A stretch of DNA of 64,000 nucleotides, taken from contig JAIBDQ010000001.1 in NCBI GenBank assembly GCA_024686135.1, positions 26,985-90,984 of the forward strand, read 5' to 3'. Position numbers and translations under genes: made by a program. Shown here one piece after another: positions 1 to 64,000 of this stretch (position 1 is its first letter; the number at the start of each line of letters is the position of its first letter). Below the pieces are notes generated by a model. The model searched no databases, was not told where the DNA came from, and saw only the letters and a list, made by a program, of their open reading frames with translations. The DNA is from Halobacteriovorax sp. GTDB lineage: Bacteria; Bdellovibrionota; Bacteriovoracia; Bacteriovoracales; Bacteriovoracaceae.

Positions 1-2
1 AA

Positions 3-167
3 GATTTTATTCGAAACATTATAATGGATAAATACCACGAGCTCTATGAGGTTGCGGATTTAGAAAATGGACTTGAATTTAAAGTCCAACTCGTTGATGG
101 AAATAGTTTTGAAAGAACCACCGGATCAGGAAAACTAATTCGAGTAAAAGATAAGAGGGTTTATTAA
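3..167 (+). CDS. C-terminal end of an adenylate-forming enzyme gene (PaaK/CapK-like paralogue); 5' part lies outside the window
   Basis: Frame 3 is open from the window edge to TAA 165-167. Tail ...FERTTGSGKLIRVKDKRVY mirrors the tail of the next ORF (...HNERTGKLKLVIDRRHQ). Stop overlaps the next start as TAATG. Confidence 0.45.
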   Translation, partial: DFIRNIIMDKYHELYEVADLENGLEFKVQLVDGNSFERTTGSGKLIRVKDKRVY

Positions 168-1387
168 TGTTCTACTCCCTTGAAGAGATCGTTCGTAAAG
201 CTTCAATAAGTTCTCCTTTTTATAGAGAACTTTATAAAGATATCAATCCAGACGATTTTAGACTGGAAGATCTTCCGATCGTTGATCAAACTAAGTTCTG
301 GGAAGCTAATCATTACAATAATAACTCACTCTTAACAGAGGATATTTTAGATGGTGTTGTCTTTAAAAGTGGTGGCACTACTGGAAACCCAAAGTTTTCT
401 GTTTACACAAAAAAAGAATGGCAAACATTCACTACTTTATTTGGTGAAGGAATGGATAAGAAATGCCTTAAGAAAGGTGATCGCGTAGGAAACTTGTTTT
501 ACTCGGGGGACCTTTATGCCTCTTTTTTGTTTATAACTAACTCACTAGAAAACTCAAAAACCCCTGTGTTGCAATTTCCAATGACCGGAGGAATGAAACT
601 AGAAGAAATCATCAAGACCGTAAATGAATATTCAATTAATGTCCTCGCCGTGGTACCAACAACTTTTACCTGTATGGCCGAGTTGTTAGTCAAGGAAGGA
701 AAGACATTAAACTTAGAGAGAGTATTGTATGGTGGTGAAGCTCTTTATCCAGAGCAACGAGAAATTCTTAGAAAAGCTTTTCCAAAAGCTCAAATGCTAT
801 CGATAGGTTACGCTAGCGTAGATGGTGGACATCTTGGCTATATCGACTCAGATTGTGGACCAGGTGAACACAAAATATTTGATGGTTCTATTATGGAAAT
901 TGTAGATGACTCTGGAGAAGTTATAACCAAACCTGGAGAAACTGGAAAACTTATATATACCAATCTTGCTCGAACATTAATGCCAATCATAAGATATCCT
1001 GTTGGTGACTTAGCCAAGTGGGTAGGTGAAGATAAGTTTCTTCTTTTAGGAAGATCAGATGAGGGAGCGAGGATTGGACCTGTCACTGTTAACCGAGACG
1101 ACCTAGTAGAGGTTTTTAGAAAGTTGGATATGTTTAAAGATATTTCAAATTTTCAGATGGTTATCACAAGGGAAGAAGCGAGAGACTCTTTGGAGGTTAG
1201 GTATACTTCTGCGAAAGACTTCCCAGATATTAGGGAGGGCTTTTATTCTGAGAGAAAGATGTATCTCGAAGCTGTTAATGAAGGCCATGTTAATCATATA
1301 AAGTTCAATCGTGTACATGAAGACGAGCTAGAGCATAATGAAAGAACCGGGAAGTTAAAATTAGTTATTGATCGTCGACATCAATAA
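167..1387 (+). CDS. phenylacetate-CoA ligase-like adenylate-forming enzyme (PaaK / F390 synthetase / CapK family)
   Basis: 406-aa ORF with AMP-binding motif FKSGGTTGNPKF and a YGGEALY region. Size and layout are typical of the family. Confidence 0.7.
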   Translation: MFYSLEEIVRKASISSPFYRELYKDINPDDFRLEDLPIVDQTKFWEANHYNNNSLLTEDILDGVVFKSGGTTGNPKFSVYTKKEWQTFTTLFGEGMDKKCLKKGDRVGNLFYSGDLYASFLFITNSLENSKTPVLQFPMTGGMKLEEIIKTVNEYSINVLAVVPTTFTCMAELLVKEGKTLNLERVLYGGEALYPEQREILRKAFPKAQMLSIGYASVDGGHLGYIDSDCGPGEHKIFDGSIMEIVDDSGEVITKPGETGKLIYTNLARTLMPIIRYPVGDLAKWVGEDKFLLLGRSDEGARIGPVTVNRDDLVEVFRKLDMFKDISNFQMVITREEARDSLEVRYTSAKDFPDIREGFYSERKMYLEAVNEGHVNHIKFNRVHEDELEHNERTGKLKLVIDRRHQ

Positions 1388-2219
1388 CAATTTTCATTCG
1401 ACCATCGACACCGATAATTTGCCCTAAACCAAGAGGAATCCAAATATTTTCTCCGGAAAGTGGCTCCGATGAGAAGATGAGATGATTAATGAATCCATCT
1501 TTCGTGGCATTTTCACAAGAGTCTGAATATGAGGGGCAAGAGTCTTTATCACCGCAACTTGTTTTATAAGTGGAGTAGTAGAGGTTTTTCCCACCTTGAT
1601 GGGCAACCATAGTTTCCCCATTCGTAAGTAAGAAAGTTAGGTAGGTTTCAGTGTTCCCCGAATCATCTTTTTCTGAATAAGGGCCAACCACTTTTGTTAA
1701 TTCTTCAACAGCTTCTTTTATGGCCTCAATGACGATTTCAGCTTTGCAGTCCTTAATGGAGATATCAACTTTTTTGCTTAAAAATGAAAGAACGAAATAA
1801 AAAATTAACTCACTGTCTGTATCTCCAAGAATAAACCTTTTTAATTCGGGTAAGATTTGATTTGAGATTTTATCTCTAAACTTATCGAAGTTCTTAATAT
1901 TTCCATTATGGGCAAAAACCCAGTGACCATATTGAAAGGGATGTGTATTAAGAAGGCCATTTGAACCTTGAGTAGAGTTTCTAATATGGGCGACTACTGT
2001 CTGGCTAGAGACGACCCCGGATACTTTTTTAAAGAGATTACTTTTAATTGCAGAAGATTCAGCGGACTTAATTATATGAGGCGTTCCTTGAACGTAGTAT
2101 CCAACTCCCCAACCATCGGGGTGCTCATTACTTTGCATGACAAGGGCATTGTCAGCACTCACAAGACTGCTGTGAACTTGACTTAAAATGACTGACCTAA
2201 AACCAAAGAGCCTACACAT
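1365..2219 (-). CDS. class II (Ntn) glutamine amidotransferase, YafJ/EgtC-like
   Basis: 284-aa ORF starting MCRLFG (Cys2 nucleophile), with HPDGWGVGYY and AHNGNI motifs. Confidence 0.75.
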   Translation of the reverse strand: MCRLFGFRSVILSQVHSSLVSADNALVMQSNEHPDGWGVGYYVQGTPHIIKSAESSAIKSNLFKKVSGVVSSQTVVAHIRNSTQGSNGLLNTHPFQYGHWVFAHNGNIKNFDKFRDKISNQILPELKRFILGDTDSELIFYFVLSFLSKKVDISIKDCKAEIVIEAIKEAVEELTKVVGPYSEKDDSGNTETYLTFLLTNGETMVAHQGGKNLYYSTYKTSCGDKDSCPSYSDSCENATKDGFINHLIFSSEPLSGENIWIPLGLGQIIGVDGRMKIVIDVDDQ

Positions 2220-2234
2220 AGTCTTATTATGCCC

Positions 2235-4169
2235 CTAAGACTGAAGTTCTTCAAATTCCTCGTACATGGCAAGAAGCTCCTCCTCTAAAATGCCCATTTC
2301 TGTTGCAAGAGAGGAAAGCTTTTCAGAATCTTCTTTGGTTAATTCCTTCGCGCCCATAATAGTGATCTGCGAGTTAATTTGTTCGATTTTTTTCTCAGTA
2401 CTTTCAATTGATGAAGGAAGCTTTCTCAAACGATCCTTTTCTTTATTACTAAGTTTTTTCTTTTCCTTAATTTCTGGTGTGGCCAGGTCTTGAGCCTCTT
2501 CATTTTGATTAAGCTCTAGTTCTTTATTTAAGGCCAGAGCTTCTAGATAAGGGGAGACCTGTTCGTAGCCCCCATGAAAATATTCAAGTTTTTGATCATC
2601 TAATAGCCATACTCTGTTGGTTATATTGGCAAGGAAACTTCTATCGTGACTGATTAAAATAACGGAACCTTCAAATTCAGTTAATGTTTTTTCCAAAATT
2701 TGAAGTGTTTCTAAATCTAGGTCGTTAGTAGGTTCATCAAAAATCCAGATGTCTCCTGGCTCTTTTAGATTAAGCGCCATTTGTAATCGACTTCTTTCCC
2801 CACCAGAAAAAGTTCTAAGTGGTCTGTTAATCTCCTCTCTAGGGAATAAAAAATCCTCTAGGTAGGCGATAACATGTTTTTTTCTTCCATTTGCGAGAAA
2901 GATAAACTCTGAACCGTCACCAAGTATCTGAAAGGGAGTCTTATCTAAATCCAATTCTGTTCTTTTTTGGGAAAAGTGCTTGATAATAATTCCATCAGCT
3001 CTTTTTATCATTCCATTATTTTCTTTTAATTTTCCAGCGATCAATGAAGCTAAGGAAGACTTTCCCACACCATTTGGACCGATAAGACCTATCTTCTCTC
3101 CCTTAGTCATAACAAAGTTTAGGTCTTTAAAAAGAAGGTTTTCCCCAAAACCAAAGTCAACACCCTTGAATTCTAGCAGTTTTTTCCTTTTCTTCTCTGT
3201 GGAAGAAATACTTAGACTCATCTCTTTTCTTGTTTGAGAAATGATGTTTTCAACTTGGCCTTTGAGCTGAGTGAAGTTATCAACACGGCTTTTTGCCCTG
3301 GTTCCCCTGGCCTTTATCCCTTGCCTCATCCAATCGGTTTCTCTTCTTAATGTGTTTTTTAACCTTGCAAGAACCCTCTTTCGTTCCTCTTCTTTTTCTG
3401 CAAGAAACTCTAAGTAATCGGCGTAGGACCCTTCATATTCTTTAATCTCACCATTGGTGATATGAAAGATTTTTTTACAAACTTTAGATAGTAAGGTTCT
3501 ATCGTGAGAAATAAGAATATAGGCTCTGTTGTTTTGCCTTAGTTCATCCTCAAAACGTTCTATGGTTTCAATATCAAGATGATTGGTAGGCTCATCCCAA
3601 AGGACAAGGTTTGCTTTACATGATAGTCCTAGACTCAAGAGGATCTTTTTTTGTTCACCACCACTTAAGTGTTCTACTCCACCATCTAAATTAGGAACTT
3701 CAAAATATTTTAAATAACTCTCAAAACTTGAGGCTAAATTCCAAGCATCAGCATGATCCCATTTCTCAAAGAGGTCTTTTTGTTCGTTCAGATATTTTTC
3801 ATCACTTCCAACGAGGTCTTCTAATTCTTTAAGTCTTTGATGCCACTTCTTCAGTTCAGGATAGTATTCTAAGTAATATTCTTTAACGATTCTTCCGGGG
3901 ACTACTTTGAAGTCTTGGGGGATTTGAAATACGGTGAATTCTTTTTGCGGATCATTGATACCTTTGGTTTTGTCGAACATGAATGGGGGATCGCTAATAT
4001 CCGGTACGGTGATCCCTGTAAGAATTTTAAAGAGAGAACTTTTTCCACGTCCATTTAGCCCAAGCAGGCCTATTCGATCACCCGCTCTTATATTTAAATG
4101 TGCATCTTTAAAAAGAACTTTTGTTCCATAGGCTAAGCTAATATTTTTCAAGGTACAGAGCAGGCTCAA
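2235..4169 (-). CDS. ABC-F family ATPase (Uup-like, no membrane domain)
   Basis: 644 aa. Two ABC cassettes (Walker A GLNGRGKSS and GPNGVGKSS; signatures LSGGE and FSGGE) plus a charged C-terminal coiled coil. TTG start follows GAGGAAA. Confidence 0.9.
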   Translation of the reverse strand: MSLLCTLKNISLAYGTKVLFKDAHLNIRAGDRIGLLGLNGRGKSSLFKILTGITVPDISDPPFMFDKTKGINDPQKEFTVFQIPQDFKVVPGRIVKEYYLEYYPELKKWHQRLKELEDLVGSDEKYLNEQKDLFEKWDHADAWNLASSFESYLKYFEVPNLDGGVEHLSGGEQKKILLSLGLSCKANLVLWDEPTNHLDIETIERFEDELRQNNRAYILISHDRTLLSKVCKKIFHITNGEIKEYEGSYADYLEFLAEKEEERKRVLARLKNTLRRETDWMRQGIKARGTRAKSRVDNFTQLKGQVENIISQTRKEMSLSISSTEKKRKKLLEFKGVDFGFGENLLFKDLNFVMTKGEKIGLIGPNGVGKSSLASLIAGKLKENNGMIKRADGIIIKHFSQKRTELDLDKTPFQILGDGSEFIFLANGRKKHVIAYLEDFLFPREEINRPLRTFSGGERSRLQMALNLKEPGDIWIFDEPTNDLDLETLQILEKTLTEFEGSVILISHDRSFLANITNRVWLLDDQKLEYFHGGYEQVSPYLEALALNKELELNQNEEAQDLATPEIKEKKKLSNKEKDRLRKLPSSIESTEKKIEQINSQITIMGAKELTKEDSEKLSSLATEMGILEEELLAMYEEFEELQS

Positions 4170-4437
4170 ATGGGATTTCCTCGTTTTTTCGGTCAGTTAG
4201 GTTTAGCTCACCACTCTCTTTTTGGCAAAAATTGCCTATTGGAAGATTCGTATAATCCAATTTCGTATAATTTTAATTGGATATTAATAGGAGGAACCTA
4301 TACTTTTTCCAGCGATCGCATATAAAACCTATGAGAAGCTAAAAGGCCATAAAGGTTTTAAAGAGCTATTTAAGCGAACAATAAAACGTTTACGCTATAT
4401 TAGTTCGCCAGTTCAAAGAGCGGAACTTATCCATAAA

Positions 4438-4950
4438 TTGGTCGATTTAGAAATTAAAACACTTTTTGATGATGACTTAGTAAAAGAAAATGTTTCTTGT
4501 AAGTCAGGATGCGCAGCTTGTTGCCATACCCAAGTTAGTATAACTTTTGATGAAGCAGAACTACTTGCTTCAAAAATTGTAGAAGGGACTGAGGTAGACT
4601 TAAGAAGGCTTCGTAAATTAGCAGATACACAGAATAATGCGGAAGACTTCTATAGACTCTCTTATGAAGATAGGGCCTGTCCTTTTCTAGGGGATGGAAA
4701 TATCTGTTCCGCCTATGAAGATAGACCTTCAGTATGTAGGACTAATAACGTGGTTTCTGATCCTGTATTGTGTGAAACAAAGGACGGAAATGAGAAACCG
4801 GTTAGACTTTTAAATACTCATAAAGCCGATATGATTGTTATGGCCTCTTTTAAAAATAGTAAAGAAAATGGTGCTTTACCCACTATGTTGTGGAAAGCAT
4901 TGAAAAGACTTAGAAAAAGCTCCTCTGACGCTGTTGTCAAAAAACTTTAA
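4438..4950 (+). CDS. YkgJ-family (UPF0153) cysteine-cluster protein; true start probably upstream (see findings)
   Basis: CKSGCAACC cluster plus downstream CPF...C..Y Cys motifs. The listed start is TTG without an SD. The frame stays open for 49 more codons back to TAG 4288-4290. Confidence 0.7.
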   Translation: MVDLEIKTLFDDDLVKENVSCKSGCAACCHTQVSITFDEAELLASKIVEGTEVDLRRLRKLADTQNNAEDFYRLSYEDRACPFLGDGNICSAYEDRPSVCRTNNVVSDPVLCETKDGNEKPVRLLNTHKADMIVMASFKNSKENGALPTMLWKALKRLRKSSSDAVVKKL

Positions 4951-4998
4951 TTTTCCTATATTCATCTAAATTCTTAATCCATTTATAAAGAGATTTAT

Positions 4999-5337
4999 AT
5001 GTATCAACTATACGGTATCCCAAATTGTGACACGGTGAAAAAAGCGAAGAGAAACCTCGAATCTAATGGTATCGAATTCGAGTTTATCGACTTCAAGAAA
5101 AACCCTCCGAATAGAGAGCTTATTAAAAGATGGAAGTTAAAATTAGGGGAGTTGCCAGTCAATAAGCGTGGAAGAACCTTTCGAGAAGTTAAAGATATCT
5201 ATGAGTCCAGTACAGAGCCCAATCAAGTTAAGTTATTGATTGAAAAATCTTCTTTAATAAAAAGGCCACTTTTAGAGAAAAACCTAAAGCCAATCTTTAT
5301 AGGATTTAATAGCGAGGACTATGACCAGCTCTCCTGA
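4999..5337 (+). CDS. ArsC/Spx-family thioredoxin-fold protein (YffB-like)
   Basis: 112 aa. N-terminus MYQLYGIPNCDTVKKAKRNLESNGIEFEFIDFKK is typical of the ArsC/Spx/YffB family. Confidence 0.8.
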   Translation: MYQLYGIPNCDTVKKAKRNLESNGIEFEFIDFKKNPPNRELIKRWKLKLGELPVNKRGRTFREVKDIYESSTEPNQVKLLIEKSSLIKRPLLEKNLKPIFIGFNSEDYDQLS

Positions 5338-6052
5338 TCTTTCTGGACGTTGTTACGAATGTTTTAGGTCTAAAAAGGCATGCCTTTGTTCGGATATAAA
5401 ATGTATTGAAACAAATACTAAGATAGTCATACTCATTCATCCTAAAGAGGCTAAAAAGCAAAGAGTTGGTACTGGAAGGTTAACCCAAAAAAGTCTTAAG
5501 AACTCTCAAATGATTATGGGAGTTGATTTTACAAATGATAATTTAGTTAATTCGTTAATTAACGATAAATCAAAAAAATGTTTTCTTCTTTATCCTGGAT
5601 TACAGGCAATCAACCTGAGTAAAAATGAAAGTTTTCCTAAAGAGTCTTCTAGAGAGAATGTTATATTTGTATTAGATGGAACCTGGCCTTGTGCTAAGAA
5701 AATGCTAAGAGAAAGCAAGAACTTGCAGGTATTACCGAGAGTCTGTTTTGATGCCAGTATACATTCACGATTTTCGATTAAGCATCAGCCTGCTCAAAAC
5801 TGTTTATCAACTATTGAGTCAGTTAGTTTTTTATTATCGGAACTAGAGCGTCAAAATATTGAGAAACTTAATGGCGGGGCTGAGATGATGGTAGAACTTC
5901 TAGATAAAATGGTTAAATATCAAAGGGATTGTGCCGCAAATCCAAGTACTCCTGGATATAGAAGAAAACCTTATTCTGTTCAATCACACCGCGAAAGTTT
6001 TATTAGGCCAAAGAGTAGGCTGTTTTTTTATGATGACAAAAACTTTTCCTAA
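5321..6052 (+). CDS. DTW-domain protein (tRNA-uridine aminocarboxypropyltransferase family)
   Basis: N-terminal CYEC...CLC zinc-type motif and a DGTW motif (VLDGTWPCAKKM). Overlaps the upstream gene by 17 nt. Confidence 0.75.
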   Translation: MTSSPDLSGRCYECFRSKKACLCSDIKCIETNTKIVILIHPKEAKKQRVGTGRLTQKSLKNSQMIMGVDFTNDNLVNSLINDKSKKCFLLYPGLQAINLSKNESFPKESSRENVIFVLDGTWPCAKKMLRESKNLQVLPRVCFDASIHSRFSIKHQPAQNCLSTIESVSFLLSELERQNIEKLNGGAEMMVELLDKMVKYQRDCAANPSTPGYRRKPYSVQSHRESFIRPKSRLFFYDDKNFS

Positions 6053-6157
6053 TACGGTGTTGCAAAGCAGTATTTAAAAATTAACGGACTTTGGCAGGAT
6101 CATGTCTTAACGAGTATGATTAATCCACTCGATTTTTAGGAGAGGTTATCAGTAGAT

Positions 6158-6535
6158 ATGAAGCGAAAGGATTTGAAATTATTAGTTTTAGATGACTCCA
6201 AAGAGTTTGTTTTTTTATTAACAGGCTTTTTATCATTTAAAGAAGTTCAGGTTGAAACTGAATCGGACCCACTCAAGGCCTTGTCTATGGCCGAAACAAC
6301 TAAGTTTGATTTGATCATCTCAGATTATTTAATGGATAAAATGGATGGCATTTCTTTTTCAGAAAAGATTAGGGGATCACAACTGAACTCAGAGACAAAA
6401 ATTATCTTACTCACAGCAAAGCACTTGGAAAATTCCGAAATATCAAAAGTTAATAAGCTGAACCTAGTGTACGTAAGTAAGCCCATACTCCCAAATGATT
6501 TGTATAAAAAAGTAATGGAGACAATTCAAAATTAA
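6158..6535 (+). CDS. single-domain response regulator (CheY-like receiver)
   Basis: 125 aa with canonical receiver residues by eye: LVLDD, DLIISD, LLTAK, SKP. Confidence 0.85.
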   Translation: MKRKDLKLLVLDDSKEFVFLLTGFLSFKEVQVETESDPLKALSMAETTKFDLIISDYLMDKMDGISFSEKIRGSQLNSETKIILLTAKHLENSEISKVNKLNLVYVSKPILPNDLYKKVMETIQN

Positions 6536-6593
6536 ATTTAAATACATCATTTTTTTTCTTATTGTTTCATGTGCTAAGGTTCCCTTAGAGCAT

Positions 6594-7376
6594 ATGTCTA
6601 TGAGTTCAATGACTCCTACAGATGATCCATCTGAATCAATTGGATATTATTCACTCGGCTGTCTTAAAGGTGGCGTGAGTCTTCCCCCTAATGGAGATGG
6701 TTTTCAAGTAATGAGACTTTCTAGAGGAAGATTCTGGGGACATCCAAACCTTATAAACTATCTAAAGCTGAGCTCTAAAAAAGTTTTAAATAAAACTGGG
6801 AAGCAGCTTTTGATTGGTGATTTAGGGCATGCGAAAGGTACACCTTCTTTAACAGGACATAACTCTCATCAGTCTGGTCTCGATGTCGATATTTGGTTTA
6901 AAACTATTGAAAAGGAAAAAGTACTCGACCTAGGAGAGAGGGAGCAAATTTGGGCGCCAAGTTTTTTAAGAAGTCCAGTTGAAGTAGATGAAAATAAGTG
7001 GAAAACGGAGCACTGGGAAATATTAAAGATATTAGTTTCAAATGAAGAAGTTCAAAGAATCTTTATTAATCCGGCAATTAAGAAAAAATTATGCTTAGAA
7101 AAGAAAAGTAAATTCACTCTTAAAGAAATGTCGAAGATTAGACCTTGGTATAGGCATGATGATCATTTTCATGTGCGTTTAAGATGTCCTAACGATTCTC
7201 CGAGTTGTACAACTCAAACAGAACCAAAACTAGACGATGGCTGTGGTAGTGAGCTTGATTGGTGGTTCACGGAGGAAGGGCAAGAGAAAATCGAGCCTTG
7301 GGATCATTACGCAAACTTTAAAAGTAAGAGAGAGAAGCTGCCTAAAGAGTGCAAAGAGATTTTAAAAATAGATTAA
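6594..7376 (+). CDS. mepA: penicillin-insensitive murein endopeptidase MepA; true start probably ATT 6531 (see findings)
   Basis: GHNSHQSGLDVDIW and HDDHFHVRL metal-binding motifs of peptidase family M74. The first ATG gives no signal peptide, but the upstream in-frame sequence encodes one. Confidence 0.85.
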   Translation: MSMSSMTPTDDPSESIGYYSLGCLKGGVSLPPNGDGFQVMRLSRGRFWGHPNLINYLKLSSKKVLNKTGKQLLIGDLGHAKGTPSLTGHNSHQSGLDVDIWFKTIEKEKVLDLGEREQIWAPSFLRSPVEVDENKWKTEHWEILKILVSNEEVQRIFINPAIKKKLCLEKKSKFTLKEMSKIRPWYRHDDHFHVRLRCPNDSPSCTTQTEPKLDDGCGSELDWWFTEEGQEKIEPWDHYANFKSKREKLPKECKEILKID

Positions 7377-8096
7377 TTACTTATAGGACTGAATAAGCGC
7401 CGGAATATCTTTTTGGCTTTTTAAATACAAGAGATCTCTATCTTGTTCGATAGTTTTCCAATCTTCAAAGCCAAGCTGTAAAGCTTCTTCAAATGCATTA
7501 TAGGCCATATCCGCATTCTTAATGATTGAATAAGCACATGCTAGATTATAACAACCAAAGGCTTCTTCAAGATCACAAGCCTTTCTGAAGTATTTTATCG
7601 CACCTTTATACTTTTGCTCTCCTAAGTAAAAATGACCGATCCTCTCGCATCCCGCTGCTTCCTCACCTTTACAAGCTTTATCTAAGTAAGGGAGAGCATC
7701 AGAAAGCATATTCATATTCGTATAGGCTTCGCCAACATAAAAACACGCAATAGTGCTGGCCGGGCAATGGGCCTTTCCAAACTTAATAGCACCTTCATTT
7801 TTACCAGTTCTAATAAAATACCAGCTTAAAACGACACACGCGCTTCTCGCCTTTTCTCCGCATTGTTTAACCAATGTTTGAAGCATTTCTTCAGAAACAT
7901 GCTCTGGGCCGAATTGATCAAGCTGATGCTGAAGCTCATCGCATCTAGCCTTGTTGGCAATATTCATATTACAAAGAAGGTGATATTTTTCCCAAGTGGA
8001 GTCAAAAGTGATGACTCCACTATTTTTTGATTCTTGCTTAGAACAAGAGCAAGATTGTAGGAACAATAAGAAAACTAATAATAGAAAATGCCTCAT
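7377..8096 (-). CDS. exported Sel1-like repeat (Hcp-type cysteine-rich SLR/TPR) protein
   Basis: Signal/lipobox-like N-terminus (LFLQSCSC). Repeated AC-x5-GC-x2-LG-x-Y type units (KACKGEEAAGCERIGHFY, KACDLEEAFGCYNLACAY). Confidence 0.7.
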   Translation of the reverse strand: MRHFLLLVFLLFLQSCSCSKQESKNSGVITFDSTWEKYHLLCNMNIANKARCDELQHQLDQFGPEHVSEEMLQTLVKQCGEKARSACVVLSWYFIRTGKNEGAIKFGKAHCPASTIACFYVGEAYTNMNMLSDALPYLDKACKGEEAAGCERIGHFYLGEQKYKGAIKYFRKACDLEEAFGCYNLACAYSIIKNADMAYNAFEEALQLGFEDWKTIEQDRDLLYLKSQKDIPALIQSYK

Positions 8097-8121
8097 AACT
8101 ATTATTGTAACCTAATTAAAG

Positions 8122-8538
8122 TTACTTACAATAATTAGTTTCGAACTGAATTTCTTCTAAGTTCTCTTCTGTGACGGCAACATCATTAAGAGTAATAACT
8201 TCGTGACCACCATCAAAAAGATAAAGCTTAAGATTAACTGTATCGTCGATTTTTACTCCAAGCTCACCCATTGTTTCAACGAAGTGCTCTGCTAAACGGC
8301 ATTTATAATTTTTTCCGTGGAGGTCTTTTGCTTCTTTTAGAATTTCCTTATATCCCTTTCCATTAACTTCAATGAGAAAATGTGACTTATCGGCATTGAA
8401 TCTTTCAGGGTTTTGAACCTTAATGAATTTTCCCCAACCAGCGAAAAGTCCAAATTCAATATTTGTAAAAGGGGAACGTTCCCCAGCATGAGCGCTAAGT
8501 ACTAGTAATGATGTAATTATTAGAGCAATACTTTTCAT
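8122..8538 (-). CDS. hypothetical exported protein
   Basis: 138-aa ORF with a signal peptide (MKSIALIITSLLVLSAHA) and an SD (GAAGGAA) upstream. No recognised domain. Confidence 0.5.
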   Translation of the reverse strand: MKSIALIITSLLVLSAHAGERSPFTNIEFGLFAGWGKFIKVQNPERFNADKSHFLIEVNGKGYKEILKEAKDLHGKNYKCRLAEHFVETMGELGVKIDDTVNLKLYLFDGGHEVITLNDVAVTEENLEEIQFETNYCK

Positions 8539-8602
8539 AGTTTGATTCCTTCGGGGTTGTTCAAGTCTTTACGTGCCTTGTTATAAATGCTAAAAATTCG
8601 CC

Positions 8603-10618
8603 ATGTCAAACCATTTAAATCTAACAGCTTTTTTGCTCATTTTGCAGTGCTTTTTTCAGCCTGGCCATGCCCAAGAAATTACAGGCAGTTTTGATCAAAG
8701 TGCGAGTGTTATGGTTTATGGAGAGCAGGAGCTTTCCGATGGTCTAATTGATGCCCCTGTAAAAGTAGAAGTTGTAGGGCAAGAACAAATTCAAAAACAG
8801 CAATACCAAGATTTATCAGAAACTATCTCTGGACTACCAGGGGTCACTACTGCCACAACTGACAGAAGGGCCGGAAGTAAGTCGGCCATGATTCAAGGTT
8901 TTGGTGAAAACTCCGTTCTTGTAATGATTGATGGAACACCCGTTTCTCAAAACAATAGTTTCGGCTTTGATCTTACCCAAATTCCTACTTCGGATATTGA
9001 AAAGGTAGAAGTCATAAAAGGTGGTGCTTCCTCTCTCTACGGATCACAGGCCATGGGTGGAGTCATCAATGTGGTTACCAAAAAAGTTGCCCCCAAAAAT
9101 AAAGTTGACCTTGAGGCTTCCGGTGGATGGGCCAATCAAGAGGGCGGGGGAAGTCGTAATATAAAAATAGGTGTTGATAGAAGGATTAAGAAACTAGGAA
9201 TTAAGGCTAACTTTAGTCACCGGGATCAAGACTCTTTTGATTTAGACCCCTCAACATTGGCAAAAGATGGGGCAGATTCAACTAGGCAACAGGCCAATTT
9301 AAAATTTCAGACAAAGTTTAGAGGTAGAACTTACTCTGTAAGTGGAATGTATCTAAGAGGAAAGGTTTTATCTCAAACCTCGAGACCCTATAGCTCAAGT
9401 GCATTTGGAGCCTCGTTAAATAAAACAGATAATGAGTCAAAGAACTTTAAGCTTGCTACAGAAGAAAAGCTCGGTAGTGGTACTTTAAAAACTAATCTTA
9501 ACTATGAAATTAATAACGACCAGCTAAGCTTGAATGATGATCCTAAAACTAGTTTTACGGAAACTCTAAAAGAAACTCGCTTTGAGGGCAGAAGAGTTGA
9601 TATTAAATACCGTGAGTTCAAGGTTAAAGATCATAGCTTAACTACTGGGCTCCTATTTACTGAAAATATAGTTGATCAAGAAACGACAACTCAGGCCGTA
9701 CCTGAAGTCATTATCAAAACAAGAGATATTGAAAACCGTTCTGTAAAATCATATGAAGGGTTTGTTCAAGATAATTTCTGGGTAGGTGACTTTGAAGCCT
9801 CTCCCGGAGTTCGCTATCAGTATGATAAAGACTTCGGAGCTCATGTATCACCAAAGGTTAATATTTCTCACTATACGGATATTGGTAGTGTCGGGTTAAA
9901 GACCTGGTTAACAGTAGGAACTGGTTATCGAGCCCCTTCTATAAAAGAAAGATTTTTCACTCTAGATCACTCTTCGGTTGCTAACTATGTTGTGATTGGG
10001 AATCAAAATCTTACTCCAGAAGAATCAATCAGTTTTCAAATAGGTGAAGAATTAAGGCTTTCATCGATTGGCAAAGGAACTTCTCTTTACGGTAACCTCT
10101 TTTTGAACAAGATTAGTAATTTAATTGAATCTGTTGAAAGAGAAGGGGACGGAAACGGAAGAGTCTTTAGTTATGACAATCTTGATAAAGTTATTAGTCG
10201 CGGAGTTGAGCTTGGAGTTAAGGGTGAGCTTTTTAAAAAGCTAAACCTAAAACTCAACGGTTCTTACACGGAAACTATCGACGAAAGAACGAATCTTCTC
10301 TTGGCCAATCGTCCACTTTACGCCGCGAACTTTACGGCCGGTTACCAGTTTACCGATTCTTTTTCTGCTATCAGTACGACTTCATATACCGGTAATAGTT
10401 TTGTTGATCTCGACAATAAGGCCATTAGCCCTGCCTATATGACCACCGACCTAAAGTTTAGCTACCAAGTGAATAAAGAATTTGGGACCTTTTTTAGCAT
10501 CAATAATCTTCTTGATGTCACAAAAGATCCGACTCCAGACTTGGTAAATCCCAAAGTCGACAATAGACCGGCTCTTGGACGAAATCTCTTTATGGGATTA
10601 AGGATGACGGTGCTTTAG
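8603..10618 (+). CDS. TonB-dependent outer-membrane receptor
   Basis: 671 aa. Signal peptide, plug-domain motifs (DGTPV, IEKVEVIKGGASSLYGSQAMGGVINVVTK), long beta-barrel region. C-terminus ends LFMGLRMTVL, not the classic aromatic residue. Confidence 0.9.
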   Translation: MSNHLNLTAFLLILQCFFQPGHAQEITGSFDQSASVMVYGEQELSDGLIDAPVKVEVVGQEQIQKQQYQDLSETISGLPGVTTATTDRRAGSKSAMIQGFGENSVLVMIDGTPVSQNNSFGFDLTQIPTSDIEKVEVIKGGASSLYGSQAMGGVINVVTKKVAPKNKVDLEASGGWANQEGGGSRNIKIGVDRRIKKLGIKANFSHRDQDSFDLDPSTLAKDGADSTRQQANLKFQTKFRGRTYSVSGMYLRGKVLSQTSRPYSSSAFGASLNKTDNESKNFKLATEEKLGSGTLKTNLNYEINNDQLSLNDDPKTSFTETLKETRFEGRRVDIKYREFKVKDHSLTTGLLFTENIVDQETTTQAVPEVIIKTRDIENRSVKSYEGFVQDNFWVGDFEASPGVRYQYDKDFGAHVSPKVNISHYTDIGSVGLKTWLTVGTGYRAPSIKERFFTLDHSSVANYVVIGNQNLTPEESISFQIGEELRLSSIGKGTSLYGNLFLNKISNLIESVEREGDGNGRVFSYDNLDKVISRGVELGVKGELFKKLNLKLNGSYTETIDERTNLLLANRPLYAANFTAGYQFTDSFSAISTTSYTGNSFVDLDNKAISPAYMTTDLKFSYQVNKEFGTFFSINNLLDVTKDPTPDLVNPKVDNRPALGRNLFMGLRMTVL

Positions 10619-10619
10619 G

Positions 10620-11783
10620 ATGAGTCACTTAAGTAAAACACTAATTCTTCTTTCTTTGCTATTTACCTTCTCTTGTAAAAAGATTGAGGAAAAACCCGTC
10701 TCTGACTCAAGACCGACGATCAATAGTTTTAGAGTTGCGCTTTCACCCTACGTAAAAGATCAATCTATAAACTTCTTCTTAGAGAACTCTTGGTATGCTT
10801 ACGATGAAGGCAATCATATTATCTGGCCTAACTTCAGAGTTTACGTGTTAAGAATTGATAGCAAATATTACAAGTTTCAAGTTGTCGATTACTACGACGA
10901 GGTCTCACGTCCTGGAAATTTCACCATAAGGGTTCAACCAGAGGGAGAAGAAAGTTATCTTCTGGACTTTAAGGCCGAAGGCTGTGGAAATGTTTATACA
11001 AATCCAAGCTATAAAGAATGTATTAAGAACCCAGAAACTAATGTCTATAGCTATATTGATTTGAATTCAAAAACGATAGAAAAACTTAGTGCAAAAGAAG
11101 CAAAGAATAATGCTGAGTGGGATATTGCTTTTAATGGTACGGATATAAAACTTAACTCTGGAAAAGATGGTCTTGGTTCCGTGAGGGCAGCCAATCTTTA
11201 TCTTTATGGAGGATTCTTTTCCGGTGATAAAATCAACTTTCAAAGAATTGCTGAAGAGTCTTTCGGATCTAGGGGAATTAGATTCTTTAATCAAAACTTT
11301 GATTATAGAAAGGCCGCTTTCTCTATTCCTGAAGGTCAAAATCGTGCCATCTTCGAGAATGACTGGTTTTCTCAAAACAGATCCACAAACTTCTTTGAGG
11401 CAAAATCCGAAAATTGGTGGATTGTTAGGGGCTCTGAAGCCAATACCTATTCAAAAATCAATATTAAAGAAATAAGTGAGCAGGAAATTGGAGAGCATAT
11501 CGAATCAAGGATAACTTTAGGGCTTTTTAATCAGTCAGAAGGTCAGAACGAATTCGGCTCTGAAGAAACATGGGAGTTACCAACCTTTTCAACGGCCAAA
11601 AGACTTATCAAGGTCTGCCTTGATTTAAATAAAAAAGAAGTGGTTCCATGTGGAAGCAATAAAGCTGATCTTCGTCTTTCCATGTCCAATAAATCAAAAC
11701 GCCGTTGGCGAATAAATGTCTTTAGTGGCGCTGTCGGGCCTCTTTCAAAATCAGAAATGCAAAACTGGATTCGCGGAAACTAA
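10620..11783 (+). CDS. HmuY-like lipoprotein partner of the TonB-dependent receptor
   Basis: Lipobox LLFTFSC. Starts 1 nt after the receptor stop. The EWDIAFNGTDIKLNSG segment resembles the WD(I/L)AF signature of HmuY-family proteins. Confidence 0.5.
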   Translation: MSHLSKTLILLSLLFTFSCKKIEEKPVSDSRPTINSFRVALSPYVKDQSINFFLENSWYAYDEGNHIIWPNFRVYVLRIDSKYYKFQVVDYYDEVSRPGNFTIRVQPEGEESYLLDFKAEGCGNVYTNPSYKECIKNPETNVYSYIDLNSKTIEKLSAKEAKNNAEWDIAFNGTDIKLNSGKDGLGSVRAANLYLYGGFFSGDKINFQRIAEESFGSRGIRFFNQNFDYRKAAFSIPEGQNRAIFENDWFSQNRSTNFFEAKSENWWIVRGSEANTYSKINIKEISEQEIGEHIESRITLGLFNQSEGQNEFGSEETWELPTFSTAKRLIKVCLDLNKKEVVPCGSNKADLRLSMSNKSKRRWRINVFSGAVGPLSKSEMQNWIRGN

Positions 11784-11849
11784 GGAACTTATCTCTTTTT
11801 CGGGTTTGCAAGTACCCCGGCCGGGAGGGCAGGTACCTAAAGAGTGAAA

Positions 11850-11926
11850 TGGCACAGCCGCCTGGATTCGAACCAGGGACCGTCCGCTTAGAAGGCGGAT
11901 GCTCTATCCAGCTGAGCTACGGCTGC
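11850..11926 (-). tRNA. tRNA-Arg (anticodon TCT)
   Basis: 77-nt cloverleaf folded by hand. Acceptor GCAGCCG/CGGCTGT (G1-U72), D arm GCTC-AGCTGGATA-GAGC, anticodon stem TCCGC/GCGGA with loop CTTCTAA, T arm CCTGG-TTCGAAT-CCAGG, encoded CCA. Confidence 0.95.
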
Positions 11927-12100
11927 ACATTTTCAATTCGGAGATCATTTTATCCGTGGGTTTGATTGCATTATTCAACGCAGCAAAGACCAAAATGAAT
12001 CCTTAGAACTTTGTGAAATTAAGGGTTTTACGCAGGATTGTCAATATAGAGCTTCGGCTAACTGATTAAAATTGCAAATCTTTATGATAGACTTTTTCCG

Positions 12101-13453
12101 ATGGCAATAATCAATAAGACATTTAGTTCTACTGAAGAAGTATCCAAGCATCTCACAGAAGGAGAAGCGACTTTTTACCATACTTCTAAGACCTCTACGG
12201 TGGTCCCTTACGAGATTTTAGAGAGGGCCCTAGGTGCAATCGATAAAGATGTGGTTGTGGGCGACCTATCAGTGATTAGACCTGAGATGAGCCTAGATGC
12301 TCATAAGAACTTAGTCGTTCGCGGGGCCGTGACTTGGAAAGATGCCAAGGAGTTTTGTTTATCAAATGGAAGGGAGATAGGAACTTCGCCTACTGAAGAG
12401 CTGGCCGGAGTCTTGGCAGGTCTTGCTACTTCATGCACCGGTGAACGGGCCTTTGGCTTTGGGACTCTCAGAAATCAGGTTGTAAGCTGTAAGTTTCTTG
12501 ATCATGAAGGCAAGGAATACGATCTTTTCCGAGATAAAAAATTAGTGGAACTCCCTTTTTTGAATGATTCAAAAGAGCTTTTTGATGAGTACGGAACTAC
12601 CTATAAAAATTATTCTCTCTACAAAAATGCTCCATTTCCTAGAATGGAATCTGAAACAGATTTGATGATTGGAACTGAAGGGCAGCTTGGGGTGATTACA
12701 GAGGCTACTTTAGAGACGACTCCTGCGGCGGATGTCATTTATTTATTTTTAATGCTACCAAAGTGGGAAGAAGATGATCGCTTGCACTTGGAAGTGTTTG
12801 AAGCCGTTCAAAACTTAAGAAATAAGGTCTACGCCGTAGAACTTATTGATGAGAACTCCTTGCAGGTTCTACCCATTGAGGAAAGACCTGCGGTTGGAAA
12901 AGATCTTATTTTTTTAGAGATCAATAGTGCATACTTTGAAGAACTCTATGAAAACTTTTTGTCAAAGCTAGACATGCCTGAAGAGGATATCTTCGAGATT
13001 GCGTCCCAAAAATGTAGAGAACTTCGGATGAAAATCCCAAGACTTACCTTTGAGCAAAACTCTCGAATGGGGGTTACTAAAAAAGGAACTGATGTACAGG
13101 TTTCAAGAGAAAACTTTAAGGATCTGCTAGCTTATTATAGAAAATTTAGTGAACTTGGTATTCCTTATAATCTCTTTGGTCATTTCGGTGATGCTCATTT
13201 GCATTTTAACTTTATGCCAAAGTCAGAGGAAGAATCAATCTGCCAAAAAAAATTAGAAGGATTATATGAAGCGGTAAGGACTTGGAATGGGTCTCCTTTT
13301 GCCGAACATGGAATAGGAATAATTAAACAAAAGTTTATTCATTCTTATCTAGAGGAAATTCATTTTAAAATGTTTAAACTTTTAAAATCTAAGCTTGATC
13401 CAAAGAATGTTCTTTTCCCTCAAGGGTTTATGACAATGGGGGAGAGGTCTTGA
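12101..13453 (+). CDS. FAD-binding oxidase (GlcD / D-lactate dehydrogenase-like)
   Basis: 450 aa. GTEGQLGVITEATLE and HFGDAHLHFNF motifs resemble the FAD-linked oxidase family. Confidence 0.7.
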   Translation: MAIINKTFSSTEEVSKHLTEGEATFYHTSKTSTVVPYEILERALGAIDKDVVVGDLSVIRPEMSLDAHKNLVVRGAVTWKDAKEFCLSNGREIGTSPTEELAGVLAGLATSCTGERAFGFGTLRNQVVSCKFLDHEGKEYDLFRDKKLVELPFLNDSKELFDEYGTTYKNYSLYKNAPFPRMESETDLMIGTEGQLGVITEATLETTPAADVIYLFLMLPKWEEDDRLHLEVFEAVQNLRNKVYAVELIDENSLQVLPIEERPAVGKDLIFLEINSAYFEELYENFLSKLDMPEEDIFEIASQKCRELRMKIPRLTFEQNSRMGVTKKGTDVQVSRENFKDLLAYYRKFSELGIPYNLFGHFGDAHLHFNFMPKSEEESICQKKLEGLYEAVRTWNGSPFAEHGIGIIKQKFIHSYLEEIHFKMFKLLKSKLDPKNVLFPQGFMTMGERS

Positions 13454-14394
13454 AAAAAGCTCGGGTTTATCGCTCATCCGCTAGAGAGTTTGAATGCCGA
13501 GATTTAGAATCCGGAAGCATGCTTACGGCCACGGCCCTTGGAAACCTTCTTAAAAAAGATAATAGTATCGTGGTAGGAGACGTTGTTAACTTAGATGATG
13601 AAGGAGTCATTACTTCAATAGATGAGCGAACAAGTGAGATCTACCGATATCTGCCAAGAGTTCAAAAAAAGAAAATTACTGCGGCCAATTGCGATCTTTT
13701 AATTATTTTAAATTCTGTTTCAAAACCAGAATACAAAAGAGGTTTTGCCGATCGCTTTCTCCTCCGCGCTAGTCAGTGGGGAATTAAACCAGTGATGATT
13801 TTCAATAAGATGGATCAATTTGAAGATCAGTTTGATTTTAAGTTTGAAGTTGATCGCTTAAAAGAACTTGGGGTTGAGTGTTTTGAAATTTCAGCTAAGT
13901 TTCCTGAAACTGAAAAAAAATATCTTCCTAATGGAACAGAAGAGTTAAAAAAATTTATCAAAGGCAGAACGGCCATCTTTTTGGGTCAATCCGGAGTTGG
14001 TAAAAGTAAAACTATAAGCCTGCTAGCTGGAATGGATATTGAACTAAAAACAAAAGAAATTGGTAAGGCCGGCAAGGGAAGTCACACTACTACCTGGTCA
14101 GAGATTATTGATTGCGGCGACTTTAGTTTAATTGATAGCCCTGGAATTAGATCTTTTTCTCTTGAGGATTTGATAGGTGAAGAGTTAATGGAGCTTTTCC
14201 CGGACTTAGAAGAAAGGGCCGTAAATTGTAAGTTCTCTGATTGCCAGCACTCAGCCGGAACTAAAGGTTGCGCCTTTCATAAACCACTTCTTGATCCCGA
14301 TTCTTATGAAGGGCAACTGGTTCACTCAAGATTAGAGTCTTTTTTAAGGGTTTATGAGGAAATAACCGAGAATCCCGCTTGGTCAAAAAAGTAG
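13450..14394 (+). CDS. rsgA: ribosome small-subunit-dependent GTPase A
   Basis: Circularly permuted GTPase motifs (NKMD, GQSGVGKSK, DSPG) and a C-terminal CKFSDCQH...C zinc motif. TTG start overlaps the upstream stop. Confidence 0.9.
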   Translation: MKKARVYRSSAREFECRDLESGSMLTATALGNLLKKDNSIVVGDVVNLDDEGVITSIDERTSEIYRYLPRVQKKKITAANCDLLIILNSVSKPEYKRGFADRFLLRASQWGIKPVMIFNKMDQFEDQFDFKFEVDRLKELGVECFEISAKFPETEKKYLPNGTEELKKFIKGRTAIFLGQSGVGKSKTISLLAGMDIELKTKEIGKAGKGSHTTTWSEIIDCGDFSLIDSPGIRSFSLEDLIGEELMELFPDLEERAVNCKFSDCQHSAGTKGCAFHKPLLDPDSYEGQLVHSRLESFLRVYEEITENPAWSKK

Positions 14395-14491
14395 TTAAAT
14401 TACCGTTTTTTTAGACCTCGAAGCTTTTACCCGCTTCAGTTAGACCATGAAAATCCGATACGCTTAGAGAACATAAGTCGTAGGAGACAAC

Positions 14492-14953
14492 ATGGCGGAC
14501 AAAGTATTAGATTTCAACACAGCAAGACAAGAAAATATTGAAGAAAAGAGAAGAACTTTTGAACGTGTTCTTTTTCAAAACTTCCTTGGTTGTTACACCG
14601 TTATTCATAGAGAAGGTGTGATTCTACCGGTAGATCTCGTTGATATCTCAGCTGATGGTTGTAATTTCCAAGTTCCTTGGAATGTTAATAACGACAAAAA
14701 ATTTGAGCCTGGAACTGAGTTTACCCTTCGTTTCTACTTCACGAACACAAGCTATATCCCAGTTATCGTTGAATCCAAATACGGGAAAGAATTCATCGAT
14801 ACAGACGGTGAAACTTATATGCGTTATGGCTGTGAGTTTGATACTTCTTACCCTACTTTTGAGGCGCTAAAGCCTTTTATTGAGTTTATGTATAAATTCG
14901 CTGAGCATTCAGCTGTAGATAAAGGTGATACTAAGATTTATAACCTTAGATAA
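14492..14953 (+). CDS. PilZ-domain protein
   Basis: 153 aa. RRTFER ... DISADGCNF pattern resembles the RxxxR / DxSxxG c-di-GMP-binding motifs. SD TAGGAGA upstream. Confidence 0.6.
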   Translation: MADKVLDFNTARQENIEEKRRTFERVLFQNFLGCYTVIHREGVILPVDLVDISADGCNFQVPWNVNNDKKFEPGTEFTLRFYFTNTSYIPVIVESKYGKEFIDTDGETYMRYGCEFDTSYPTFEALKPFIEFMYKFAEHSAVDKGDTKIYNLR

Positions 14954-14961
14954 TGCGCCGT

Positions 14962-14985
14962 GCCGGGTTCGCCCGGCTTCCTTTT
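14962..14985 (+). terminator. rho-independent terminator after the PilZ gene
   Basis: GCCGGG-TTCG-CCCGGC hairpin followed by TTCCTTTT. Confidence 0.6.
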
Positions 14986-15018
14986 AGAACTCAATTTAAC
15001 ATGATATGTTCCGCCCCT

Positions 15019-16242
15019 ATGAAAGTCGCTGTGATAGGTGGTGGTGTACTGGGCATGGAAATGGCCAGAAGACTCCATGAAATGGAAGCTGCTGTGACCT
15101 TGTTTACAAAGTCAGGCAAACTAGGTGGAAAGCTGGCCCGTATGGCGAGTTATGAGCCGGAGTTTCATATTGGCAGTGCGAGCGCAGCTCAATATATAGA
15201 AGAAAAGATAAGACCTCTTGAAGAAAGCCTCCGCTCCTCTATTCCAATTAAGGAAGTAGAAGTTCTCCGTGTGAATAAAAGGTTTCTTGCACCTGAAGAA
15301 CATGTTGAAGGACGCTCTCGTCTTTCAGATTTGTTTAGAGTTATATATCGAGTAGACCCAACTGAGCTTATCAAAACTCAGCAAGTAGAGAATCCAGAAC
15401 TATACAAAAATTTTGATGAGGAGATGTTAAAATCCCTCGGTGAAGAATTAGAAGCATTCGAAGATTTTGATATGGTCGTGGATGCTTCGGGGGTCATGGA
15501 AAACCCCAATCATTTAGGACCAGGTGGAGTACCTGCTTTAAATGAGTTAGGACTTTCTAAAAAAGGAAAATCCTTTTATGGTTGGGACTTTATTGAAGGT
15601 CTAAAGAGCAATCTAGATAAGAAAAATATTGTTATTGCGGGCTTTGATGAGGCGGCGGCCTTAGCTGTTTTAGAACTCAAGAATTGGCTTGGTAATCGTA
15701 GCAATATACTAACTCTTGTTTGTGAAAAAAACCGTCCCTTTGAGAACCTATCTAACAGCACTAAAGTTAAATTCGAATCATTTATGAACGAAGCCGAAGC
15801 GGGATTCACTAAAGAAATGGAGGAATATAGGGAAAAAGTCTTTGCTTGGAGAGAGCTCGATGAGCATATTAAAGCAAAAACGCCTATGCCTACAGAACCA
15901 AGGCCTCCATTTGAGATTCTCCTAAGTTCCTATATCACTTCTATTGACTGCTTAGTTGATCAGGAAGGCTGGTTTTTAACGGTTGAGAATAAAGAGGAAA
16001 ATTTAAGAACATTGAAGGCCGACATTGTACTTTCTTTAAAAGGATTTAAAAAAGGAAGAAGCCTTTCAGAAGGTCTCCAAACCCATTATAATTTTGGGAT
16101 GACAAACCCAGTAAATGACGATGGAATTCATCCTGAAGCTGGCTTTTATACTTTGATAGGTAGTGATATCGAAATGGGGATTTCTAAGATCGATCCGATC
16201 ATTGAGAATATGCTTAGCTTCTTTAGTAAGGTCGAAAATTGA
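15019..16242 (+). CDS. NAD(P)/FAD-binding oxidoreductase-like protein
   Basis: Rossmann start MKVAVIGGGVLGMEMA. The ATG at 14953 in the ORF track lies inside the terminator hairpin, so ATG 15019 is preferred. Confidence 0.55.
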   Translation: MKVAVIGGGVLGMEMARRLHEMEAAVTLFTKSGKLGGKLARMASYEPEFHIGSASAAQYIEEKIRPLEESLRSSIPIKEVEVLRVNKRFLAPEEHVEGRSRLSDLFRVIYRVDPTELIKTQQVENPELYKNFDEEMLKSLGEELEAFEDFDMVVDASGVMENPNHLGPGGVPALNELGLSKKGKSFYGWDFIEGLKSNLDKKNIVIAGFDEAAALAVLELKNWLGNRSNILTLVCEKNRPFENLSNSTKVKFESFMNEAEAGFTKEMEEYREKVFAWRELDEHIKAKTPMPTEPRPPFEILLSSYITSIDCLVDQEGWFLTVENKEENLRTLKADIVLSLKGFKKGRSLSEGLQTHYNFGMTNPVNDDGIHPEAGFYTLIGSDIEMGISKIDPIIENMLSFFSKVEN

Positions 16243-16994
16243 GAATATTAATATTGCTATTATTTCTTTCTGGGTGTGCCACAACGACTGCTGATAAACA
16301 GCTCAAAAGAAGAAACTTAGATGAATACTTTAGTGGCTCTGGAGTCGTAAGATACTTCTTATCTGATCTTCCGAATTGGGCTAACTTTTCTCAAACCGCT
16401 GCCTGCCAGAGAAGTATTTCCCCACGTTATTTTAATGTATCAACATTAATTAAAAGTTACGATTACACCTATGAACAATCAGTTCAACTTCAGTATATGT
16501 TCAATGTTGAAATGAATAAATTGAAGCAAAGAACTAAAGCAGAATTCCTTCCCTTCAGTGATGAGGAAAAACTCTTCTTTACGCTAACGGATAAAATTCA
16601 AGCAGATATAAGAACTTTTAGACCTCCATCTTTTAAGCGTGTTAATCTTATTTGGATTGATCCACTTTTGAATACTGAAGCTGGACAGAAGAGTTTAACC
16701 AAGCTTCTTCGCAGCAGCGATATGGACCTTGGTCATCCTGTTCTTATTTCAATGTGCTTAAATCATTTTGAAATGGAGAAGTTCTTAAGTTCTAAAGGAA
16801 TGTTAAATAGGAATGTGAGATACATCCCTTATGAGATGTTTTCTCCTTACACAAAAGAGGGCGTAAAAGTACCTCTTTTTCAAATCTATTTAGATGAATT
16901 TTTTAAGAAGAATCAAAAAAAATATTTATATCTTCCTAGAGGACATTTTAAACCGAATGAACTCATAGGAGAGTTAACAGTTAAACGTTATTAG
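16239..16994 (+). CDS. hypothetical lipoprotein
   Basis: Lipobox LLFLSGC. TTG start overlaps the upstream TGA (ATTGA). No recognised domain. Confidence 0.55.
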   Translation: MRILILLLFLSGCATTTADKQLKRRNLDEYFSGSGVVRYFLSDLPNWANFSQTAACQRSISPRYFNVSTLIKSYDYTYEQSVQLQYMFNVEMNKLKQRTKAEFLPFSDEEKLFFTLTDKIQADIRTFRPPSFKRVNLIWIDPLLNTEAGQKSLTKLLRSSDMDLGHPVLISMCLNHFEMEKFLSSKGMLNRNVRYIPYEMFSPYTKEGVKVPLFQIYLDEFFKKNQKKYLYLPRGHFKPNELIGELTVKRY

Positions 16995-17003
16995 GAGTCG
17001 TCC

Positions 17004-17540
17004 ATGTTAGGTTTTAATGAAATTAAAAAATGTGATCACAAAGAAGATATTGAAAGGGCCAAAGCCGTATTTAAAACAAATAGAGGCTCATTTACAATAG
17101 AACTTTTCGCTAAAGAATGTCCTGAGACTGTTTGGAATTTTATTAATTTAGCAGAGGGTCGCCAAGAGACAGAGAAAGAAGGTCCATATTATGACGGTCT
17201 AATCTTTCATAGAATCATTGAAGGGTTTATGATTCAAGGTGGTTGCCCCGCTGGTTCTGGAATGGGTGGACCTGGTTATAAGTTTGGTGATGAGTGTAAG
17301 CCTGAACTTTCACATGATGTTGAGGGTGTACTTTCGATGGCCAATGCTGGTCCTGGTACAAATGGTTCACAGTTCTTTATTACTCTGGCTCCTACTCCGC
17401 ATCTAAATGGACGTCATACTGTATTTGGAAAAGTGTGTGATGGAATGGACGTGGTTCGTGCTATTGGTGTTGTAGAGACAGGAGCTATGGATAGACCTGT
17501 TGAAGAAGTTGTTATTGAAACTGTAACGATTGAGCGCTAG
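17004..17540 (+). CDS. ppiB: cyclophilin-type peptidyl-prolyl cis-trans isomerase (cytoplasmic)
   Basis: FHRIIEGFMIQGG, SMANAGPGTNGSQFFIT and HTVFGKV motifs. SD AGGAG precedes the ATG by 6 nt. Confidence 0.9.
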   Translation: MLGFNEIKKCDHKEDIERAKAVFKTNRGSFTIELFAKECPETVWNFINLAEGRQETEKEGPYYDGLIFHRIIEGFMIQGGCPAGSGMGGPGYKFGDECKPELSHDVEGVLSMANAGPGTNGSQFFITLAPTPHLNGRHTVFGKVCDGMDVVRAIGVVETGAMDRPVEEVVIETVTIER

Positions 17541-18214
17541 AAAGCTCGATCATAAATTGAGGATCTAAAAAGCGAAAGATGATCCTTAAACCCCAAATAA
17601 TTATCTAAGTTCTTTGGTTCATTAACTTCTTTACTGAGAAGATAGTGGGCCAAAGATTCAACCTCAGCTAAACTACTCTGTGTATACAACTCTTCAGAGG
17701 GAAAATGAATAAAGCGGCTAAATCGAATGAGTTCTTGATCGTAGACTTTAGCTAAGATTTCTAACTTTCTATTGTATTGTTCTTTAGTAAGGACTTCTCT
17801 TTTTGAGGCAAAGCAATTTATTGCTGGATGCCATATAGAGACTTCCGTAAAAAAACTATGAACCGCATACGAAGTCTGAATATGATGAGGATGCCCGTAT
17901 TCTCCAAGTGGACCATGAGTAAATATTTGATCAGGTACCGGCAGTGTTGAAAAAAACTTTTTTAAAAGTCTTTGGTCTAGATTTTCATTATAAGTATCTT
18001 TAAAACCAGCTTTAATAACCGACTCTACTCCTAATAGTTCGCAGGCCTCTTCAAGTTCGGCCATACGCTCATCACCGCGCCCATCTGCATTACCATCCGT
18101 TAAACAGATAACGGTCCACTCTTCGTCAGGACGGCTAAGTATTGTTCCACCAAAAAAAAGAGTTTCATCATCTGGGTGGGCAGTAATGACCATATTTTTA
18201 ATTGCATTTGCCAT
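17537..18214 (-). CDS. PIG-L / LmbE-family N-acetylglucosaminyl deacetylase
   Basis: ITAHPDDETLFFGGT motif and a downstream HPHH region. Confidence 0.8.
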   Translation of the reverse strand: MANAIKNMVITAHPDDETLFFGGTILSRPDEEWTVICLTDGNADGRGDERMAELEEACELLGVESVIKAGFKDTYNENLDQRLLKKFFSTLPVPDQIFTHGPLGEYGHPHHIQTSYAVHSFFTEVSIWHPAINCFASKREVLTKEQYNRKLEILAKVYDQELIRFSRFIHFPSEELYTQSSLAEVESLAHYLLSKEVNEPKNLDNYLGFKDHLSLFRSSIYDRAF

Positions 18215-18243
18215 GAATCTATTTTCTCTATTAACCTAGGATT

Positions 18244-18930
18244 ATGAAAGTTTTAATTGGATTAAATAAGACGTTTGTTGACCAAATGACTCAGACTTGG
18301 ATGCATAAGGAATACTCCAAGGGGGTTAGAGATTTCTTTGTTCCTGCTGGGGGAACTCCCGAAGGTCTTTATGAGCTTTGGCGTAAAGAAAATCCAGAGT
18401 GGCTAAGTGATACTTTTCTTTATCAAGTGGATGAGATAATTGATGGAGAGCAAAAAGATAAGTTCTACAATTTTTTTCAAAAACATTTGGGTAAGTTTAG
18501 AACAAGGCTTCAAAGAATTGGTCAAACTTCGGCCCCAAAAAGCTTTTCAACTATTTTAGGCCTGGGGTTAAATGGGCATGTTGCTTTTCATGAGCCTAAT
18601 CTACCAAGCGATTTCTCTTACGGAGAAGTTGAGTTAACAAAGATCACGAGAGATTACTTAAAGCTTCGTGAGTCTAGTCGAGGGCTAACTTATGGTCTTG
18701 GGACATTTTTAAATTCAAAAGCAATTTTATTAATGGTTAAGGGAGAGCATAAAGCTGATATCTTAACGAAGTTTTTAAAAGATGATCCCTCTTGTCCGGC
18801 CATTGCCTTGAAAAAGAATCCCAATCTAACTCTGGTTGTAGATGAGGAACTTTGGAAATTAATCGACGGAGACTTAAAAAAAAATTTGATTGCTCCCGAT
18901 GAAACATCAAGAATTAATTTCTTTATATAG
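18244..18930 (+). CDS. glucosamine-6-phosphate deaminase / 6-phosphogluconolactonase superfamily protein
   Basis: GLGLNGHVAFHEP motif typical of the NagB/Pgl fold. Shorter than canonical NagB. Confidence 0.6.
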   Translation: MKVLIGLNKTFVDQMTQTWMHKEYSKGVRDFFVPAGGTPEGLYELWRKENPEWLSDTFLYQVDEIIDGEQKDKFYNFFQKHLGKFRTRLQRIGQTSAPKSFSTILGLGLNGHVAFHEPNLPSDFSYGEVELTKITRDYLKLRESSRGLTYGLGTFLNSKAILLMVKGEHKADILTKFLKDDPSCPAIALKKNPNLTLVVDEELWKLIDGDLKKNLIAPDETSRINFFI

Positions 18931-18958
18931 TTAAGGAACTAAATGATTCCTTTAGGAA

Positions 18959-20677
18959 TCATTCAGTTTCGATTCTATTGACCATAAGTTGTATGTATTC
19001 ATTACCTCGATAGCGATTTATAGCTAGCTGGCAATAAACGTAGAGGTCCTCATCACTTTGAGATGCTTCAAACAGATCGTCTGGAGATTTTACTCCAAAT
19101 TTATCTACATAGTTAAAGCTGATTCCTTTAAAGAAAGCACCGGTGGATGATTTGAAGTTCCATCTTACATGAACTTCTTTTAAAAGATCGAACGAAGCGA
19201 GGCTAAGACCCTTTACTCTGAAAAGAGGTTTTTCGTTCCCCATCCCAAACGGCTCTAACATTTCTAGTTCTTTTAAAAGTCTTGGATTGATTTCATGAGG
19301 CTCGATTTCTAGGTCGTAATAATCTTGAACAGTTCTTTCAATTGAAGGAACTTGTTTTAAATATTGAGTTAAGTTTTGTCTTAACTGGGCCAAGTTTTCT
19401 TTTGGCATAGAAAGTCCAGCTGCGGCCTTATGCCCACCAAACTTCACGAATAGATGTTCTTGAGCCTTTAGCATTGAAAAGAGATCAAGGTCTCCAGCAC
19501 TTCTACAGGATGCCTTAACAATTCCTTTTTCTTCAGCATCCGTAAAAACTAAAGCCGGAGCTTTATAAGTTTCAACTAATCTTGACGCCACAATGCCAAC
19601 GACACCTTCATGCCATTCCTTATCATAAACCATAGAGACTAAATGTTCGTCTCCATCCATGGTTTTTAAGACTTGCTCAGAGGCAGATTTAAAAACTTCT
19701 GAGGTGATGATCTTTCTTTCTCGGTTAGAGATCTCTAAATGAGAATAACATTCATGAGCTCTATCAAGATCTTTTGCTATTAAACATTCAAGCGCCATTT
19801 CTGGATGATCGAGTCTTCCCTTAGAGTTGATTAAGGGACCAATATTGAAGCCAAGCTTTTCACTTGGAACAAACTTGGCCTCTCTTTCTTCTTTCGTAAA
19901 AAACTTAAGAACACCCGGATAGGTCGAGCAATGCATTTGCTTTAATCCATGACGAACTAGTTTTAAGTTAAGTGGTGTTAGGGGGGCCATGTCACAAACT
20001 GTTCCCATGGCAACCCATTGAAGAAGAGGATATAAACTAGGAACGGTTTCACCGCTTGCTTCAAGCTGCTTTTTTACTTCCCAGCAAATAGCAAAAGCGA
20101 CGCCTACACCTGCTAAAACTTTTAAAGGGGAGTCATCTGGTTCATCCCTTCTATTGGGGTTCACCACCGCAAAGGCTTCGGGCATTGTGTCGCGAGCATC
20201 TTTATGATGATCAGTTATAATTAAATCAAGACCTCGAAGTCCGGCATATTCCGCAGCTTCATTATTCGAAATTCCGCAATCAACAGTAATGAGAACTTCA
20301 ATTCCCATTTCAATGGCCTTATCAATGGAGCTTGGATGAAGTCCGTAGCCTTCAACAAATCGGCTTGGTTGAATTAAATCAACCGGCATATCTACCATTT
20401 CGAAGAAGTGATGAAATAAGGCACAACTAGTTGTTCCATCTACATCGTAGTCGCCATAGATTCCAACTCGTTCGCCATTTGTAATTGCGCTAATAATTCT
20501 TTGGGCAGCCTTTTGTGTATCTAGCATTTTAGTTAGATCTGGCATGGCCTTAAGGTCCCAACTTAAAAACTCGGCAATCCCCAATTCATTAAGCTCTCTT
20601 TTTTCAAGAAGCCTCCTGATAACGGGATGAATATTAAGTTTTTCTTGGGACGTAGTGTGTGTTTGCGTCTCATTCAT
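18959..20677 (-). CDS. recJ: single-stranded-DNA-specific exonuclease RecJ
   Basis: 572 aa. DHH-family motifs DYDVDGTTS, TVDCG, ITDHH and GGHKAAAG. Confidence 0.95.
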   Translation of the reverse strand: MNETQTHTTSQEKLNIHPVIRRLLEKRELNELGIAEFLSWDLKAMPDLTKMLDTQKAAQRIISAITNGERVGIYGDYDVDGTTSCALFHHFFEMVDMPVDLIQPSRFVEGYGLHPSSIDKAIEMGIEVLITVDCGISNNEAAEYAGLRGLDLIITDHHKDARDTMPEAFAVVNPNRRDEPDDSPLKVLAGVGVAFAICWEVKKQLEASGETVPSLYPLLQWVAMGTVCDMAPLTPLNLKLVRHGLKQMHCSTYPGVLKFFTKEEREAKFVPSEKLGFNIGPLINSKGRLDHPEMALECLIAKDLDRAHECYSHLEISNRERKIITSEVFKSASEQVLKTMDGDEHLVSMVYDKEWHEGVVGIVASRLVETYKAPALVFTDAEEKGIVKASCRSAGDLDLFSMLKAQEHLFVKFGGHKAAAGLSMPKENLAQLRQNLTQYLKQVPSIERTVQDYYDLEIEPHEINPRLLKELEMLEPFGMGNEKPLFRVKGLSLASFDLLKEVHVRWNFKSSTGAFFKGISFNYVDKFGVKSPDDLFEASQSDEDLYVYCQLAINRYRGNEYIQLMVNRIETE

Positions 20678-20798
20678 ATAAAAAGAGTAGCACGGCCGAT
20701 AGAAAAAGCCTTAAATGACGCTCTGCTAATGAGACGGTAATTGAAGATGTAACCTAATTTCAATAAAGTGTAAGAAATAAAAATAAGTGAGTATAAAA

Positions 20799-21302
20799 AT
20801 GCCTATTAAATCTAAAATTAGAACTATCCCTAACTTCCCAAAAGAAGGAATCATGTTTCGCGACGTGACAACTCTAATGAAGGACCCGGACGGCTTTAAG
20901 CTAACCATTGATACATTAGTTGATCGATACAAAGATATGGATATTGATGTCATTGTGGGAATTGAGGCAAGGGGTTTTGTTCTAGGTGCGGCCATGGCCT
21001 ATAATATGGGAAAAGGTTTTGTACCGATTCGTAAAAAAGGAAAACTCCCTGGAGAAACTTATAGTGAAGACTACCAGCTTGAATACGGTGTCGACACGAT
21101 AGAGGTTCATACGGACGCCATTGAGAAAGGCCAAAAGGTTTTGCTCGTGGACGATTTACTTGCAACAGGTGGAACAATTCTTGGGGCCATTAATCTCGTT
21201 GAGAAAACTGGCGGCGAAGTAGTCGAGTCTTGTTTTATAGTAGATCTACCAGACCTTGGGGGATCTAAGAAACTAGATGCTGGCGGATATAAGTATTATT
21301 GA
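20799..21302 (+). CDS. apt: adenine phosphoribosyltransferase
   Basis: [12 protein letters not shown] and the PRPP-binding motif [16 protein letters not shown] 20799 is preferred over the GTG 20787 of the ORF track. Confidence 0.9.
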
Positions 21303-21303
21303 C

Positions 21304-21951
21304 TTACTGATTTTGAGGGCGAATAGCCGAAAGCTTAACTCGCTTATCAATTAAAAGCTCCTGAACTCTTACCTGAAAAGCATCAGGCTCGTTATACTGA
21401 ATAAGCTTTGGGAGATTTAAAGAGAGAACTCTTCTAAAAGTGGGGAACTGCTTATCGCTAACACCCATTAGCTTTGCATAGTTTTTAAGAACTTCACCTC
21501 GTCCCTGCACCAAATTGCTTAAAATCTTTCTTTGATTTAGAAGAACAAACTTAATGATTTCAGCTTTTGGGCTGCTCATAGAGGTTCCTTTTCTTTTAAG
21601 GTCAATAAAGTAGCTACCTGGTTGATATTCAAGAAGGTGACCTGTTAAAGCATCGGTTCCCCAAGATAGAAATGAAGTACAATTAAATAAGGCGACACCA
21701 GAAACAGTTTTTTTAAGCTGAAACTTCTGACTATCATAACCTTCTTTTTTGATAGTTATATAATGCTTATCAAAAGTGGATCTTTTGAATTCCTTTGTAA
21801 AAGGAGTTACGCCAACCAGGTCCCCGTCGACATAAACATTGGCCCCAACAGGTTCCGATTTAAATGTAACCTTATCTTTACTTTTAGAAAATATTGTTGC
21901 GCAGCTACTGAGCAGGCTTAATAATAAAAGTGAAGTGATAACTGAGCGCAT
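21304..21951 (-). CDS. PEGA-domain lipoprotein
   Basis: Lipobox LLSSCA and a PEGA-like segment PVGANVYVDGDLVGVTP. Confidence 0.6.
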   Translation of the reverse strand: MRSVITSLLLLSLLSSCATIFSKSKDKVTFKSEPVGANVYVDGDLVGVTPFTKEFKRSTFDKHYITIKKEGYDSQKFQLKKTVSGVALFNCTSFLSWGTDALTGHLLEYQPGSYFIDLKRKGTSMSSPKAEIIKFVLLNQRKILSNLVQGRGEVLKNYAKLMGVSDKQFPTFRRVLSLNLPKLIQYNEPDAFQVRVQELLIDKRVKLSAIRPQNQ

Positions 21952-22015
21952 GTGGATATTCCCTATCTTTGAGCGCTAATATTGAACTAAATGTCAGAAA
22001 TCGTAAAGAAAGATT

Positions 22016-22267
22016 TTACCAAAGAACGTAAAGACCTTTAATAAGATCGTCGGGATGAAGCTCTTGAGATTCTACGAAGAGACTTTTGTATTCTTCGGAG
22101 GTTTTTGCGTGAACTTTTGAAAAGTAATTTAAGGGAAGGAAGCCTTTTTTACATTTTTGACAGCTATCCATTTCTTTTTTTCCCTCATTTAAAAAACCAC
22201 ACATATGACATTTCTTGAAAATAGTTTTGGTACTGGTCAATGTGGTTTTATAAGTTGAGTTACTCAT
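22016..22267 (-). CDS. small zinc-ribbon protein (hypothetical)
   Basis: 83 aa with CHMCG...CQKCK (two CxxC pairs). Has its own upstream region after a terminator. Confidence 0.5.
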   Translation of the reverse strand: MSNSTYKTTLTSTKTIFKKCHMCGFLNEGKKEMDSCQKCKKGFLPLNYFSKVHAKTSEEYKSLFVESQELHPDDLIKGLYVLW

Positions 22268-22315
22268 TGCTACTTAGCTATTCGAAACAATTGAAGGAAA
22301 TATTTAGGAAAAAGT

Positions 22316-22351
22316 GGAAAAAATTTCCGCTCTACGAGAAAGGTAGAGCGG
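22316..22351 (-). terminator. rho-independent terminator of the 504-aa coiled-coil gene
   Basis: CCGCTCTAC / GTAGAGCGG 9-bp stem with a 7-nt loop, followed on the minus strand by AAATTTTTT. Confidence 0.6.
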
Positions 22352-22364
22352 GTTAGTCGGCTAA

Positions 22365-23879
22365 TTAAAAGGCGAAATAGGCAGGGTTTCTTCCTGGTAC
22401 ATCAGGGGCAAACTGGCTAGAGGCCGATGGGGAGCCAAATCCCTGTCCTAAGGAGCCGTAGTAGCTATCCGGTCCTATCTCTCCCCAATATGTATTTTGT
22501 GGGTTACGGGCCGAATGATAGAGGAATGAGTCCATTCCTTGCTTTGGCATATAGTAGTAACTATTAACCTGTGTATTTCCTTGATTAAAATCAAATGGAC
22601 TTGCTCCAGGCTGGCTCCACATTTTATTCATCATGGCGAGTCTCATATAAGAGTTCCAGTCCACCATGCTTGAATCTGTTAGTGGATTTTGATTTACCAC
22701 TGGCATTTGCGGCGCAGGTGCTTGGTTGGCAAGCATTGCATACATCGTGAATTGCTTCATTAATGCTGCGATTTGCGCTTTCTCTTTTTTACGTTTTTCT
22801 GCCATATCTTCTTTTTCTTTTTTAAGGGCAGCAACTACTTTATCGATTTCTTTTTTATCTTCTTCAAAGTCGGTAACTTGCTTTTTTAATTCCTTAAGCT
22901 GTTTTTGTTGCTCGCATTCTGCAATTCTTAGGTCAGCAAGTTGAGCCCCCTGAGTTTCAATCTCTGTTGATTGTGAAGCTATTTTAGTTTCTTGCTCAGT
23001 AATCTTTGTATCTTGTTCTTCAATCTTCTTTTCTTTACTTTGAAGATCATCGCTTAAGGCAGCTACTTGAACTTCAAGACTGGTAATTTCGTCTTCAGCG
23101 AGACCTAATTCTTCATTAGTTAAGTTAAGCTCATCTTGAAGACCAGCAAATTCAGTTTTTAATCCTTCAAGTTCAGCTAGAGCATTTTCTTTAGCTTCTG
23201 TTTGAGAAGCAAGTTGCGCAGTAAGAGTTGCGATATCATTCTCTAGTTGCTCTTTAACTTTAGCGTGGTCTTTATTGGCAGTATCGAGGGCCAATAGCGC
23301 TTCTTTCTTAAGTAGTAATTCTTCATTAATTCTAGCGTCTCTAACTTCAATATCGGCAGCACGGCCTTCTTTTTCAGACTTTAGATTACTTTTGATGGCA
23401 GCGATGTCTGCTTCGAGTGCATTCTTTTCTTTGGCATGCATTTTCTTAACGGCAATCATATCAGACTGAAGGCGAGAACGTTCTTCATCTAGCTTTTTAA
23501 TATCGTTTAAGGCCAGGGCAATTATATGGGCAGCAGCACTATTCTTAGACTTTAAAGCAGCAACTTCTCTAGACTTCTTTTTTATCTCAGCATCTTTAGC
23601 TTTGATCTGCGCTTTAAGTTTAGCACTGTCATTTATGTACATACGTATTGATTCAACATAGCGCTTTCTTTTATAGATAAGTCCTAGGGGGGTAACAATT
23701 AGGATCTCTTCCTCAATCATTTTATCTTGAGCAACTGCAACTTCCGAAGCAATACCTCTAGAGGCAAGGGTGAGGCTGTGCTTGGCAGGGGTAGGTATTG
23801 TATTAACTGCATGTGAGACAAGACCCACGGCCACAAGGCAAAAGCAGTAAAAACCTAAACGCCATTTTGACATATTCAT
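22365..23879 (-). CDS. exported coiled-coil protein A with Met/aromatic/Gly-rich C-terminal module (unknown family)
   Basis: 504 aa. Hydrophobic N-terminus, about 300 aa of heptad-like K/E/A/L sequence, and a C-terminal module shared with ORF 24054-25124. SD GGAGAGAG precedes the ATG. Confidence 0.75.
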   Translation of the reverse strand: MNMSKWRLGFYCFCLVAVGLVSHAVNTIPTPAKHSLTLASRGIASEVAVAQDKMIEEEILIVTPLGLIYKRKRYVESIRMYINDSAKLKAQIKAKDAEIKKKSREVAALKSKNSAAAHIIALALNDIKKLDEERSRLQSDMIAVKKMHAKEKNALEADIAAIKSNLKSEKEGRAADIEVRDARINEELLLKKEALLALDTANKDHAKVKEQLENDIATLTAQLASQTEAKENALAELEGLKTEFAGLQDELNLTNEELGLAEDEITSLEVQVAALSDDLQSKEKKIEEQDTKITEQETKIASQSTEIETQGAQLADLRIAECEQQKQLKELKKQVTDFEEDKKEIDKVVAALKKEKEDMAEKRKKEKAQIAALMKQFTMYAMLANQAPAPQMPVVNQNPLTDSSMVDWNSYMRLAMMNKMWSQPGASPFDFNQGNTQVNSYYYMPKQGMDSFLYHSARNPQNTYWGEIGPDSYYGSLGQGFGSPSASSQFAPDVPGRNPAYFAF

Positions 23880-23917
23880 AACTCTCTCCAGTTTGAAATA
23901 ACTATGGTTTTAATAGA

Positions 23918-23932
23918 GCAAGTGGCGTGCCA
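23918..23932 (-). promoter_or_regulatory. sigma-54-type -24/-12 promoter of coiled-coil gene A
   Basis: Minus strand reads TGGCACGCCACTTGC, an exact match to TGGCACG-N4-TTGC. The element ends 38 nt upstream of the ATG. Confidence 0.6.
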
Positions 23933-23988
23933 ATTTTAAGGGGGTAACTAGTTGAATTTATCTTTGGGAATGGTAATTTTTATAAGGC

Positions 23989-24005
23989 TGTCTAAAATTT
24001 AGACA
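23989..24005. promoter_or_regulatory. 17-bp perfect palindrome TGTCTAAA-A-TTTAGACA (candidate activator/regulator site)
   Basis: 8+1+8 inverted repeat centred about 66 bp upstream of the -24 GG. Related copies at 25237-25253 and 33119-33135. Confidence 0.4.
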
Positions 24006-24053
24006 CCCCCATGCGCATACTATGGCAGCAGAGGGGTGTCTTATATTTATTGA

Positions 24054-25124
24054 TTAATTAAAGTCAAAAAATTCTGAACCAACATTTCCTCTGCCTGCAG
24101 TAGGAACTGTCTGAGTATAGTTTGTTCCATCTATCACTGGCATTAGCCTTGGCATAGATGAAGCAGCTGGGTTTCTAGATTCTAGGATAGAATTATCAAA
24201 GCTAGGAGCTTCAAATCCACCGCTAGTTCCGATTCCTGGATAACCACCAAACCCGTAACCCATACCAGATCCACCCAGGTAATAAGTGTTAACCTGTGAC
24301 CTTGGTGCAGCAGCTTGTGGTCTATTCATCATGGACATTAACATGAACATTGAGAAAGGATCATTTCCAGCAGGAGCTAAAAGAGCAGGGGGTGATACTT
24401 CAAAAAATGAGTTTTGTTGACCTTGAATATGGGCAAAAAGCTGAGCATAAGTCATAACGTCTGCGCTAAAACCAGCTTGGGCATCTACATCTACTTCAGC
24501 GTCTTCATCAACCTCTGCCACTACATCTTCTTTATCTTTAAGAAGCTCGGCGATTTGTCCTTTAATATCCTCTAGTAAACCTTTGTTTTCACAAATCCTT
24601 TCGCTAGTAGCTGCTAAGGCAGCCTTTTGCTCTAGAAGTTCTGTTTCTTGGGCCTTAGAGATTTTTAAATTAAGCTTTTCTTTAACTTCGGCTGGGTAGA
24701 AATCGACCATCTCTTTAACAAGAGCATCGAAAGCTGGTTTATTTTCGTGTTCTGCCTTATCTGAAAAGAAACTTCTAAAGTCAGCAGAACGTGTTAAAAG
24801 ACGTGTTCCTTCAACTCCAAGTTCCTCTACTTCTTCGTCTCTCATCTGGATCAATTCACTTAATCCCGTATCTTCTGCATCTAAACGATTATGAAACTTT
24901 GTTCTGAATTCCTTATGGGTTTCAACTAATTTTTTGAAAGAAGAAAGCTCTACATCAACATTTTCAGCTGTTACAGCCTCAAACTCAACTGCATTGGCGA
25001 TTGTTCTAAAGATAGATGGGCTCCAATTGCCTGCAACAGACGAATGGTCGTAAACCACATTAGATCCAAAGGTAAACCCTAAAACTGAAAGTGCGAGAGC
25101 ACCCTTTGCTAGCATGGACTTCAT
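24054..25124 (-). CDS. exported coiled-coil protein B, paralogue of A in its C-terminal module
   Basis: 356 aa. Signal peptide, acidic coiled-coil middle, C-terminal segments alignable with protein A (MMNRPQ/MMNKMW, QVNTYY/QVNSYY, RNPA). SD GAGGAGAG. Confidence 0.75.
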   Translation of the reverse strand: MKSMLAKGALALSVLGFTFGSNVVYDHSSVAGNWSPSIFRTIANAVEFEAVTAENVDVELSSFKKLVETHKEFRTKFHNRLDAEDTGLSELIQMRDEEVEELGVEGTRLLTRSADFRSFFSDKAEHENKPAFDALVKEMVDFYPAEVKEKLNLKISKAQETELLEQKAALAATSERICENKGLLEDIKGQIAELLKDKEDVVAEVDEDAEVDVDAQAGFSADVMTYAQLFAHIQGQQNSFFEVSPPALLAPAGNDPFSMFMLMSMMNRPQAAAPRSQVNTYYLGGSGMGYGFGGYPGIGTSGGFEAPSFDNSILESRNPAASSMPRLMPVIDGTNYTQTVPTAGRGNVGSEFFDFN

Positions 25125-25160
25125 AATTCTCTCCTCATTAATTTATATGAGAAATTAGTT

Positions 25161-25175
25161 ACAAGAGTCGTGCCA
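25161..25175 (-). promoter_or_regulatory. sigma-54-type -24/-12 promoter of coiled-coil gene B (imperfect -12)
   Basis: Minus strand reads TGGCACGACTCTTGT (TGGCACG-N4-TTGT), at the same spacing to the ATG as in gene A. Confidence 0.45.
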
Positions 25176-25187
25176 TACAGAAATACT

Positions 25188-25218
25188 GGAAATTATAAAA
25201 GGCTCGGTTGAGCCTTTG
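25188..25218 (-). terminator. rho-independent terminator of the small exported ORF
   Basis: AAAGGCTC-AACC-GAGCCTTT hairpin followed by TTATAATTT on the minus strand. Confidence 0.6.
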
Positions 25219-25255
25219 GTAAAAAAGAAATGGTGCTGTCTAAACTTTTTACGAA

Positions 25256-25582
25256 TTAAAGATTTGAAGTTGAGTCGTCATCTTCGTTAAATGCTTGATC
25301 CATAGCATTCATATTGTCTGTAAAAGTTTGTTGGATCTTTTTCATAAGCTCTAACTCATGTTGAACTCTAACTTGCTCAATTTTCTTTCTAAGCATAGCT
25401 TCAGTTCTCTTTTCGAGTTTTTCTCTAAAAGCTTTTCTTCTCTCAGAAGGGCTCATCGTACGGGCAGCATACTGGCCATCGATACCTATAATATCGTTGT
25501 TAACTCTTTGAACATTGTTCGAAGCGGCCAAAAGATTAGCTGAAAAGAAAAGAGTCACTATAAAGATAAATGGCTTATTCAT
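25256..25582 (-). CDS. small exported coiled-coil protein (hypothetical)
   Basis: Signal peptide MNKPFIFIVTLFFSANLLAA, then a charged helical region. ATG 25582 is preferred over the TTG 25594 of the ORF track. Confidence 0.6.
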   Translation of the reverse strand: MNKPFIFIVTLFFSANLLAASNNVQRVNNDIIGIDGQYAARTMSPSERRKAFREKLEKRTEAMLRKKIEQVRVQHELELMKKIQQTFTDNMNAMDQAFNEDDDSTSNL

Positions 25583-25680
25583 GTTGCATCCCAACGGTAA
25601 ATTCTAAAAATCGCCTCAATATAGTGAAGGGTGTCAAGTTTGTCTAGGAGGATTGTAGATAATGACTCAGCTAATCTTCG

Positions 25681-26082
25681 TCACTTTTTCTTAGGGTGCT
25701 GCTTTTGGATCTTTTCAATCTCAGAGAGGACCTTATTAAAGTTACCATCATTGATGATGATCTCATTTACCCCTGATTCCGCTAGGCTAGCTGCCATCTC
25801 ATCATCTGCCTCCGGTAGAATGGCCAAGATCGGCAATTCGTCACGCCCGTGAATATTACGGAGAAGTCCTACGATCTCTTCTGCTGGCATGTCTTCTGCC
25901 TCGTCCCCTTGGAGAATAACTAGGTCAAAAGGATGTTTTTCCACGAGATGGATGGCCTGAAAGCCTCCTCCTGCAAGTTCCACATTAAAGGCCTGCATTC
26001 TAAACCTTGAGCTGGTCTGCTTCTTGCGGGTGTCGTTCCCATCAATATAGAGAATATTATATTCTTCAGTTAGTGCTGACAT
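25681..26082 (-). CDS. stand-alone receiver-domain protein with degenerate phospho-acceptor pocket
   Basis: 133 aa from ATG 26082; the longer ORF-track version runs into tRNA-Gly. Receiver-like beta/alpha pattern, but hand alignment to CheY gives Q, L and N at the D57, T87 and K109 positions. Confidence 0.65.
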   Translation of the reverse strand: MSALTEEYNILYIDGNDTRKKQTSSRFRMQAFNVELAGGGFQAIHLVEKHPFDLVILQGDEAEDMPAEEIVGLLRNIHGRDELPILAILPEADDEMAASLAESGVNEIIINDGNFNKVLSEIEKIQKQHPKKK

Positions 26083-26126
26083 GGAGAGATTATCGCTAAA
26101 CTTAGATTTTGAGTAAAGAGGGAAAA

Positions 26127-26201
26127 TGGAGCGGCGACCGAGGGTCGAACTCGGGACCTTCTGCATGGCAAGCAGACGCACTACCACTGTGCTACCACCG
26201 C
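26127..26201 (-). tRNA. tRNA-Gly (anticodon GCC)
   Basis: 75-nt cloverleaf folded by hand. Acceptor GCGGTGG/TCGCCGC, D arm GCAC-AGTGGTA-GTGC, anticodon stem TCTGC/GCAGA with loop TTGCCAT, T arm CCGAG-TTCGACC-CTCGG, encoded CCA. Confidence 0.95.
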
Positions 26202-26257
26202 TCGATTAAAGGGATATTAATTATGGGTTGATTTTATGTCAATAATGTAATGGAGCG

Positions 26258-27064
26258 TTATTTTTTCCAGATTTTTTCTACCCATTCTGGGTGATCAATA
26301 AATGGGTTTCTATTTTTCTGAAACGTATATCCGCGATTATTTCTGTTTCTCTCGTGCTCACTTACAGGGTCCTGCTTATGCCACTTCAATAACATTCTTA
26401 CAAAGTGACCTTTGTAGACGCGGTCACGGCTACCATCTAGCCACTCGTGATGAAAGCTTTGGATTCGGTCTTCATATCTCGTGGCAAAATAAAGTAGTGA
26501 TCTTGCGATATCACCTTTGAATTCATCAATAGGTTCAAAAACTTTATTCCCAACATTTTCAAAAATATTTGTTCCTATTTTTGAGCCGTTCTTAGATGTC
26601 CATATTGCAACTTTTCCAACTTCACCAAAAGATAGGTGGCCTCTTCTATTGTTTACATATCCGTCTGAAGGATAAACGTGGAAGAAGTCTGAACGCATTG
26701 GTTTTCCTTTACTAAAGGAAGACTGAGGAAAGATATGTTCTCTATTGTAGCAGTCTGCTTCTTTCTTATAGTTTCCACATCTTTTTTTAGGAGAGTTAAA
26801 AATATAAGGATCTTTACCGTTTGGATTTTCAGAATACATATCAACAATAGAACCATCACCATCATAAGTCGTATCACGATCAGTTTCTTTGTAAGCATGA
26901 AATAGAGCGCCGTAGCTTTGTGATTTATGTGTTCGGGAGATGATTATTTTAAGGGCGGATTTTAATTGGTAGCCAGAGAGGCCTTCAACATTACTATAGT
27001 AATTTTTTGCTGCTATCGCTGAATTTGAAAATAAAACAGCAAAAATAATTATAAACTTATTCAC
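26258..27064 (-). CDS. secreted endonuclease I family nuclease (EndA/Vvn-like), paralogue 1
   Basis: Signal peptide. YNREHIFPQS, FEP..EFKGDIARSLLYF and NRNPFIDHPEW motifs. GTG start follows GAGGGG. Confidence 0.85.
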   Translation of the reverse strand: MNKFIIIFAVLFSNSAIAAKNYYSNVEGLSGYQLKSALKIIISRTHKSQSYGALFHAYKETDRDTTYDGDGSIVDMYSENPNGKDPYIFNSPKKRCGNYKKEADCYNREHIFPQSSFSKGKPMRSDFFHVYPSDGYVNNRRGHLSFGEVGKVAIWTSKNGSKIGTNIFENVGNKVFEPIDEFKGDIARSLLYFATRYEDRIQSFHHEWLDGSRDRVYKGHFVRMLLKWHKQDPVSEHERNRNNRGYTFQKNRNPFIDHPEWVEKIWKK

Positions 27065-27124
27065 TCTGCACCCCTCAATCCAGCTATTAAGTTAAACTTA
27101 TAGGGGCCATAAGGCAAATCTTGA

Positions 27125-28219
27125 CTAACGCAGGGGTTCAACCTTAATAAGGGCTCCTTCCTTATTTATAAGGACCCCTTCAAAATCAAAAGCTTCAGGG
27201 TTATAGGCTGGGGTTTTTCCCTCCCCGCCAGGTATATCTATGACGTACTGAGGTATCATCCAACCAGGTAAGTCATTTCTAAGTTGATGATAAAGATAAC
27301 GCCCTTCTGTAAGACTCAAATAAAAATGCATTCCACCTTTTACTCGATCAGGATGGTGTAAGTAGTAAGGAGTGATGCCGATATCGCTTAAGGCAGTAAA
27401 CAAACTTTTTAAAGACAAGAGGTCATCATTAACGTCTTTGAGTAAAACCGTTTGCGATAGTAGTTTTGCACCAGTCTTTTTTAGTTTTATCAATGAAGCT
27501 CTTACTTCATCATCTAGTTCATCCGTATGATTTGTATGTACTGCAATAATCAAATTGAAAAACTTCTTTTTATAACGAGAAAGTAATTGGCATAAGTCTT
27601 CCGTTACCCGGCTTGGAAGGATTACGGGAGTTCTTGAATGAATTCTTAAATACTTTAGATTTGGTAACTTAGAGAACTCTTCAAAAAGAACTTTTAGCTT
27701 TTCATCACTTAAAATAAGAGGGTCACCCCCTGATAGAATAACCTCATTAACTTCTGGGTTTTCAATTAAATAATTTATGGCCTCTTTTAATTGCCCTTCA
27801 AAAAGATAGGAAGGCTCCGCTAATTCATTTTTTCTAAAGCAATAACGGCAGTTGATTGGGCAAAAAGGAGTGGGAAAAAAAAGCAGTCGATTCTTATAGC
27901 GATGAATGATCTTTCCAGGCTTTGAGTGGATATTATCTCCGATGGGGTCGTTCATTCCTTGCGAACTTGTTTCTTCTTTTTCAGGAACAAATTGCTTCCA
28001 AAGGGGACTGCTCTTTCCAGCTTTTTTAATTTTATGAGCAAAGCTTTTCGGAATAAAAACTGGGTAATTGGTTCTAGGTAGTTTGCAGTTTAAGTGTTTT
28101 TCTAGCTCCGAGTTGGTTTTAATAGCTTCTTTTAATTCGAGCTTCCAAGCAACATGAGATTTATTTTGAGATAAATGACTTTTGGATTCTTGTTCGTTTA
28201 ATAAATTAAGGCCGAACAT
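27125..28219 (-). CDS. KamA-family radical SAM lysine 2,3-aminomutase (EpmB-like)
   Basis: CPINCRYCFRK radical-SAM cluster, HRYKNRLL upstream motif, GGDPL. ATG 28219 has SD AAGAGGG 5 nt upstream; the ORF-track TTG 28324 has none. Confidence 0.85.
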   Translation of the reverse strand: MFGLNLLNEQESKSHLSQNKSHVAWKLELKEAIKTNSELEKHLNCKLPRTNYPVFIPKSFAHKIKKAGKSSPLWKQFVPEKEETSSQGMNDPIGDNIHSKPGKIIHRYKNRLLFFPTPFCPINCRYCFRKNELAEPSYLFEGQLKEAINYLIENPEVNEVILSGGDPLILSDEKLKVLFEEFSKLPNLKYLRIHSRTPVILPSRVTEDLCQLLSRYKKKFFNLIIAVHTNHTDELDDEVRASLIKLKKTGAKLLSQTVLLKDVNDDLLSLKSLFTALSDIGITPYYLHHPDRVKGGMHFYLSLTEGRYLYHQLRNDLPGWMIPQYVIDIPGGEGKTPAYNPEAFDFEGVLINKEGALIKVEPLR

Positions 28220-28445
28220 TTCCGCCCTCTTTAATGAACTGTCTTTTTCCCCACCAAGCGCAGCCTCTAATAAGGGCAGCACCATAAATGGCCATTCCAA
28301 AAAAGTGGTACATGACTTCTTCAATGGTTCCTTGACCGGTTTCTGTTAAGGCGTAGTGGATCCACTTTAAAAGGATTAGATGCAGCACTAGAATAATAAG
28401 CTGTTGTATTCTTAACCCAATATTGTCTTTGTTTATTAAAGTCAT
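28206..28445 (-). CDS. possible small membrane protein (hypothetical)
   Basis: 79-aa ORF with two hydrophobic segments. It fills the gap between the exonuclease and kamA-like genes. No SD seen. Confidence 0.3.
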   Translation of the reverse strand: MTLINKDNIGLRIQQLIILVLHLILLKWIHYALTETGQGTIEEVMYHFFGMAIYGAALIRGCAWWGKRQFIKEGGNVRP

Positions 28446-28468
28446 ACTTTTAAATATAATGTGAAACG

Positions 28469-29359
28469 TTAATTGTTAAGTAACTTCTCTCGTTCAATCT
28501 GTTCTTGGGTACTTAGGGTCTTGTATTCCGCGATTTTCTTAACAGCAAAGGACTTATACAAGTTGCTAACTAAACAATGGGCATAGAGAATTAGCCCGTC
28601 AGGCATGGGAAGGAGGCTAATCGGTCTAACCGGTCTAAATTTTCCCTTCATGCTTCCGCCTTTGTATTTGATATCAATCATTTCTTGGCTTGCCACAAGA
28701 GGTTCAAGTCCTTTGATCTGTCTTGGGATATCTAGTTCTGCGTTCTCATCAAAACTATTCATCTCAAATAAAAAAGCGCTGTTTAAAATCTTTGTATTTT
28801 TCTTTTGTTCAAAATAAGTATGAAGCGCCTTAGTAAAAACATGCAAGCAAGCCTTCGCATCATCAAGGGCACGATGATGATTTTCTAATTTAATATCAAG
28901 CTTCTCAACTAGAGTTGCTAACTTGTGATTAGGAAATTCTGTAAAAACTTTTCTTGAAAGAGCGCAGGAGCAATAGACCTTAGCTGCGGGTAAATTCAAT
29001 TTATTTTGAAGCATATCAAAGACGATAAAACCCACATCGAACTTGGCGTTATGGGCGATTAGTGGAAAGCCAGCGATAAAATCTACAAATTCTGGAATTA
29101 CTGAATCAATCTTTGGGGCATCCGCCACCATCTCATCAGTTATGTTATGGATCTCAGTCGTGAAGGGAGGAATGGGAATTCCGGGCTGAATCAGCTTATC
29201 AAAAGTCTCAAAACCGTCCTGTGTGACCTTTATTCCAGAAATCTCGATGATTCTATCAACTAAGGGTGAGAGCCCAGTTGTCTCCAGGTCAAAGGCTACG
29301 ACGCCCTGTGGGAAAAAATGGCGGAGGATGTCTAATTCGTCGCTACTAAGATGTTTCAA
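28469..29359 (-). CDS. DnaQ/epsilon-like DEDDh 3'-5' exonuclease with extra C-terminal domain
   Basis: Exo motifs FDLETTG, HNAKFDVGF and HRALDDA, plus about 100 aa of unassigned C-terminal sequence. TTG start. Confidence 0.8.
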   Translation of the reverse strand: MKHLSSDELDILRHFFPQGVVAFDLETTGLSPLVDRIIEISGIKVTQDGFETFDKLIQPGIPIPPFTTEIHNITDEMVADAPKIDSVIPEFVDFIAGFPLIAHNAKFDVGFIVFDMLQNKLNLPAAKVYCSCALSRKVFTEFPNHKLATLVEKLDIKLENHHRALDDAKACLHVFTKALHTYFEQKKNTKILNSAFLFEMNSFDENAELDIPRQIKGLEPLVASQEMIDIKYKGGSMKGKFRPVRPISLLPMPDGLILYAHCLVSNLYKSFAVKKIAEYKTLSTQEQIEREKLLNN

Positions 29360-29399
29360 AAACGTTCCAGATATTAAAGACTTAGGGGCTTTGCTGTCG

Positions 29400-29428
29400 T
29401 TGACAACGGAGCCTTACAGCCTTAAAAA
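29400..29428 (+). promoter_or_regulatory. candidate sigma-70 promoter of lpdA-E2
   Basis: TTGACA, 17-nt spacer, TAAAAA, located 60 nt upstream of the lpdA ATG. Confidence 0.35.
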
Positions 29429-29487
29429 GTGTTTTAATATTAAAGACATATAGCCCAAAACGCTTAAAGGTACAAACGAGACAATCC

Positions 29488-30882
29488 ATGAAAAGTTTTG
29501 ACGTTATCGTCCTCGGCTCAGGTCCCGGGGGATATATTGCGGCCATCCGCGCTTCGCAATTAGGAAAAAAAGTTGCCATCATCGAAGCTGAAGAGCTTGG
29601 TGGGGTTTGTTTGAATAAAGGTTGTATTCCAACCAAGGCCGTTCTTAAGTCGGCCCATTCTGTTCATGAGCTTGATGATATGAAGTCTCTTGGAATTGAT
29701 TTTGATTTAAAGTCAGTTAAGCTTGATGGCGCAGTAGCAGTCAAAAGAGCGAAAGGAATTAGCGACAGAATTTCTAAAGGTGTTGGTTTTCTTATGAAGA
29801 AAAACAAGATCGAAGTTATCTCTGGCCTTGGAATTCTTACGGGTCCAAATACCGTTGAAGTAAAAAACAAAAAAGGTCATTCAGAATCTTTTGGTTTTAA
29901 AAATATGATTATCGCCACCGGCGCACATTATAGAACTTTCCCTGGTCTAGAGCATGATGGGAAAAGACTTATTGGTGCTTGGGAAGCGATTAAAATGGAA
30001 GAGCTTCCAAAAAGTATTGGAATTATCGGTGCCGGGGCTATCGGTGTAGAGTTTGCTTATTTTTGGAACGCCTTTGGTGTAGATGTTCATATCTTTGAAT
30101 TACAAAAGAACCTACTCCCCATAGAAGATACAGACTCCTCTAAGGCCGTTGAGAAGGCTTATAAAAAGTACGGAATCAAGATGTCTCTTGGTGTAGAGAA
30201 AGTTGAGGCGAAGTCCACTTCTAAGGAAGTTGTTATTACAGCTGTGGAAGGTGGAAAAAAGATCGAATACAAATTTGAAAAAGGTCTTATTGCTGTTGGT
30301 ATGACGGGTAATATTGAAAATATAGGTTTAGAGAAACTTGGAATAAAGACTGATCGTGGTTTTATTCAGGTAAATGATATGCACCAAACTAACCTTCCAC
30401 ATGTTTACGCCATTGGTGATGTTAGTGGACCACCACTTCTTGCCCATGCAGCTTCTCACGAAGGAGTGATTGCAGCTGAGCATATGAGTGGGGGACATCC
30501 TCATGCTATGGATAAGATGAATATTCCAGGTTGTACTTATTGTCAGCCGCAGGTCGCTTCTATTGGTTATACGGAACGCGCTCTTAAGGAAAAAGGAATC
30601 GAATACAAAGTTGGAAATGTTCCATTTGTGGCTAACGGAAAAGCAGTAGCTTCAAATGAGAAAGATGGGTTTGTAAAAACTCTTATTGGTAAGCACGGTG
30701 AAATGCTTGGGGCCCATATTGTTGGAACTCACGCCACTGAACTAATACATGAATATGCCCTTTTTAAAACGATGGAAGGGATTGATGAAGAAATATTTGC
30801 TACGGTTCACCCGCACCCAACTCTTGGAGAGTTTTTAGCGGAGTCTGTCTTAGCAGCAAAGGGACGCGCCCTTAATTATTAA
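29488..30882 (+). CDS. lpdA: dihydrolipoyl dehydrogenase (E3)
   Basis: GSGPGGY FAD motif, redox-active GGVCLNKGCIPTK, second GAGAIGVE dinucleotide fold, C-terminal HPHPTL. Confidence 0.95.
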   Translation: MKSFDVIVLGSGPGGYIAAIRASQLGKKVAIIEAEELGGVCLNKGCIPTKAVLKSAHSVHELDDMKSLGIDFDLKSVKLDGAVAVKRAKGISDRISKGVGFLMKKNKIEVISGLGILTGPNTVEVKNKKGHSESFGFKNMIIATGAHYRTFPGLEHDGKRLIGAWEAIKMEELPKSIGIIGAGAIGVEFAYFWNAFGVDVHIFELQKNLLPIEDTDSSKAVEKAYKKYGIKMSLGVEKVEAKSTSKEVVITAVEGGKKIEYKFEKGLIAVGMTGNIENIGLEKLGIKTDRGFIQVNDMHQTNLPHVYAIGDVSGPPLLAHAASHEGVIAAEHMSGGHPHAMDKMNIPGCTYCQPQVASIGYTERALKEKGIEYKVGNVPFVANGKAVASNEKDGFVKTLIGKHGEMLGAHIVGTHATELIHEYALFKTMEGIDEEIFATVHPHPTLGEFLAESVLAAKGRALNY

Positions 30883-30899
30883 ATAATACGGAGTAAAAT

Positions 30900-32237
30900 A
30901 TGGCCAAACATGAAATCGTAATGCCTCAGATGGGTGAATCAATTACTAACGGAACCATCACAACTTGGCATAAGAAACCAGGAGATGAAATCGACCTGGA
31001 TGAAATCCTTCTTGAGATCTCTACTGATAAAGTTGAATCTGAAATCCCTTCTCCAATGAAGGGACGTGTTTGGGAAGTTCTTTTTCCTGAAGGTGAAACA
31101 GTTGATGTTGGAATAAAGATCGCTGTTATTGAAGATGATCTAAGCCTTGCTTTCGATGGAAGCTCTACACCAGCAGCAAGTGCATCAGCCCCTGCTGCTC
31201 CTGCAGAAACTCCGAAAGCTGAAGCCCCAGCAGCACCTGCGGCTGCACCAGCACCCGCTGCTACGAATGATACCGGGACACCGGACGGTCGTTTCTACAC
31301 TCCACTTGTTAAGGCCATGGCCGCTGAAGCGGGTGTAGCCCTTTCTGAGCTAGCTAATGTAGCAGGTACAGGAGCAGGGGGAAGAGTTAATAAAGCAGAC
31401 TTTTTAAAATTCTTAGATAGCCGTGGTTCGGCTCCTACTCAAAGCGCAGCTGCGCCGGTTGCTGCGGCAACTGCCTCCGCACCTGCAGCAACTTCAGTTC
31501 CTGCTGGAGGAGTCGCTTCGGTTACGGCAAGTGGTGAGAGAGTGGAAATTATCCCAATGGATAATATGAGAAAGGCCATTGCTAAAAATATGGTTGAATC
31601 AAAATTAACTTCTCCACATGTAAACTCACTAGATGAAATCGATATGACTAATCTTGTGAAATTTAGAGAAGGATTTAAGAATGAGTTTAAGAAGCAAGAA
31701 GGCTTCTCCTTAACTTATACCCACTTTATTTTATACGCCTTAGTTCAGGCATTAAGAGAGCATCCTCTGGTTAACTCTTCAGTTGACGGAAATAATATCG
31801 TTGTTAAAAAAGATATTAACCTCGGTTGCGCTGTAGCCGTTCCTGGAAATGGATTGGTTGTTCCAACTATTAGGAGTGCTGACTCCTTGAACATTACGGG
31901 AATTGCCAGAAAGGTTAATGAACTCGCAGCAAAAGCTAGAAGTAAAAAACTTACTATGGATGAGCTAACTGGTGGAACATTTACTTTCACTAATGTTGGA
32001 TCTTTTGGAACGCTAATGGCGACCCCAGTTATTCTTCAGCCTCAGCTCGGAATCTTTGCTTCGGGTGTTATTAAAAAGCGTCCGGTTGTAAGAGGAGATG
32101 ATGCCATCGCGATCCGCTCTATGATGTACGGAACTCATACTTATGATCATAGAGTCGTAGATGGACAGCTCGGTGGGATGTTCCTTAACTCAGTTAAGTA
32201 CAACCTTGAGAATATGGACCCAAGCTCACTTTTTTAG
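30900..32237 (+). CDS. 2-oxoacid dehydrogenase E2 dihydrolipoamide acyltransferase
   Basis: One lipoyl domain (EISTDKVESEIPSP), Ala/Pro linkers, a peripheral subunit-binding domain (TPLVKAMAAEAGV...GTGAGGRV), and a catalytic domain with DHRVVDG. Confidence 0.9.
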   Translation: MAKHEIVMPQMGESITNGTITTWHKKPGDEIDLDEILLEISTDKVESEIPSPMKGRVWEVLFPEGETVDVGIKIAVIEDDLSLAFDGSSTPAASASAPAAPAETPKAEAPAAPAAAPAPAATNDTGTPDGRFYTPLVKAMAAEAGVALSELANVAGTGAGGRVNKADFLKFLDSRGSAPTQSAAAPVAAATASAPAATSVPAGGVASVTASGERVEIIPMDNMRKAIAKNMVESKLTSPHVNSLDEIDMTNLVKFREGFKNEFKKQEGFSLTYTHFILYALVQALREHPLVNSSVDGNNIVVKKDINLGCAVAVPGNGLVVPTIRSADSLNITGIARKVNELAAKARSKKLTMDELTGGTFTFTNVGSFGTLMATPVILQPQLGIFASGVIKKRPVVRGDDAIAIRSMMYGTHTYDHRVVDGQLGGMFLNSVKYNLENMDPSSLF

Positions 32238-32359
32238 AAAATTTCTCAATTGGCTGAAGACTTATAACGGGTTTTCAGCCACTTATCTTAATTTCTTAAG
32301 AATCTTAACCATACCTTTAACTACAGCGATTTATCGAAATGACCGATAATATAGGTAGG

Positions 32360-33013
32360 ATGAAACAAATAATATTGTCTTCTATTCTCTTCCTAAGCGC
32401 TTGTTCGATATTCGATAAAGCAGCTTATGAACAGGCTGAAATGGCTGCTAAGTCCAACCAAGTGGTGGATACCAGCTCATATTGGGAGTACCAGTATGTA
32501 ACCCTTGCTAAGTTCTACGAGGTTCAATGCGGAAAAGCTAAGGCCTCATTTGATAAATGGGTCAGCCAAAATGGCTTTGAGAAGGCTGATCAGGAGATAC
32601 CTAAACTCTGCACCCCAGTATCTGGTTTAGGCGAGCATACGGGCAAGTGTATGCCTGAGCAGGGGGATTTTACTTATAAGCTAAAAGACGTCAATGGAAG
32701 AACTGCTAGGGTGGACTTTATTGTCGCTGGAAAAAGATGTTTCGCAGATGTTCACATCCTAACTGAGGTTATTAAAAACCAAAATGGAAGAACTATTTGT
32801 CATAAGGGATCGAGCACAGAATGTGCCCTTTATCTCTCTAAAGTAGAGGGCGATAATACCTCATTCACAAGAGACATCGGTCATCAAGCAGATATCTATT
32901 TTAAGGAGATTGGTTTTAGAGGAAGACTCTTTAATTTTTATCATTTTGAGACGACCAAATCTGCTTTTGAAGAATCAAATAATTACCGAACTTATAGCTC
33001 CTCTCCCTACTAA
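32360..33013 (+). CDS. hypothetical Cys-containing lipoprotein
   Basis: MKQIILSSILFLSAC lipobox from ATG 32360. No recognised domain. Confidence 0.5.
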   Translation: MKQIILSSILFLSACSIFDKAAYEQAEMAAKSNQVVDTSSYWEYQYVTLAKFYEVQCGKAKASFDKWVSQNGFEKADQEIPKLCTPVSGLGEHTGKCMPEQGDFTYKLKDVNGRTARVDFIVAGKRCFADVHILTEVIKNQNGRTICHKGSSTECALYLSKVEGDNTSFTRDIGHQADIYFKEIGFRGRLFNFYHFETTKSAFEESNNYRTYSSSPY

Positions 33014-33139
33014 ACTCATTTAAACTGGCACCCTCTGTGCACTATAGAACCCATATAAAGAAGTTTACTTCTTAAGATGCTGGAAATCAGTGTGGTCTTT
33101 GCGAGTATATTGGACCAGTGTCTAAACTTTAGACGGAAT

Positions 33140-33841
33140 ATGGGCATGCGTTTTATTGTTATTCTATATTTACTTATGAGCATCCAGTCAGCTCATGCAA
33201 TTTTTGGAACTTCTGAATTCCCTTCAGATCCTATTTCGGTCTTTGAATTAGGCGTATCACAGTTAGAGAGGAAGAATTTTAAAAAGGCAGTAAAGACTTT
33301 TGATCACTTTTTATCAAAGCATTCGAATCACGACCTTTTTCCTAAAGCAAAAGTAAAGTACGGAGACGCTCTCTATGGAAATGAGAAGTACTTAAAAGCG
33401 CTACGTGTTTACGAGAGATCCCACTTAGAATCACCTCATAGCGAAGATGGGGCTCACACTCTTTTTAGAATGGGTCAATGTAACTTAAGGTTTATTTCTA
33501 AAGATAAAGGACAAAAGCATATTCCCTATGCCATTGCGGCCTTTGAAAGGTTTCTAACTCTTTATCCAGAAAACGAAAAAGTTGAGCAGGCCAAGAGGAA
33601 TATTTTAGCTGTGAAAAAAGTTGAGGCTGAATATCAAATTGAGGTGGGGAACTACTATTTTAGACATAAGGACTACTGCGCCGCTTTTAATCATTTTGAA
33701 AAAGTTTTGAAAATGAAAGACTATGGAACCTATAAGTCTGTAGATACTTATATTGCAAAATGCCAAGCCAAAGAGACTTGTCTAGATGAACTTGCCGTTT
33801 GCGAGTTTGATCTTAGGGAAGTCAATTCTCGGATGAAATAA
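33140..33841 (+). CDS. BamD/YfiO-like TPR outer-membrane assembly factor
   Basis: Signal peptide MGMRFIVILYLLMSIQSAHA. TPR-like helices, with FERFLTLYPENEKVEQAK and EYQIEVGNYYF segments resembling BamD. An upstream ATG at 33077 is also possible. Confidence 0.55.
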   Translation: MGMRFIVILYLLMSIQSAHAIFGTSEFPSDPISVFELGVSQLERKNFKKAVKTFDHFLSKHSNHDLFPKAKVKYGDALYGNEKYLKALRVYERSHLESPHSEDGAHTLFRMGQCNLRFISKDKGQKHIPYAIAAFERFLTLYPENEKVEQAKRNILAVKKVEAEYQIEVGNYYFRHKDYCAAFNHFEKVLKMKDYGTYKSVDTYIAKCQAKETCLDELAVCEFDLREVNSRMK

Positions 33842-34681
33842 TTAAAAGTTTTTTATTCTATCAACTAGATTTGGGAAATCGATAAAAGGATTTCTATTCC
33901 TTTGGATTTCAAAAATTGTTTGGTTTCTTTCTCTTTCTTCAGCATCGACAGGGTCAATTTCATGCCACTGTCTTAGATAAGCTTCTTGATGTTCTGAAAT
34001 CTTGATTTGGTAACGAATTGAAAAATAAAATAAGGCTCTCGCAACATTACCTTTATGTTCCGTAGGTGGTTCGAAATAATCATAACTACCCTTGGGAGTG
34101 CCTGAGTAGGAAGCTGCACAGTCATTTTCAAGAGGGTCACCATTAACATTTGCGAACTCGTTATTTCCTCGAACACTATTAGCTCTACTATCAGTAGGAA
34201 ATAAATGGTGAAGGTCTGACTTTTGAAGACCTTTTGGAAATCTTCCAGAGAACTTTGACTGGGGCCAAGTATGCTCACAATTGATTTGGCTGTGATTTGG
34301 AATAATATTTGGTCCAACTTGAGTCTGAGAATTCGTAACCTTTCTTCTGCAGTAAACGTCTTTAATATAATATCCGTCAGCGTCTTCCTCTAAATGAAGC
34401 TTTCCAAAAAGAACTTTTCTAGCTCCTCTGTATCCAAGAGATCTTTGCTCGTAACAATTTCCTTTTGGACCTTCAGCACAAGAACTAACGATGACATCGT
34501 CACCTTTTTTGACTCTAATATGTTTCTTTTCAAGAACATTAAAGAGAATCTCTTTTAGTTCTTGTCCGTTAACACTGGTATTTTTAAATTGTTGCTTAGT
34601 AGCGGTTGGGTAGTAATGAGAAACTGCGATAGCTTCCTGTGCCAATAGTAAGAATACGCTTACGACTAGTAATAACTTCAA
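33842..34681 (-). CDS. secreted endonuclease I family nuclease, paralogue 2
   Basis: Signal peptide. CEHTWPQSKF, DLHHLFPTD, FEPP..HKGNVARALFYF and NRNPFIDFP motifs. TTG start follows AGAGAGG. Confidence 0.85.
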   Translation of the reverse strand: MKLLLVVSVFLLLAQEAIAVSHYYPTATKQQFKNTSVNGQELKEILFNVLEKKHIRVKKGDDVIVSSCAEGPKGNCYEQRSLGYRGARKVLFGKLHLEEDADGYYIKDVYCRRKVTNSQTQVGPNIIPNHSQINCEHTWPQSKFSGRFPKGLQKSDLHHLFPTDSRANSVRGNNEFANVNGDPLENDCAASYSGTPKGSYDYFEPPTEHKGNVARALFYFSIRYQIKISEHQEAYLRQWHEIDPVDAEERERNQTIFEIQRNRNPFIDFPNLVDRIKNF

Positions 34682-34916
34682 CCTAACCTCTCTGTTTAGA
34701 TGGGCCTAATATTACAAATCAGTATCAGTTTGGCTAATACTTTGTTGAAGTCGAGCCTAAAAAAAAATATTACAAATTTTGAGTCTAACTATCGAATTAT
34801 ATTGATTTTTGTGAAAGGTTTTGCCTTTTTGAAATTGGGTCGGTATATCTACGGAACCTAAAAAACGAAATTATGCGGAAAGTCATTAGAAGGCTTCCCT
34901 TACGAGAGACGAACAC

Positions 34917-35315
34917 ATGACTAAAATTTTATTACCATTACTATTGGCCTTAGCATTAACAAGCGTGGCCCATGCATCACCAGAAAGTTGCTATGAAGCT
35001 TTTACTGAAGGTCACACACAAGACAGTAGAAACTTTTCTGTTAATTTGAATGATCTTGATATGCGCGAGTATGGCAGAGATTATCAAGCTGAGGCAATCT
35101 TTGTAATCCGTGAGTTAGCTAAAGAGTTAGGCTGTAAAAGAAAAGACCTAAACTTTGGAAAAGGTGTTCATGGCAGATCAAAGCATCGTTGCAAAACTTT
35201 GATTCCTGGGAGAGCTCATACGGCCGTATGTTATATTGAAACAAACTTAGGATACTTCTTTTTAACTAAAGATTTCCTAGATAAAGCAAACATCACTTAC
35301 AATCGTTGGGACTAG
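34917..35315 (+). CDS. hypothetical exported protein
   Basis: 132 aa with signal peptide LLLALALTSVAHA and several Cys. Followed by a strong terminator. Confidence 0.5.
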   Translation: MTKILLPLLLALALTSVAHASPESCYEAFTEGHTQDSRNFSVNLNDLDMREYGRDYQAEAIFVIRELAKELGCKRKDLNFGKGVHGRSKHRCKTLIPGRAHTAVCYIETNLGYFFLTKDFLDKANITYNRWD

Positions 35316-35350
35316 TCCTAGTTCAATTTCAGAATTTTTGTCAGAATAAA

Positions 35351-35377
35351 AAAAGGCACCTTCTAGAGGTGCCTTTT
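35351..35377. terminator. bidirectional rho-independent terminator
   Basis: AAAAGGCACCT-TCTAG-AGGTGCCTTTT: a GC-containing stem flanked by an A-run and a T-run, between convergent genes. Confidence 0.7.
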
Positions 35378-35402
35378 CGTTATGTTTGAATAGCTTCTTT
35401 TC

Positions 35403-35525
35403 TTATTGAGAATATAGATCCACTAAAACCACAAACAAGATCATAATCGTAAACGCAAAGGGTGTTAATAATAGAACCGTATTTATCACCCCTGCCTCAA
35501 TTAGAGTAATCAGTGGTGTTTCCAT
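35403..35525 (-). CDS. 40-aa single-pass membrane peptide (unannotated small ORF)
   Basis: METPLITLIEAGVINTVLLLTPFAFTIMILFVVLVDLYSQ. AGGAGG lies 5 nt upstream of the ATG, directly after the rplY stop. The bidirectional terminator follows. Confidence 0.5.
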   Translation of the reverse strand: METPLITLIEAGVINTVLLLTPFAFTIMILFVVLVDLYSQ

Positions 35526-35539
35526 TTCTTCCTCCTTTT

Positions 35540-36142
35540 CTAAGAGGGAATCGAGATGGGCATGGGTTCTAGAATTGGTTTCCAAAACTCAACCATCTCT
35601 TCATCCGTTTTAACTGGGGGTCTACAAACTGCAATTACGGTATTATCCTTTTCTTCGATCTCAATATCTTCCTCGATTTCTAAGTCATCTACCGTTAGTG
35701 TCTCCCCAATTTTTAAACTCTTTATATTCTCTTCAATCTTTTCAGGTATATCTTCGACCATACCGTAAACATTAAGCGAATCCTTAAGAACAACGAGAAC
35801 CCCACCGTTCTTAACTCCTTTTGGAGTTCCTTCAAGTTTCACTGGGATCTCGACTTTATTTTCTCTATCCCTTGGCAGCTCAACCAAAGAGAAGTGAATA
35901 ATCTCTCTTGTTACCGGGTCCTTATGTATATCAATAAACTTAACAAACCTCGGTCCTAGTACAGTTTCAACCTTATACAACTCCCCAGGTTCTTTAAGTG
36001 CGGTCTTCAATTCTTTTTTGGGAATTCTAATGGGGGTACTATCTATAGTTTTCCCATATATTGAGCCGGGTACAAATCCATTTTCCCTGAGTTCCCAAGC
36101 TTTTCTTTTCTTATTTCTTTTTTTTATATGTAGTAGTTGCAT
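35540..36142 (-). CDS. rplY: 50S ribosomal protein L25, long Ctc (general stress protein) form
   Basis: 200 aa. N-terminal KAWELRENGFVPGSIYGK and a two-domain length typical of bL25/Ctc. SD AAGGA. Confidence 0.8.
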   Translation of the reverse strand: MQLLHIKKRNKKRKAWELRENGFVPGSIYGKTIDSTPIRIPKKELKTALKEPGELYKVETVLGPRFVKFIDIHKDPVTREIIHFSLVELPRDRENKVEIPVKLEGTPKGVKNGGVLVVLKDSLNVYGMVEDIPEKIEENIKSLKIGETLTVDDLEIEEDIEIEEKDNTVIAVCRPPVKTDEEMVEFWKPILEPMPISIPS

Positions 36143-36195
36143 TCTATGTCCTTGTGTTAAATTAATATTCTGGTCAGTGGCCGTTATCGATTTTG

Positions 36196-36834
36196 TTAAC
36201 TAGCCAGAACCATTCCTAACTTCAGGGCCCTTTGAGTACTGAAGGGGAGTTTTGTCGACTTATCTATTAAAGCTCCTGTAAAGTAAGCTTTCTCTAAGTC
36301 AGTTTCTCTTAAGTCTGCCCCTCTCATGTCACTTCTTCTAAGGTTTGCCTTAAAAAAGGTGCATTGCCTCATGTCCGCGCCTTTGAGGTTTGCCTCTCTC
36401 ATTTTTGTTAAGAAAAATGAGCATCCTCTAGCATTGGCATCTTCGAAGCTGACTCTGTCCATATCTGATCTCATGAAGCTTACGTTCATAAGAAAAGCCT
36501 TTTTAAAGTTCGAGCTCCAAATCCTAAGGTTTCTCATCTTGGTATTTACAATCTCAGAAGCGATAAACTTCGTTCTTTTCAAGTTCGCAAACTTAAACCA
36601 GGTTTTGTCGATATGACTTCCTGAAAAGTCTGCTTCTCTTAAGTCTGCCCTTCCAAGGTTTGAGCCCACAATATCTGAGCCTGAGAAATTAGCTCCTTGA
36701 GCGTTGGCAGAGTTCATATTTACGTCTTCTATCTTTAAGTTAGAAAAATCTCTACCTTCCAAATCTTTTAGCCTTAGGTCATCAACGTCCTGTAGTTTTA
36801 CATCTAATATCTTTTCAAATTCTTTTATCGCCAT
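36196..36834 (-). CDS. pentapeptide-repeat protein
   Basis: Continuous A(D/N)LxG/F-type pentapeptide units (ANFSGSDIVGSNLGRADLREADFSGS...). The start overlaps the upstream stop (ATGGCGATAA). Confidence 0.85.
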   Translation of the reverse strand: MAIKEFEKILDVKLQDVDDLRLKDLEGRDFSNLKIEDVNMNSANAQGANFSGSDIVGSNLGRADLREADFSGSHIDKTWFKFANLKRTKFIASEIVNTKMRNLRIWSSNFKKAFLMNVSFMRSDMDRVSFEDANARGCSFFLTKMREANLKGADMRQCTFFKANLRRSDMRGADLRETDLEKAYFTGALIDKSTKLPFSTQRALKLGMVLAS

Positions 36835-37304
36835 AACATACTCCGTTTTAAGTTATTGCGAGCTTTTGCTGTTTTCCATTTTTTTCTTTCACCAATAACG
36901 GCGTCTTCTAGAACCTCTAGTGAGTTGGAAATTGCTCGAGATAAATTTTCCGATGCCTTTCTCGCATATAAGACACCTGTTCCGGGTCTTTTTAAGGCAA
37001 CGCCACAACTAATTACTTCGTCATTGTCAGATCTCTTTGAGCTTTCATTATCCAGCCAAATTTCTACTTTCCATTTGCCGCTATTAGAAAACTTTCCGAG
37101 CGCTGACTTTAAGAAATACCTAATCGTACTTACGGTTTTTTGATAACTGGTATCAATATTGTTATGCACTTCAAGCTCAGGTACTTTAGCTTCTGAGCTT
37201 GAGGTAGAAGTAGGTTCACTCTTTTCAATAAACCTTTTGTAAACTTCTGAGTCCTCGAAAGATTCCCAGTTATCAATAACTTGTTCATTCTTCATGTTGC
37301 TCAT
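36825..37304 (-). CDS. HPF/RaiA-like ribosome-associated protein with acidic Ser-rich N-terminal extension (tentative)
   Basis: 159 aa from ATG 37304 (AGGAGG upstream). Residues about 42-145 align by eye with E. coli HPF/RaiA secondary-structure elements (LEVHNNID..., WKVEIWLD, VLYARKASENLSRAISNSLEVLEDAV..RKKWK). Confidence 0.45.
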   Translation of the reverse strand: MSNMKNEQVIDNWESFEDSEVYKRFIEKSEPTSTSSSEAKVPELEVHNNIDTSYQKTVSTIRYFLKSALGKFSNSGKWKVEIWLDNESSKRSDNDEVISCGVALKRPGTGVLYARKASENLSRAISNSLEVLEDAVIGERKKWKTAKARNNLKRSMLWR

Positions 37305-37399
37305 AATGCCTCCTGTTGCATTGTCTAATACTATTATCGCACTTATTGCTATTAATCTAAAATACATATAATATTATCTCTATGTAACATTAAATCTAT

Positions 37400-38284
37400 A
37401 TGGGGCTCATTATGTATAAATTCAACTTTAACCACCTTCACTACTTTATGACCATTGCTAGAGAAGGCTCTATTGTTAAGGCCTCTAAGAAGCTTCACAT
37501 AACTCAGCCTGCTTTAAGTCATCAGTTAAGACTTTTTGAAGAGGATCTAGGGGAGAAGCTTTTTGATCGGAAAGGAAAAAGGTTGGTTATCAATGATCAT
37601 GGAAAAAAGGTTTTGGAATATGGGGACAAGATATTTAGACAGTCAGATGAACTACAGCAAGTAATTAGAACGGGTGAAATTAGCACTTCTAAAATTGTGA
37701 GGGTTGGGGTTATTTCTTGGTTACCGGCTGAGCTTGTTTATGAATTCATTAGACCACTTCTTTATATGTCCCAAATTAAGGTACAGATTATTCAAAAAGA
37801 TTTAGTGTCGCTTTTGAAGGATGTTCAAACAGATGCCCTTGATTTAATACTTTGTGATTCTCCATATTCGGGACGCTCTAAGAAACTAATGGGTAAAAAG
37901 ATATATTCAGAGCCAATCCTTTGCTTAGCTTCTGCTGGTGAGAAAATTAAAGGGAGCTTCCCCGAAAATATTAACTCAAGAAAAGCGATTTCATACTCTG
38001 AGGCTTCTGAGATTAGAGATCATGTGGACGGATTCGTTCTAGATAATAATTTAGATCTTAATATCGTTGGTGAGTTGTCGGATGCTTCTCTTGCTCTTTA
38101 TGCTATTGAGAAAGGTGATGTGATCGGATTTCTCCCTTTAACTAAGGCCAAAGAAGCTATTCGTGGCAAGCGAGTAAAAAAACTTGGTGAGATTCCTAAG
38201 GTTCATTTTTCCCTATGGGCGATTTATAAAAAAAGCCAGGGAAGAAGTGGAATCATAACTTCGCTAATAAAGAAGAGTGAGTAA
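37400..38284 (+). CDS. LysR-family transcriptional regulator
   Basis: N-terminal wHTH LHYFMTIAREGSIVKASKKLHITQPALSHQLRLFEEDLG plus a substrate-binding-type C-terminal domain. Alternative ATG at 37412. Confidence 0.9.
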   Translation: MGLIMYKFNFNHLHYFMTIAREGSIVKASKKLHITQPALSHQLRLFEEDLGEKLFDRKGKRLVINDHGKKVLEYGDKIFRQSDELQQVIRTGEISTSKIVRVGVISWLPAELVYEFIRPLLYMSQIKVQIIQKDLVSLLKDVQTDALDLILCDSPYSGRSKKLMGKKIYSEPILCLASAGEKIKGSFPENINSRKAISYSEASEIRDHVDGFVLDNNLDLNIVGELSDASLALYAIEKGDVIGFLPLTKAKEAIRGKRVKKLGEIPKVHFSLWAIYKKSQGRSGIITSLIKKSE

Positions 38285-39244
38285 TTACTTTAGGAGGTCA
38301 TCTGATATGTCGGATGCTTCAATTTGAAGATCAACATCTTCATACCTTTTAGGAAGCTGAGATAATTTTGACTTAATAAGCTCTTGAAGTTTTTGGATCG
38401 ATATAAGTTGCTCATCAGATTTCTTCCAAATGGCATAAATTTTGATCTTTAGTGGATCGCTAAATTTAAAAGTTTTAATTCCTTCATAATTATCAAGAGG
38501 GTTCTCTGGCATGAACATGACACAACGGCCTCTTTCACATAGGTCTCTTAAAAACTGTGGATGGTCGCTATAAATAGTTTCTTTTGGAATAGCGGCTTTT
38601 TCTCTTAAATATTGGATGACGGCCTTATTAAGTCTTTTATCCCTATTGGTTGCGGCAAAAGGAATATTGATTAGAAGGTCTTTCTTATCGATGAATTTTC
38701 CGTAGAGTTCTTCACTACAAGCGAAGAGGACTTCAAAGGAGCCGATTTCGCTATAACTTAAGCTTTTTCTTTTTGGCTCCCGAACAGAAATTCCCCAATC
38801 AATAATCCCTTTAAGTAAATTGTCTATTAAAAGCTCGTGAGCATCTTGCCTTGAGGTATTCACTGTTCCAAATTGTGCATACAAATCCCAAAATTGAGAA
38901 GTAAAACTACAGGCAAGTTCAGTTGAAATAGTATCTTCGATTCCAACATTTACGGGATAGCCACCGATATCGTCACTAGAATAGTGATCGAGAAGCTTAG
39001 AGCCTGTCTCAAAGATAGGCTTAACCTGATCAAAGAGCTTGAAACCTTCAGTGTTTAGCTCAAGGCCTTTAGAGCTTCTAATAAAGAATTTCTTTTGAAA
39101 TTTCGTTTCTAGCTTTTTTAAATGTTCGCTTAAAGTTGATGGGGCTAGCTTTAGCTTAGAGGCCGCTTCCTTTAAGGAGCTGGATTTTGCTACTTCGTAG
39201 AAGTAGTAGAGTTGATTCCAATTAATTTCTTTTAGCTGTTCCAA
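38285..39244 (-). CDS. LysR-family transcriptional regulator
   Basis: wHTH LYYFYEVAKSSSLKEAASKLKLAPSTLSEHLKKLE. TTG start. Confidence 0.85.
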   Translation of the reverse strand: MEQLKEINWNQLYYFYEVAKSSSLKEAASKLKLAPSTLSEHLKKLETKFQKKFFIRSSKGLELNTEGFKLFDQVKPIFETGSKLLDHYSSDDIGGYPVNVGIEDTISTELACSFTSQFWDLYAQFGTVNTSRQDAHELLIDNLLKGIIDWGISVREPKRKSLSYSEIGSFEVLFACSEELYGKFIDKKDLLINIPFAATNRDKRLNKAVIQYLREKAAIPKETIYSDHPQFLRDLCERGRCVMFMPENPLDNYEGIKTFKFSDPLKIKIYAIWKKSDEQLISIQKLQELIKSKLSQLPKRYEDVDLQIEASDISDDLLK

Positions 39245-39246
39245 AA

Positions 39247-39276
39247 AATATCCCTTTAGATTTCTAAAGGGATATT
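39247..39276. promoter_or_regulatory. 30-nt palindrome (14-bp arms) abutting the LysR start codon
   Basis: AATATCCCTTTAGA-TT-TCTAAAGGGATATT. Its proximal arm contains the SD-like AAGGGA of the TTG-initiated LysR gene. Confidence 0.45.
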
Positions 39277-39316
39277 AACATAGGAGTAATTGAATTGATG
39301 AAGCGGTGCTCAGTCC

Positions 39317-39496
39317 CTATAGGAAAGATAAGCAATCATCAGTCATTAGACTTTTTCGAGTATGGTTATTCGGATTATCTTGTTTATTTTCAAGTACTTT
39401 TCTTTCTTTTAAAGTGCAGTAAGCACTGTTTTTCGTTTTGAGAAGAGAAATTCTTTGTTTCATTTTTCTTTTTTTTCTAAGTTTTATGGCCTTCAT
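39317..39496 (-). CDS. 59-aa Lys/Arg-rich small protein (unannotated small ORF)
   Basis: MKAIKLRKKRKMKQRISLLKTK... The ATG lies 4 nt after TAAGGAGA, which contains the stop codon of the CarD-like gene. Confidence 0.45.
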   Translation of the reverse strand: MKAIKLRKKRKMKQRISLLKTKNSAYCTLKERKVLENKQDNPNNHTRKSLMTDDCLSFL

Positions 39497-39505
39497 TTTT
39501 TCTCC

Positions 39506-39988
39506 TTAAGCTGTTAGTCCAATATTATCTAGGAGGTCTTCAGATTGGTCTTGTTTTTGATCTAGAATATAACTGGTCTCAACAACAAGCTTTTCTTTTA
39601 GCTCGTTAAAAAGTTTTCTTTCACTGACTGAAATTTTTTTTTCTTTTTTAAGAATATTTAAGTCGTGAAAAACTTCTAACATTGGCTTAAGACTTCCTTT
39701 TAAAAATTTATTTTTAAAATATCTATATCTGCTACCTTCAAATTCACCGACATCGATCATCTTTGAAGACTTTAAATCTCTCAGGTAACGCTTGAACGTT
39801 CTTTTGGTAGGAAGTTTTCTAAGAGAGATATCTTTATTGCAAGGAAGGTAGTGGACAATATCTTTGTCGTTCTCAATCACCTTATGAAACTTTTTTGTTG
39901 TCCCTTCAGTACTGACAATTTCCTTTCCTGCGTATTCTCCAGCGCTTATTCCTACACCCGCTACTAAATCACCTCTTGAAAAATCCAT
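39506..39988 (-). CDS. CarD/CdnL-family RNA-polymerase-binding regulator
   Basis: 160 aa from ATG 39988. The N-terminal F.RGDLV... Tudor-like segment and C-terminal SRYRYFKNKF...EVFHDLNILKKEKKISVSERKLF align by eye with CarD_CdnL_TRCF proteins. Confidence 0.7.
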   Translation of the reverse strand: MDFSRGDLVAGVGISAGEYAGKEIVSTEGTTKKFHKVIENDKDIVHYLPCNKDISLRKLPTKRTFKRYLRDLKSSKMIDVGEFEGSRYRYFKNKFLKGSLKPMLEVFHDLNILKKEKKISVSERKLFNELKEKLVVETSYILDQKQDQSEDLLDNIGLTA

Positions 39989-40149
39989 CTTTTTTACCCC
40001 TTTTATTAATTGAGTCGATAATGACTTTGGGTACTTAAGTATGCCTTCTTTTCGGTTTTTGGTGAAGATTGGATAACTCAAGTTCGGTAAATACGAATTT
40101 GTGGAAAGGTGTATTGAGGAGTGTGTCAATATTGATATATACTCTAATT

Positions 40150-40605
40150 ATGCCAAAAGACTTGTATCTATTTGTAATTATAGCAATCCTTCTCCTCTCG
40201 CAATCCGCGGAATCCGCCTGTTCAAAGAAATGGAGCGCTATCGTGAGAGAGGGCCCCTCGAGTCACTTTGAACGTTTGAAAGTGATCCCTAAGTACACTC
40301 CTTTGCTTATTAAAGAGATCGATGGGAATTGGTTTCGAGTAAAGGGTCATGATTTTGAGGGCTGGGTATTTTCAAAATCCGTCTCAGCTAAAACAAATTG
40401 TATGATTAGCATCGGGATTAACGAGCCCGTTTGTGTGGGAAAAAGAAAAACTAAAACCAGTAGGGTTAGTTTAAACGAGGGATTTAAGATCTTAAAAAAA
40501 GAGCTTGGCTGTAATTTTGTTCAAGATCGCGATGGAAAAAGATTTTGGATTAATAGCGTAGGAGCTTGGCCTAAGAACCAGGCCAAACTTATTTCTATTG
40601 ATTAA
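40150..40605 (+). CDS. exported bacterial SH3-domain protein
   Basis: Signal peptide from ATG 40150. IVREGPSSHFERLKVIPKYTPLLIKEIDGNWFRVKGHDFEGWVF resembles an SH3_3 domain. Confidence 0.55.
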   Translation: MPKDLYLFVIIAILLLSQSAESACSKKWSAIVREGPSSHFERLKVIPKYTPLLIKEIDGNWFRVKGHDFEGWVFSKSVSAKTNCMISIGINEPVCVGKRKTKTSRVSLNEGFKILKKELGCNFVQDRDGKRFWINSVGAWPKNQAKLISID

Positions 40606-41120
40606 AAATACGTGATAACTGATTTCCCATTACTATAGTCGACTTCCCAGCTTTTAAGTTTACCATCAGAAAAGAGCAGCTTGTCAGACTTGATTGGGTT
40701 CTTTTTATACTTAATTTCGTAAAAACTATGATTCTTGGTTTTCGACATCTTTGTTTTACAAACCTGTTTTTCTGCTAAGAGTAGAAGGTGATGAGCACGA
40801 CTGTTGACGATGGCCCACTCTTTATCTTTATTAATATTAGGATAGCGAACGTAACCTATATTGTTGGCATCCGGATGATCTGGTTCGTATTTTAAAAATG
40901 TATCGTATTCCTTATGACCTTTTTTTATTTCGCATTTCCCTTTTTTACATGAAGTGACTTTTCTTGGAAGAAAGGGACCACCCTCTTCAGTCCTCGTGGT
41001 ATTTGAATTTAAAAAGTTAAAGCTAGATACTTCAAGTCTGGTGCGTGTTTCTTTTAGGGCGTTGCAGTCGGCTGCGAAGAGGGAAATGGGTAGTGCAATA
41101 AGAATGAGTAGTTTGATCAT
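40602..41120 (-). CDS. hypothetical exported protein
   Basis: 172 aa with signal peptide MIKLLILIALPISLFA and SD GGCGGAGGA. Confidence 0.5.
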   Translation of the reverse strand: MIKLLILIALPISLFAADCNALKETRTRLEVSSFNFLNSNTTRTEEGGPFLPRKVTSCKKGKCEIKKGHKEYDTFLKYEPDHPDANNIGYVRYPNINKDKEWAIVNSRAHHLLLLAEKQVCKTKMSKTKNHSFYEIKYKKNPIKSDKLLFSDGKLKSWEVDYSNGKSVITYF

Positions 41121-41224
41121 AGATCCTCCGCCTAAATTATAGCCGGAATTTAATCCTTGAGTGTAGAGGGCAAGTATTTCGATTATGCAAGTAACCAGGT
41201 ACCTAAGGGTCTATTTCAAATAAC

Positions 41225-42505
41225 TTAGTCCCAGAGATTATCTAATCGATCTTTTATTTTCATTTCTTGACCATGATTAGTGGGCTCATAGAACTTCGGG
41301 ATACTTTCCTTGGTGTAATTTTGTTTAACAAAAGCTCCATCATAGGAGTGAGGGTATTTGTATTCACCTTTTCCTCCATGTTCGTTTTTAAGCATTTCAG
41401 GTACTTCAATTGTGCAGTTCGACTGCACATACTCCATGGCCTGATTGATTCCCATATAGGCCGCATTTGATTTTTCCGCAGCTGCTAGGTAGGTCACAGC
41501 TTGAGCTAAATTAATTCTTGCTTCTGGCATCCCGATAGAGGCAACAGCACTTAGAGCAGCAGTGGCCATGGTAAGTCCCATAGGATCTGCATTACCAACG
41601 TCTTCACTGGCAAAAACCACTAGGCGTCTAGCTATGAAAACAGGGTCTTCTCCTCCATCTAACATAACAGCTAACCAAAGAAGAGCTGCGTTTGGATCAG
41701 AGCCGCGCATACTTTTAATAAAGGCAGAAATCACGTCGTAGTGACGGTCTTTATCTTTATCGTAATCTCTAGAGTTTTCTAAAATTAGCTTTTGAATTTG
41801 ATTAAAGTCCAGAGGGCTATCTCCAAGCTCGGCATTTTGTCTTTGGATTAAATCTAAAATATTAAGCGCAGTTCTTGCATCGCCGCGAGAATAATCAGCA
41901 ATAAAATCTAGTGCCATTGGTGGTGTATTGATTTCATATTTTTCTGAAGTTGATTTTAGAATTTGAAGAACTTCCTGAGAACTAAGACGAGTAAGCTCTA
42001 CTACTTGTAGCCTAGAAAGAAGAGCTCTATTAACTGAGCTTCTTGGATTTTCTGTTGTTGCCCCAATCAAAGTGAAGTCGCCGGCTTCAACATGAGGAAG
42101 AAGGGCATCTTGCTGGGCCTTATTAAAACGGTGAATTTCATCGATGAAAATGAGTGCTTCCTTGCCAAACATCTTCTTCATCTCTTCAGCACTAGCGATT
42201 AGTTTTTTTAAGTCTGCAATTCCACCTAAGACAGCGTTGAATCTGTAAAACTCAAGTCCCGATCTTTCCGCAAGAATATGGGCCAAGGTTGTTTTTCCAG
42301 TTCCAGGAGGCCCCCAAAGAACGAGTGAAGGTAGGTTATTCCCTTTTAAGAAAGGGTAGCGAGTAAAGAGATGAGTTTGTCCAACATAGGACTCAAGGTC
42401 AGTTGGTCTGGCCCTAAAAGCTAGTGGACGCCTGGCGTTATTTTGTATTACGTTCTGATTCGTTGATTTACTATCAAAAAGACCTGTTTGAGCGTCATTT
42501 ACCAC
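41225..42505 (-). CDS. rarA: replication-associated recombination protein A (AAA+ ATPase)
   Basis: Walker A GPPGTGKTT, Walker B IFIDEIHRFNK, and the MgsA C-terminal helical domain (HYDVISAF.KS.RGSDP.AAL.WL). Confidence 0.95.
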   Translation of the reverse strand: MVNDAQTGLFDSKSTNQNVIQNNARRPLAFRARPTDLESYVGQTHLFTRYPFLKGNNLPSLVLWGPPGTGKTTLAHILAERSGLEFYRFNAVLGGIADLKKLIASAEEMKKMFGKEALIFIDEIHRFNKAQQDALLPHVEAGDFTLIGATTENPRSSVNRALLSRLQVVELTRLSSQEVLQILKSTSEKYEINTPPMALDFIADYSRGDARTALNILDLIQRQNAELGDSPLDFNQIQKLILENSRDYDKDKDRHYDVISAFIKSMRGSDPNAALLWLAVMLDGGEDPVFIARRLVVFASEDVGNADPMGLTMATAALSAVASIGMPEARINLAQAVTYLAAAEKSNAAYMGINQAMEYVQSNCTIEVPEMLKNEHGGKGEYKYPHSYDGAFVKQNYTKESIPKFYEPTNHGQEMKIKDRLDNLWD

Positions 42506-42611
42506 TTGTTACCTCATTGACTTCACGGAAGCGCTATCTTAACTTAGGGATTCAATTTTTTGAAGGGCCTCAGTAGAGGTCATAGCGCTTTTGTAGAGGA
42601 GGTGATGACAG

Positions 42612-42839
42612 ATGGCGCCAAAGAACACAGCCTTAAAGGTAACAATCGATGAGAAGCTAGGTGTAGAGCGTTCGCTGAAGAAATTCAAGCGTATGTGCGA
42701 ATCTTTTGGAGTTATTCGTGAGTATCGAAAACGTCAAGAGTACAAAAAGCCTTCTGTTCGGATGAAAGAAAAAACCGAAGCTGCTGAAAAGCGAAGAAAG
42801 AAGACACAATTCAAATACGGACGTGGTGGAAAGATCTAG
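42612..42839 (+). CDS. rpsU: 30S ribosomal protein S21
   Basis: 75 aa. SLKKFKRMCESFGVIREYRKRQEYKKPS is typical of bS21. SD GGAGGTGA. Confidence 0.9.
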   Translation: MAPKNTALKVTIDEKLGVERSLKKFKRMCESFGVIREYRKRQEYKKPSVRMKEKTEAAEKRRKKTQFKYGRGGKI

Positions 42840-42851
42840 TCCTAATAAAGC

Positions 42852-42877
42852 AAAGGCTCCTAACGGAGCCTTTGTTA
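42852..42877 (+). terminator. rho-independent terminator after rpsU
   Basis: AAAGGCTCC-TAAC-GGAGCCTTT hairpin followed by GTTATT. Confidence 0.7.
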
Positions 42878-43705
42878 TTAGCGACGTTTTAAAATTATCT
42901 TAAGAATTGAATTCCATCGGTTATGCATCAATTTCACAATATTAGAAACTTCCTTAGGAACCTTTAAATTCCCTTTTGTCATTTTCATAGAAAATGAATT
43001 CCAACTAATATTGAGTTCTCCTAACCTGTTAAGAAAGAATTTTTGACCTCTATTTGATAAAAGATGATCTTCAACAATTTTAAAAAAATGGTTCCACACA
43101 AAATCAAATTCTTCTTGAATCTCTGGAATCAGTTTTCCGGTCATCGCCAGTTCACAAGTAAGGCTCATGAGATGAAGGTTCTCCCCTAGGTGGCGGTGAA
43201 TTTTATTATAGGGAAACAGAGGTGTATCAAAAGTGATAAGGTACTCTTCCATGGCGTGAAGGTTTTTATAGTTTAAATTAAAAAGTTTATCGAGGGAGCC
43301 ATGGAGTTTTAAGGTAGAGTCCACTTTCTGACTCTCTCTAGGAAAGCTCATCTTTTCAGAAAGGTAAGTTGATAGGTCCCGGTCAAGCTCTCTTGATAAA
43401 TGATAGATATCTCTTAGGCCTTTGGTGCATTCAGGGGAGACTTCAATGCAAAGAAGTTTGGTCTTTCTCCAGGATTTTCTCATTTCAACAGTTTTAGCTT
43501 TAATCTTTAAGACTTCTTTTTGAAGAGGGTCTACCTTTTCAAGAATATGATAATACTCTTTGAGTAAACTTTTAAGCTGCGGGATGATGTATCTTCTATA
43601 TGAGCTGTCACTCACCTTCGCTTTTTTGGCATCAAAATTAAAGTATTGGTAATTGGCAAAGGCCAAAGAATTAAGTGAGAAAAAAAGCAAAATGAAAAGC
43701 TTCAT
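42878..43705 (-). CDS. hypothetical exported helical protein
   Basis: 275 aa with signal peptide MKLFILLFFSLNSLAFA. No recognised domain. Confidence 0.5.
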   Translation of the reverse strand: MKLFILLFFSLNSLAFANYQYFNFDAKKAKVSDSSYRRYIIPQLKSLLKEYYHILEKVDPLQKEVLKIKAKTVEMRKSWRKTKLLCIEVSPECTKGLRDIYHLSRELDRDLSTYLSEKMSFPRESQKVDSTLKLHGSLDKLFNLNYKNLHAMEEYLITFDTPLFPYNKIHRHLGENLHLMSLTCELAMTGKLIPEIQEEFDFVWNHFFKIVEDHLLSNRGQKFFLNRLGELNISWNSFSMKMTKGNLKVPKEVSNIVKLMHNRWNSILKIILKRR

Positions 43706-43737
43706 ATCCCTATTCTAGGAATGTCTATAGGCCTTGT

Positions 43738-44283
43738 CTATGCGGCAGTCTTTAAGAAACGAGGCGCAGTAGTAAGGCTTTCATAAGGCTCTAGCCAGTC
43801 TTTACCACCCTCTATGACTTTTAGTTCAAAACCTGGCTTCCTCTTTTTAACGAGCTTCTTTGGAAAAAGAGAAATTGGAGAGTTCTCGACTTCAAAGCAA
43901 ATATTCGAGCGCTCTGGCATATCTCCAGAATGGATAGCTGCCAAGACAATATAAGCTCCAAAGCCATCTGCTTTAATGGTGCACTTCTTATCAGCACTTT
44001 TATGAACTCGGTCACAAAAACTTTGTCCGTAGTCTTCTAATTGTTCTTCGGCCAGTTTTAGAAAGTAATAAATTCTCTCTCTATCGCAAGAGGATAAATG
44101 TTGTTTTTCAGTGGAGGAAAGACCAATGTTTTGAAAGTGGCACATAAGAGTTTTTTGAAAATCCACGTCATCTTCTGGGGTTAGGTCATAAGCAAAGAGA
44201 GTTCGCGTTTGCTTTCCCACTTTAATCTGGATCTTTCCCTTGAAAGGGTTTGCTTGCTTTAAAGTCTTCTTGATATCAGTCAT
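43738..44283 (-). CDS. hypothetical protein
   Basis: 181-aa ORF that fits between neighbours without overlap. No recognised domain. Confidence 0.45.
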   Translation of the reverse strand: MTDIKKTLKQANPFKGKIQIKVGKQTRTLFAYDLTPEDDVDFQKTLMCHFQNIGLSSTEKQHLSSCDRERIYYFLKLAEEQLEDYGQSFCDRVHKSADKKCTIKADGFGAYIVLAAIHSGDMPERSNICFEVENSPISLFPKKLVKKRKPGFELKVIEGGKDWLEPYESLTTAPRFLKTAA

Positions 44284-44404
44284 GATTAGCCCCTAAAAAT
44301 GCCTAGAACAAAAGTCTTAGTTCATATTCTAAAAGACTCTTCGGCAGAGACTAAGGGGGAAATAAATTATTTTATAACCCCCTGTAATTACTCAGGGTAT
44401 TGGA

Positions 44405-45142
44405 CTAAACTCTTTCTATGGATAACTTTAAATTATAAGATTCCACTTTAAAGTCCACAGAATCCCCTCTAAGCCCTTTTTCAAGTTTTACAGAGAGCGT
44501 TTCGCTCATGATGTAATCAGAGTGTTTTAGGATAGCCTCTGCAAGCTCAGGGTCTGTTTCAAAGCCTACATTAATGCGGTCATCAACATTAAAACCTAGG
44601 TCCTTTCGGGTCTTTTGAATACGATTGACCACTTCTCTTGCCAGTCCTTCATGAATTAGCTCTGGATTTAGCTCGCAATCAAGATCAATTGAGATATAGC
44701 GGTTCGATAAGGCCTGGGTCCCTTCCTTGGCTTCTCTAAAGACAAGAATGTCTTCAGATTTAAAAACCTCACCATCAAGAGTAAGTTCTCCTTTTTGTTC
44801 AAGCTCAGATAACTCCGCTACCCCTAGGGCCTCGATTTGTTTTCTAACTTTCCCAAATTCCTTTCCAAATCTCTTTCCAAGAACAGGAGAGTTTGGCTTA
44901 CAAAATAGTTTGATAAAACTATCCTCATCTTGAGAGTACTCAACCTCTTTAATATTCAGTTCCGTTTGGATATAGCTTTCAAGTTTTGAAATTTCATCAA
45001 GAACATTTTTATCTTTATGAAGAACAGTAAGTTTAGATAGGGGAGTTTTCACTTTTATCTGAACTTGATTTCTCTTTTGTCTTCCTAAAAGGATAATTTG
45101 TTGCATTCTATCTACGGCATCTTCTAGTTCTGGAATAATCAT
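44405..45142 (-). CDS. ileS: isoleucine--tRNA ligase (type 2), C-terminal fragment downstream of an in-frame TAA
   Basis: In the same frame as ORF 45179-47533. The 12 codons between the TAA and this ATG read VHLCDYPVADES, part of the conserved region that follows the catalytic core. Confidence 0.8.
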   Translation of the reverse strand: MIIPELEDAVDRMQQIILLGRQKRNQVQIKVKTPLSKLTVLHKDKNVLDEISKLESYIQTELNIKEVEYSQDEDSFIKLFCKPNSPVLGKRFGKEFGKVRKQIEALGVAELSELEQKGELTLDGEVFKSEDILVFREAKEGTQALSNRYISIDLDCELNPELIHEGLAREVVNRIQKTRKDLGFNVDDRINVGFETDPELAEAILKHSDYIMSETLSVKLEKGLRGDSVDFKVESYNLKLSIERV

Positions 45143-45178
45143 GGACTCATCGGCAACTGGGTAGTCGCAAAGATGAAC

Positions 45179-47533
45179 TTATTCAGCTTCTTTTGAACCT
45201 GGATTGAACTTTAGAAGTTCTTGGTAAACATGCTCACTTAAAAATGGTGAGAATGGAGCCATCGCCGTGGATAACTCTTTGATACAAGTATACAAAGTAG
45301 AGTAGGCTGAGCATTTATCATCTGAAAGGCCTTCTCCCCAAAAACGGGATCGATTCAAGCGGATATACCAATTGGTAAGGTCTTCAATAAATGTAAAAAG
45401 GGCCGGTACCACATTGTATAGTTTGTAGGCTTCCATCTCTTTAGAGATATTTTTCTTTAGAGTTTGAAGATTTGAAAGGATCCAACGGTCGGTGATATTA
45501 TCTCCAACCTCGAAATTTTCCTTTGAGTTCCAGCCATCAACTTCAGCATAAGTAGAAAAGAATTTGAATGAGTTGTACCAAGGAAGAAGGGCACGGCGAA
45601 CCATGTCCTTTACTCCGCTATCAGCAAATCTCTGATCTTCAGCTCTAACCAGCCCTGAGTTTATAAGGTAAAGCCTTAGGGCATCGGCCCCAAAGTCTTC
45701 CATGAGTAAGTCAGGAGCGGTGTAGTTCTTAAGCCGCTTACTCATCTTTTTACCGTCTTCTGCATTTACGATGCCGTTAACGATAACGTTTTTAAAAGCA
45801 GGCTTCTCAAAAAGGGCAGTACTTAAAACGGTTAAGGTATAAAACCAGCCACGGGTCTGATCTAAGCCTTCGGCGATAAACTCTGCAGGGAAGCCTTGTT
45901 CGAAAACGTCGCTGTTTTCAAAAGGGTAATGAAGCTGAGCATAAGGCATAGAGCCTGATTCAAACCAACAGTCGAGAACTTCTGTGATTCTTTTATAAGT
46001 TCCTTCTTCTCCATCAATATTAAATTCGATTGGGTCAACAACTTCTCTATGGAGGTCATCAACTTTAATTCCAGTGTATTTTTCAAGTTCTTCAATTGAC
46101 CCTATACAGAGAAACTTCTCAGACTTTTGGTTAAACCAAACGGGAAGAGGTGTTCCCCAAACTCTGTTACGTGAGATAGACCAGTCACGAGCACCTTCAA
46201 GCCATTTACCAAAACGACCATCTTTTAGGTGGTCGGGAACCCATCTTACCTGGCTATTAGACTTAAGAAGCTTGTCCTTTATGGACTCAACGTTTACATA
46301 CCAGGAAGGGATAACTTTATAGATAAGTGGTGTATCTGAACGAGGACAGAAAGGATAACTGTGTACAAGAACTGATTGCTCAAAGACTTTATCTTCATCC
46401 TTGAGTTTCTTTATGATTCCTTTGTCGGCATCTTTTACATACTGTCCTACAAAATCAGAAACAGCGTCAGTAAATAACCCATGATCATCGATTGGACATT
46501 CTAGGGCATCGATCTTGGCTTCTTTCATCACTCTATTATCATCTTCACCAAAGGCAGGAGCGATATGAACGATTCCTGTACCAGCGTCAGTCGTGACATA
46601 GCCATCATTTAATATTTGAAAGGCCCCTTCTGATTCATATTTAGAAAAATAAGAAAAGAGAGGTTCATACTTCTTACCTTTTAAGTCAGACCCTTTCATT
46701 TCTTCGAGGGTTTCAAACTCTCTTTTTTTGCTATAAGCCTCTAAGCGATCTTTAGCAAAGTAGATGCTTTTGCCAGATTCTTTCTCTTTTACTTTTACGT
46801 AATCGATATCTGCACCAGCACAGAGACATAAGTTTGATGGCAAAGTCCAGGGGGTTGTCGTCCAAGCGGCAACATAGGCATCTTCATCTTTTAATTTAAA
46901 GAGAACCGTTACTGCTGGATCTTGAACGTCCATATAGTTTTGACCAGCCTCAAAATTTGAAAGGACAGTTCCAAGAGCTGTTGAGTAGGGAACTACTCTG
47001 GTTCCTTGATAAATTAGTTTTTTATCCCAAAGTTGTTTAAAAACCCACCAAACAGATTCCATGAAAGTAACATCCATGGTTTTATAATCATTTTCAAAAT
47101 CAACCCATCGGCCAATTCGAGTGATGGTCTTTTCCCACTCATTTGTATATCTTTGAACAATCCCACGGCACTCATCGTTGTAACCTTTGATGCCTAACTT
47201 CTCGACGGCAGCTTGAGCTGACATACCTAGTTTCTTGTCGATCTCATGCTCAACAGGAAGACCGTGGCAATCCCAACCAAAACGTCTCTCTACATAGCGA
47301 CCTTTCATCGTCCAATATCTAGGAACAGCATCTTTTAGAATCGAACCAACTAGGTGTCCGTGGTGCGGTAGGCCTGTTGCAAATGGAGGACCGTCATAAA
47401 AAATATAGGGAGCACCTGACTTTGTTTTTTCCAAAGACTTTTTAAAAATATCTTTCTCTTTCCAAAACTTTAAGATCTCTTGTTCGGTTTCGACGAATGA
47501 AAAGGCTTCGTTCGTTTTCTCAACTTCACTCAC
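45179..47533 (-). CDS. ileS: isoleucine--tRNA ligase (type 2), N-terminal 784-aa fragment ending at an in-frame TAA
   Basis: HIGH-type motif PPFATGLPHHGHL, KMSKS motif KMSKRLKNY, editing-domain insert. GTG start follows AGGAG. The two fragments together would give about 1042 aa, normal for type-2 IleRS. Confidence 0.9.
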   Translation of the reverse strand: MSEVEKTNEAFSFVETEQEILKFWKEKDIFKKSLEKTKSGAPYIFYDGPPFATGLPHHGHLVGSILKDAVPRYWTMKGRYVERRFGWDCHGLPVEHEIDKKLGMSAQAAVEKLGIKGYNDECRGIVQRYTNEWEKTITRIGRWVDFENDYKTMDVTFMESVWWVFKQLWDKKLIYQGTRVVPYSTALGTVLSNFEAGQNYMDVQDPAVTVLFKLKDEDAYVAAWTTTPWTLPSNLCLCAGADIDYVKVKEKESGKSIYFAKDRLEAYSKKREFETLEEMKGSDLKGKKYEPLFSYFSKYESEGAFQILNDGYVTTDAGTGIVHIAPAFGEDDNRVMKEAKIDALECPIDDHGLFTDAVSDFVGQYVKDADKGIIKKLKDEDKVFEQSVLVHSYPFCPRSDTPLIYKVIPSWYVNVESIKDKLLKSNSQVRWVPDHLKDGRFGKWLEGARDWSISRNRVWGTPLPVWFNQKSEKFLCIGSIEELEKYTGIKVDDLHREVVDPIEFNIDGEEGTYKRITEVLDCWFESGSMPYAQLHYPFENSDVFEQGFPAEFIAEGLDQTRGWFYTLTVLSTALFEKPAFKNVIVNGIVNAEDGKKMSKRLKNYTAPDLLMEDFGADALRLYLINSGLVRAEDQRFADSGVKDMVRRALLPWYNSFKFFSTYAEVDGWNSKENFEVGDNITDRWILSNLQTLKKNISKEMEAYKLYNVVPALFTFIEDLTNWYIRLNRSRFWGEGLSDDKCSAYSTLYTCIKELSTAMAPFSPFLSEHVYQELLKFNPGSKEAE

Positions 47534-47695
47534 GGCAAACTCCTACTTTATAGTGAGGGCGGCATAATAGCCTCGAAAAGATGCAATTTCAACGACTTGC
47601 CTCAATCTAGTCTTAGCTAGGGGCAATCAATTCCCCCGAGGCTTAATTAGCCGATTTTACTGGTTTTTGAAAAACTCTCAACCGAAAAGTTATGT

Positions 47696-49252
47696 ATGAA
47701 ACATTGGACTCTTTTTCTTTTTCTGATTTTGGCGAGCTCGCTTTCCTATGGGGATGATCTGGATGCACTAGATGCCATGCTCGACAGTGATGAGAAAATG
47801 GACGAGATTTCTCTAGATTTGGCGATGGATGTGGAAACAACTGAAAGTAGAGGAAAAGGCAGAGCCGAAAATGAATTTCGTTTGTATCGTGAAAATCGAG
47901 ATGTTCAGTTTAATTTTAAAGGCGTGAAAAAGAACCTCATTAAATGGAATGAAATTAATCCAGATGGCTGGCTTAGTCTAGGCGCCTGGAAAAAGTCTAG
48001 AGTAAGAAAAGATCAAGAGCCGGAGTGGAAACTAAACTTAATTGAAAGAAACTTAAGAGAACTTGTAGGTCGTTTTTTAGAATGTGTTGGAGACTGCCGA
48101 ATTTATAGAGGAGAAGGTTTTTCAACTTCTCAGTTTAAATCAAGGGTAAGAGAGTTAGACGAAATTATAACTCAAGAGAATTCTTACGCTTGGATTGCTA
48201 TCGCAGATGGAACTATGGTGCGCCTTTCTCCAAATACCTCTGTAAGTTTTAAAGAAATAAATATTGGAAAGAAAGAAAATTTTATTCATTTAAGGATCAA
48301 CTCAGGAAATCTATTAGTTTTAAACAGAGCAAAGCATAAATATAAAGTCCGAAATCTTAGAGAAACGGACAAAGTTTTTTTACCTTTAGGAGTAAACGCC
48401 GCGAACCCAGAAGAAGTAAAAATTAAACTGAATGAAGATGATCTATCAAACTTTATTGAAAAAAACACAACGGTTCAAAAGCATTATGAAAAACTTAATA
48501 CTTATATTGAAGCCAATAATGATTTGATTGAAGGAAAAGAAACACACACCATGGTTGTTATGCCAAACGGAACTGTTTTTGGGAAGAATATGCAAGCTGA
48601 ATTTGTCGTGCTCCTAGGTGGGGAGTCTTATGTAAAGCAAAGAACGTTCGCAGAACAGTTTATGGAATTAGATGAAGAGTCTGACCCAGAGTCAGAGCTA
48701 GAGTATTTCTATAGAGGATTTGAAAATAAAGAAAAGTTCTCACTTGAGGCGGGTAATTGGTATAGAGTCGGAATTAAAGGGAAGTCTATTGTTCCCCATA
48801 CAGACCCACAGATTTTTAGAGTTGGTGAGTATTTAACGAGTAATATACCAAGCATTCTTTTAGCCAGAGAAATATTATTAGAAGAAAAGAGTGAGTTCAT
48901 TTTTAAAACTGGAATTAGCCGTAAAGACTTAGCCGAAAATGGTGGCTACCGACTATGGGGCGAGATAGATAAAAAAGGTGATGATCTAAATTTGAGAGTT
49001 CGATTTCTAAAGGAATACACGAGAAGAATTGAGACCACTAACTTAGTTGTCGCTAGACAATTTAAGAGAAGAGCCAGTGATAGAGGCGAGTTAACTAAAA
49101 GTATGATTTACGATAGTTCGTTCTACGATCGAGCACTGAGAGATTATATCGTGAGTCGTGATTCGGAAATTGTTGTTGATACTGATAGAGAAGTGTTAAA
49201 CTCAACCAAAAAGCTTTTCTGGAAGATTATCAATGAGAAAAAAAGAAAGTGA
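47696..49252 (+). CDS. exported FecR-domain-like protein
   Basis: Signal peptide. The segment AWIAIADGTMVRLSPNTSVSFKEIN resembles the FecR sensor domain. Confidence 0.45.
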   Translation: MKHWTLFLFLILASSLSYGDDLDALDAMLDSDEKMDEISLDLAMDVETTESRGKGRAENEFRLYRENRDVQFNFKGVKKNLIKWNEINPDGWLSLGAWKKSRVRKDQEPEWKLNLIERNLRELVGRFLECVGDCRIYRGEGFSTSQFKSRVRELDEIITQENSYAWIAIADGTMVRLSPNTSVSFKEINIGKKENFIHLRINSGNLLVLNRAKHKYKVRNLRETDKVFLPLGVNAANPEEVKIKLNEDDLSNFIEKNTTVQKHYEKLNTYIEANNDLIEGKETHTMVVMPNGTVFGKNMQAEFVVLLGGESYVKQRTFAEQFMELDEESDPESELEYFYRGFENKEKFSLEAGNWYRVGIKGKSIVPHTDPQIFRVGEYLTSNIPSILLAREILLEEKSEFIFKTGISRKDLAENGGYRLWGEIDKKGDDLNLRVRFLKEYTRRIETTNLVVARQFKRRASDRGELTKSMIYDSSFYDRALRDYIVSRDSEIVVDTDREVLNSTKKLFWKIINEKKRK

Positions 49253-49832
49253 TATCAAATTAATACTCGCAAGTGGTTCCCCTCGTCGTAAACAACTCCT
49301 AGGTTTTTTGAAAATCCCTTTTGAAGTTCAAACAGCAGATATTGAAGAAGTTTCTAACTTAGAAACACCTGAAGAGCAGGCCTGCGATATTTCTGAGCAA
49401 AAGGGAAGGGCCGTATTTAAAAAAATAAGCGAAGAGAATGCCTTGATTATTTCTTCAGACACAATGGTTATTTTAGAAGGGGAAATTTATGGAAAACCGG
49501 AAAATCGAGACAATGCCAGGGAGATGCTAAAAAAGCTTTCTGGGAAAACTCATGATGTTGTTACCGCCGTAAGCTTTATTGATAGTTCTGGTGAGGCTTT
49601 TAGCTTTTTTGATAAGACACAGGTAAGTTTCAATGAGATAGACCCTGTCATATTGGAAGAGTATTTAGATACAGAAGATAGTTTAGATAAGGCCGGCGCT
49701 TACGGGATTCAAGGTCCCAGCCTCACTTTCATAAGCCGAATAGAGGGGTCTTATTCAAATGTAGTTGGATTCCCTTTAGAGAAAGTCATTCAAAAGCTAA
49801 AAGAAAGAGGATATTGGACTAAGCTTAAATAG
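49233..49832 (+). CDS. maf: Maf-family nucleoside triphosphate pyrophosphatase
   Basis: ILASGSPRRKQLL, SSDTMV and AGAYGIQG motifs. Confidence 0.9.
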   Translation: MRKKESDIKLILASGSPRRKQLLGFLKIPFEVQTADIEEVSNLETPEEQACDISEQKGRAVFKKISEENALIISSDTMVILEGEIYGKPENRDNAREMLKKLSGKTHDVVTAVSFIDSSGEAFSFFDKTQVSFNEIDPVILEEYLDTEDSLDKAGAYGIQGPSLTFISRIEGSYSNVVGFPLEKVIQKLKERGYWTKLK

Positions 49833-49849
49833 AACTCTAGAATAAGATC

Positions 49850-50290
49850 ATGAAGTGCCTCGTTATCCTTTTATTTCCACTTATTTTATTTGCTCAAGAT
49901 AAAGAGAGCCAAAGCACGCTTGTTCATAAAAGTTTAGTCGAACTCAAGAATTTAAAGCCTGAGGAGTTTGATAAAAAAATTGATGATTATAGAAACTCAA
50001 TTGAAAAATATATAGAAAAGAAAAAAAGAGTTTGTAACGGTGAGTTTACGACAATTATTTTAAGTGACTCTGAAGATCAATCTAAAAAACAGTCAAAGAA
50101 ATTATCCTCAGACGAGAAGAAGCTTTGCTTCAATGAATTAAAAGCAATTTATAAAACTTATATCAACCATCTTTTCTTGGTAAGAACTAGATTTTTAGAA
50201 TTCTTAAATAAAAAGCGCATAGAAGAGCTGGCTTCGATTAGAGACGAAACTCTCAAAAGTATAGATTCTACATTCAACAGAAAAAGATAA
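49850..50290 (+). CDS. hypothetical exported protein
   Basis: 146 aa with a signal peptide, followed by a charged helical region. Confidence 0.5.
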   Translation: MKCLVILLFPLILFAQDKESQSTLVHKSLVELKNLKPEEFDKKIDDYRNSIEKYIEKKKRVCNGEFTTIILSDSEDQSKKQSKKLSSDEKKLCFNELKAIYKTYINHLFLVRTRFLEFLNKKRIEELASIRDETLKSIDSTFNRKR

Positions 50291-50296
50291 CCCAAT

Positions 50297-50476
50297 TTAC
50301 TTATCTGAAATTTTTTGGGTAATCTGATTCGCGAAGATAATAGGTTTTAAACTTTTACTTCTCGTAATGCTTTTTTTGGGTCGTAGGCTTAGCCGCTTAC
50401 TAGTAAGCTTGCTCATACGATCGCTTTCAGTTGGAATCATCCGACCCAACTTGTCCGCTTTAAATGTCGGTTTCAT
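50297..50476 (-). CDS. 59-aa basic small protein (unannotated small ORF)
   Basis: MKPTFKADKLGRMIPTESDRMSKLTSKRLSLRPKKSITRSKSLKP... AGGAG lies 7 nt upstream of the ATG. Confidence 0.4.
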   Translation of the reverse strand: MKPTFKADKLGRMIPTESDRMSKLTSKRLSLRPKKSITRSKSLKPIIFANQITQKISDK

Positions 50477-50816
50477 TTCTCATCTCCTAATTGGTTAAAG
50501 TGTTAAATAGCCTTTCTGAACGAAGGACTGGTAACACAACCAATTAGATAAATGAGCTCAGATGAGCTATTTAGAAATTAGTTGATACCAGCTCGTTTTC
50601 GTACTCGGAAGTTCTCAAATAGACTCCTTTGCTAGAGTTACGAAGATTGTGAGCTAACTCAATCTACTATTGATATCTTATCATAAGAGTGGATTTCATT
50701 CATTGCATCACCCCGGCATGTCTTTCCGGGGCTCCAAATCATTGTAAATACTAGAATTCTAGGACAACATATAGGGTGTATTTGTTATAAAAACACTAAA
50801 AAGAGGCATTTCCCCT

Positions 50817-51779
50817 ATGAAGAGTATTATCATCCTCGCAGGTCTTATATTTTCAATTACTGGCTGTGGAACGTTCAAAAAAATGGCCATCGGAACAACT
50901 TCGGGCATGTTTTATGAGGCTACTGGAGAACTGGAAACAGATGGAAACTGGGACAGTTTTAAATCCGGTGCCATGGGGAATATCAAGCTGATGGAAGGTC
51001 TTCTTTATATTGCTCCAGGTGACGATGATCTTCTGGCAAGTTTAACTAAGGCCTACGCTGGTTATGCTTTTGGCGTTTATGAAACTTTATATTTAGGAGA
51101 TAAGCTTGCTGAAAATGATGAAGAGCATAACTTAAATCAAGCCATTTATAATTATTCAAAGGCCGTTAATTACGGACTTGCTTACTTGAAAGAACAAGGT
51201 GTTTCCTTTGAAAGATTAAAGAAGAATATAGGAGACGTTAAGGAAATTTTAAAAGATGAACTTGGAACTGGTAAAAGAGATCTTGAAACAGCTTTTTATG
51301 TAGGGCAGGCACTAGGATCTCTAGTTAATCTTCAAAAAACAAATATGGCCTTAATTACTTTGGTACCTATGGCCAAGGGAATGTTTGATTATGTTTGTGA
51401 GACTGAGCCGGAGTTTAATCATGGAGCCTGTGGTATCTTTTATGGTTCATATGAAGCCAGTAGACCAAAAATGCTAGGTGGAAATCCTGAAAAAGGTAAA
51501 CAGATCTTTTTGAAGACAATTAAAGAAAATCCACATAACTGGTTTGCTAGAGCGGCCTTCATAGAGCAGTACATAGTTCCCATGGTGGATGAAGACGAAT
51601 ACGAAACGCAAAAGGAATTCTTGGAAGAAGCTGCAGAAAGTTTTGATAAAGAACTTAAATGGAATCCCTTCAAAAAAGAAAGCGAAGCTGCATTCAAGAA
51701 GAAGAGCCTAAAGGTTTTTCAAGCTCTTGGTTTAAAAAGATTTGAAATTATTAGTAAATACGAAAAAGAAATTTTCTAG
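50817..51779 (+). CDS. TatT-like TPR lipoprotein component of a TRAP transporter
   Basis: Lipobox FSITGC. All-helical TPR-like sequence. Positioned directly upstream of dctP/Q/M-type genes, as in TPR-protein-associated TRAP transporters. Confidence 0.55.
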   Translation: MKSIIILAGLIFSITGCGTFKKMAIGTTSGMFYEATGELETDGNWDSFKSGAMGNIKLMEGLLYIAPGDDDLLASLTKAYAGYAFGVYETLYLGDKLAENDEEHNLNQAIYNYSKAVNYGLAYLKEQGVSFERLKKNIGDVKEILKDELGTGKRDLETAFYVGQALGSLVNLQKTNMALITLVPMAKGMFDYVCETEPEFNHGACGIFYGSYEASRPKMLGGNPEKGKQIFLKTIKENPHNWFARAAFIEQYIVPMVDEDEYETQKEFLEEAAESFDKELKWNPFKKESEAAFKKKSLKVFQALGLKRFEIISKYEKEIF

Positions 51780-51793
51780 ATAAGGAATAGATT

Positions 51794-52762
51794 ATGATTA
51801 AATCACTCTTAGTGCTTGGGTCACTATTAATTACAACTCAACTTTACGCGGTTACATTGAAATTTGGTGTTCTTGCTCCAGAAGGAACTAACTGGGCAAA
51901 GCAGATGAAGAAGATGGCGAAAGAAGTAAAGAAGGCGACCAATAAAAAGGTTAAATTTAAAATTTATTTCGGTGGTGCTCAGGGAGATGAGCATGACGTT
52001 TTACGAAAAATTCGAGTTGGTCAGTTACATGGTGGTATGTTTACGGGTAAGACACTTGGAGATATCAATGGTGATGTGAGAGTCGTCGAACTTCCATTCA
52101 CATTTATGGGAGATCGGTCAAAGGCCTGGAATGCCGTTGAGAAGATGGCTGGATTCTTTGACAAAGGTTTTAACAAAAATGAATTTGTTAATTTAGGTTT
52201 TAGTGAAATTGGTCTAGTTTATTTTGTTAGTCAAAAAGATACACCAAATATTAAAGCTCTTAATGGTGTTAAAATTTGGTCTTGGGAAGGTGATAAACTT
52301 GTTTCGGCCATGATTGAAGAAATGAAGCTGATCTCAGTGCCACTACCGCTGCCAGATGTTCTTAGTTCACTTTCGACAGGAATTATCGAAGCTGCTTATG
52401 CTCCTCCGCTAGGAATTGTTTCTCTTCAGTGGAATTCAAAAATTAAATATTTAGTGGATTTCCCAATTGCCTATTCTGTCGGTGCATTCCTCGTTAGTAA
52501 TAAAGGTTGGAACAAGGTTCCAGCTGAACATCGTGAAACAGTTAAGAAAATAACGGCAAAATATATTGCAAAAGTATCTAAAGCTAACGTCGATGACAAT
52601 CAAGCCGCGCTTGAAAGTATGAAAGCACTCGGAGTTAAGTTTACAAAGTTTCCTGATTCAGATGTTGAAACTGGAAAGAAACTAAGAGAACAAATTGTGA
52701 AAAAGCTTAAAGGTAAGTTATTTTCTGCTGAAGCATATAATTTATTATTGAAACACCTCTAG
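51794..52762 (+). CDS. dctP: TRAP transporter substrate-binding protein (DctP type)
   Basis: Signal peptide plus DctP-like sequence (KFGVLAPEGTNWAK..., VRKIRVGQLHGG). Confidence 0.8.
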   Translation: MIKSLLVLGSLLITTQLYAVTLKFGVLAPEGTNWAKQMKKMAKEVKKATNKKVKFKIYFGGAQGDEHDVLRKIRVGQLHGGMFTGKTLGDINGDVRVVELPFTFMGDRSKAWNAVEKMAGFFDKGFNKNEFVNLGFSEIGLVYFVSQKDTPNIKALNGVKIWSWEGDKLVSAMIEEMKLISVPLPLPDVLSSLSTGIIEAAYAPPLGIVSLQWNSKIKYLVDFPIAYSVGAFLVSNKGWNKVPAEHRETVKKITAKYIAKVSKANVDDNQAALESMKALGVKFTKFPDSDVETGKKLREQIVKKLKGKLFSAEAYNLLLKHL

Positions 52763-52772
52763 GAGGTATCTT

Positions 52773-53276
52773 TTGGGATTTTTAAGGGCCATAGATAAAG
52801 GCGTTGAGAAAGTTGCAGGCTGGGGATTAGTCGTCTGCGTTTTAACAATGCTTTTTTTGAGTACGTTAGTCATTGTTATGAGATGGTTTGGAGTTACCTT
52901 TCTTTGGTTTGACCCATTCATCAGACATGTTGTTTTCATTAGTACTTTTCTCGGTGGAGTAATTGCAACGGGAAGAGGAACTCATATTGGAATCGATATC
53001 CTTGGAAAATATCTTGAAAGTAAAAATATGGAAGGAGCGCAAGTATGGATTGAACGTCTTATTGCATTCGTTTCTGCAGGGACACTTGTTTGGTTAATCC
53101 AAGCCTCTTGGGCCTTCATGTTGAGTGAGCTCAAGTATGGAAAACCTAGCTTCTTTGGAATTCATAGTGGATATCTAACGGCAATTATTCCAATTGGTTT
53201 CGCCCTCATTGCTTATCGATTCTTCTTTCTTTTTGTAGCAAGCTTTTCCTCAAAAGAGGAGGCTTCGAATGTTTGA
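52773..53276 (+). CDS. dctQ: TRAP transporter small permease (DctQ type)
   Basis: 167 aa with four hydrophobic helices. TTG start 6 nt after AGGAGG, which overlaps the dctP TAG stop. Confidence 0.8.
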   Translation: MGFLRAIDKGVEKVAGWGLVVCVLTMLFLSTLVIVMRWFGVTFLWFDPFIRHVVFISTFLGGVIATGRGTHIGIDILGKYLESKNMEGAQVWIERLIAFVSAGTLVWLIQASWAFMLSELKYGKPSFFGIHSGYLTAIIPIGFALIAYRFFFLFVASFSSKEEASNV

Positions 53277-54531
53277 AACGCTGAGTTTTTTAGGGATACT
53301 CTTACTCGCAGGTTTTGGAGTTCCACTTTTTATTATCATGTCGCTCTTTGCTCTGACCGCTTTTAGTTTTACTGATGTAGAGCTCTCGGCAGTGGCCATT
53401 GAAATCTATAGAATTTCCTCACAGGCCTCAATTTTAACAATCCCACTTTTTACTTTTGCCGGTTATATGATGGCCGAAAGTAAGTCACCACAAAGGCTAT
53501 TAAGGTTTGCAGAAGCTGCCCTCGGTTGGCTTCCTGGTGGTGTCGCCATAGTCTCCCTTGTTATCTGTGCTTTTTTCACCGCATTTACGGGTGCGAGTGG
53601 TGTGACCATTATTGCTCTAGGTGGTTTGCTTTATCCAATACTTAGAAATGAAGACTATTCTGAAAAATTTAGTTTAGGTCTTATTACAACCTCGGGGTCA
53701 TTAGGCCTTCTCTTTCCACCAAGTTTACCCATCATTCTTTATGGTCTTGTGGCAAAAGTGGATATCGATAAATTGTTCCTTGCCGGAATTATCCCAGGGA
53801 TCCTTCTTATTGTTATTCTTTCTGCTTGGTCTATTAAGAATGGAAACCTATCTGCTAGGAAAACAAAGTTTGATGGTGGTGAGTTACTTGCCGCATTCAA
53901 AGGATCGTTTTTAGAATGTCTTCTTCCTGTGGGTGTCTTAGTCGGAATCTACGGCGGTTTTACGACGGCAACCGAAGCCGCAGCACTTACCGCTTTTTAT
54001 ATTTTTGTCATTGAATGTTTTGTTTATAAAGATTTAGATCTTTTTAAAGATATCCCAAATGTAATACTAGATTCGATGAGCTTAGTCGGTGGAATTCTTT
54101 TAATCTTATGTTGCGCTCTTGGACTTACAAACTATTTAGTAGACGAAGAAATTCCAATGCAAATTCTCGATATGATGAGAGAGTTTTTGACGAATAAATA
54201 TAGTTTCTTACTCTTTCTAAATATCTTTTTGTTGATTGTTGGTTCATTGATGGATATTTTCTCTGCTATAATCGTAGTTGTGCCATTGATTACTCCAATC
54301 GCTGAAGAGTTTGGGGTTAACCCAATTCATCTAGCAATAATCTTTTTGACTAACCTAGAGATTGGATATATTACGCCACCTGTCGGAATCAATCTGTTTA
54401 TTTCAAGTTTTAGGTTTAAGAAGCCAGTCACAGAGCTGTATAAAGCTTCTTTTCCTTTTTTGATATTATTGATTATTGCCCTGCTTATTATTACTTATGT
54501 TCCGGCCTTAAGCCTGTACATGGTTGAGTAG
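53269..54531 (+). CDS. dctM: TRAP transporter large permease (DctM type)
   Basis: 420 aa polytopic membrane protein that overlaps dctQ by 8 nt. SD AGAGGAGG. Confidence 0.9.
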   Translation: MFETLSFLGILLLAGFGVPLFIIMSLFALTAFSFTDVELSAVAIEIYRISSQASILTIPLFTFAGYMMAESKSPQRLLRFAEAALGWLPGGVAIVSLVICAFFTAFTGASGVTIIALGGLLYPILRNEDYSEKFSLGLITTSGSLGLLFPPSLPIILYGLVAKVDIDKLFLAGIIPGILLIVILSAWSIKNGNLSARKTKFDGGELLAAFKGSFLECLLPVGVLVGIYGGFTTATEAAALTAFYIFVIECFVYKDLDLFKDIPNVILDSMSLVGGILLILCCALGLTNYLVDEEIPMQILDMMREFLTNKYSFLLFLNIFLLIVGSLMDIFSAIIVVVPLITPIAEEFGVNPIHLAIIFLTNLEIGYITPPVGINLFISSFRFKKPVTELYKASFPFLILLIIALLIITYVPALSLYMVE

Positions 54532-54567
54532 GAGGAAGTTATAAAAATAATTTTTACCATTCTATTA

Positions 54568-56118
54568 TTGGTAAAATGTTTTACTGCCCATGGAGCTCCA
54601 TCAAGTAACGCTTATTACGATCATGTTTACTTGGGGGAGAAAAATTTTGGGCAGTACTATGGCCCTCTCCATCCAGATTATAGAATAAATAAAAATGATC
54701 GTGATCTAGAGTTCGAAGATGATCTTTTTGTTGATAAATATTTTGATGATCTTATATCTCCAGGCCTCCTGAACTGGAAGTATCGCTGGAGTGAAGAACT
54801 TCCAGCTCAAAGTTTTTGTCCAAATTATTACCTAAGTCAAAATATAGATTATATTCGTTACCTCTACCGCTTGCTTACTATAAGTTATTCTTTCGAAGCG
54901 ATGAAAGACTACAATGTTCTTCTCTATAGATTAGGCATGGATGATTCTAAGTGTTCAATTAAATGGAAGCACAATTTTAAAAGCTGTAAGCCCAAATCAG
55001 TAGAGATGAGAAAGTTTTTACGACGGGCGAAGTATAAATACCTCACGGCAGGTGAGGAAAAAAGATATATCCTACAAACCAAGCAAGATAGAGCTATTTG
55101 GCTAAATAACTTTAGGCGAAATCATAAGGATTATAAAAAAGTTGGAATTACAGAGGGGCTCCTTAGCACTATTTGTAGAGATGAAGACAAAAACTGTTCA
55201 TTGCTATCTATGAAAGAGATTGAAGGGCTTATCCATAAATCTTGCGATAGAGAAAAAGCACTTATTCAAAAGATTTGTAATGAAGATGATAACTTATATG
55301 GAATTAGCTACAGCAAGGTTCCTGTAGAGCTCTTGAAGAGTGCTAATACTTTATCCGTAATAAATGGCGGAGGATATGGTGAGCAATGCTTGATGCGGTA
55401 TGCAGATATTTTTAAAGACAGACAGTTTAAGCACGACCATCTGAATAACTTATTCGAAGTTGTAAAAATTAATTTGGCCAAAAGAAAAACGCGCTATTTG
55501 CAAGGGGCTATTTTTCTACCGGGAGCTCTAAAGGAGTTTGACGATAAAGGACTTGGGGATTTTATTTTTGCTGCTCCGACACCAAAACCTACGCCAAAAC
55601 CAACACCAAAGCCAACACTAAGGCCCACTCCAAAACCAACACCAAAGCCGGTTATTGCCACGCCCACACCAACGCCGATGGCAACACCGACTGCAGTGCC
55701 GACACCAGTACCTGTGAAGTATTCACAGTTTGAAGTAGCAAGAAGAGAGAGGTACAACAAAAGTTTGGACGAGGTCGTAGTGAATATGGAACTTTTTAAA
55801 GATGACTTTGTTTTTACTGAGAAGATGTTAGAAGTATTGGAAGACCCTCTTAAGGATTACCAAACAAGACAGGCCCTTCAAGATATGAAGACTTTTGACA
55901 AACTAGGTACGAAGGTTGAACCGGTTCGTTTAACCTTCTTAAAATATTTTATCGATAGAAATAGCCATCAGGGACTTTTTAATATTCAGGCCATAATTGG
56001 AAAAAGCTTTTGGGTTAAAAATGATATTGATAATATCAAAGGGGCTACTTTTGTGGAAATAAGAAATAATAAGTCGACTGGAAATAGATGGACAATAGTT
56101 GTTAAGAGATCCCCTTGA
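54568..56118 (+). CDS. exported Cys-rich protein with Pro/Thr/Lys linker; true start probably ATA 54541
   Basis: 516 aa from TTG. The in-frame upstream codons add KIIFTILLL, completing a signal peptide. Central (TPKP)n linker. No recognised domains. Confidence 0.6.
   Translation: MVKCFTAHGAPSSNAYYDHVYLGEKNFGQYYGPLHPDYRINKNDRDLEFEDDLFVDKYFDDLISPGLLNWKYRWSEELPAQSFCPNYYLSQNIDYIRYLYRLLTISYSFEAMKDYNVLLYRLGMDDSKCSIKWKHNFKSCKPKSVEMRKFLRRAKYKYLTAGEEKRYILQTKQDRAIWLNNFRRNHKDYKKVGITEGLLSTICRDEDKNCSLLSMKEIEGLIHKSCDREKALIQKICNEDDNLYGISYSKVPVELLKSANTLSVINGGGYGEQCLMRYADIFKDRQFKHDHLNNLFEVVKINLAKRKTRYLQGAIFLPGALKEFDDKGLGDFIFAAPTPKPTPKPTPKPTLRPTPKPTPKPVIATPTPTPMATPTAVPTPVPVKYSQFEVARRERYNKSLDEVVVNMELFKDDFVFTEKMLEVLEDPLKDYQTRQALQDMKTFDKLGTKVEPVRLTFLKYFIDRNSHQGLFNIQAIIGKSFWVKNDIDNIKGATFVEIRNNKSTGNRWTIVVKRSP
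55579..55650 (+). repeat. in-frame tandem 12-nt repeat (6 units) encoding (T-P-K-P)n
   Basis: ACACCAAAACCT ACGCCAAAACCA ACACCAAAGCCA ACACTAAGGCCC ACTCCAAAACCA ACACCAAAGCCG. Confidence 0.9.
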
Positions 56119-56162
56119 CTGAAACTAACGGAAGTTAGCGCCAAGGGGATTATAATTAATTC

Positions 56163-56819
56163 TTAGTCGAATTTATTAGCAATTTTCTTAAGTCTTTTCT
56201 TAGTCTTTTTACCCATGTCTAGCATAAGTAAGAAACCGCCGTTCTCTCCATTTGAATCAGAACCAACGAGTGAGATATTACCTGTTCTCGTTTTTCCTGT
56301 GTAGAATCTAGCCGTTACAATTGAACCACCGATATCTAATTTCTTAAGTGGAACAAAGATACCAAAGACACTGTTACCTAAATAGAAGCTCATGTTTTTA
56401 AACTTCTCGATAGTAAAAGCTACTGCTGGTAGTCTTCCGTCAACAACACCCGGAAGTGGACGTCCACCTGGTAAGGCCTGTGGATCAAGTTGATCTAACC
56501 CACCATCAAAAACATCTTTTAGACTGACTGATACGGCCATAAGTGTTCCGTCTGACTGAAGATCAGGAGAAATCTCTAGATAACTATTATTATACTTGGG
56601 GATATTGTATCTTAGTCCTCCGTCGATTTTGATGTTTTCAAATACCATAGAGATGAGAACATTGTCTTGTAATAGAGTTACCTTAGGTCCAATAACTCCA
56701 GGAATTTGGATGTTTTTTGCACTTCCTCCATCTCCACATGAAGTTGAGAAAAGGGCAAAACCTGCAAACATTAAGCTGATTGTGAGAGTTCTTACTCTCG
56801 TTAAAGTTGAATTTTTCAT
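56163..56819 (-). CDS. hypothetical lipoprotein
   Basis: Lipobox ALFSTSCG. Gly-rich beta-type sequence. No recognised domain. Confidence 0.5.
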   Translation of the reverse strand: MKNSTLTRVRTLTISLMFAGFALFSTSCGDGGSAKNIQIPGVIGPKVTLLQDNVLISMVFENIKIDGGLRYNIPKYNNSYLEISPDLQSDGTLMAVSVSLKDVFDGGLDQLDPQALPGGRPLPGVVDGRLPAVAFTIEKFKNMSFYLGNSVFGIFVPLKKLDIGGSIVTARFYTGKTRTGNISLVGSDSNGENGGFLLMLDMGKKTKKRLKKIANKFD

Positions 56820-57106
56820 GGCGCTCTCTCAAAAGAAACGTCGTTTCTTTTGATGAATTGGTTCGGGGTAATTGACGTACAAGTAGAGCGGACGGACAGC
56901 GTAGAACCAAAAAATAATTTTCAAATCCTTTTGATCCCTCAATAAATGAACAATTAAGCTCAGCCATAAAATAGCAGTTTAGATAATGAGGTCAATAACA
57001 GCATCGGATGAATATATTTCCGCTTTAGAAATTGACACAAAATTGACTAAAAACAATTACTTGATTCAATTTCTTCCCTCGGAGAAGTGATTGATTGATT
57101 TTATTT

Positions 57107-57790
57107 TTATGAGTTCATAATTAGCCACGAATAGTTGCCGTTAGTTTGTAAGGTGTGATTATTTATATCTTTCAAAGTGGACTTGTCATTTAGTTTTAGA
57201 TCAATAGCGAATACTTTTGCTCCCGAACTTAAAGCGCTTATTAGTCCATGATCGGAATCCTCAAATATTATAGTTTCGATAGATTTTGTTTTTAATTTCC
57301 TCATGGCGCTTAAGTAACAAGCAGGGCTAGGCTTGGTTTCAAAGACCTCGTCCCTAGTTAAAGTGTAGTCAAATTTCTCTAAAATATTAGCTTTTTTTAA
57401 AAAACTATTAACAGTAATTCTCGCACTTGCTGAAACAATCGAGATCAAAATTTTTGATTCTTTTAAATATTTAATTAATGAGAGGAAGTCTTTTGCAAAA
57501 AGATTTAGGAAGTCTTCCTCCTCATAGTCGTCAACAATCTTTAAAAGAATAGTATCCTTTTGATTGATAAACTCTTCATGAGATATATGTTTATGAAGTT
57601 CAGTTTTGTCTTTATAAACATTGTCATCACCCCATCCTACGTATCTATTCATGATTTCAATTGTCGTCATTTCTATTTGATATTTTGCAAAGACCTCCTG
57701 AATTGCTCGGGCATGTAGCGGTTCACTGTCAAGAATGGTTCCATCCATATCAAAAATCACACTGTTAATGCCTCTAAGAGCTTCGTTCAT
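57107..57790 (-). CDS. HAD-superfamily hydrolase (beta-phosphoglucomutase-like subfamily IA)
   Basis: Motif I VIFDMDGTILDSE, motif II IVSAS, and C-terminal FEDSDHG. Confidence 0.85.
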   Translation of the reverse strand: MNEALRGINSVIFDMDGTILDSEPLHARAIQEVFAKYQIEMTTIEIMNRYVGWGDDNVYKDKTELHKHISHEEFINQKDTILLKIVDDYEEEDFLNLFAKDFLSLIKYLKESKILISIVSASARITVNSFLKKANILEKFDYTLTRDEVFETKPSPACYLSAMRKLKTKSIETIIFEDSDHGLISALSSGAKVFAIDLKLNDKSTLKDINNHTLQTNGNYSWLIMNS

Positions 57791-57872
57791 GTCATTCCTT
57801 TCCTATTCCTGAGAGTTAATCGAAAATGCGATAAAATCGTTCGTAGGGTATCTTAAGCAAAGGAATGCACCC

Positions 57873-58262
57873 TTGAAAGTTTTTTCAATTGTTGACAGCA
57901 AACCTCAAGAAACTTCCATTCGTAAGAATGGAAAAAAGAGTGCGCGCAAAAATAATCGAAAGAATCAGCCTAAGCCGCCGAGAGAAAATGTAACTGCTGA
58001 TCAAATTCGCGCTAAGGTAAATGCCTTCTCAGCAAAAAATATTGAACAAGCGAAGTTGACCAAAGAAAAGCTAGCTCGTTTCAATGCCCAGAAACTTCCA
58101 GATCTAGAAGATGCCGACAAAGCTGCCCATAAAGGTGATGTTGGGGTTAATAACCCTAATGATTTAGCTACCCATGGAAAGTTAAAGCATGTGCTTTCAA
58201 TGAATGCCTTTAGTTTTAGTGATAAAGAAAAGGCTGCCTTAGAAAAGATTCTTAAAGACTGA
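57873..58262 (+). CDS. hypothetical basic protein
   Basis: 129 aa. TTG start 8 nt after AAGGAA. Lys/Arg/Asn-rich N-terminus. Confidence 0.4.
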   Translation: MKVFSIVDSKPQETSIRKNGKKSARKNNRKNQPKPPRENVTADQIRAKVNAFSAKNIEQAKLTKEKLARFNAQKLPDLEDADKAAHKGDVGVNNPNDLATHGKLKHVLSMNAFSFSDKEKAALEKILKD

Positions 58263-59249
58263 TTAGCTTTCGATTCTTCCAAGCATTAATTGAAGCTTTT
58301 TAATAGTATCCTTAACAACGGAATCTAGGTTTCCTTCAATCAAAGTGGCAGCAGAGTGGTCATGACCACCGCCCCCAAGAGCATTGGCCATAATTCCTAC
58401 GTCTATAATTCCAGTAGATCTTAAGCTTACTTTAACCTTGTCTCCGATTTGTCTGAACATACAAGCCACTTTTATATTATCTAATATAAGTAAATGATTA
58501 ACGAATCCATGGGTATCTTCAGGATCAACATTAAACTTACTCAGTGTTTCTTCAGTTAGCTTAAGCCAAGCAATCTTTTTATCTTCTGTGGCCTGAGCTT
58601 TAGATAGAACTGTACCTAACATTTGCATATAAGAGACTTCTTTAGCCCCATAAATTTGATTATAGGCACTAGGGGGTTCAATTCCTGTATCCATCAATTT
58701 TCCGATTAGTCTATGAGTATCCCCGGTGACTGTAGGATATCGAAATGAACTGGTATCAATTAAGATTGATGTATAAAGAGGTAAGGCAAGCTCTTCTGTA
58801 AATTTGACGTTTAAACTTTCAATCAATTTTCCAACTAGTTCACCTGTTGCAGCCATACTTGTATCGATACAGTGAATGGCCATGAGCTCAGGTGCACACG
58901 GGTGGTGATCAATAAAAAGTAAGTTCTTAGACTTTTGGACTAATTCAGAAGGTTTACCAATTCTAGTGAGGGAGTTAGTGTCCGCCACAATGAAAAGGTC
59001 TATCTTGGGGTCCTTATTTTTTTTCTTATACTCTTTAAGGCTTACTATAGTCCCATGAGGATCAAGGTACTTGTATCGCTCAAGAAGAGGTTCTTCATTA
59101 ACACAAATAGCTTCTTTACCAATGCTCCTAAGAGCAAGCGCCAGGGCTATTTGTGATCCAATGCCATCTGCATCAGGATGAGTGTGAGTAGTGATAACAA
59201 TATTCTTTGCTATCTTGGTCAAAGTTTTAAACAATTGGATATGTTCCAT
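58263..59249 (-). CDS. DHH/DHHA1 phosphoesterase (NrnA-like oligoribonuclease / pAp phosphatase)
   Basis: THTHPDADGIGS, VADTN, IDHH and GGGGHDHSAA motifs. Confidence 0.85.
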   Translation of the reverse strand: MEHIQLFKTLTKIAKNIVITTHTHPDADGIGSQIALALALRSIGKEAICVNEEPLLERYKYLDPHGTIVSLKEYKKKNKDPKIDLFIVADTNSLTRIGKPSELVQKSKNLLFIDHHPCAPELMAIHCIDTSMAATGELVGKLIESLNVKFTEELALPLYTSILIDTSSFRYPTVTGDTHRLIGKLMDTGIEPPSAYNQIYGAKEVSYMQMLGTVLSKAQATEDKKIAWLKLTEETLSKFNVDPEDTHGFVNHLLILDNIKVACMFRQIGDKVKVSLRSTGIIDVGIMANALGGGGHDHSAATLIEGNLDSVVKDTIKKLQLMLGRIES

Positions 59250-59397
59250 ATTTGCTTTTCGACGCTTGGGCTTAGGTCTTTAAGAAATTAGGTATTTATT
59301 AAACCCGAGGGAAACGCTCGGCTTTACCTAAGGGTGAATGATTTGGTAGGATTTTGTTTAATTAAATAAGGTTTTGAAAAGGATTTCAAGAGCATCT

Positions 59398-60315
59398 ATG
59401 AGCGAATTAAAAGCTATCGAACTGAGCGAAGTTTCTAAAGTGTATCCGGGAATTACCGCCGTCGATAAAATTAGTTTTAATGTGGGACTAGGTGAGATTC
59501 ATGGTTTCCTAGGACCTAATGGCGCGGGTAAGTCTACGACCATGAGAATGATCACTGGTTTAATCCCTTCAAGCCAAGGACATATTAAAATATTTGGTAA
59601 AGAGATTTCTGAAAATCCGGAGGTTCAAAACCATGTAGGTTTTTTACCAGAGCAACCCCCTCTTTATTTAAATATGAAAGTGATGGACTACTTGAACTTC
59701 GTTCTCGACTTACATCAGTTTAAAGAAACTCGCTTTAGAGATCAGGCCATAGAGAAATGTGGTCTTAAAGATGTTAGTAATCGATTAATAGGTAATTTAT
59801 CTAAAGGCTTTAAGCAAAGAGTTGGAATTGCGGCAACGTTAGTTCATAACCCAAAACTTGTTATCTTAGATGAGCCCACCGTAGGGTTAGACCCAGCAGC
59901 AATAGATGAAATTCGAAATTTAATCATTACTCTCAAAAATGAGCATACAATTTTTCTTTCAACGCACCATCTTCATGAAGTAGAGCTTTTATGTAGTCAT
60001 ATTACAGTGATTAACAAAGGAGAAATCTTACGTAGTGGAACTTTGGAGAAATTAAAAGAAGACTTTATTGCAAGACAGACTATCCATTTAGAGATTCCCA
60101 ATTGGGAGGATAGTTGGGCCCAGAGGCTCAGCTTCTCAAATATTGAAGTAAAAAGGGAAAATAGCGAGATCATTATTTCCACTACTGAAAAAGAAGATAT
60201 TAGACCTGCATTATGTAGAGAGCTTATTGCATCTGGTGCAGACCTTCTTTCGATGAACAAAGAAAAAGCTCACGTGGAAGATATTTTTAGAAGTTTAACG
60301 GAGGGAAGCGAATGA
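59398..60315 (+). CDS. ABC transporter ATP-binding protein (GldA-like)
   Basis: Walker A GPNGAGKST, signature LSKGFKQR, Walker B LVILDEP. ATG 59398 is preferred; TTG 59374 is possible. Confidence 0.9.
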   Translation: MSELKAIELSEVSKVYPGITAVDKISFNVGLGEIHGFLGPNGAGKSTTMRMITGLIPSSQGHIKIFGKEISENPEVQNHVGFLPEQPPLYLNMKVMDYLNFVLDLHQFKETRFRDQAIEKCGLKDVSNRLIGNLSKGFKQRVGIAATLVHNPKLVILDEPTVGLDPAAIDEIRNLIITLKNEHTIFLSTHHLHEVELLCSHITVINKGEILRSGTLEKLKEDFIARQTIHLEIPNWEDSWAQRLSFSNIEVKRENSEIIISTTEKEDIRPALCRELIASGADLLSMNKEKAHVEDIFRSLTEGSE

Positions 60316-61055
60316 GTTCTTTAACAGGCTTTTGGATTCTCTATAAGAAAGAGGTCAAAGATTTCTTTTTCTCTCCAATCCTTTACATCTTAACCGCTCT
60401 TTTTTGCGCCATTATAGGCTGGCTTTTCTTTAATTATTTAGTTTTATCAAAAGAAGCGACAACGGCAACTTTAACCGGAGCTGTTCTTAGCCCTATCTTT
60501 GGCAATATGAACTTCATTTTCTTATTCATGGCTCCACTTTTAACGATGAGATGTTTTGCTGAAGAAAAGAAAATGAATACTCTGGATCTTCTTTTTCACT
60601 CAAGGCTAGGCAATATTCAAATTATTCTTGGTAAACTGTTTGCTAGTTTTACCGCTGCACTTTTTATGCTCTCCTTTACATTGGTCTTTCCCATAGTACT
60701 TGCGATCAGTGGTTATAGTGATTGGCTAACTGTTACCTCTGCCTATTTCGGATTACTTTTAAGTGTTCTTTGTTATCTTGCCGTGGGAATTTTTGCTTCT
60801 AGCTTAACCGAGAACCAGGTAGTGTCGGCCCTCGTTGCCTTTAGTCTTCTTCTTGGTTCTATGTTATTGGTCATGTCAGCAAATGCCAGCCAGAACCCTC
60901 TTGTGGGTCAAATCTTAAGTTATATGTCGATTCCTTTTCATTACGAAGCATTTGTTAGAGGAGCGATTAAATCGTACAGCTTGATATTTTTCTTATCTTT
61001 CTTAAGCTTTTTTACTTTTTTAACTCGTGAATCATTAGAATCTAGAAATTGGTAG
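60312..61055 (+). CDS. ABC-2 type permease (GldF-like)
   Basis: 247 aa with six hydrophobic helices. Overlaps the ATPase gene by 4 nt. Confidence 0.8.
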   Translation: MSSLTGFWILYKKEVKDFFFSPILYILTALFCAIIGWLFFNYLVLSKEATTATLTGAVLSPIFGNMNFIFLFMAPLLTMRCFAEEKKMNTLDLLFHSRLGNIQIILGKLFASFTAALFMLSFTLVFPIVLAISGYSDWLTVTSAYFGLLLSVLCYLAVGIFASSLTENQVVSALVAFSLLLGSMLLVMSANASQNPLVGQILSYMSIPFHYEAFVRGAIKSYSLIFFLSFLSFFTFLTRESLESRNW

Positions 61056-61065
61056 GAGATTAAAT

Positions 61066-62595
61066 TTGAACAACTCGTGGTATAAGTCTCTATTCATTAT
61101 GACCAACGGAATCTTATATTTAGTTTCTATTGCGTTATGGATTTCGTTGCCAGAGTCAATGATTTTAAACCTCAGTGTCGTGACGGTAGCCGTCTTAATG
61201 ACGATGATCTTGTTAATTATTTACCGAAAAGATTTTTATTCTTTTTACACGAGTGGGTTCTTTAGTGGTTTTAGTAAAAGTCTAATTTCAGCAGTTTTAG
61301 TTTTTGGTATTTTAGGATTTTCAAATTACCTCGCTTTTAAGCACCCCGTTCAGTGGGATGTAACTTTAAACAAGAAAAACTCTCTTACGGATCAATCAGC
61401 TAGGATCCTAAAAAGTATTAAAGCAGGACTTAAATTTACGGTTTTTTCTAAACGCTCTGAACAGGGGGCGATTAAAGCCCTTCTCAATTTGTACCGCCTT
61501 GATCGACCAGATATTGATATCTCATTGGTGGATATTGAAATTAAACCAGAACTTGTAAGGCAGTATGGCATAGAGAAATCGGGAACAGTCCTAGTGGAAT
61601 ATGAAGGGCGCTCTCAAAAAGTATTAGCTCTCTCGGAACTGTCCATTACAAATGCTATCATTAGAGTCTCTAGAGAAAAAGACCCCGTTATCTTTTATAG
61701 CACTGGCCATGAAGAGATGAACCTGTCAGATGAAGAAAATGAAGGGGGGAGTTATTTAAAAGAGCTTCTAAAAAAAGGAAGCTACGATATTCGTTCCGTA
61801 AACCTATCAACCTTCAGTCAGCTTCCAAATTTCGTCTCGGCTCTTATGATCTGGGGGCCCAAGCAAGGCTTTCATGAAAGTGAACTGCGAGTAATTGAAA
61901 GTTACTTAAAACGTGGTGGGAGAATTATGGTCGCCCTGGACCCAAGTGTTGATAACGACAAGGTAAGCGGTATTCGTAGTCTTCTTGAAAAATGGGGAGT
62001 TCAGATACAGAACAACTTAGTGGTTGATCGTATAAAACATATTAATGGAAGCAACGGCTCTGTTCCTATGTTAGAAAAATATAATAAAGATCACCCCATT
62101 ACTAAAAACTTTAAGGGGCAGGTCTTCTTTCCTTTAGTTTCCTCTGTTAAAAAAGTTGAAGGTAGTCCAGGAAGACTTTCTGTATTAGCTGAATCCTCTC
62201 CATTTCCTGCTAGTTGGGGCGAGATGAGCTTAAGTGAATTTGTCACTGGGGCAATAACCTATAATCAAGAGAATGATATTAAAGGACCTTTGGGGTTAAT
62301 GGCCGCTTGGGAAGGTGCTGGAACTGCAGCAAGAATGATTTTATCTGGAAACTCAACATTTGTGATTAATACTTATAAGAAGTTTTCAAAGAACTATTCA
62401 CTTTTTTTAAACTCTTTAAGCTGGTTAGTAGACGAAGACCGTTTGATTTCATTTAACCTACCGGTTGTGAGGGATGAGCCCGTTTTTATAAGTGCGCCTC
62501 AGCTTGGTATCATTTTTTACTTCAGTGTTTTATTTGTTCCGCTTGGATTGATCATTGTAGCTGTCATCATTTATAGAAGGAGACTGGTGCTCTAG
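61066..62595 (+). CDS. GldG-like ABC-transporter auxiliary protein
   Basis: N- and C-terminal TM anchors flank a large extracytoplasmic domain. Position and size match GldG-type proteins. TTG start 6 nt after TAGGAGA. Confidence 0.65.
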   Translation: MNNSWYKSLFIMTNGILYLVSIALWISLPESMILNLSVVTVAVLMTMILLIIYRKDFYSFYTSGFFSGFSKSLISAVLVFGILGFSNYLAFKHPVQWDVTLNKKNSLTDQSARILKSIKAGLKFTVFSKRSEQGAIKALLNLYRLDRPDIDISLVDIEIKPELVRQYGIEKSGTVLVEYEGRSQKVLALSELSITNAIIRVSREKDPVIFYSTGHEEMNLSDEENEGGSYLKELLKKGSYDIRSVNLSTFSQLPNFVSALMIWGPKQGFHESELRVIESYLKRGGRIMVALDPSVDNDKVSGIRSLLEKWGVQIQNNLVVDRIKHINGSNGSVPMLEKYNKDHPITKNFKGQVFFPLVSSVKKVEGSPGRLSVLAESSPFPASWGEMSLSEFVTGAITYNQENDIKGPLGLMAAWEGAGTAARMILSGNSTFVINTYKKFSKNYSLFLNSLSWLVDEDRLISFNLPVVRDEPVFISAPQLGIIFYFSVLFVPLGLIIVAVIIYRRRLVL

Positions 62596-62597
62596 TT

Positions 62598-63944
62598 ATG
62601 AAAAGGATTGCACTACTTTCTATTATTCTAGCCTCCATAGGCATCTTTACATACCAGTATGAAGAAAAGGGTGGTCTAGAGAGATTAGCAGAGAAAGAGG
62701 CTAAGCATAAAATAATCGATGAAGCATTTCTTGGTGAACTAAGAGAAATCAGCGCTAGTAACTTCAGCCTTAAAAAAGAAGGCGATTTCTTTCGAACCTC
62801 TAAGGGGACCCTCGTTGATGCTGAAAGATTACAAAAGTACTTAGATGTTTTAGGTAAGATGAAAGTAAAGAGGTACCTTAAATCTGAGGAAAAGAACCCC
62901 CTTTTTTTTCCTGTGGATTCACCTATTCTAAAATTCACATTTGCCAATGGCTATGCTCACTTCAAGCTTGGAGAAAAGCTTGATTTTGATCAAAGCTTTT
63001 ATATGGAAGTAAATCAAAATGGAGAAGTTAAGCAAATGATTGCTTTTGACTCTTCTCCTAACGAAGGGACTTATGACAAAGCCACCTTTCATAAAAACCC
63101 TGAAAAATATTTAAGGTTTAAAACTTTAATCCTTCTAGAGGAAGACTTCTTTATCGATACCCATATTTTTCAAGAAGAGTATGTGGCCAAGAAAGTAGAA
63201 TGGGTTTCAATCACTGTTGTGAATAATAGTTCTGATCCATTTGAATTAATCATACCTGAAAGGGAGATAATGCCCCCTCCTCCATATAATTTGAAAACCA
63301 GACGAGCCTCTTATCATGAGTTTATTTCTGAACTGGTAAATTTCACTGGTGTCGGCTGGATGAAACCAGGTAAGCTTTCGAACTCAGTTGCTACTCTTAT
63401 TACAAAAGATAAGTCTGAGAGTATAAAAACGATCAAAATCTTTAGGAAGCTAGACGAAAGAGAAGGTTTTTATGCTCATCTTGTAGAGAAAAATAAGATT
63501 CTTAGTTTTGAAAAGGATAAGTTAAAGATATTCCTTAAGAAGGAGAACGACTTCTGGGAACTAAAAGCCGTTAATGAAGACCAGCCCCAAGAAATCACGA
63601 TGGAGTTTCCATCCGGTGAGAAGATCAACGTTAACCTCAACCACGGAAAGCTCTTTGAAGCCCGAACCGTTAAAAGCACTGATGGGGAGCCTATAAATAC
63701 GGCCTTTAAATATCTAATTGACGTCTTTTCTAAAGAGGCCGACGATTTAACCCCATTAGATGGCAATGAGAACCTTAATAAAAGCCTTTTTAAGGTTTCT
63801 TGGGGTGTTGAAGGCCAGTTATTTCATGTTATGCTAATTGGAGGAGAGATAATTCTAGCCAATAAAGAGCTAGGTTTTATGCTTCACTATAAATATCTAG
63901 ACTTACAGAAGTTTGGAAAAGGGATAAAGGATTTCTTTTTATAA
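62598..63944 (+). CDS. membrane-anchored protein following GldG-like gene (DUF4340-like by position)
   Basis: 448 aa with one N-terminal TM helix. Starts 2 nt after the gldG-like stop. Confidence 0.45.
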   Translation: MKRIALLSIILASIGIFTYQYEEKGGLERLAEKEAKHKIIDEAFLGELREISASNFSLKKEGDFFRTSKGTLVDAERLQKYLDVLGKMKVKRYLKSEEKNPLFFPVDSPILKFTFANGYAHFKLGEKLDFDQSFYMEVNQNGEVKQMIAFDSSPNEGTYDKATFHKNPEKYLRFKTLILLEEDFFIDTHIFQEEYVAKKVEWVSITVVNNSSDPFELIIPEREIMPPPPYNLKTRRASYHEFISELVNFTGVGWMKPGKLSNSVATLITKDKSESIKTIKIFRKLDEREGFYAHLVEKNKILSFEKDKLKIFLKKENDFWELKAVNEDQPQEITMEFPSGEKINVNLNHGKLFEARTVKSTDGEPINTAFKYLIDVFSKEADDLTPLDGNENLNKSLFKVSWGVEGQLFHVMLIGGEIILANKELGFMLHYKYLDLQKFGKGIKDFFL

Positions 63945-63945
63945 A

Positions 63946-64000
63946 TGATTCAACTTCTTTCAAACTATATTTACGCTTTTCTTCACCCGTTCAAGACTCA
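63946..64000 (+). CDS. start of a further ORF, truncated by window edge
   Basis: ATG lies 1 nt after the preceding stop. 18 codons (MIQLLSNYIYAFLHPFKT) are open to the window end. Confidence 0.25.

Follow-up and report, generated by a model that had tools for sequence, protein, structure and literature searches.

The question raised by this locus is what two adjacent, similarly built genes of Halobacteriovorax, a marine predatory bacterium, encode and how they are switched on. Within the window (the whole 64-kb stretch of DNA that was analysed), gene A (22365–23879, 504 aa) and its paralogue gene B (24054–25124, 356 aa) both lie on the minus strand, at the coordinates given in the initial annotation. 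The explanation we favour, with slightly better than even confidence, is that A and B represent a tandem-duplicated Halobacteriovoraceae family of exported coiled-coil proteins, controlled by sigma-54 and an enhancer, that serve as an envelope scaffold or tether.

According to a search with the pattern TGGCAC-N5-TTGY, the window contains exactly two matches, TGGCACGCCACTTGC (23918–23932) and TGGCACGACTCTTGT (25161–25175), against a chance expectation of 0.09 per window, and none of 100 shuffles contains two or more. They correspond to minus-strand -24/-12 elements of sigma-54 type, TGGCACGCCACTTGCT for A (GG-N10-GC, 23917–23932) and TGGCACGACTCTTGTA for B (GG-N10-GT, 25160–25175), located 53 and 51 nt before the ATG, respectively. 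The earlier proposal that each gene has its own such element is upheld, as are the similar SD-start blocks on the minus strand, GGAGAGAGTTATG (A, 23877–23889) and GGAGAGAATTATG (B, 25122–25134). The -12 element of B, however, reads GT, the canonical dinucleotide being GC. No sigma-70-like promoter is detected in either intergenic region upstream of A and B, whereas sigma-70-like sites do precede the neighbouring ORF C, a receiver gene, and a tRNA.

Wherever a related locus includes the upstream DNA, the motif is found at the same positions, even at protein identities as low as 44–46%, and it forms invariant blocks within diverged intergenic alignments in at least seven lineages, with a motif-to-ATG distance of 48–57 nt. 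In related loci of 10–21 kb the strict motif is confined to these promoter positions, except for the A site of one locus (L006), which has one mismatch and matches only a relaxed pattern. As for the A element, it is kept in related loci including the distant L013; its GG and TTG are fixed and its spacer varies among lineages, which is the pattern expected of a -24/-12 promoter. The B element is invariant in all 16 nt, spacer included, across seven aligned loci, and the distant lineages L013 and L017, which carry the variants TGGCATCTCGTTTGTA and TGGCCTCATATTTGTA, respectively, retain GG-N10-G[CT]. Judged by comparison with the related loci, regulation of the classical sigma-54 type is well supported, and we infer that both genes depend on sigma-54. 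The sigma factor gene rpoN is present in H. marinus SJ (PMC3526173), and FlrA-type activators of sigma-54 have been described in the Halobacteriovorax clade (PMC13147790). The 64-kb window itself holds no rpoN, and no Sigma54_activat match is found among the window ORFs scanned (about 45 of the 58 that are at least 150 aa long), in agreement with the earlier remark that an AAA+ enhancer-binding activator is missing here.

Each gene also has its own 3' hairpin, as had been stated. The one after A (minus strand, 22327–22351) is a canonical intrinsic terminator with a 9-bp stem followed by a T-run. The stem-loop after B (minus strand, 24001–24041; dG -24.4, z -4.5) has a weak T-run, and among its 14 pairs in 7 taxa two show compensatory changes and none is broken; its loop sequence is conserved as well. 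A third, terminator-like hairpin follows ORF C (minus strand, 25198–25217).

A feature absent from the initial annotation is a candidate enhancer (UAS) upstream of A, the perfect palindrome TGTCTAA-N3-TTAGACA (23989–24005), which extends into the 3' arm of the hairpin that follows B and whose right arm begins 63–64 nt upstream of the TGGCAC of A. In L013 an identical palindrome occurs at an identical 63-nt spacing, and in two lineages the spacing is 74 nt, i.e., one helical turn longer. A possible IHF-like site, ATTCAACTAGTTA (23945–23957), lies between the palindrome and the -24 element of A. Upstream of B the full palindrome has three mismatches (25237–25253) and a single good arm, the conserved half-site TTTAGACAG (minus strand, 25236–25244), from which the hairpin of ORF C separates the -24 element; its 68-nt distance to the TGGCAC of B is out of phase with the 64 nt at A.

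If at most one mismatch is allowed, the window contains two copies of the palindrome (0.04 expected), each no more than about 100 nt away from a sigma-54-type element. The second copy, TGTCTAAACTTTAGACG (one mismatch, 33119–33135), lies downstream of a third candidate promoter of sigma-54 type, TGGCACCCTCTGTGCA (GG-N10-GC, plus strand, 33026–33041), likewise newly noticed and about 100 nt upstream of a gene for a BamD-like TPR protein (plus strand, 33140–33841; 233 aa, with a signal peptide and no lipobox Cys) some 9 kb from A and B. Promoter and palindrome are conserved there in four lineages, in which TGGCAY-N6-TGCA is invariant, and the left arm of the palindrome is conserved in orthologous loci. 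Placed just before the ATG, this copy overlaps with the SD region and might be an operator or an RNA hairpin rather than an enhancer. Because the same palindrome and promoter type precede the BamD-like gene, the control of A and B is probably not dedicated to them, contrary to the earlier suggestion. The BamD-like gene is possibly co-regulated with A and B, which would then probably be part of a small regulon of envelope genes turned on or off together.

Based on these elements, A and B would be separate transcription units in this genome, each lacking a sigma-70-type promoter, having a sigma-54-type element that precedes a strong SD by about 25–30 nt, and ending in a 3' hairpin of its own. 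Their transcription most likely requires an AAA+ enhancer-binding protein whose gene lies at a distance, beyond the window. This protein would bind TGTCTAA-N3-TTAGACA about 64–68 nt upstream of the -24 element (in full at A, as a half-site at B) and, through DNA looping, make contact with the closed sigma-54 holoenzyme. The GG-N10-GC element of A resembles those of glnAp2/NtrC, nifH/NifA, and FleQ- or FlrC-controlled flagellar promoters. Also shared with classical sigma-54 promoters are the lack of a -35/-10 promoter at both genes, the palindromic site about 65–70 nt upstream of the -24 element, and, at A, the possible IHF-like site in between; in contrast to these systems, no activator is encoded nearby and the -12 element of B is GT. 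The NifA site is TGT-N10-ACA and the proposed FleQ box GTC-N8-GAC; the palindrome, with TGT-N11-ACA (equivalent to GTC-N9-GAC), exceeds each of them by one base.

Regarding the proteins, the shared build described in the initial annotation is borne out: both have a hydrophobic segment at the N-terminus, a helical part, and a Met/Gln/aromatic/Gly tail of low charge. Both N-termini read as basic residues followed by a hydrophobic stretch of 12–14 residues. In A, the hydrophobic segment with S-H-A at -3 to -1 is followed by an R-G-I-A-S motif, a beta hairpin (58–71), a coiled-coil rod about 300 residues long that contains an invariant Cys (AECEQQ), and a tail of 128 residues, 9% charged, with the terminus RNPAYFAF. 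In B, an FRTIANAV motif comes after the hydrophobic segment, followed by a helical region of fixed length (56–201) with an invariant Cys (ICENKG), an acidic linker, and a Met/Gly/Phe/Tyr-rich tail with the terminus FFDFN. AlphaFold2 predicts a near-continuous helix over residues 72–381 of A and helices across 56–201 of B. In the tails of both proteins, which have 9–10% Pro and 7–8% Met, pLDDT is below 50 on alignments of only 11–12 sequences, so that disordered and folded but unpredictable tails are inseparable.

Conservation is highest in the N-terminal segment, with majority fractions of 0.78 (A) and 0.90 (B) compared with 0.59 and 0.66, respectively, for the helical regions; in A the tail (0.75) is also conserved above the rod. 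The invariant Cys is common to the A and B families and the distant relatives inspected, and by eye it occupies heptad position b, a less than ideal fit to an in-register disulphide. Rod indels of 7, 21, 35, and 42 residues leave the heptad register intact. A-type proteins range from 187 to 562 aa, and the short ones (187–245 aa) retain all core parts. The conserved core of A and B comprises the N-terminal hydrophobic segment, an R-x-[IP]-A-S-E motif, a short coiled-coil segment with invariant Cys-Glu-Asn/Gln, and a low-charge Met/Gln/Tyr/Phe/Gly tail ending in F-x-F.

Pairwise comparison of A and B reveals little. BLASTP matches only a coiled-coil stretch (E 0.001), and for the tails alone Smith-Waterman gives z = 1.27, with 61 of 500 shuffles equally good, i.e., no significant similarity. 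Comparison of the ortholog alignments by hhalign, however, reports a probability of 98.2% (E 3.2e-14, 153 columns), and the tails alone yield 82–85% (E about 1e-5, 63 columns), with a score of 38.7 against 12.8 ± 2.6 (maximum 25.4) in 200 column-shuffled controls, none of which reaches it. These 63 columns span exactly the TMYAMLAN/MTYAQLFA, MMN, and QVNSYY blocks that had been aligned by eye. The proposed common C-terminal module is therefore significant at the profile level but not pairwise, and the proposal that A and B are paralogues is supported. RNPA as a shared positional block is doubtful, since the joint alignment pairs GRNPA-YFAF of A with GRGNV..FFDF of B rather than with SRNPAA of B.

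Searches of Pfam, NCBIfam, and PDB return zero matches for the A/B family, which fits the earlier statement that the C-terminal module belongs to no named family. Only about 25 representatives among 1.84 billion are found, the named ones being Halobacteriovoraceae; by these searches A and B constitute an undescribed, lineage-restricted protein family. The tandem pair is kept in loci extending far enough upstream, and it probably stems from an old duplication in this family, which would be restricted to Halobacteriovoraceae.

Both proteins are probably exported through Sec. The positively charged N-terminal flank suggests an N-in orientation, the remainder presumably being periplasmic or beyond. 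The unusual conservation of the hydrophobic segment indicates that it is probably retained as an anchor or specifically recognised, and S/T-x-A and G-x-S sites mean that a cleavable signal peptide may be present. The rod between the conserved parts would be a spacer whose length can vary freely. A and B most likely dimerise as coiled coils, either each with itself or with one another, possibly with a disulphide link, and we infer that they are structural proteins of the envelope, a scaffold or tether whose sticky tails would bind to the outer membrane, the wall, or some partner. TolA and TonB similarly have a conserved anchor at the N-terminus, an extended spacer in the periplasm that varies in length, and a C-terminal region meeting outer-membrane partners. 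No homology to them is detected, however, the SHLS-type anchor motif is not conserved (orthologues have Asn in place of the His of S-H-A), and ExbBD/TolQR genes are not adjacent, MotAB in L003 excepted. Crescentin, FilP, and Bdellovibrio CcrP, bacterial coiled-coil-rich proteins of intermediate-filament-like type, share the head-rod-tail layout and heptad-preserving rod indels, but they are cytoplasmic, have no N-terminal hydrophobic export segment, and show no detectable homology.

With a low but appreciable probability, A and B instead serve the sheathed polar flagellar motor as periplasmic accessory or scaffold proteins peculiar to this lineage, an activator of the FlrA/FleQ or FlrC type driving their expression in the sigma-54 tier of the flagellar hierarchy. 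For Peredibacter, Bacteriovorax, and Halobacteriovorax, sigma-54 is discussed together with FlrA, a flagellar activator (PMC13147790), and the collar and E-ring proteins FlbB, FlgY, and MotE are periplasmic, with an N-terminal membrane helix, a long parallel coiled-coil dimer, and a C-terminal head (PMC13023049), a layout that A and B would share if their location and dimerisation are as proposed. They nevertheless match neither MotE/FlbB nor any other flagellar Pfam or NCBIfam model, show no sequence or profile similarity to these proteins, and end in a low-complexity aromatic/Met-rich tail rather than an ARM-like globular head. A CheY-like pseudo-receiver adjoins and a PilZ gene lies 8 kb away, but neither the window nor most related loci contain a flagellar gene; motA-motB directly upstream of the receiver-C-B-A cluster is limited to one lineage (L003) and carries no sigma-54 motif there. 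The proposed FleQ box GTCaNTAAAtTGAC (PMC6120874) resembles GTCTAAAwTTTAGAC, which is a lead only, given GTC-N9-GAC versus GTC-N8-GAC. A FleQ site downstream of a promoter, as at the BamD-like gene, is reported (PMC6120874, reference 10), and site positions from a 2002 study cited in PMC6120874 match a palindrome upstream at A/B and downstream at that gene. The possibly co-regulated BamD-like gene, however, is not flagellar.

It seems improbable that A and B are surface or secreted fibrils, i.e., prey-attachment adhesins or proteins delivered into prey, whose aromatic tail would anchor them in the outer membrane or serve as a targeting signal, in the manner of trimeric autotransporters. The signal sequence, coiled-coil stalk of freely variable length, and C-terminal aromatic residue loosely recall YadA-type adhesins; the last 130 or so residues, with few charges, rich in Gly/Tyr/Phe/Ser/Asn and ending in F-x-F, loosely recall outer-membrane protein C-termini, and only a predatory lineage carries the family. 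Outer-membrane proteins bear a C-terminal signal that BamD recognises, and possible co-regulation with the BamD-like gene would fit. However, there is no YadA_anchor or other autotransporter match, AlphaFold2 shows zero beta strands in either tail, the Pro and Met content is atypical for barrels, and the strongly conserved N-terminal segment favours a retained anchor over a discarded signal peptide.

It is very improbable that the TGGCAC-N5-TTGY motifs are not working promoters but are conserved otherwise, e.g., as a repressor site, with A and B read from upstream sigma-70 promoters or by read-through: the non-canonical GT of B, its invariant spacer (which sigma-54 itself does not need and which hints at an additional or different binding protein), and the lack of an activator gene or rpoN in the window are outweighed by the low chance expectation, the fixed GG and TTG around a variable A spacer, the constant distance to the ATG, the absence of sigma-70-like sites, and the hairpins that part C from B and B from A.

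As for the neighbours, the small exported helical ORF C (minus strand, 25256–25582, 108 aa) is present, as annotated, and syntenic, but hhalign detects no paralogy (probabilities of 2% and 0.5%) and its upstream signals are sigma-70-like rather than sigma-54-like. The degenerate receiver-like ORF reported upstream is likewise present as a stand-alone protein (minus strand, 25681–26082, 133 aa), scoring 28.3 bits to Pfam Response_reg, under the cutoff of 30.2. Its real start is placed at 26082 because the mechanical ORF overlaps tRNA-Gly (26127–26201); its upstream signals are also sigma-70-like, not sigma-54-like, and the gene is syntenic in Halobacteriovorax and L017. On the other side, a gene for a CxxC...CxxC zinc-ribbon protein (minus strand, 22016–22267, 83 aa) always lies between the A-type gene and recJ, including in the distant L013 and L017.

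Profile-profile comparison places A (504 aa, 22365-23879, minus strand) and B (356 aa, 24054-25124, minus strand) in one protein family: judged by collinear similarity that includes the non-coiled-coil tail, the two are paralogues. Pairwise comparison is too weak to prove tail homology, the BLASTP alignment being limited to a coiled-coil stretch (E 0.001) and the Smith-Waterman alignment of the tails having a z value of 1.27, not above shuffles. Homology was therefore shown with profiles. A search of 5.8 billion clusters returned 10-12 homologues for each protein, all of them full-length orthologues (41-100% identity), with several A/B pairs on the same contigs. The two ortholog alignments match each other with a probability of 98.2% (E 3.2e-14) over 153 collinear columns, which begin in the coiled-coil segment that carries the invariant Cys (AECEQQ for A and ICENKG for B) and continue into the tail. 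The tails alone match over 63 columns (probability 82-85%, E about 1e-5) with a score of 38.7; in 200 column-shuffled controls the score is 12.8 +/- 2.6 and reaches 25.4 at most. The shared C-terminal module proposed in the initial annotation is therefore real. Its FTMYA/MTYA, MMN, and QVNSYY blocks fall within the 63 columns and are equivalent in the two proteins, whereas the proposed pairing of "RNPA" is probably not positional.

As for the range of the family, a joint profile of the C-terminal half finds only 25 proteins at E <= 1e-3 among 1.84 billion representatives. It recovers the A family, the B family, and about 20 other proteins, of which the inspected ones have the same build; named members are labelled "Halobacteriovoraceae bacterium". 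The inspected members carry a hydrophobic N-terminus followed by a [FWY]R-x-[IVP]-A-S motif, Cys-Glu-[Asn/Gln] within the coil, a charged linker, and a Met/Gln/Tyr/Phe/Gly tail that ends in an aromatic F-x-F (R-x-P-A-[YF]-F-x-[FY] in the A-type, RGNG..F.F in the B-type). A-type proteins are 187 to 562 aa long, and the rod is therefore a spacer of free length. Comparison of A, B, and the shared C-terminal half with Pfam, NCBIfam, PDB sequence profiles, and Foldseek/PDB yields coiled-coil noise only, the best PDB profile match (E 0.02) lying within the coil and the best Foldseek match having an E value of 0.39. The earlier remark that the module was not recognised as any named family agrees with these searches, in which no curated Pfam-A or NCBIfam cutoff is passed and no PDB or Foldseek match is significant. 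Judging from the sequence databases, the A/B family has not been described before and occurs only in a single predatory lineage.

AlphaFold2 models, built from shallow alignments and having a mean pLDDT of 56-62, give A an N-terminal helix (residues 4-27), a small hairpin (58-71), and a near-continuous helix (72-381), and give B helices across residues 56-201; both tails have pLDDT < 50. Charged residues make up 39% of the rods and 9-10% of the tails, the latter containing 13-16% aromatic residues, 7-8% Met, and 9-10% Pro. The most conserved part is the N-terminal hydrophobic segment, with majority fractions of 0.78 in A (helical part 0.59) and 0.90 in B (helical part 0.66), and the tail of A (0.75) is also more conserved than its rod (0.59). 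This is not the behaviour of a throw-away signal peptide or of a random disordered tail. Indels in the rod of A are 7, 21, 35, and 42 residues long, with a further one of 50, a pattern expected of a coiled coil, and the helical part of B is constant in length among orthologues. The conserved hydrophobic segments span residues 1-24 of A and 1-21 of B, and the family-wide motif that follows them (residues 41-46 in A, 39-46 in B) is possibly a sorting or processing signal. As for a trimeric autotransporter adhesin, a C-terminal YadA-type beta-barrel anchor is not seen, with no Pfam match and no predicted strands in the tails.

In transcription order, the locus consists of tRNA-Gly(GCC) (26127-26201), a receiver-like ORF of 133 aa (25681-26082), ORF C (108 aa, exported and helical, 25256-25582), B, A, and, directly after A, a zinc-ribbon ORF of 83 aa (22016-22267), followed by a PEGA/DUF3015 lipoprotein gene, apt, and recJ, all on the minus strand. 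Its nearest public relatives are Halobacteriovorax MAGs at 90% identity, and B has 1 identical protein in the public collection. Contig scans contributed only 3 loci from genomes and 2 from metagenomes, most comparative loci coming from exact-protein look-ups. Halobacteriovorax loci keep the order receiver - C - B - A - Zn-ribbon - (DUF3015) - recJ, and the order B-like - A-like - Zn-ribbon - recJ is maintained in two distant lineages, represented by loci L013 and L017. The B-like and A-like genes of L013 each have their own sigma-54-type element, and in L017 the B-like gene and a short A-like gene 19 nt downstream of it form an operon. The related locus L003 has motA, motB, and a 201-aa ORF immediately upstream of the receiver-C-B-A cluster (5374-7501), the sole flagellar linkage observed. 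The promoters are also shared by locus L004, a complete locus of Halobacteriovorax type (48% identity to A) on a 1.27-Mb MAG contig labelled "Sulfitobacter sp." (JBLHVN010000002.1); the label is probably wrong or the contig mis-binned.

The third small exported ORF of the initial annotation is present as ORF C. Its reading as a truncated third paralogue was rejected, since hhalign probabilities of 2% and 0.5% make paralogy not detectable. The receiver-like ORF scores 28.3 bits, below the Pfam Response_reg cutoff of 30.2, gives no BLASTP alignment with CheY, and by eye shows Asp57, Thr87, and Lys109 replaced by Gln, Leu, and Asn, so that calling it degenerate was fair. In the interval 25681-26201 (minus strand), a mechanical 168-aa ORF overlaps the tRNA gene, and the real start of the receiver-like ORF is the ATG at 26082.

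A sigma-54-dependent promoter has a -24 GG and a -12 GC exactly 10 nt apart (TGGCAC-N5-TTGCW). The element of A, TGGCACGCCACTTGCT, conforms in full; in that of B, TGGCACGACTCTTGTA, the GG and the spacing are right, but the -12 reads GT. TGGCAC-N5-TTGY occurs 2 times in the 64-kb window versus 0.09 expected, and 0 of 100 shuffles give two. These sole occurrences, at 23918-23932 and 25161-25175 (minus strand), are the pair reported initially, starting 53 and 51 nt before the ATGs of A and B, and the SD-start blocks, described as nearly identical, are one base apart. The related loci span 10-21 kb each, and in every one of them the strict motif is confined to the regions upstream of B and A; the A site of locus L006 has one mismatch and is detected only by a relaxed pattern. 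A sigma-70 promoter as an alternative driver has no candidate in either intergenic region; sigma-70-like sites are present upstream of ORF C, the receiver-like gene, and the tRNA gene.

The sigma-54-type elements are conspicuous in alignments of otherwise diverged intergenic regions. The A promoter has invariant TGGCAC and TTGCTCT around a variable spacer, with the two elements kept in 8 lineages including L013; such a combination is a -24/-12 promoter signature. At B the two elements are kept in all lineages, L013 and L017 included. For the promoters of the family in general, GG-N10-G[CT] persists in distant lineages (TGGCACCATTTCTGCA, TGGCATCTCGTTTGTA, and TGGCCTCATATTTGTA). The B block (25160-25175, minus strand) does not vary at any of its 16 nt, spacer GACTC and non-canonical -12 GT included, in 7 aligned loci with B proteins down to 46% identity; this is a tighter constraint than sigma-54 binding alone should require. 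An extra sigma-54-like element in L013, TGGCATAGGGATTGCT (7695-7710, minus strand), faces a divergent 406-aa lipoprotein gene (6435-7655) that adjoins the B-like gene.

Each -24 element has a further conserved block 63-68 nt upstream of it, which at A forms a perfect palindrome, TGTCTAA-ATT-TTAGACA (23989-24005); L013 has TGTCTAA-AGC-TTAGACA, likewise 63 nt from TGGCAC, and in two lineages the spacing is 74 nt, one helical turn more. B has the right arm only. Allowing at most one mismatch, the palindrome occurs 2 times in the window versus 0.04 expected, and it is a candidate UAS for a sigma-54 activator. An alternative bipartite site, TTTAGACAG-N-TTACCA, was rejected because its internal spacing is 11 nt at A versus 13 nt at B, and it is read instead as one arm of TGTCTAA-N3-TTAGACA. 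The stretch that separates the palindrome from the -24 element of A contains an IHF-like sequence, ATTCAACTAGTTA (23945-23957, minus strand), which has one mismatch to the IHF site WATCAANNNNTTR and is perfect in the related locus L011; in AT-rich DNA the pattern is too common to have value as evidence.

The second copy of the palindrome, with one mismatch, occupies 33119-33135 in the leader of a BamD-like TPR gene, just before the ATG. This gene is preceded by a third sigma-54-type element, TGGCACCCTCTGTGCA (33026-33041, plus strand), and promoter and gene together cover 33026-33841 (plus strand). Element and palindrome are kept in 3 of 3 orthologous loci compared. The locus hints at sigma-54 control of the BamD-like gene in this lineage. 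The protein scores 91.8 bits against NCBIfam TIGR03302 (cutoff 81.4); its N-terminus, MGMRFIVILYLLMSIQSAHA, has no Cys and hence no lipobox. The palindrome here lies downstream of the promoter, as is reported for FleQ (PMC6120874, its reference 10). A similar sequence is the proposed FleQ box, GTCaNTAAAtTGAC (PMC6120874), which is one base shorter than the palindrome; the likeness may serve as a lead, not as an assignment.

An activator gene was looked for in the window and in neighbouring loci, and none was found. Consistent with the initial statement that the window holds no AAA+ enhancer-binding activator, no Sigma54_activat domain was detected in its ORFs of at least 150 aa, all but about 13 of 58 of which were scanned. 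rpoN is not in the window; H. marinus SJ carries it (PMC3526173). A literature search for Halobacteriovorax transcriptome papers found none.

The hairpins described after each gene are both there, a canonical terminator after A and a strong hairpin after B (24001-24041, minus strand; dG -24.4 kcal/mol, z -4.5). In 7 taxa the latter has 14 pairs, 2 of them compensatory and 0 broken. Conservation covers its stem as well as its loop (CTGCTGCCA...GCGCA). The T-run is a weak one, and the palindrome's left arm shares sequence with the hairpin's 3' arm. An Rfam scan of 21900-26400 returned the tRNA only, so this hairpin is not a known RNA family.

From these sequence features, it is probable that A and B are each transcribed singly from promoters that require sigma-54 and an activator, and have an enhancer in common with at least one other envelope gene. 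This regulatory design is a textbook one, and the evidence points to an uncharacterised component, not to a new mechanism. The products would be Sec-exported coiled-coil rods, probably anchored N-terminally, and the invariant Cys and conserved tails suggest covalently stabilised dimers engaging an outer-layer partner. Among functional options a generic envelope scaffold or tether is preferred, with confidence much below that of the regulatory part. That A and B are accessories of the flagellar motor or sheath seems unlikely, and a surface fibril or adhesin is more doubtful still. A wider reading, which as a whole we regard as improbable, has A and B as possible founding members of an envelope apparatus that is as yet undescribed and peculiar to the marine predatory Halobacteriovoraceae. 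They would then form disulphide-linked coiled-coil tethers or fibrils, with dedicated partners, possibly including the BamD-like protein, recognising the N-terminal anchor, the R-x-I-A-S motif, and the aromatic F-x-F tail. At a particular stage of the predatory cycle, such as progeny maturation, sheath building, or prey attachment, a putative sigma-54 activator would turn them on along with outer-membrane assembly.

Halobacteriovorax is the main marine group of bacteria preying on bacteria, and to our knowledge almost nothing is known about its gene regulation and lineage-specific envelope structures. The three conserved promoters of sigma-54 type, of which two share a palindromic site, offer a handle for finding the activator and defining the regulon. 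The compact family, with its clear core of anchor, Cys-containing coil, and aromatic tail, is suited to localisation and deletion studies. If A and B belong to the flagellar sheath or motor or to the prey-attachment machinery, they would be a new structural component; if not, they would be a well-behaved case of function-unknown genes under classical sigma-54 control.

Elsewhere in the window, two Endonuclease I (PF04231) paralogues lie <8 kb apart on the minus strand, one adjoining tRNA-Gly (26258-27064) and the other the BamD-like gene (33842-34681). A TonB-dependent receptor gene followed by one for an HmuY-like protein (8603-11783, plus strand) is likely a haem-uptake pair.

What the first reader, a model, noticed from the sequence alone, without database searches (positions are those of the whole stretch)
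23989..33135. Recurrent 17-bp palindrome TGTCTAAA-N-TTTAGAC(A/G) associated with the sigma-54-type promoters
Three copies occur. Copy 1 is TGTCTAAAATTTAGACA (23989-24005), a perfect 8+1+8 inverted repeat. Copy 2 is TGTCTAAACTTTTTACG (25237-25253), identical to copy 3 at 15 of 17 positions but with a degenerate distal arm. Copy 3 is TGTCTAAACTTTAGACG (33119-33135), with a perfect GTCTAAA-C-TTTAGAC core. Copies 1 and 2 are centred about 66 and 71 bp upstream of the -24 GG of the two promoters. That places them at roughly -91 and -96 from the expected start sites, the usual geometry of enhancer-binding-protein upstream activating sequences. Copy 3 lies just upstream of the BamD-like ORF (ATG 33140) and about 80 bp downstream of a third, weaker match TGGCACCCTCTGTGCA (33026-33040, plus strand). 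The core also fits the GTC-N9-GAC / T-N11-A dyad typical of LysR-type regulator boxes, and two LysR genes lie in this window. TGT-N11-ACA is one nt longer than the NifA-type TGT-N10-ACA site.
Basis: partly seen in the sequence, partly recalled or inferred. Interest (0 to 1): 0.65.

Follow-up and report, generated by a model that had tools for sequence, protein, structure and literature searches.

The report
Conserved regulator site beside sigma-54 promoters
A 17-bp two-fold symmetric DNA motif sits at a fixed distance from three sigma-54-type promoters in a marine predatory bacterium (Halobacteriovorax) and is kept across related species, so it is most likely the docking site of a still unidentified transcription activator: a real but fairly ordinary kind of regulatory element.

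Summary
GTCTAAA-N-TTTAGAC occurs at 23990-24004 and 33120-33134 (perfect) and at 25238-25252 (2 mismatches). That is 3 hits against 0.45 expected, and 0 of 100 shuffles reached 3. The window's only three TGGCAC-N5-TTGC-like sites each lie 66-100 bp from a copy.

The window is from a Halobacteriovorax. In 10 lineages (target protein 41-90% identical) all three promoters keep GG/GC, and the motif persists as YGT-N11-ACR. One arm is strong (TTTAGAC) and the other degenerate, so the perfect palindrome is specific to this species.

The motif centre lies 70-71 bp upstream of the -24 GG at promoter A in all 10 lineages. This holds although the spacer is only 37-43% identical between groups and the site is flipped in three lineages. 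At promoter B it lies 66-67 bp upstream, or 77 bp (plus one helical turn). At bamD it lies 100-101 bp downstream of the GG.

There are no compensatory changes and no stable RNA fold, so it is a protein-read DNA site. The best reading is an enhancer (UAS) for a sigma-54 activator (about 0.55). The main rival is another dimeric regulator such as a LysR or Fis-like protein (about 0.3). Copy 3 lies downstream at about +75 and abuts the ribosome-binding site, which is not classical enhancer geometry. The binding protein is unknown.

The parts
23989..24005 (.). Dyad copy 1 (TGTCTAAAATTTAGACA). Its centre is 66 bp upstream of the GG of promoter B, about -91 from the expected start.
   Evidence: Orthologous site kept in 9 lineages as TGT-N11-AC(A/G) with the strong arm TTTAGAC.
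25237..25253 (.). Dyad copy 2 (on the gene strand CGTAAAAAGTTTAGACA). Its centre is 71 bp upstream of the GG of promoter A, about -96. It starts 3 nt after the stop codon of the upstream 107-aa gene.
   Evidence: Kept in 10 lineages, inverted in L004/L006/L009, with a spacer of 60-61 nt in all.
33119..33135 (.). Dyad copy 3 (TGTCTAAACTTTAGACG). Its centre is 100 bp downstream of the GG of promoter C, about +75. Its right end abuts the bamD Shine-Dalgarno sequence.
   Evidence: The left arm CCA(G/C)TGTCTA is near-invariant in 7 lineages (L002 reads TGTCAA). The right arm drifts to TTAGGC/TTGGGC.
23918..23932 (-). Sigma-54-type promoter B (TGGCACGCCACTTGC) for the 504-aa secreted coiled-coil gene.
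   Evidence: Orthologues keep TGGCA(C/T)-N5-TTGC with variable spacers.
25161..25175 (-). Sigma-54-type promoter A (TGGCACGACTCTTGT) for the 356-aa secreted protein gene.
   Evidence: Nearly invariant, including the spacer GACTC, in 10 lineages.
33026..33041 (+). Sigma-54-type promoter C (TGGCACCCTCTGTGCA) for bamD.
   Evidence: TGGCA(C/T)-N6-TGCA is kept with variable spacers in 7 lineages.
24001..24041 (-). Conserved GC-rich hairpin just after the stop of the 356-aa gene. Its 3' arm overlaps the first 5 nt of dyad copy 1. It is a likely terminator or 3'-end structure with an unusually conserved loop.
   Evidence: -24.4 kcal/mol, z -3.7. (14 pairs, 2 with compensatory changes). No Rfam match.
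23943..23958 (-). IHF-like box (AATTCAACTAGTTACC, WATCAR-N4-TTR-like) between dyad 1 and promoter B.
   Evidence: Read from the sequence; conserved block (mean identity 0.76). The consensus comparison is from memory and is not a test.
23971..23986 (-). A/T tract plus TTACCA box on the promoter side of dyad 1.
   Evidence: Conserved block (0.86 identity).
25217..25226 (-). T6 tract plus TTACCA box on the promoter side of dyad 2. The T6 run sits at +19..+25 from the dyad centre in all lineage groups.
25198..25217 (-). Terminator-like hairpin between dyad 2 and promoter A (window and closest relative only).
   Evidence: Compensatory differences against L002 are seen. Not conserved in more distant lineages (identity 0.26).
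24054..25124 (-). Target gene of promoter A: a 356-aa secreted protein of unknown function.
22365..23879 (-). Target gene of promoter B: a 504-aa membrane-anchored or secreted coiled-coil protein, a distant paralogue of the 356-aa protein.
33146..33841 (+). Target gene of promoter C: bamD (YfiO family).
   Evidence: (TIGR03302 91.4 bits against a cut-off of 81.4).

Best explanation
The dyad is a DNA site read by a dimeric helix-turn-helix protein, most likely the DNA-binding domain of a sigma-54 enhancer-binding protein (bEBP). One subunit makes strong contacts with TTTAGAC(A/G). The partner subunit makes weaker contacts with the YGT end. The A/T-rich centre gives the narrow minor groove typical of Fis/NtrC-type HTH dimers.

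From about -92/-96 the bound activator would reach the closed sigma-54 holoenzyme complex by DNA looping. An adjacent A/T tract, and at promoter B an IHF-like box, would help the loop form. The activator would then switch on two paralogous secreted coiled-coil protein genes. The same protein probably also binds about +75 in the bamD leader, acting either as a downstream enhancer or as a brake.

Shown here: the motif, its conservation, its fixed spacing to conserved sigma-54-type promoters, and its DNA-level rather than RNA-level nature. Inferred: the identity of the binding protein, looping, and the direction of regulation.
For: (1) The dyad is over-represented, and the window's only three sigma-54-like sites each lie next to one.
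(2) All three promoters are conserved, with GG and GC fixed and the spacers changing at B and C.
(3) There is a phylogenetic footprint. Dyads show 0.78-0.91 mean pairwise identity against 0.50-0.60 for the remaining intergenic columns, and 0.26 for the A spacer core.
(4) Spacing is conserved. At A it is 70-71 bp in 10 lineages, with spacers only 37-43% identical between groups. At B it is 66-67 bp, or 77 bp in L003 and L011, which is a 10-bp insertion equal to one helical turn. At C it is 100-101 bp.
(5) Function appears orientation-independent. The asymmetric site is inverted in L004/L006/L009 at the same distance.
(6) In 21 distinct site instances G-7, T-6, T+2, T+3, G+5 and C+7 are invariant. 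82.5% of cells are symmetric in register against 24-52% when slid, and there is no compensatory change. Folding the dyads as RNA is no better than shuffles.
(7) The 17-bp span equals that of the NtrC-type dyad (TGC-N11-GCA, from memory). The sequence fits the Fis-type pattern GNNYAWWWWWTRNNC (consensus forms found in PMC3302801 and PMC2816674).
(8) rpoN is present in the sequenced relative B. marinus SJ (PMC3526173).
Against: No bEBP gene was found in the window or in the fetched neighbourhoods. Only one dyad is present per promoter, whereas many bEBPs use two or more sites. Copy 3 is downstream of its promoter and abuts the ribosome-binding site. A related site D in three relatives has no sigma-54 promoter. 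Promoters A and B belong to paralogous genes, so they are not fully independent cases. There are no transcript or start-site data. Genome-wide enrichment could not be tested. The PWM that found no further sites was built from the sites themselves.
Confidence: 0.55

Rival explanations
1. The dyad is the operator of a dimeric regulator that is not a bEBP, such as a LysR-type protein, a Fis-like nucleoid protein or a repressor. This regulator co-regulates a small envelope gene set. The proximity to sigma-54 promoters reflects shared control regions rather than enhancer action.
For: T-N11-A / TGT-N11-ACA is a published LysR recognition pattern (PsrA, PMC8754645). The site fits the Fis consensus. 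Copy 3 at +75, next to the ribosome-binding site, looks like a roadblock or repressor position. Site D has no sigma-54 promoter. In lineage group 1 of region A, a conserved TATAAT (25192-25197, minus strand) with TTACCA 19 nt upstream would put the dyad near -60 of a possible sigma-70 promoter.
Against: Strict distance conservation to the -24 element holds across sequence turnover and site inversion at A. The one-helical-turn insertion at B points the same way. No conserved sigma-70 promoter is present at B, or at A in groups 2 and L008. The two LysR genes in the window are 4-13 kb from the sites and have no such site in their own control regions. They are absent from the gene lists returned for the fetched orthologous loci.
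Confidence: 0.3
2. The palindromes act at the RNA level: as terminator parts for the upstream genes (copies 1 and 2), and as a hairpin masking the bamD ribosome-binding site (copy 3).
For: Copies 1 and 2 lie in the 3' regions of upstream genes. The A/T centre of copy 1 follows a strong conserved hairpin and could serve as its U-tract. At copy 3 the right-arm changes in relatives are A-to-G opposite U. These changes keep wobble pairing on the sense strand, and there the arm contains the Shine-Dalgarno sequence.
Against: Folding energies of the dyads are no better than shuffles: -5.6 kcal/mol with z +0.4 for copy 3, and 0 kcal/mol for copy 2. There is no compensatory change in 21 instances. The degenerate arm breaks pairing at A and B. 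An inverted site at the same distance from promoter A makes no sense for an RNA element.
Confidence: 0.07
3. The recurrence is chance in an AT-rich genome, or a dispersed or mobile repeat, or a recombination site.
For: The half-site is at chance frequency. AT-rich DNA produces partial palindromes easily.
Against: 0 of 100 shuffles gave 3 dyads. The sites are orthologously conserved in up to 10 lineages. No other copies occur in 64 kb or in about 130 kb of related loci. No recombinase gene lies nearby, and no rearrangement joints occur at the sites in metagenome contigs (low power).
Confidence: 0.03

Closest known systems
NtrC-type and NifA-type upstream activator sequences of sigma-54 promoters (TGCACC-N5-GGTGCA; TGT-N10-ACA; consensus from memory)
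   Same: A dyad-symmetric site about 90-100 bp upstream of a -24/-12 promoter. The 17-bp span equals NtrC's TGC-N11-GCA, and the outer TGT/ACA triplets match NifA's. Function is orientation-independent, spacing is phase-preserving, and an IHF-like box lies between site and promoter.
   Different: The sequence differs from both, and the spacing is one base longer than NifA's. There is only one site per promoter. One arm is degenerate. One copy lies downstream of its promoter.
FleQ box GTCaNTAAAtTGAC of Pseudomonas (PMC8125075, PMC6120874)
   Same: GTC...GAC ends with an A/T-rich TAAA-containing centre, bound by a bEBP. FleQ sites occur both upstream and downstream of promoters and can activate or repress (the position and activate/repress statement is from memory).
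   Different: The FleQ box is 14 bp (GTC-N8-GAC); this site is GTC-N9-GAC. No flagellar genes are at these promoters, and no FleQ homologue was identified here.
Caulobacter ftr enhancer elements bound by FlbD (from memory)
   Same: Enhancer elements about 100 bp from sigma-54 promoters that occur upstream or downstream of the start site. Some act negatively.
   Different: The sequence and organism are unrelated, and those elements control flagellar genes.
LysR-type recognition sites, T-N11-A (for example PsrA TGT-N11-ACA, PMC8754645)
   Same: An identical outer pattern, TGT-N11-ACA, with interrupted dyad symmetry.
   Different: LysR sites normally sit near -65 of sigma-70 promoters with a second site near -35, often next to the divergent regulator gene. 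None of this is conserved here.
Fis binding consensus GNtYAaWWWtTRaNC (PMC2816674)
   Same: A 15-bp core with G at -7, C at +7, Y-4/A-3 and T+3/R+4, and an A/T-rich centre. The HTH of NtrC-family activators is of the Fis type (Pfam HTH_8, from memory).
   Different: The T-6/A+6 conservation and the strong asymmetry are not Fis features. Fis proper is not known from this phylum (from memory; not tested).

Membership tests
bEBP upstream activating sequence (sigma-54 enhancer) | A genuine sigma-54 (-24 GG / -12 GC) promoter next to the site | tested here: met
   Three matches. GG/GC and their spacing are conserved in 7-10 lineages, with variable spacers at B and C. Transcription start not mapped.
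bEBP upstream activating sequence (sigma-54 enhancer) | Site located about 80-150 bp upstream of the start site | tested here: inconclusive
   Met for copies 1 and 2 (about -91 and -96). Not met for copy 3 (about +75).
bEBP upstream activating sequence (sigma-54 enhancer) | Works independently of orientation, with helical-phase constraints | tested here: met
   Comparative evidence only. The site is inverted in L004/L006/L009 at the same 70 bp. A 10-bp insertion occurs at B in L003/L011.
bEBP upstream activating sequence (sigma-54 enhancer) | Bound by an AAA+ activator with a C-terminal HTH | not testable with these tools
   No bEBP gene in the window or loci. Binding needs EMSA or DAP-seq.
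bEBP upstream activating sequence (sigma-54 enhancer) | Regulon-wide association of the motif with sigma-54 promoters | not tested
   Only 64 kb plus about 130 kb of related loci were available. All 3 sigma-54 sites of the window carry the motif, and there are no extra motif copies. No whole genome was on hand.
NifA UAS | TGT-N10-ACA | tested here: not met
   The spacing is N11 in all 21 instances.
FleQ box | 14-bp GTCaNTAAAtTGAC (GTC-N8-GAC) | tested here: not met
   The core here is GTC-N9-GAC. Consensus from PMC8125075.
LysR-type operator | T-N11-A dyad | tested here: met
   T-6 and A+6 are conserved in 17 of 21 instances. The pattern has low information content.
LysR-type operator | Regulator gene adjacent or divergent and autoregulated through the same site | tested here: not met
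   The LysR genes at 37.4-39.2 kb lack the motif upstream. They are not in the syntenic loci.
Intrinsic terminator / RNA hairpin | Stable stem with compensatory changes (plus a U-tract) | tested here: not met
   The dyads fold no better than shuffles. There are 0 compensatory pairs in 21 instances. The neighbouring hairpin at 24001-24041 does meet this feature.
Dispersed repeat (REP/MITE-like) | Many copies at unrelated positions | tested here: not met
   There are three copies in 64 kb, all intergenic and all at promoters.

The most novel reading that the evidence does not exclude
One unidentified activator uses a single asymmetric 17-bp site in two ways. It acts as an upstream enhancer (-92/-96) for two paralogous secreted coiled-coil proteins. 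It also acts as an element fixed at +75 inside the leader of the essential outer-membrane assembly gene bamD, touching its ribosome-binding site. This would couple sigma-54-dependent envelope remodelling to a life-cycle signal in a predatory bacterium. A sigma-54-driven bamD with a conserved downstream enhancer or brake would be unusual.
Probability: 0.25. Interest if true: 0.55.

Novelty: new member of a known kind. Interest (0 to 1): 0.4.

Why it matters
Gene regulation in marine Bdellovibrio-like predators is almost unexplored. The searches run here found no paper on a sigma-54 regulon or its activator sites in Halobacteriovorax.

This element gives a concrete, testable handle: a defined motif, three conserved sigma-54 promoters and a small target set. 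The targets are two secreted coiled-coil paralogues and BamD, which fits the idea that sigma-54 controls the cell exterior (PMC3162934). It also offers a natural case of an enhancer-like site conserved downstream of its promoter.

It is not a new principle of regulation.

Tried and rejected
(1) RNA family search of 22-35 kb found only a tRNA and nothing at the dyads or the hairpin.
(2) RNA-hairpin or terminator role for the dyads was rejected on folding energy and absence of covariation.
(3) Sigma-70 -35 reading of TAGACA was rejected. There is no -10 element at a proper distance, and the site is inverted in three lineages.
(4) Sigma-28 reading (TAAA-N15-GCCGATAA, from memory) found no -10 element (read from the sequence).
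(5) An antisense sigma-54 promoter in the hairpin loop fails on spacing and GC (read).
(6) Invertible or excisable segment bounded by copies 1 and 2: there is no recombinase gene and no joints in contigs.
(7) LysR link: no motif at the LysR genes.
(8) The search for a local bEBP or other DNA-binding protein in the cluster found none. The small neighbours are secreted proteins or a zinc-ribbon protein.
(9) RNA-seq for start sites: no RNA runs exist for this organism.
(10) The metagenome scan with BamD returned only the same species as L002.
(11) Sequence search of the target proteins against solved structures gave nothing useful.
Full report
**1. Observation**

GTCTAAANTTTAGAC with up to 2 mismatches gives 3 hits in 64 kb: 23990-24004 and 33120-33134 (perfect) and 25238-25252 (2 mismatches). 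The expectation is 0.45, and none of 100 dinucleotide-preserving shuffles reached 3. The half-site alone is at chance (15 found, 14.9 expected), so the signal lies in the dyad arrangement.

TGGCAC-N5-TTGC with up to 1 mismatch occurs three times in the window: 23918-23932(-), 25161-25175(-) and 33026-33040(+). That number is not above chance (1.82 expected). However, each match lies 66-100 bp from one of the three dyads.

**2. Setting**

The window has about 38% G+C and comes from a Halobacteriovorax. The closest genome hit is MAG Halobacteriovorax sp. SP2999, with 90% protein identity. Reads with this sequence come from seawater metagenomes.

Copies 1 and 2 flank a minus-strand gene for a 356-aa secreted protein of unknown function (24054-25124).
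- Promoter A lies upstream of that gene.
- Promoter B lies upstream of the next gene, a 504-aa coiled-coil protein (22365-23879). This protein is a distant paralogue of the 356-aa one (24% identity over 148 aa, E 2e-5).
- Promoter C and copy 3 precede bamD (TIGR03302 at 91.4 bits, above its cut-off).

No sigma-54 activator gene was found among the window's larger ORFs or in the related loci. Two LysR genes lie at 37.4-39.2 kb. rpoN is present in the sequenced relative B. marinus SJ (PMC3526173).

**3. Comparative evidence**

Homologues of the 356-aa protein (41-90% identical) and of BamD (55-84%) were used to fetch orthologous loci. Synteny (REC, 107-aa gene, 356-aa gene, coiled-coil gene, 83-aa gene, DUF3015 gene, then RecJ) is conserved.

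The promoters are conserved:
- Promoter A is TGGCACGACTCTTGTA in nearly all of 10 lineages.
- Promoter B keeps TGGCA(C/T)-N5-TTGCT with a changing spacer.
- Promoter C keeps TGGCA(C/T)-N6-TGCA with a changing spacer.

Fixed GG/GC with free spacers is the expected signature of real sigma-54 promoters.

The dyad is conserved at all three places, but not as a perfect palindrome. Across 21 non-identical instances the invariant positions are G-7, T-6, T+2, T+3, G+5 and C+7, with A-3 and A+4 at 90% or more. That gives YGT-N11-ACR with one strong arm TTTAGAC(A/G) and one degenerate arm. At site B, the left arm GTCTAAA occurs only in the window and L002 (L011 has GTCTAAT); elsewhere it is GTATATA, GTATAAT or GTTTAAT.

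The dyads are clear footprints. Their mean pairwise identity is 0.78-0.91, against 0.50-0.60 for the unassigned intergenic columns and 0.26 for the core of the A spacer.

**4. Geometry**

- **Promoter A.** The dyad centre lies 70-71 bp upstream of the first G of the -24 GG in all 10 lineages. The spacer is always 60-61 nt, although it is only 37-43% identical between lineage groups. In L004, L006 and L009 the asymmetric site is inverted (TGTCTAATTTCCTGACG) at the same distance.
- **Promoter B.** The distance is 66-67 bp, or 77 bp in L003 and L011. Those two carry a 10-bp insertion, which equals one helical turn.
- **Promoter C.** The centre lies 100-101 bp downstream of the GG in 7 lineages. 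That is near +75, with the right arm abutting or forming the bamD Shine-Dalgarno sequence.

Other conserved features:
- A T6 or A/T tract sits at a fixed offset (+19 to +25) on the promoter side of the dyad at A and B.
- An IHF-like box (AATTCAACTAGTTACC) lies between dyad and promoter at B. The IHF consensus comparison is from memory.

**5. DNA site or RNA structure?**

In register, 82.5% of arm positions are complementary, against 24-52% when one arm is slid. No pair shows a compensatory change. The dyads folded as RNA are no more stable than shuffles: copy 3 context -5.6 kcal/mol with z +0.4, and copy 2 at 0 kcal/mol. The sequence is therefore conserved rather than the pairing, as expected for a protein-read DNA site.

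A strong conserved hairpin is a separate feature. It follows the stop codon of the 356-aa gene at 24001-24041 on the minus strand (-24.4 kcal/mol, z -3.7). It has 14 pairs, 2 with compensatory changes, and an unusually conserved loop. Its 3' arm supplies the TGTC of copy 1. The base at dyad position -5 covaries with the 5' arm of the hairpin, which explains why the left arm of copy 1 varies between species. Rfam has no match for this hairpin.

**6. Mechanism**

The best-supported reading is an enhancer (UAS) for a sigma-54 activator whose Fis-type HTH dimer binds the 17-bp dyad.
- The span equals that of the NtrC site (TGC-N11-GCA, from memory).
- The core fits the Fis-type pattern G-7, Y-4/A-3, A/T centre, T+3/R+4, C+7 (consensus forms in PMC2816674 and PMC3302801).
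- The position (-91/-96), orientation independence, phase-preserving insertion and bendable A/T tract fit DNA looping to the closed complex.

These steps are inferred. No binding or transcript data exist.

Several facts weaken the reading:
- There is a single site per promoter.
- No activator gene lies nearby.
- Copy 3 is downstream of its promoter.
- A related site D (TGTCTAAAAA-N3-AACA) upstream of a 135-aa gene in L004, L006 and L009 has no sigma-54 promoter.
- Promoters A and B are not fully independent, because their genes are paralogues.

**7. Rivals**

- **A non-bEBP dimeric regulator.** This could be LysR-type, since TGT-N11-ACA is published for PsrA (PMC8754645), or a Fis-like protein or a repressor. 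It remains plausible, at about 0.3, especially for copy 3. The window's two LysR genes have no such site in their own control regions and are not linked to the sites.
- **RNA-level roles** are unlikely, at about 0.07.
- **Chance, a dispersed repeat or a recombination site** is very unlikely. No extra copies occur in about 200 kb, and no joints occur at the sites.

**8. Comparison with known systems, and novelty**

The element works like an NtrC/NifA-type UAS. It resembles the FleQ box GTCaNTAAAtTGAC (PMC8125075) and the TyrR-box style TGTAAA...TTTACA (from memory). It fails the spacing test for NifA (N10) and for FleQ (GTC-N8-GAC). It is therefore a new motif of a known kind, in an organism group for which these searches found no described sigma-54 activator sites.

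Interest is moderate. The element is real and well conserved, and it has one unusual feature: the fixed downstream site at the bamD ribosome-binding site. It is not a new principle.

Noticed in passing
window 24001-24041 (minus strand): A strong hairpin lies right after the stop of the 356-aa gene (-24.4 kcal/mol, z -3.7). Its loop is conserved (CTGCTGCCA..GCGCAyGG) in 9 lineages, and the stem shows compensatory C:G to T:A changes. There is no Rfam match. It is more conserved than an ordinary terminator, and its function is unknown.
   Followed up: partly
window 25161-25175 (minus strand) and orthologues: Promoter A is nearly invariant across 10 lineages, including its 5-nt spacer GACTC. The spacers of promoters B and C vary freely. 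This suggests an extra overlapping constraint or binding site at promoter A.
   Followed up: no
window 25192-25197 (minus strand, TATAAT within TATAATTTC) and 25217-25222 (TTACCA): A conserved perfect -10-like TATAAT lies 19 nt downstream of a conserved TTACCA, between dyad 2 and promoter A, in six lineages. It may be a second, sigma-70-type promoter, which would put the dyad near -60.
   Followed up: partly
window 33071-33087: A conserved box CTTAAGA-NN-CTGGAAAT lies in the bamD leader, about +20 to +37 from the predicted start. It is preceded by a small hairpin (AAGAAGT-TT-ACTTCTT). Function unknown.
   Followed up: no
L004 8443-8459, L006 8444-8460, L009 5190-5206: A fourth related dyad (TGTCTAAAAA-N3-AACA) lies upstream of a 135-aa secreted-protein gene that is absent from the window. 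No sigma-54 promoter is seen next to it.
   Followed up: partly
window 24054-25124 and 22365-23879 (minus strand): The two promoter targets are distant paralogues. Each has a signal or anchor sequence, a coiled coil, a Met/Pro-rich segment and a Gly/Tyr-rich tail. They have no Pfam family and no solved relative. They form a lineage-specific envelope protein family of Bacteriovoracaceae.
   Followed up: partly
window 26127-26201 (minus strand): tRNA-Gly(GCC) overlaps the 5' end of the mechanical ORF 25681-26187. The real stand-alone receiver (REC) gene is therefore shorter, about 132 aa as in the relatives.
   Followed up: yes
window 26258-27064 (minus strand) and 33842-34681 (minus strand): Two Endonuclease I family genes lie within 8 kb. 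The second is divergent and lies tail to tail with bamD. This fits a predator that degrades prey DNA.
   Followed up: no
window 33077 / 33140 / 33146: The longest bamD ORF starts at 33077, but that ATG is not conserved. ATG 33146 (MRFIV...) matches the closest relative and has a GGA Shine-Dalgarno sequence 7 nt upstream.
   Followed up: yes
window 23600-23840: Metagenome contigs of related strains skip or replace about 170-230 bp in the 5' part of the 504-aa gene. This points to strain-level length variation in the N-terminal region of that protein.
   Followed up: no

Follow-up and report, generated by a model that had tools for sequence, protein, structure and literature searches.

The type-2 isoleucyl-tRNA synthetase gene (ileS) analysed here is interrupted by an in-frame TAA at codon 785 and is otherwise pristine, which makes a one-base sequencing or assembly error the most likely cause. 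Judging from the gene and its relatives, we put the probability that this TAA stems from a technical error of one base in a draft genome at roughly 0.7. A coding TCA would then have been turned into TAA (G to T at position 45180 on the plus strand) during amplification, sequencing or assembly, the draft in question possibly being a metagenome-assembled genome (MAG) or a single-cell assembly. The TAA would most likely be absent from the genome of the living lineage, and the enzyme actually encoded would be 1042 aa long and carry Ser785.

An interrupted type-2 ileS frame

The gene occupies positions 44405-47533 on the minus strand of the window, the 64-kb stretch of DNA that was analysed. Upon translation it comprises 1042 sense codons and a terminal TAA, with the interruption at codon 785 formed by the TAA at 45179-45181 (minus strand). 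The minus-strand reading at this point is GAA GCT GAA TAA GTT CAT CTT TGC GAC TAC CCA GTT GCC GAT GAG TCC ATG. Two ORFs result, one of 784 aa with a GTG start (45179-47533) and one of 245 aa with an ATG start (44405-45142), which lie in one frame and are separated solely by this TAA. The composing elements of the locus are the following:

47540-47544, minus strand: Shine-Dalgarno sequence AGGAG for the genuine GTG start of ileS (duplex energy with the anti-Shine-Dalgarno sequence -6.8 kcal/mol)
45182-47533, minus strand: N-terminal 784 codons, with the catalytic Rossmann fold, the editing domain and the greater part of the helical anticodon-binding domain
47354-47365, minus strand: HHGH motif (residues 57-60)
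45734-45748, minus strand: KMSKR motif (residues 596-600)
45350-45370, minus strand: WYIRLNR motif with R728, equivalent of R721 in PmIleRS2 (alignment to 8c9d)
45143-45178, minus strand: twelve in-frame codons, VHLCDYPVADES, from the TAA to the next ATG, holding the remainder of the invariant SVHLxxYP motif
44405-45142, minus strand: 245-codon C-terminal ORF, covering the ARD2/INS/ARD3 anticodon-recognition region (Pfam DUF5915 in intact relatives)
44606-44608, minus strand: codon of R976, equivalent of R964 in PmIleRS2

A sequence-only reading had proposed that these two ORFs, parted by a lone in-frame TAA, are the halves of a type-2 ileS with the hallmarks PPFATGLPHHGHL and KMSKRLKNY, and the present analysis bears this out: the joined length is 1042 aa, and both hallmarks are found, with HHGH and KMSKR as their class I signatures. 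The 784-aa part alone scores 904.6 bits against the NCBIfam equivalog profile TIGR00392 (ileS; cutoff 621.4), while the match of the 245-aa C-part to the type-2 MupA/MupB models is confined to their last 200-odd positions (profile positions 782-997). An equivalog score above the cutoff, HxGH and KMSKS motifs and a type-2 C-terminal tRNA-recognition region are thus all present, as expected for an IleRS2; the single uninterrupted frame of around 1040 codons is broken by the TAA at codon 785. Intact relatives carry PF19302 in the C-terminal region.

The type-2 architecture is shared with the IleRS2 of P. (Priestia) megaterium (PmIleRS2; PDB 8C8U/8C8V/8C9D) and with MupA/MupB, down to the HxGH and KMSKS motifs, the SVHLxxYP motif in the helical anticodon-binding domain, and the ARD2/INS/ARD3 region with its Q-x-x-R-K anticodon pocket. 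These enzymes are distant relatives and, unlike the window gene, have no internal stop. An assignment as MupA or MupB orthologue was rejected, as the window ileS scores far below their 1900-bit cutoffs.

A product of 784 aa would break off within the helical anticodon-binding domain, without ARD2/INS/ARD3. The C-part aligns to residues 715-1000 of PmIleRS2 (8c9d), with the 245-codon ORF at about 785-1000, a span that takes in Q961/R964/K965; the equivalents in this alignment are Q973/R976/K977, with R976 located in IQKTRKDLGF (44591-44620), well past the TAA. In PmIleRS2, R964 in ARD3 recognises G34 and is essential: the R964A variant shows a 10^3-fold drop in aminoacylation, isoleucyl transfer that is 10^4 times lower, and no complementation in vivo (preprint 10.64898/2026.02.03.703510). 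Because the equivalent of R964 falls after the TAA, a stop fixed in the sole ileS, leaving the truncated 784-aa enzyme as the only IleRS, would by analogy with the PmIleRS2 data be expected to be lethal.

Conservation of the site and signs of selection

In a MAFFT alignment of the related proteins retrieved, the column of codon 785 is Ser in 122 out of 122 Bacteriovoracaceae homologues, a count that leaves out the window's own two fragments; all 122 are uninterrupted at this column. The TAA also falls opposite the Ser of KSVHLADYP in P. megaterium IleRS2 (8c9d) and that of RSVHFLSYP in a eukaryotic cytoplasmic IleRS (8wnd/7d5c). The motif it disrupts, at its Ser, is S-V/I-H-L-x-x-Y-P. Among the closer relatives, codon 785 is TCA (L001) or TCT (L002-L004, and L006, a Tara contig). 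TAA differs from TCA by a single C-to-A transversion, the plus strand having T at 45180 where the relatives have G. Both the (E)SVHL...P motif that had been suggested, with the TAA in the place of its Ser, and the guess that one C-to-A step from TCA produced the stop agree with these data, the latter in that the nearest relative has TCA. The site lies outside any homopolymer or other classic error context, a point against a technical error.

The best matches of the ileS product are marine-metagenome IleRS proteins of Halobacteriovorax, Bacteriovoracaceae and Oligoflexia. Two of them, P0001 (Ga0076921_102084, JGI metagenome 3300005733) and MBK24443.1 (P0121; Halobacteriovorax sp. MAG SP2999, PBIO01000014.1), show 96% amino acid identity, for P0001 over 100% of the length, and are exactly 1042 aa long. 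They have the 1042-codon frame and the gene order in common with the window, and the surroundings of the site are identical, KEAE-S-VHLCDYPVADESMIIPELE. Unlike the window gene, they are uninterrupted, with Ser785 encoded by TCT or TCA. Nucleotide identity of ileS to its closest relatives is around 85%, the differences being nearly all synonymous; at this level, the genes of MBK24443.1 and P0001 belong to species different from that of the window. The loci of close relatives are collinear with the window over approximately 23 kb, and all other genes there are equal in length to those of the window. A comparison with orthologues, which had been suggested as a check, thus finds no relative split: codon 785 encodes Ser (TCA or TCT) in each of them, and all are full-length.

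The interrupted allele appears confined to a single record. Its split products (P0019 and P0124) are each recorded on one 93,663-bp NCBI contig and nowhere else in the protein collection, and the repaired 1042-aa protein with Ser785 has no exact match in that collection of 15 billion proteins. A degenerate DNA scan for KEAE-x-VHLCDYPVADE across GTDB species-representative genomes and JGI metagenomes recovered only two relatives, both with Ser; the match among the GTDB species representatives was PBIO01000014.1 (Halobacteriovorax sp. SP2999) alone. The absence of the window genome from the GTDB representatives may be taken as a weak hint that it is a low-quality draft. The species of the window has been sampled a second time: a 1.5-kb Logan contig (L007) of run SRR13262723 carries exactly the same L25 protein. 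This contig is 99.87% identical to window positions 35337-36839, with two synonymous C/T transitions as the only differences, while the next relatives reach around 78%; this identity places the window species in another read set. A search with 83 aa for fragments spanning codon 785 returned three candidates, with two unrelated short matches above threshold. An accession search of the literature for run SRR13262723 found nothing.

Neither side of the TAA bears marks of decay. Compared with L001 and L003, the dN/dS of the window gene is 0.015-0.018 in the N-part and 0.033-0.036 in the C-part, against 0.017 in both parts between L001 and L003, which are intact. Codon differences from close relatives amount to 304 synonymous and 30 nonsynonymous upstream of the TAA and to 87 and 12 downstream, and the twelve codons between the TAA and ATG 45142 show no nonsynonymous change relative to L001 or L003. 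Polarisation against eight close relatives leaves seven differences unique to the window protein. Six are conservative replacements in variable columns (D/E, V/L, S/T, I/V, E/K and S/T), of which five fall among the 784 codons upstream of the TAA and one among the 257 downstream; the last is the TAA itself, which takes the place of a 100% invariant Ser. A decaying pseudogene is rejected by the single lesion, the dN/dS of 0.015-0.036 and the six conservative private substitutions, save for one only a few generations old. On this evidence, ileS has been under full purifying selection over its whole length for essentially all its history. The lack of decay on either side implies that the stop either arose extremely recently or is not real.

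Explanations for the stop codon

Four explanations had been offered for the TAA: a sequencing or assembly error, a tolerated nonsense mutation, re-initiation and read-through. An error is clearly favoured among them: the gene carries a single lesion and is undecayed both before and after it, the allele is known from one contig only, and the other genes of the window are unbroken. Around 60 other ORFs in the window have full domain coverage or a length that matches their orthologues; in Pfam scans of around 50 other window ORFs, domains were completely covered and none of the genes was split, which leaves ileS as the one broken gene seen in the 64 kb. This clean remainder also implies that the assembly is not obviously error-prone, which counts against a technical error. 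Nonetheless, a clean window with ileS alone broken is compatible with one stray consensus error. Consensus error rates of draft assemblies are, as a rough figure, 1e-5 to 1e-6, and a stop results from around 5.3% of the single-base changes that are possible in ileS. With such a share, even a low rate would be expected to give an occasional nonsense artefact per draft of a few Mb. The same clean surroundings, together with the fact that the TAA is a clean single substitution, can be read in favour of a real, very recent nonsense mutation in a newborn pseudogene, compensated by a second IleRS encoded by a type-1 ileS or another type-2 copy. Such pairs are known, as ileS2 occurs beside ileS1 as a second gene in some bacteria (PMC10485003). 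We consider this explanation unlikely, since selection on the single-lesion gene is not relaxed (dN/dS 0.02-0.04), the TAA allele is known from one assembly only, and the 64-kb window contains no second ileS. In all Bacteriovoracaceae relatives, moreover, ileS2 is intact and under strong constraint, as would fit a housekeeping role.

That the TAA is genuine and the locus still yields a working IleRS, either in two pieces that lack SVHLxxYP or through decoding of UAA as Ser or another residue, is highly improbable. For the two-piece variant, in which residues 1-784 and 798-1042 would assemble non-covalently after re-initiation at ATG 45142, the odds are slimmer still. This ATG is in frame and only 12 codons past the TAA, and natural split class I synthetases do exist, such as the LeuRS alpha/beta of Aquifex aeolicus, while fragments of the E. 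coli IleRS complement each other. Like the Aquifex enzyme, the window gene presents a large class Ia synthetase as two consecutive ORFs. Genuine splits come with translation signals of their own, recur among relatives and keep all conserved residues; the window ileS differs from them in all three respects. No Shine-Dalgarno sequence precedes ATG 45142: its 20 upstream nucleotides pair with the anti-Shine-Dalgarno sequence at -2.2 kcal/mol, a value equalled or surpassed by 63% of the background 20-mers in ileS and by 77% of the ATG-start ORFs of the window (median of 43 such ORFs -5.6 kcal/mol; genuine GTG start of ileS -6.8). No relative is split, and the invariant S-VHLCDYP segment plus VADES is missing from both ORF products. 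The Met and its flanks are identical in the intact P0001, so nothing here is adapted to a split. The re-initiation that had been suggested is thus disfavoured, and the gene does not qualify as a naturally split synthetase.

Least probable is that a real TAA is decoded as sense by programmed read-through or a suppressor tRNA to give a full-length IleRS, even though the frame downstream of it is perfectly preserved. UAA terminates 31 of the 58 window ORFs of at least 150 aa and is their commonest ordinary stop, which contradicts a genome-wide reassignment of TAA and upholds the earlier view that this was unlikely. No TAA in the window other than codon 785 lies between two long open stretches of one frame. 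At the three further single-stop junctions the codon is TAG and separates adjacent ORFs, one pair of which is annotated as two separate genes in the locus of a relative. In bacteria, a G after UAA makes for strong, efficient termination, and we know of no bacterial system that recodes UAA. The 121 nt around and after the TAA fold no better than shuffled sequences (z = -0.16). No suppressor tRNA with a stop-reading anticodon is present in the 64-kb window, where the Rfam elements comprise only two ordinary tRNAs, tRNA-Arg(TCT) and tRNA-Gly(GCC). With a UAA codon, no RNA signal or special tRNA in the window and plain Ser codons in the orthologues, the gene does not qualify as a case of programmed recoding (selenocysteine, pyrrolysine or read-through), and the read-through raised by the sequence-only reading is disfavoured as well.

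Meaning for the Halobacteriovorax lineage

If the TAA were real, it would point to a second IleRS in a Halobacteriovorax lineage, with a bearing on the redundancy of ileS1 and ileS2 seen in some bacteria. Alternatively, it would make this an essential synthetase that is split or recoded; this would come as a real surprise, as neither such a natural split nor UAA recoding would have a precedent in an essential bacterial synthetase. Nothing in the sequence supports a second IleRS or a split or recoded synthetase. If the TAA is a technical error, as we favour, the matter is one of annotation only: the pair of ORFs ought to be joined into a single ileS or marked as an internal-stop pseudogene, and the record regarded as a draft that contains one or more consensus errors. 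The gene itself would then be an ordinary, functional housekeeping type-2 IleRS, made as a single polypeptide by a marine Halobacteriovorax-like predator of the Bacteriovoracaceae.

The same population in independent reads

A contig assembled by Logan from run SRR13262723 (L007, positions 1-1503) aligns to window positions 35337-36839 with 99.87% identity, the two differences being C/T substitutions that are both synonymous, while the next-closest genomes reach only ~78% identity over this segment. SRR13262723, an independent public read set, therefore also contains this species or strain population.

Genes without a Pfam match

Several large ORFs of the window (356-518 aa) have no Pfam match at a cut-off of E<=1e-5, nor does the gene located directly downstream of ileS:

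47696-49252, +, large ORF
54568-56118, +, large ORF
22365-23879, -, large ORF
24054-25124, -, large ORF
62598-63944, +, large ORF
43738-44283, -, 181-aa gene directly downstream of ileS

The 518-aa and 516-aa ORFs have counterparts of equal length at the same position in related loci, for which no Pfam match is recorded either. Likewise, the 181-aa gene has an equal-length counterpart at the same position in all relatives examined. An identity as lspA was considered for it, but no signal peptidase II match is found.

Transport genes

Two groups of transport genes lie on the forward strand:

8603-11783, +, TonB-dependent receptor gene followed by a gene for an HmuY-domain protein
50817-54531, +, TRAP-type transporter cluster of four genes (products of 320, 322, 167 and 420 aa)

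The former looks like a haem-uptake pair. For the latter, the collinear counterparts in L001, a related metagenomic locus, are equal in length and match TAtT (PF16811), DctP, DctQ and DctM, and the gene order is kept in the Halobacteriovorax relatives. The cluster presumably resembles the TPR-protein-associated TRAP (TPAT) arrangement.

A tRNA gene and two Endonuclease I paralogues

26127-26201, -, tRNA-Gly(GCC)
25681-26187, -, mechanically called 168-aa ORF with a response-regulator domain
26258-27064, -, first Endonuclease I (PF04231) paralogue, by Pfam
33842-34681, -, second Endonuclease I (PF04231) paralogue, by Pfam

The tRNA gene overlaps the 5' end of the 168-aa ORF. Because the response-regulator domain begins only at residue 45, the true start of this ORF is probably downstream of the tRNA gene. 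Both Endonuclease I copies are found inside 8 kb of the window, the second one carrying a divergent N-terminal extension of ~110 aa. These paralogues may be nucleases with which the predator degrades the DNA of its prey.
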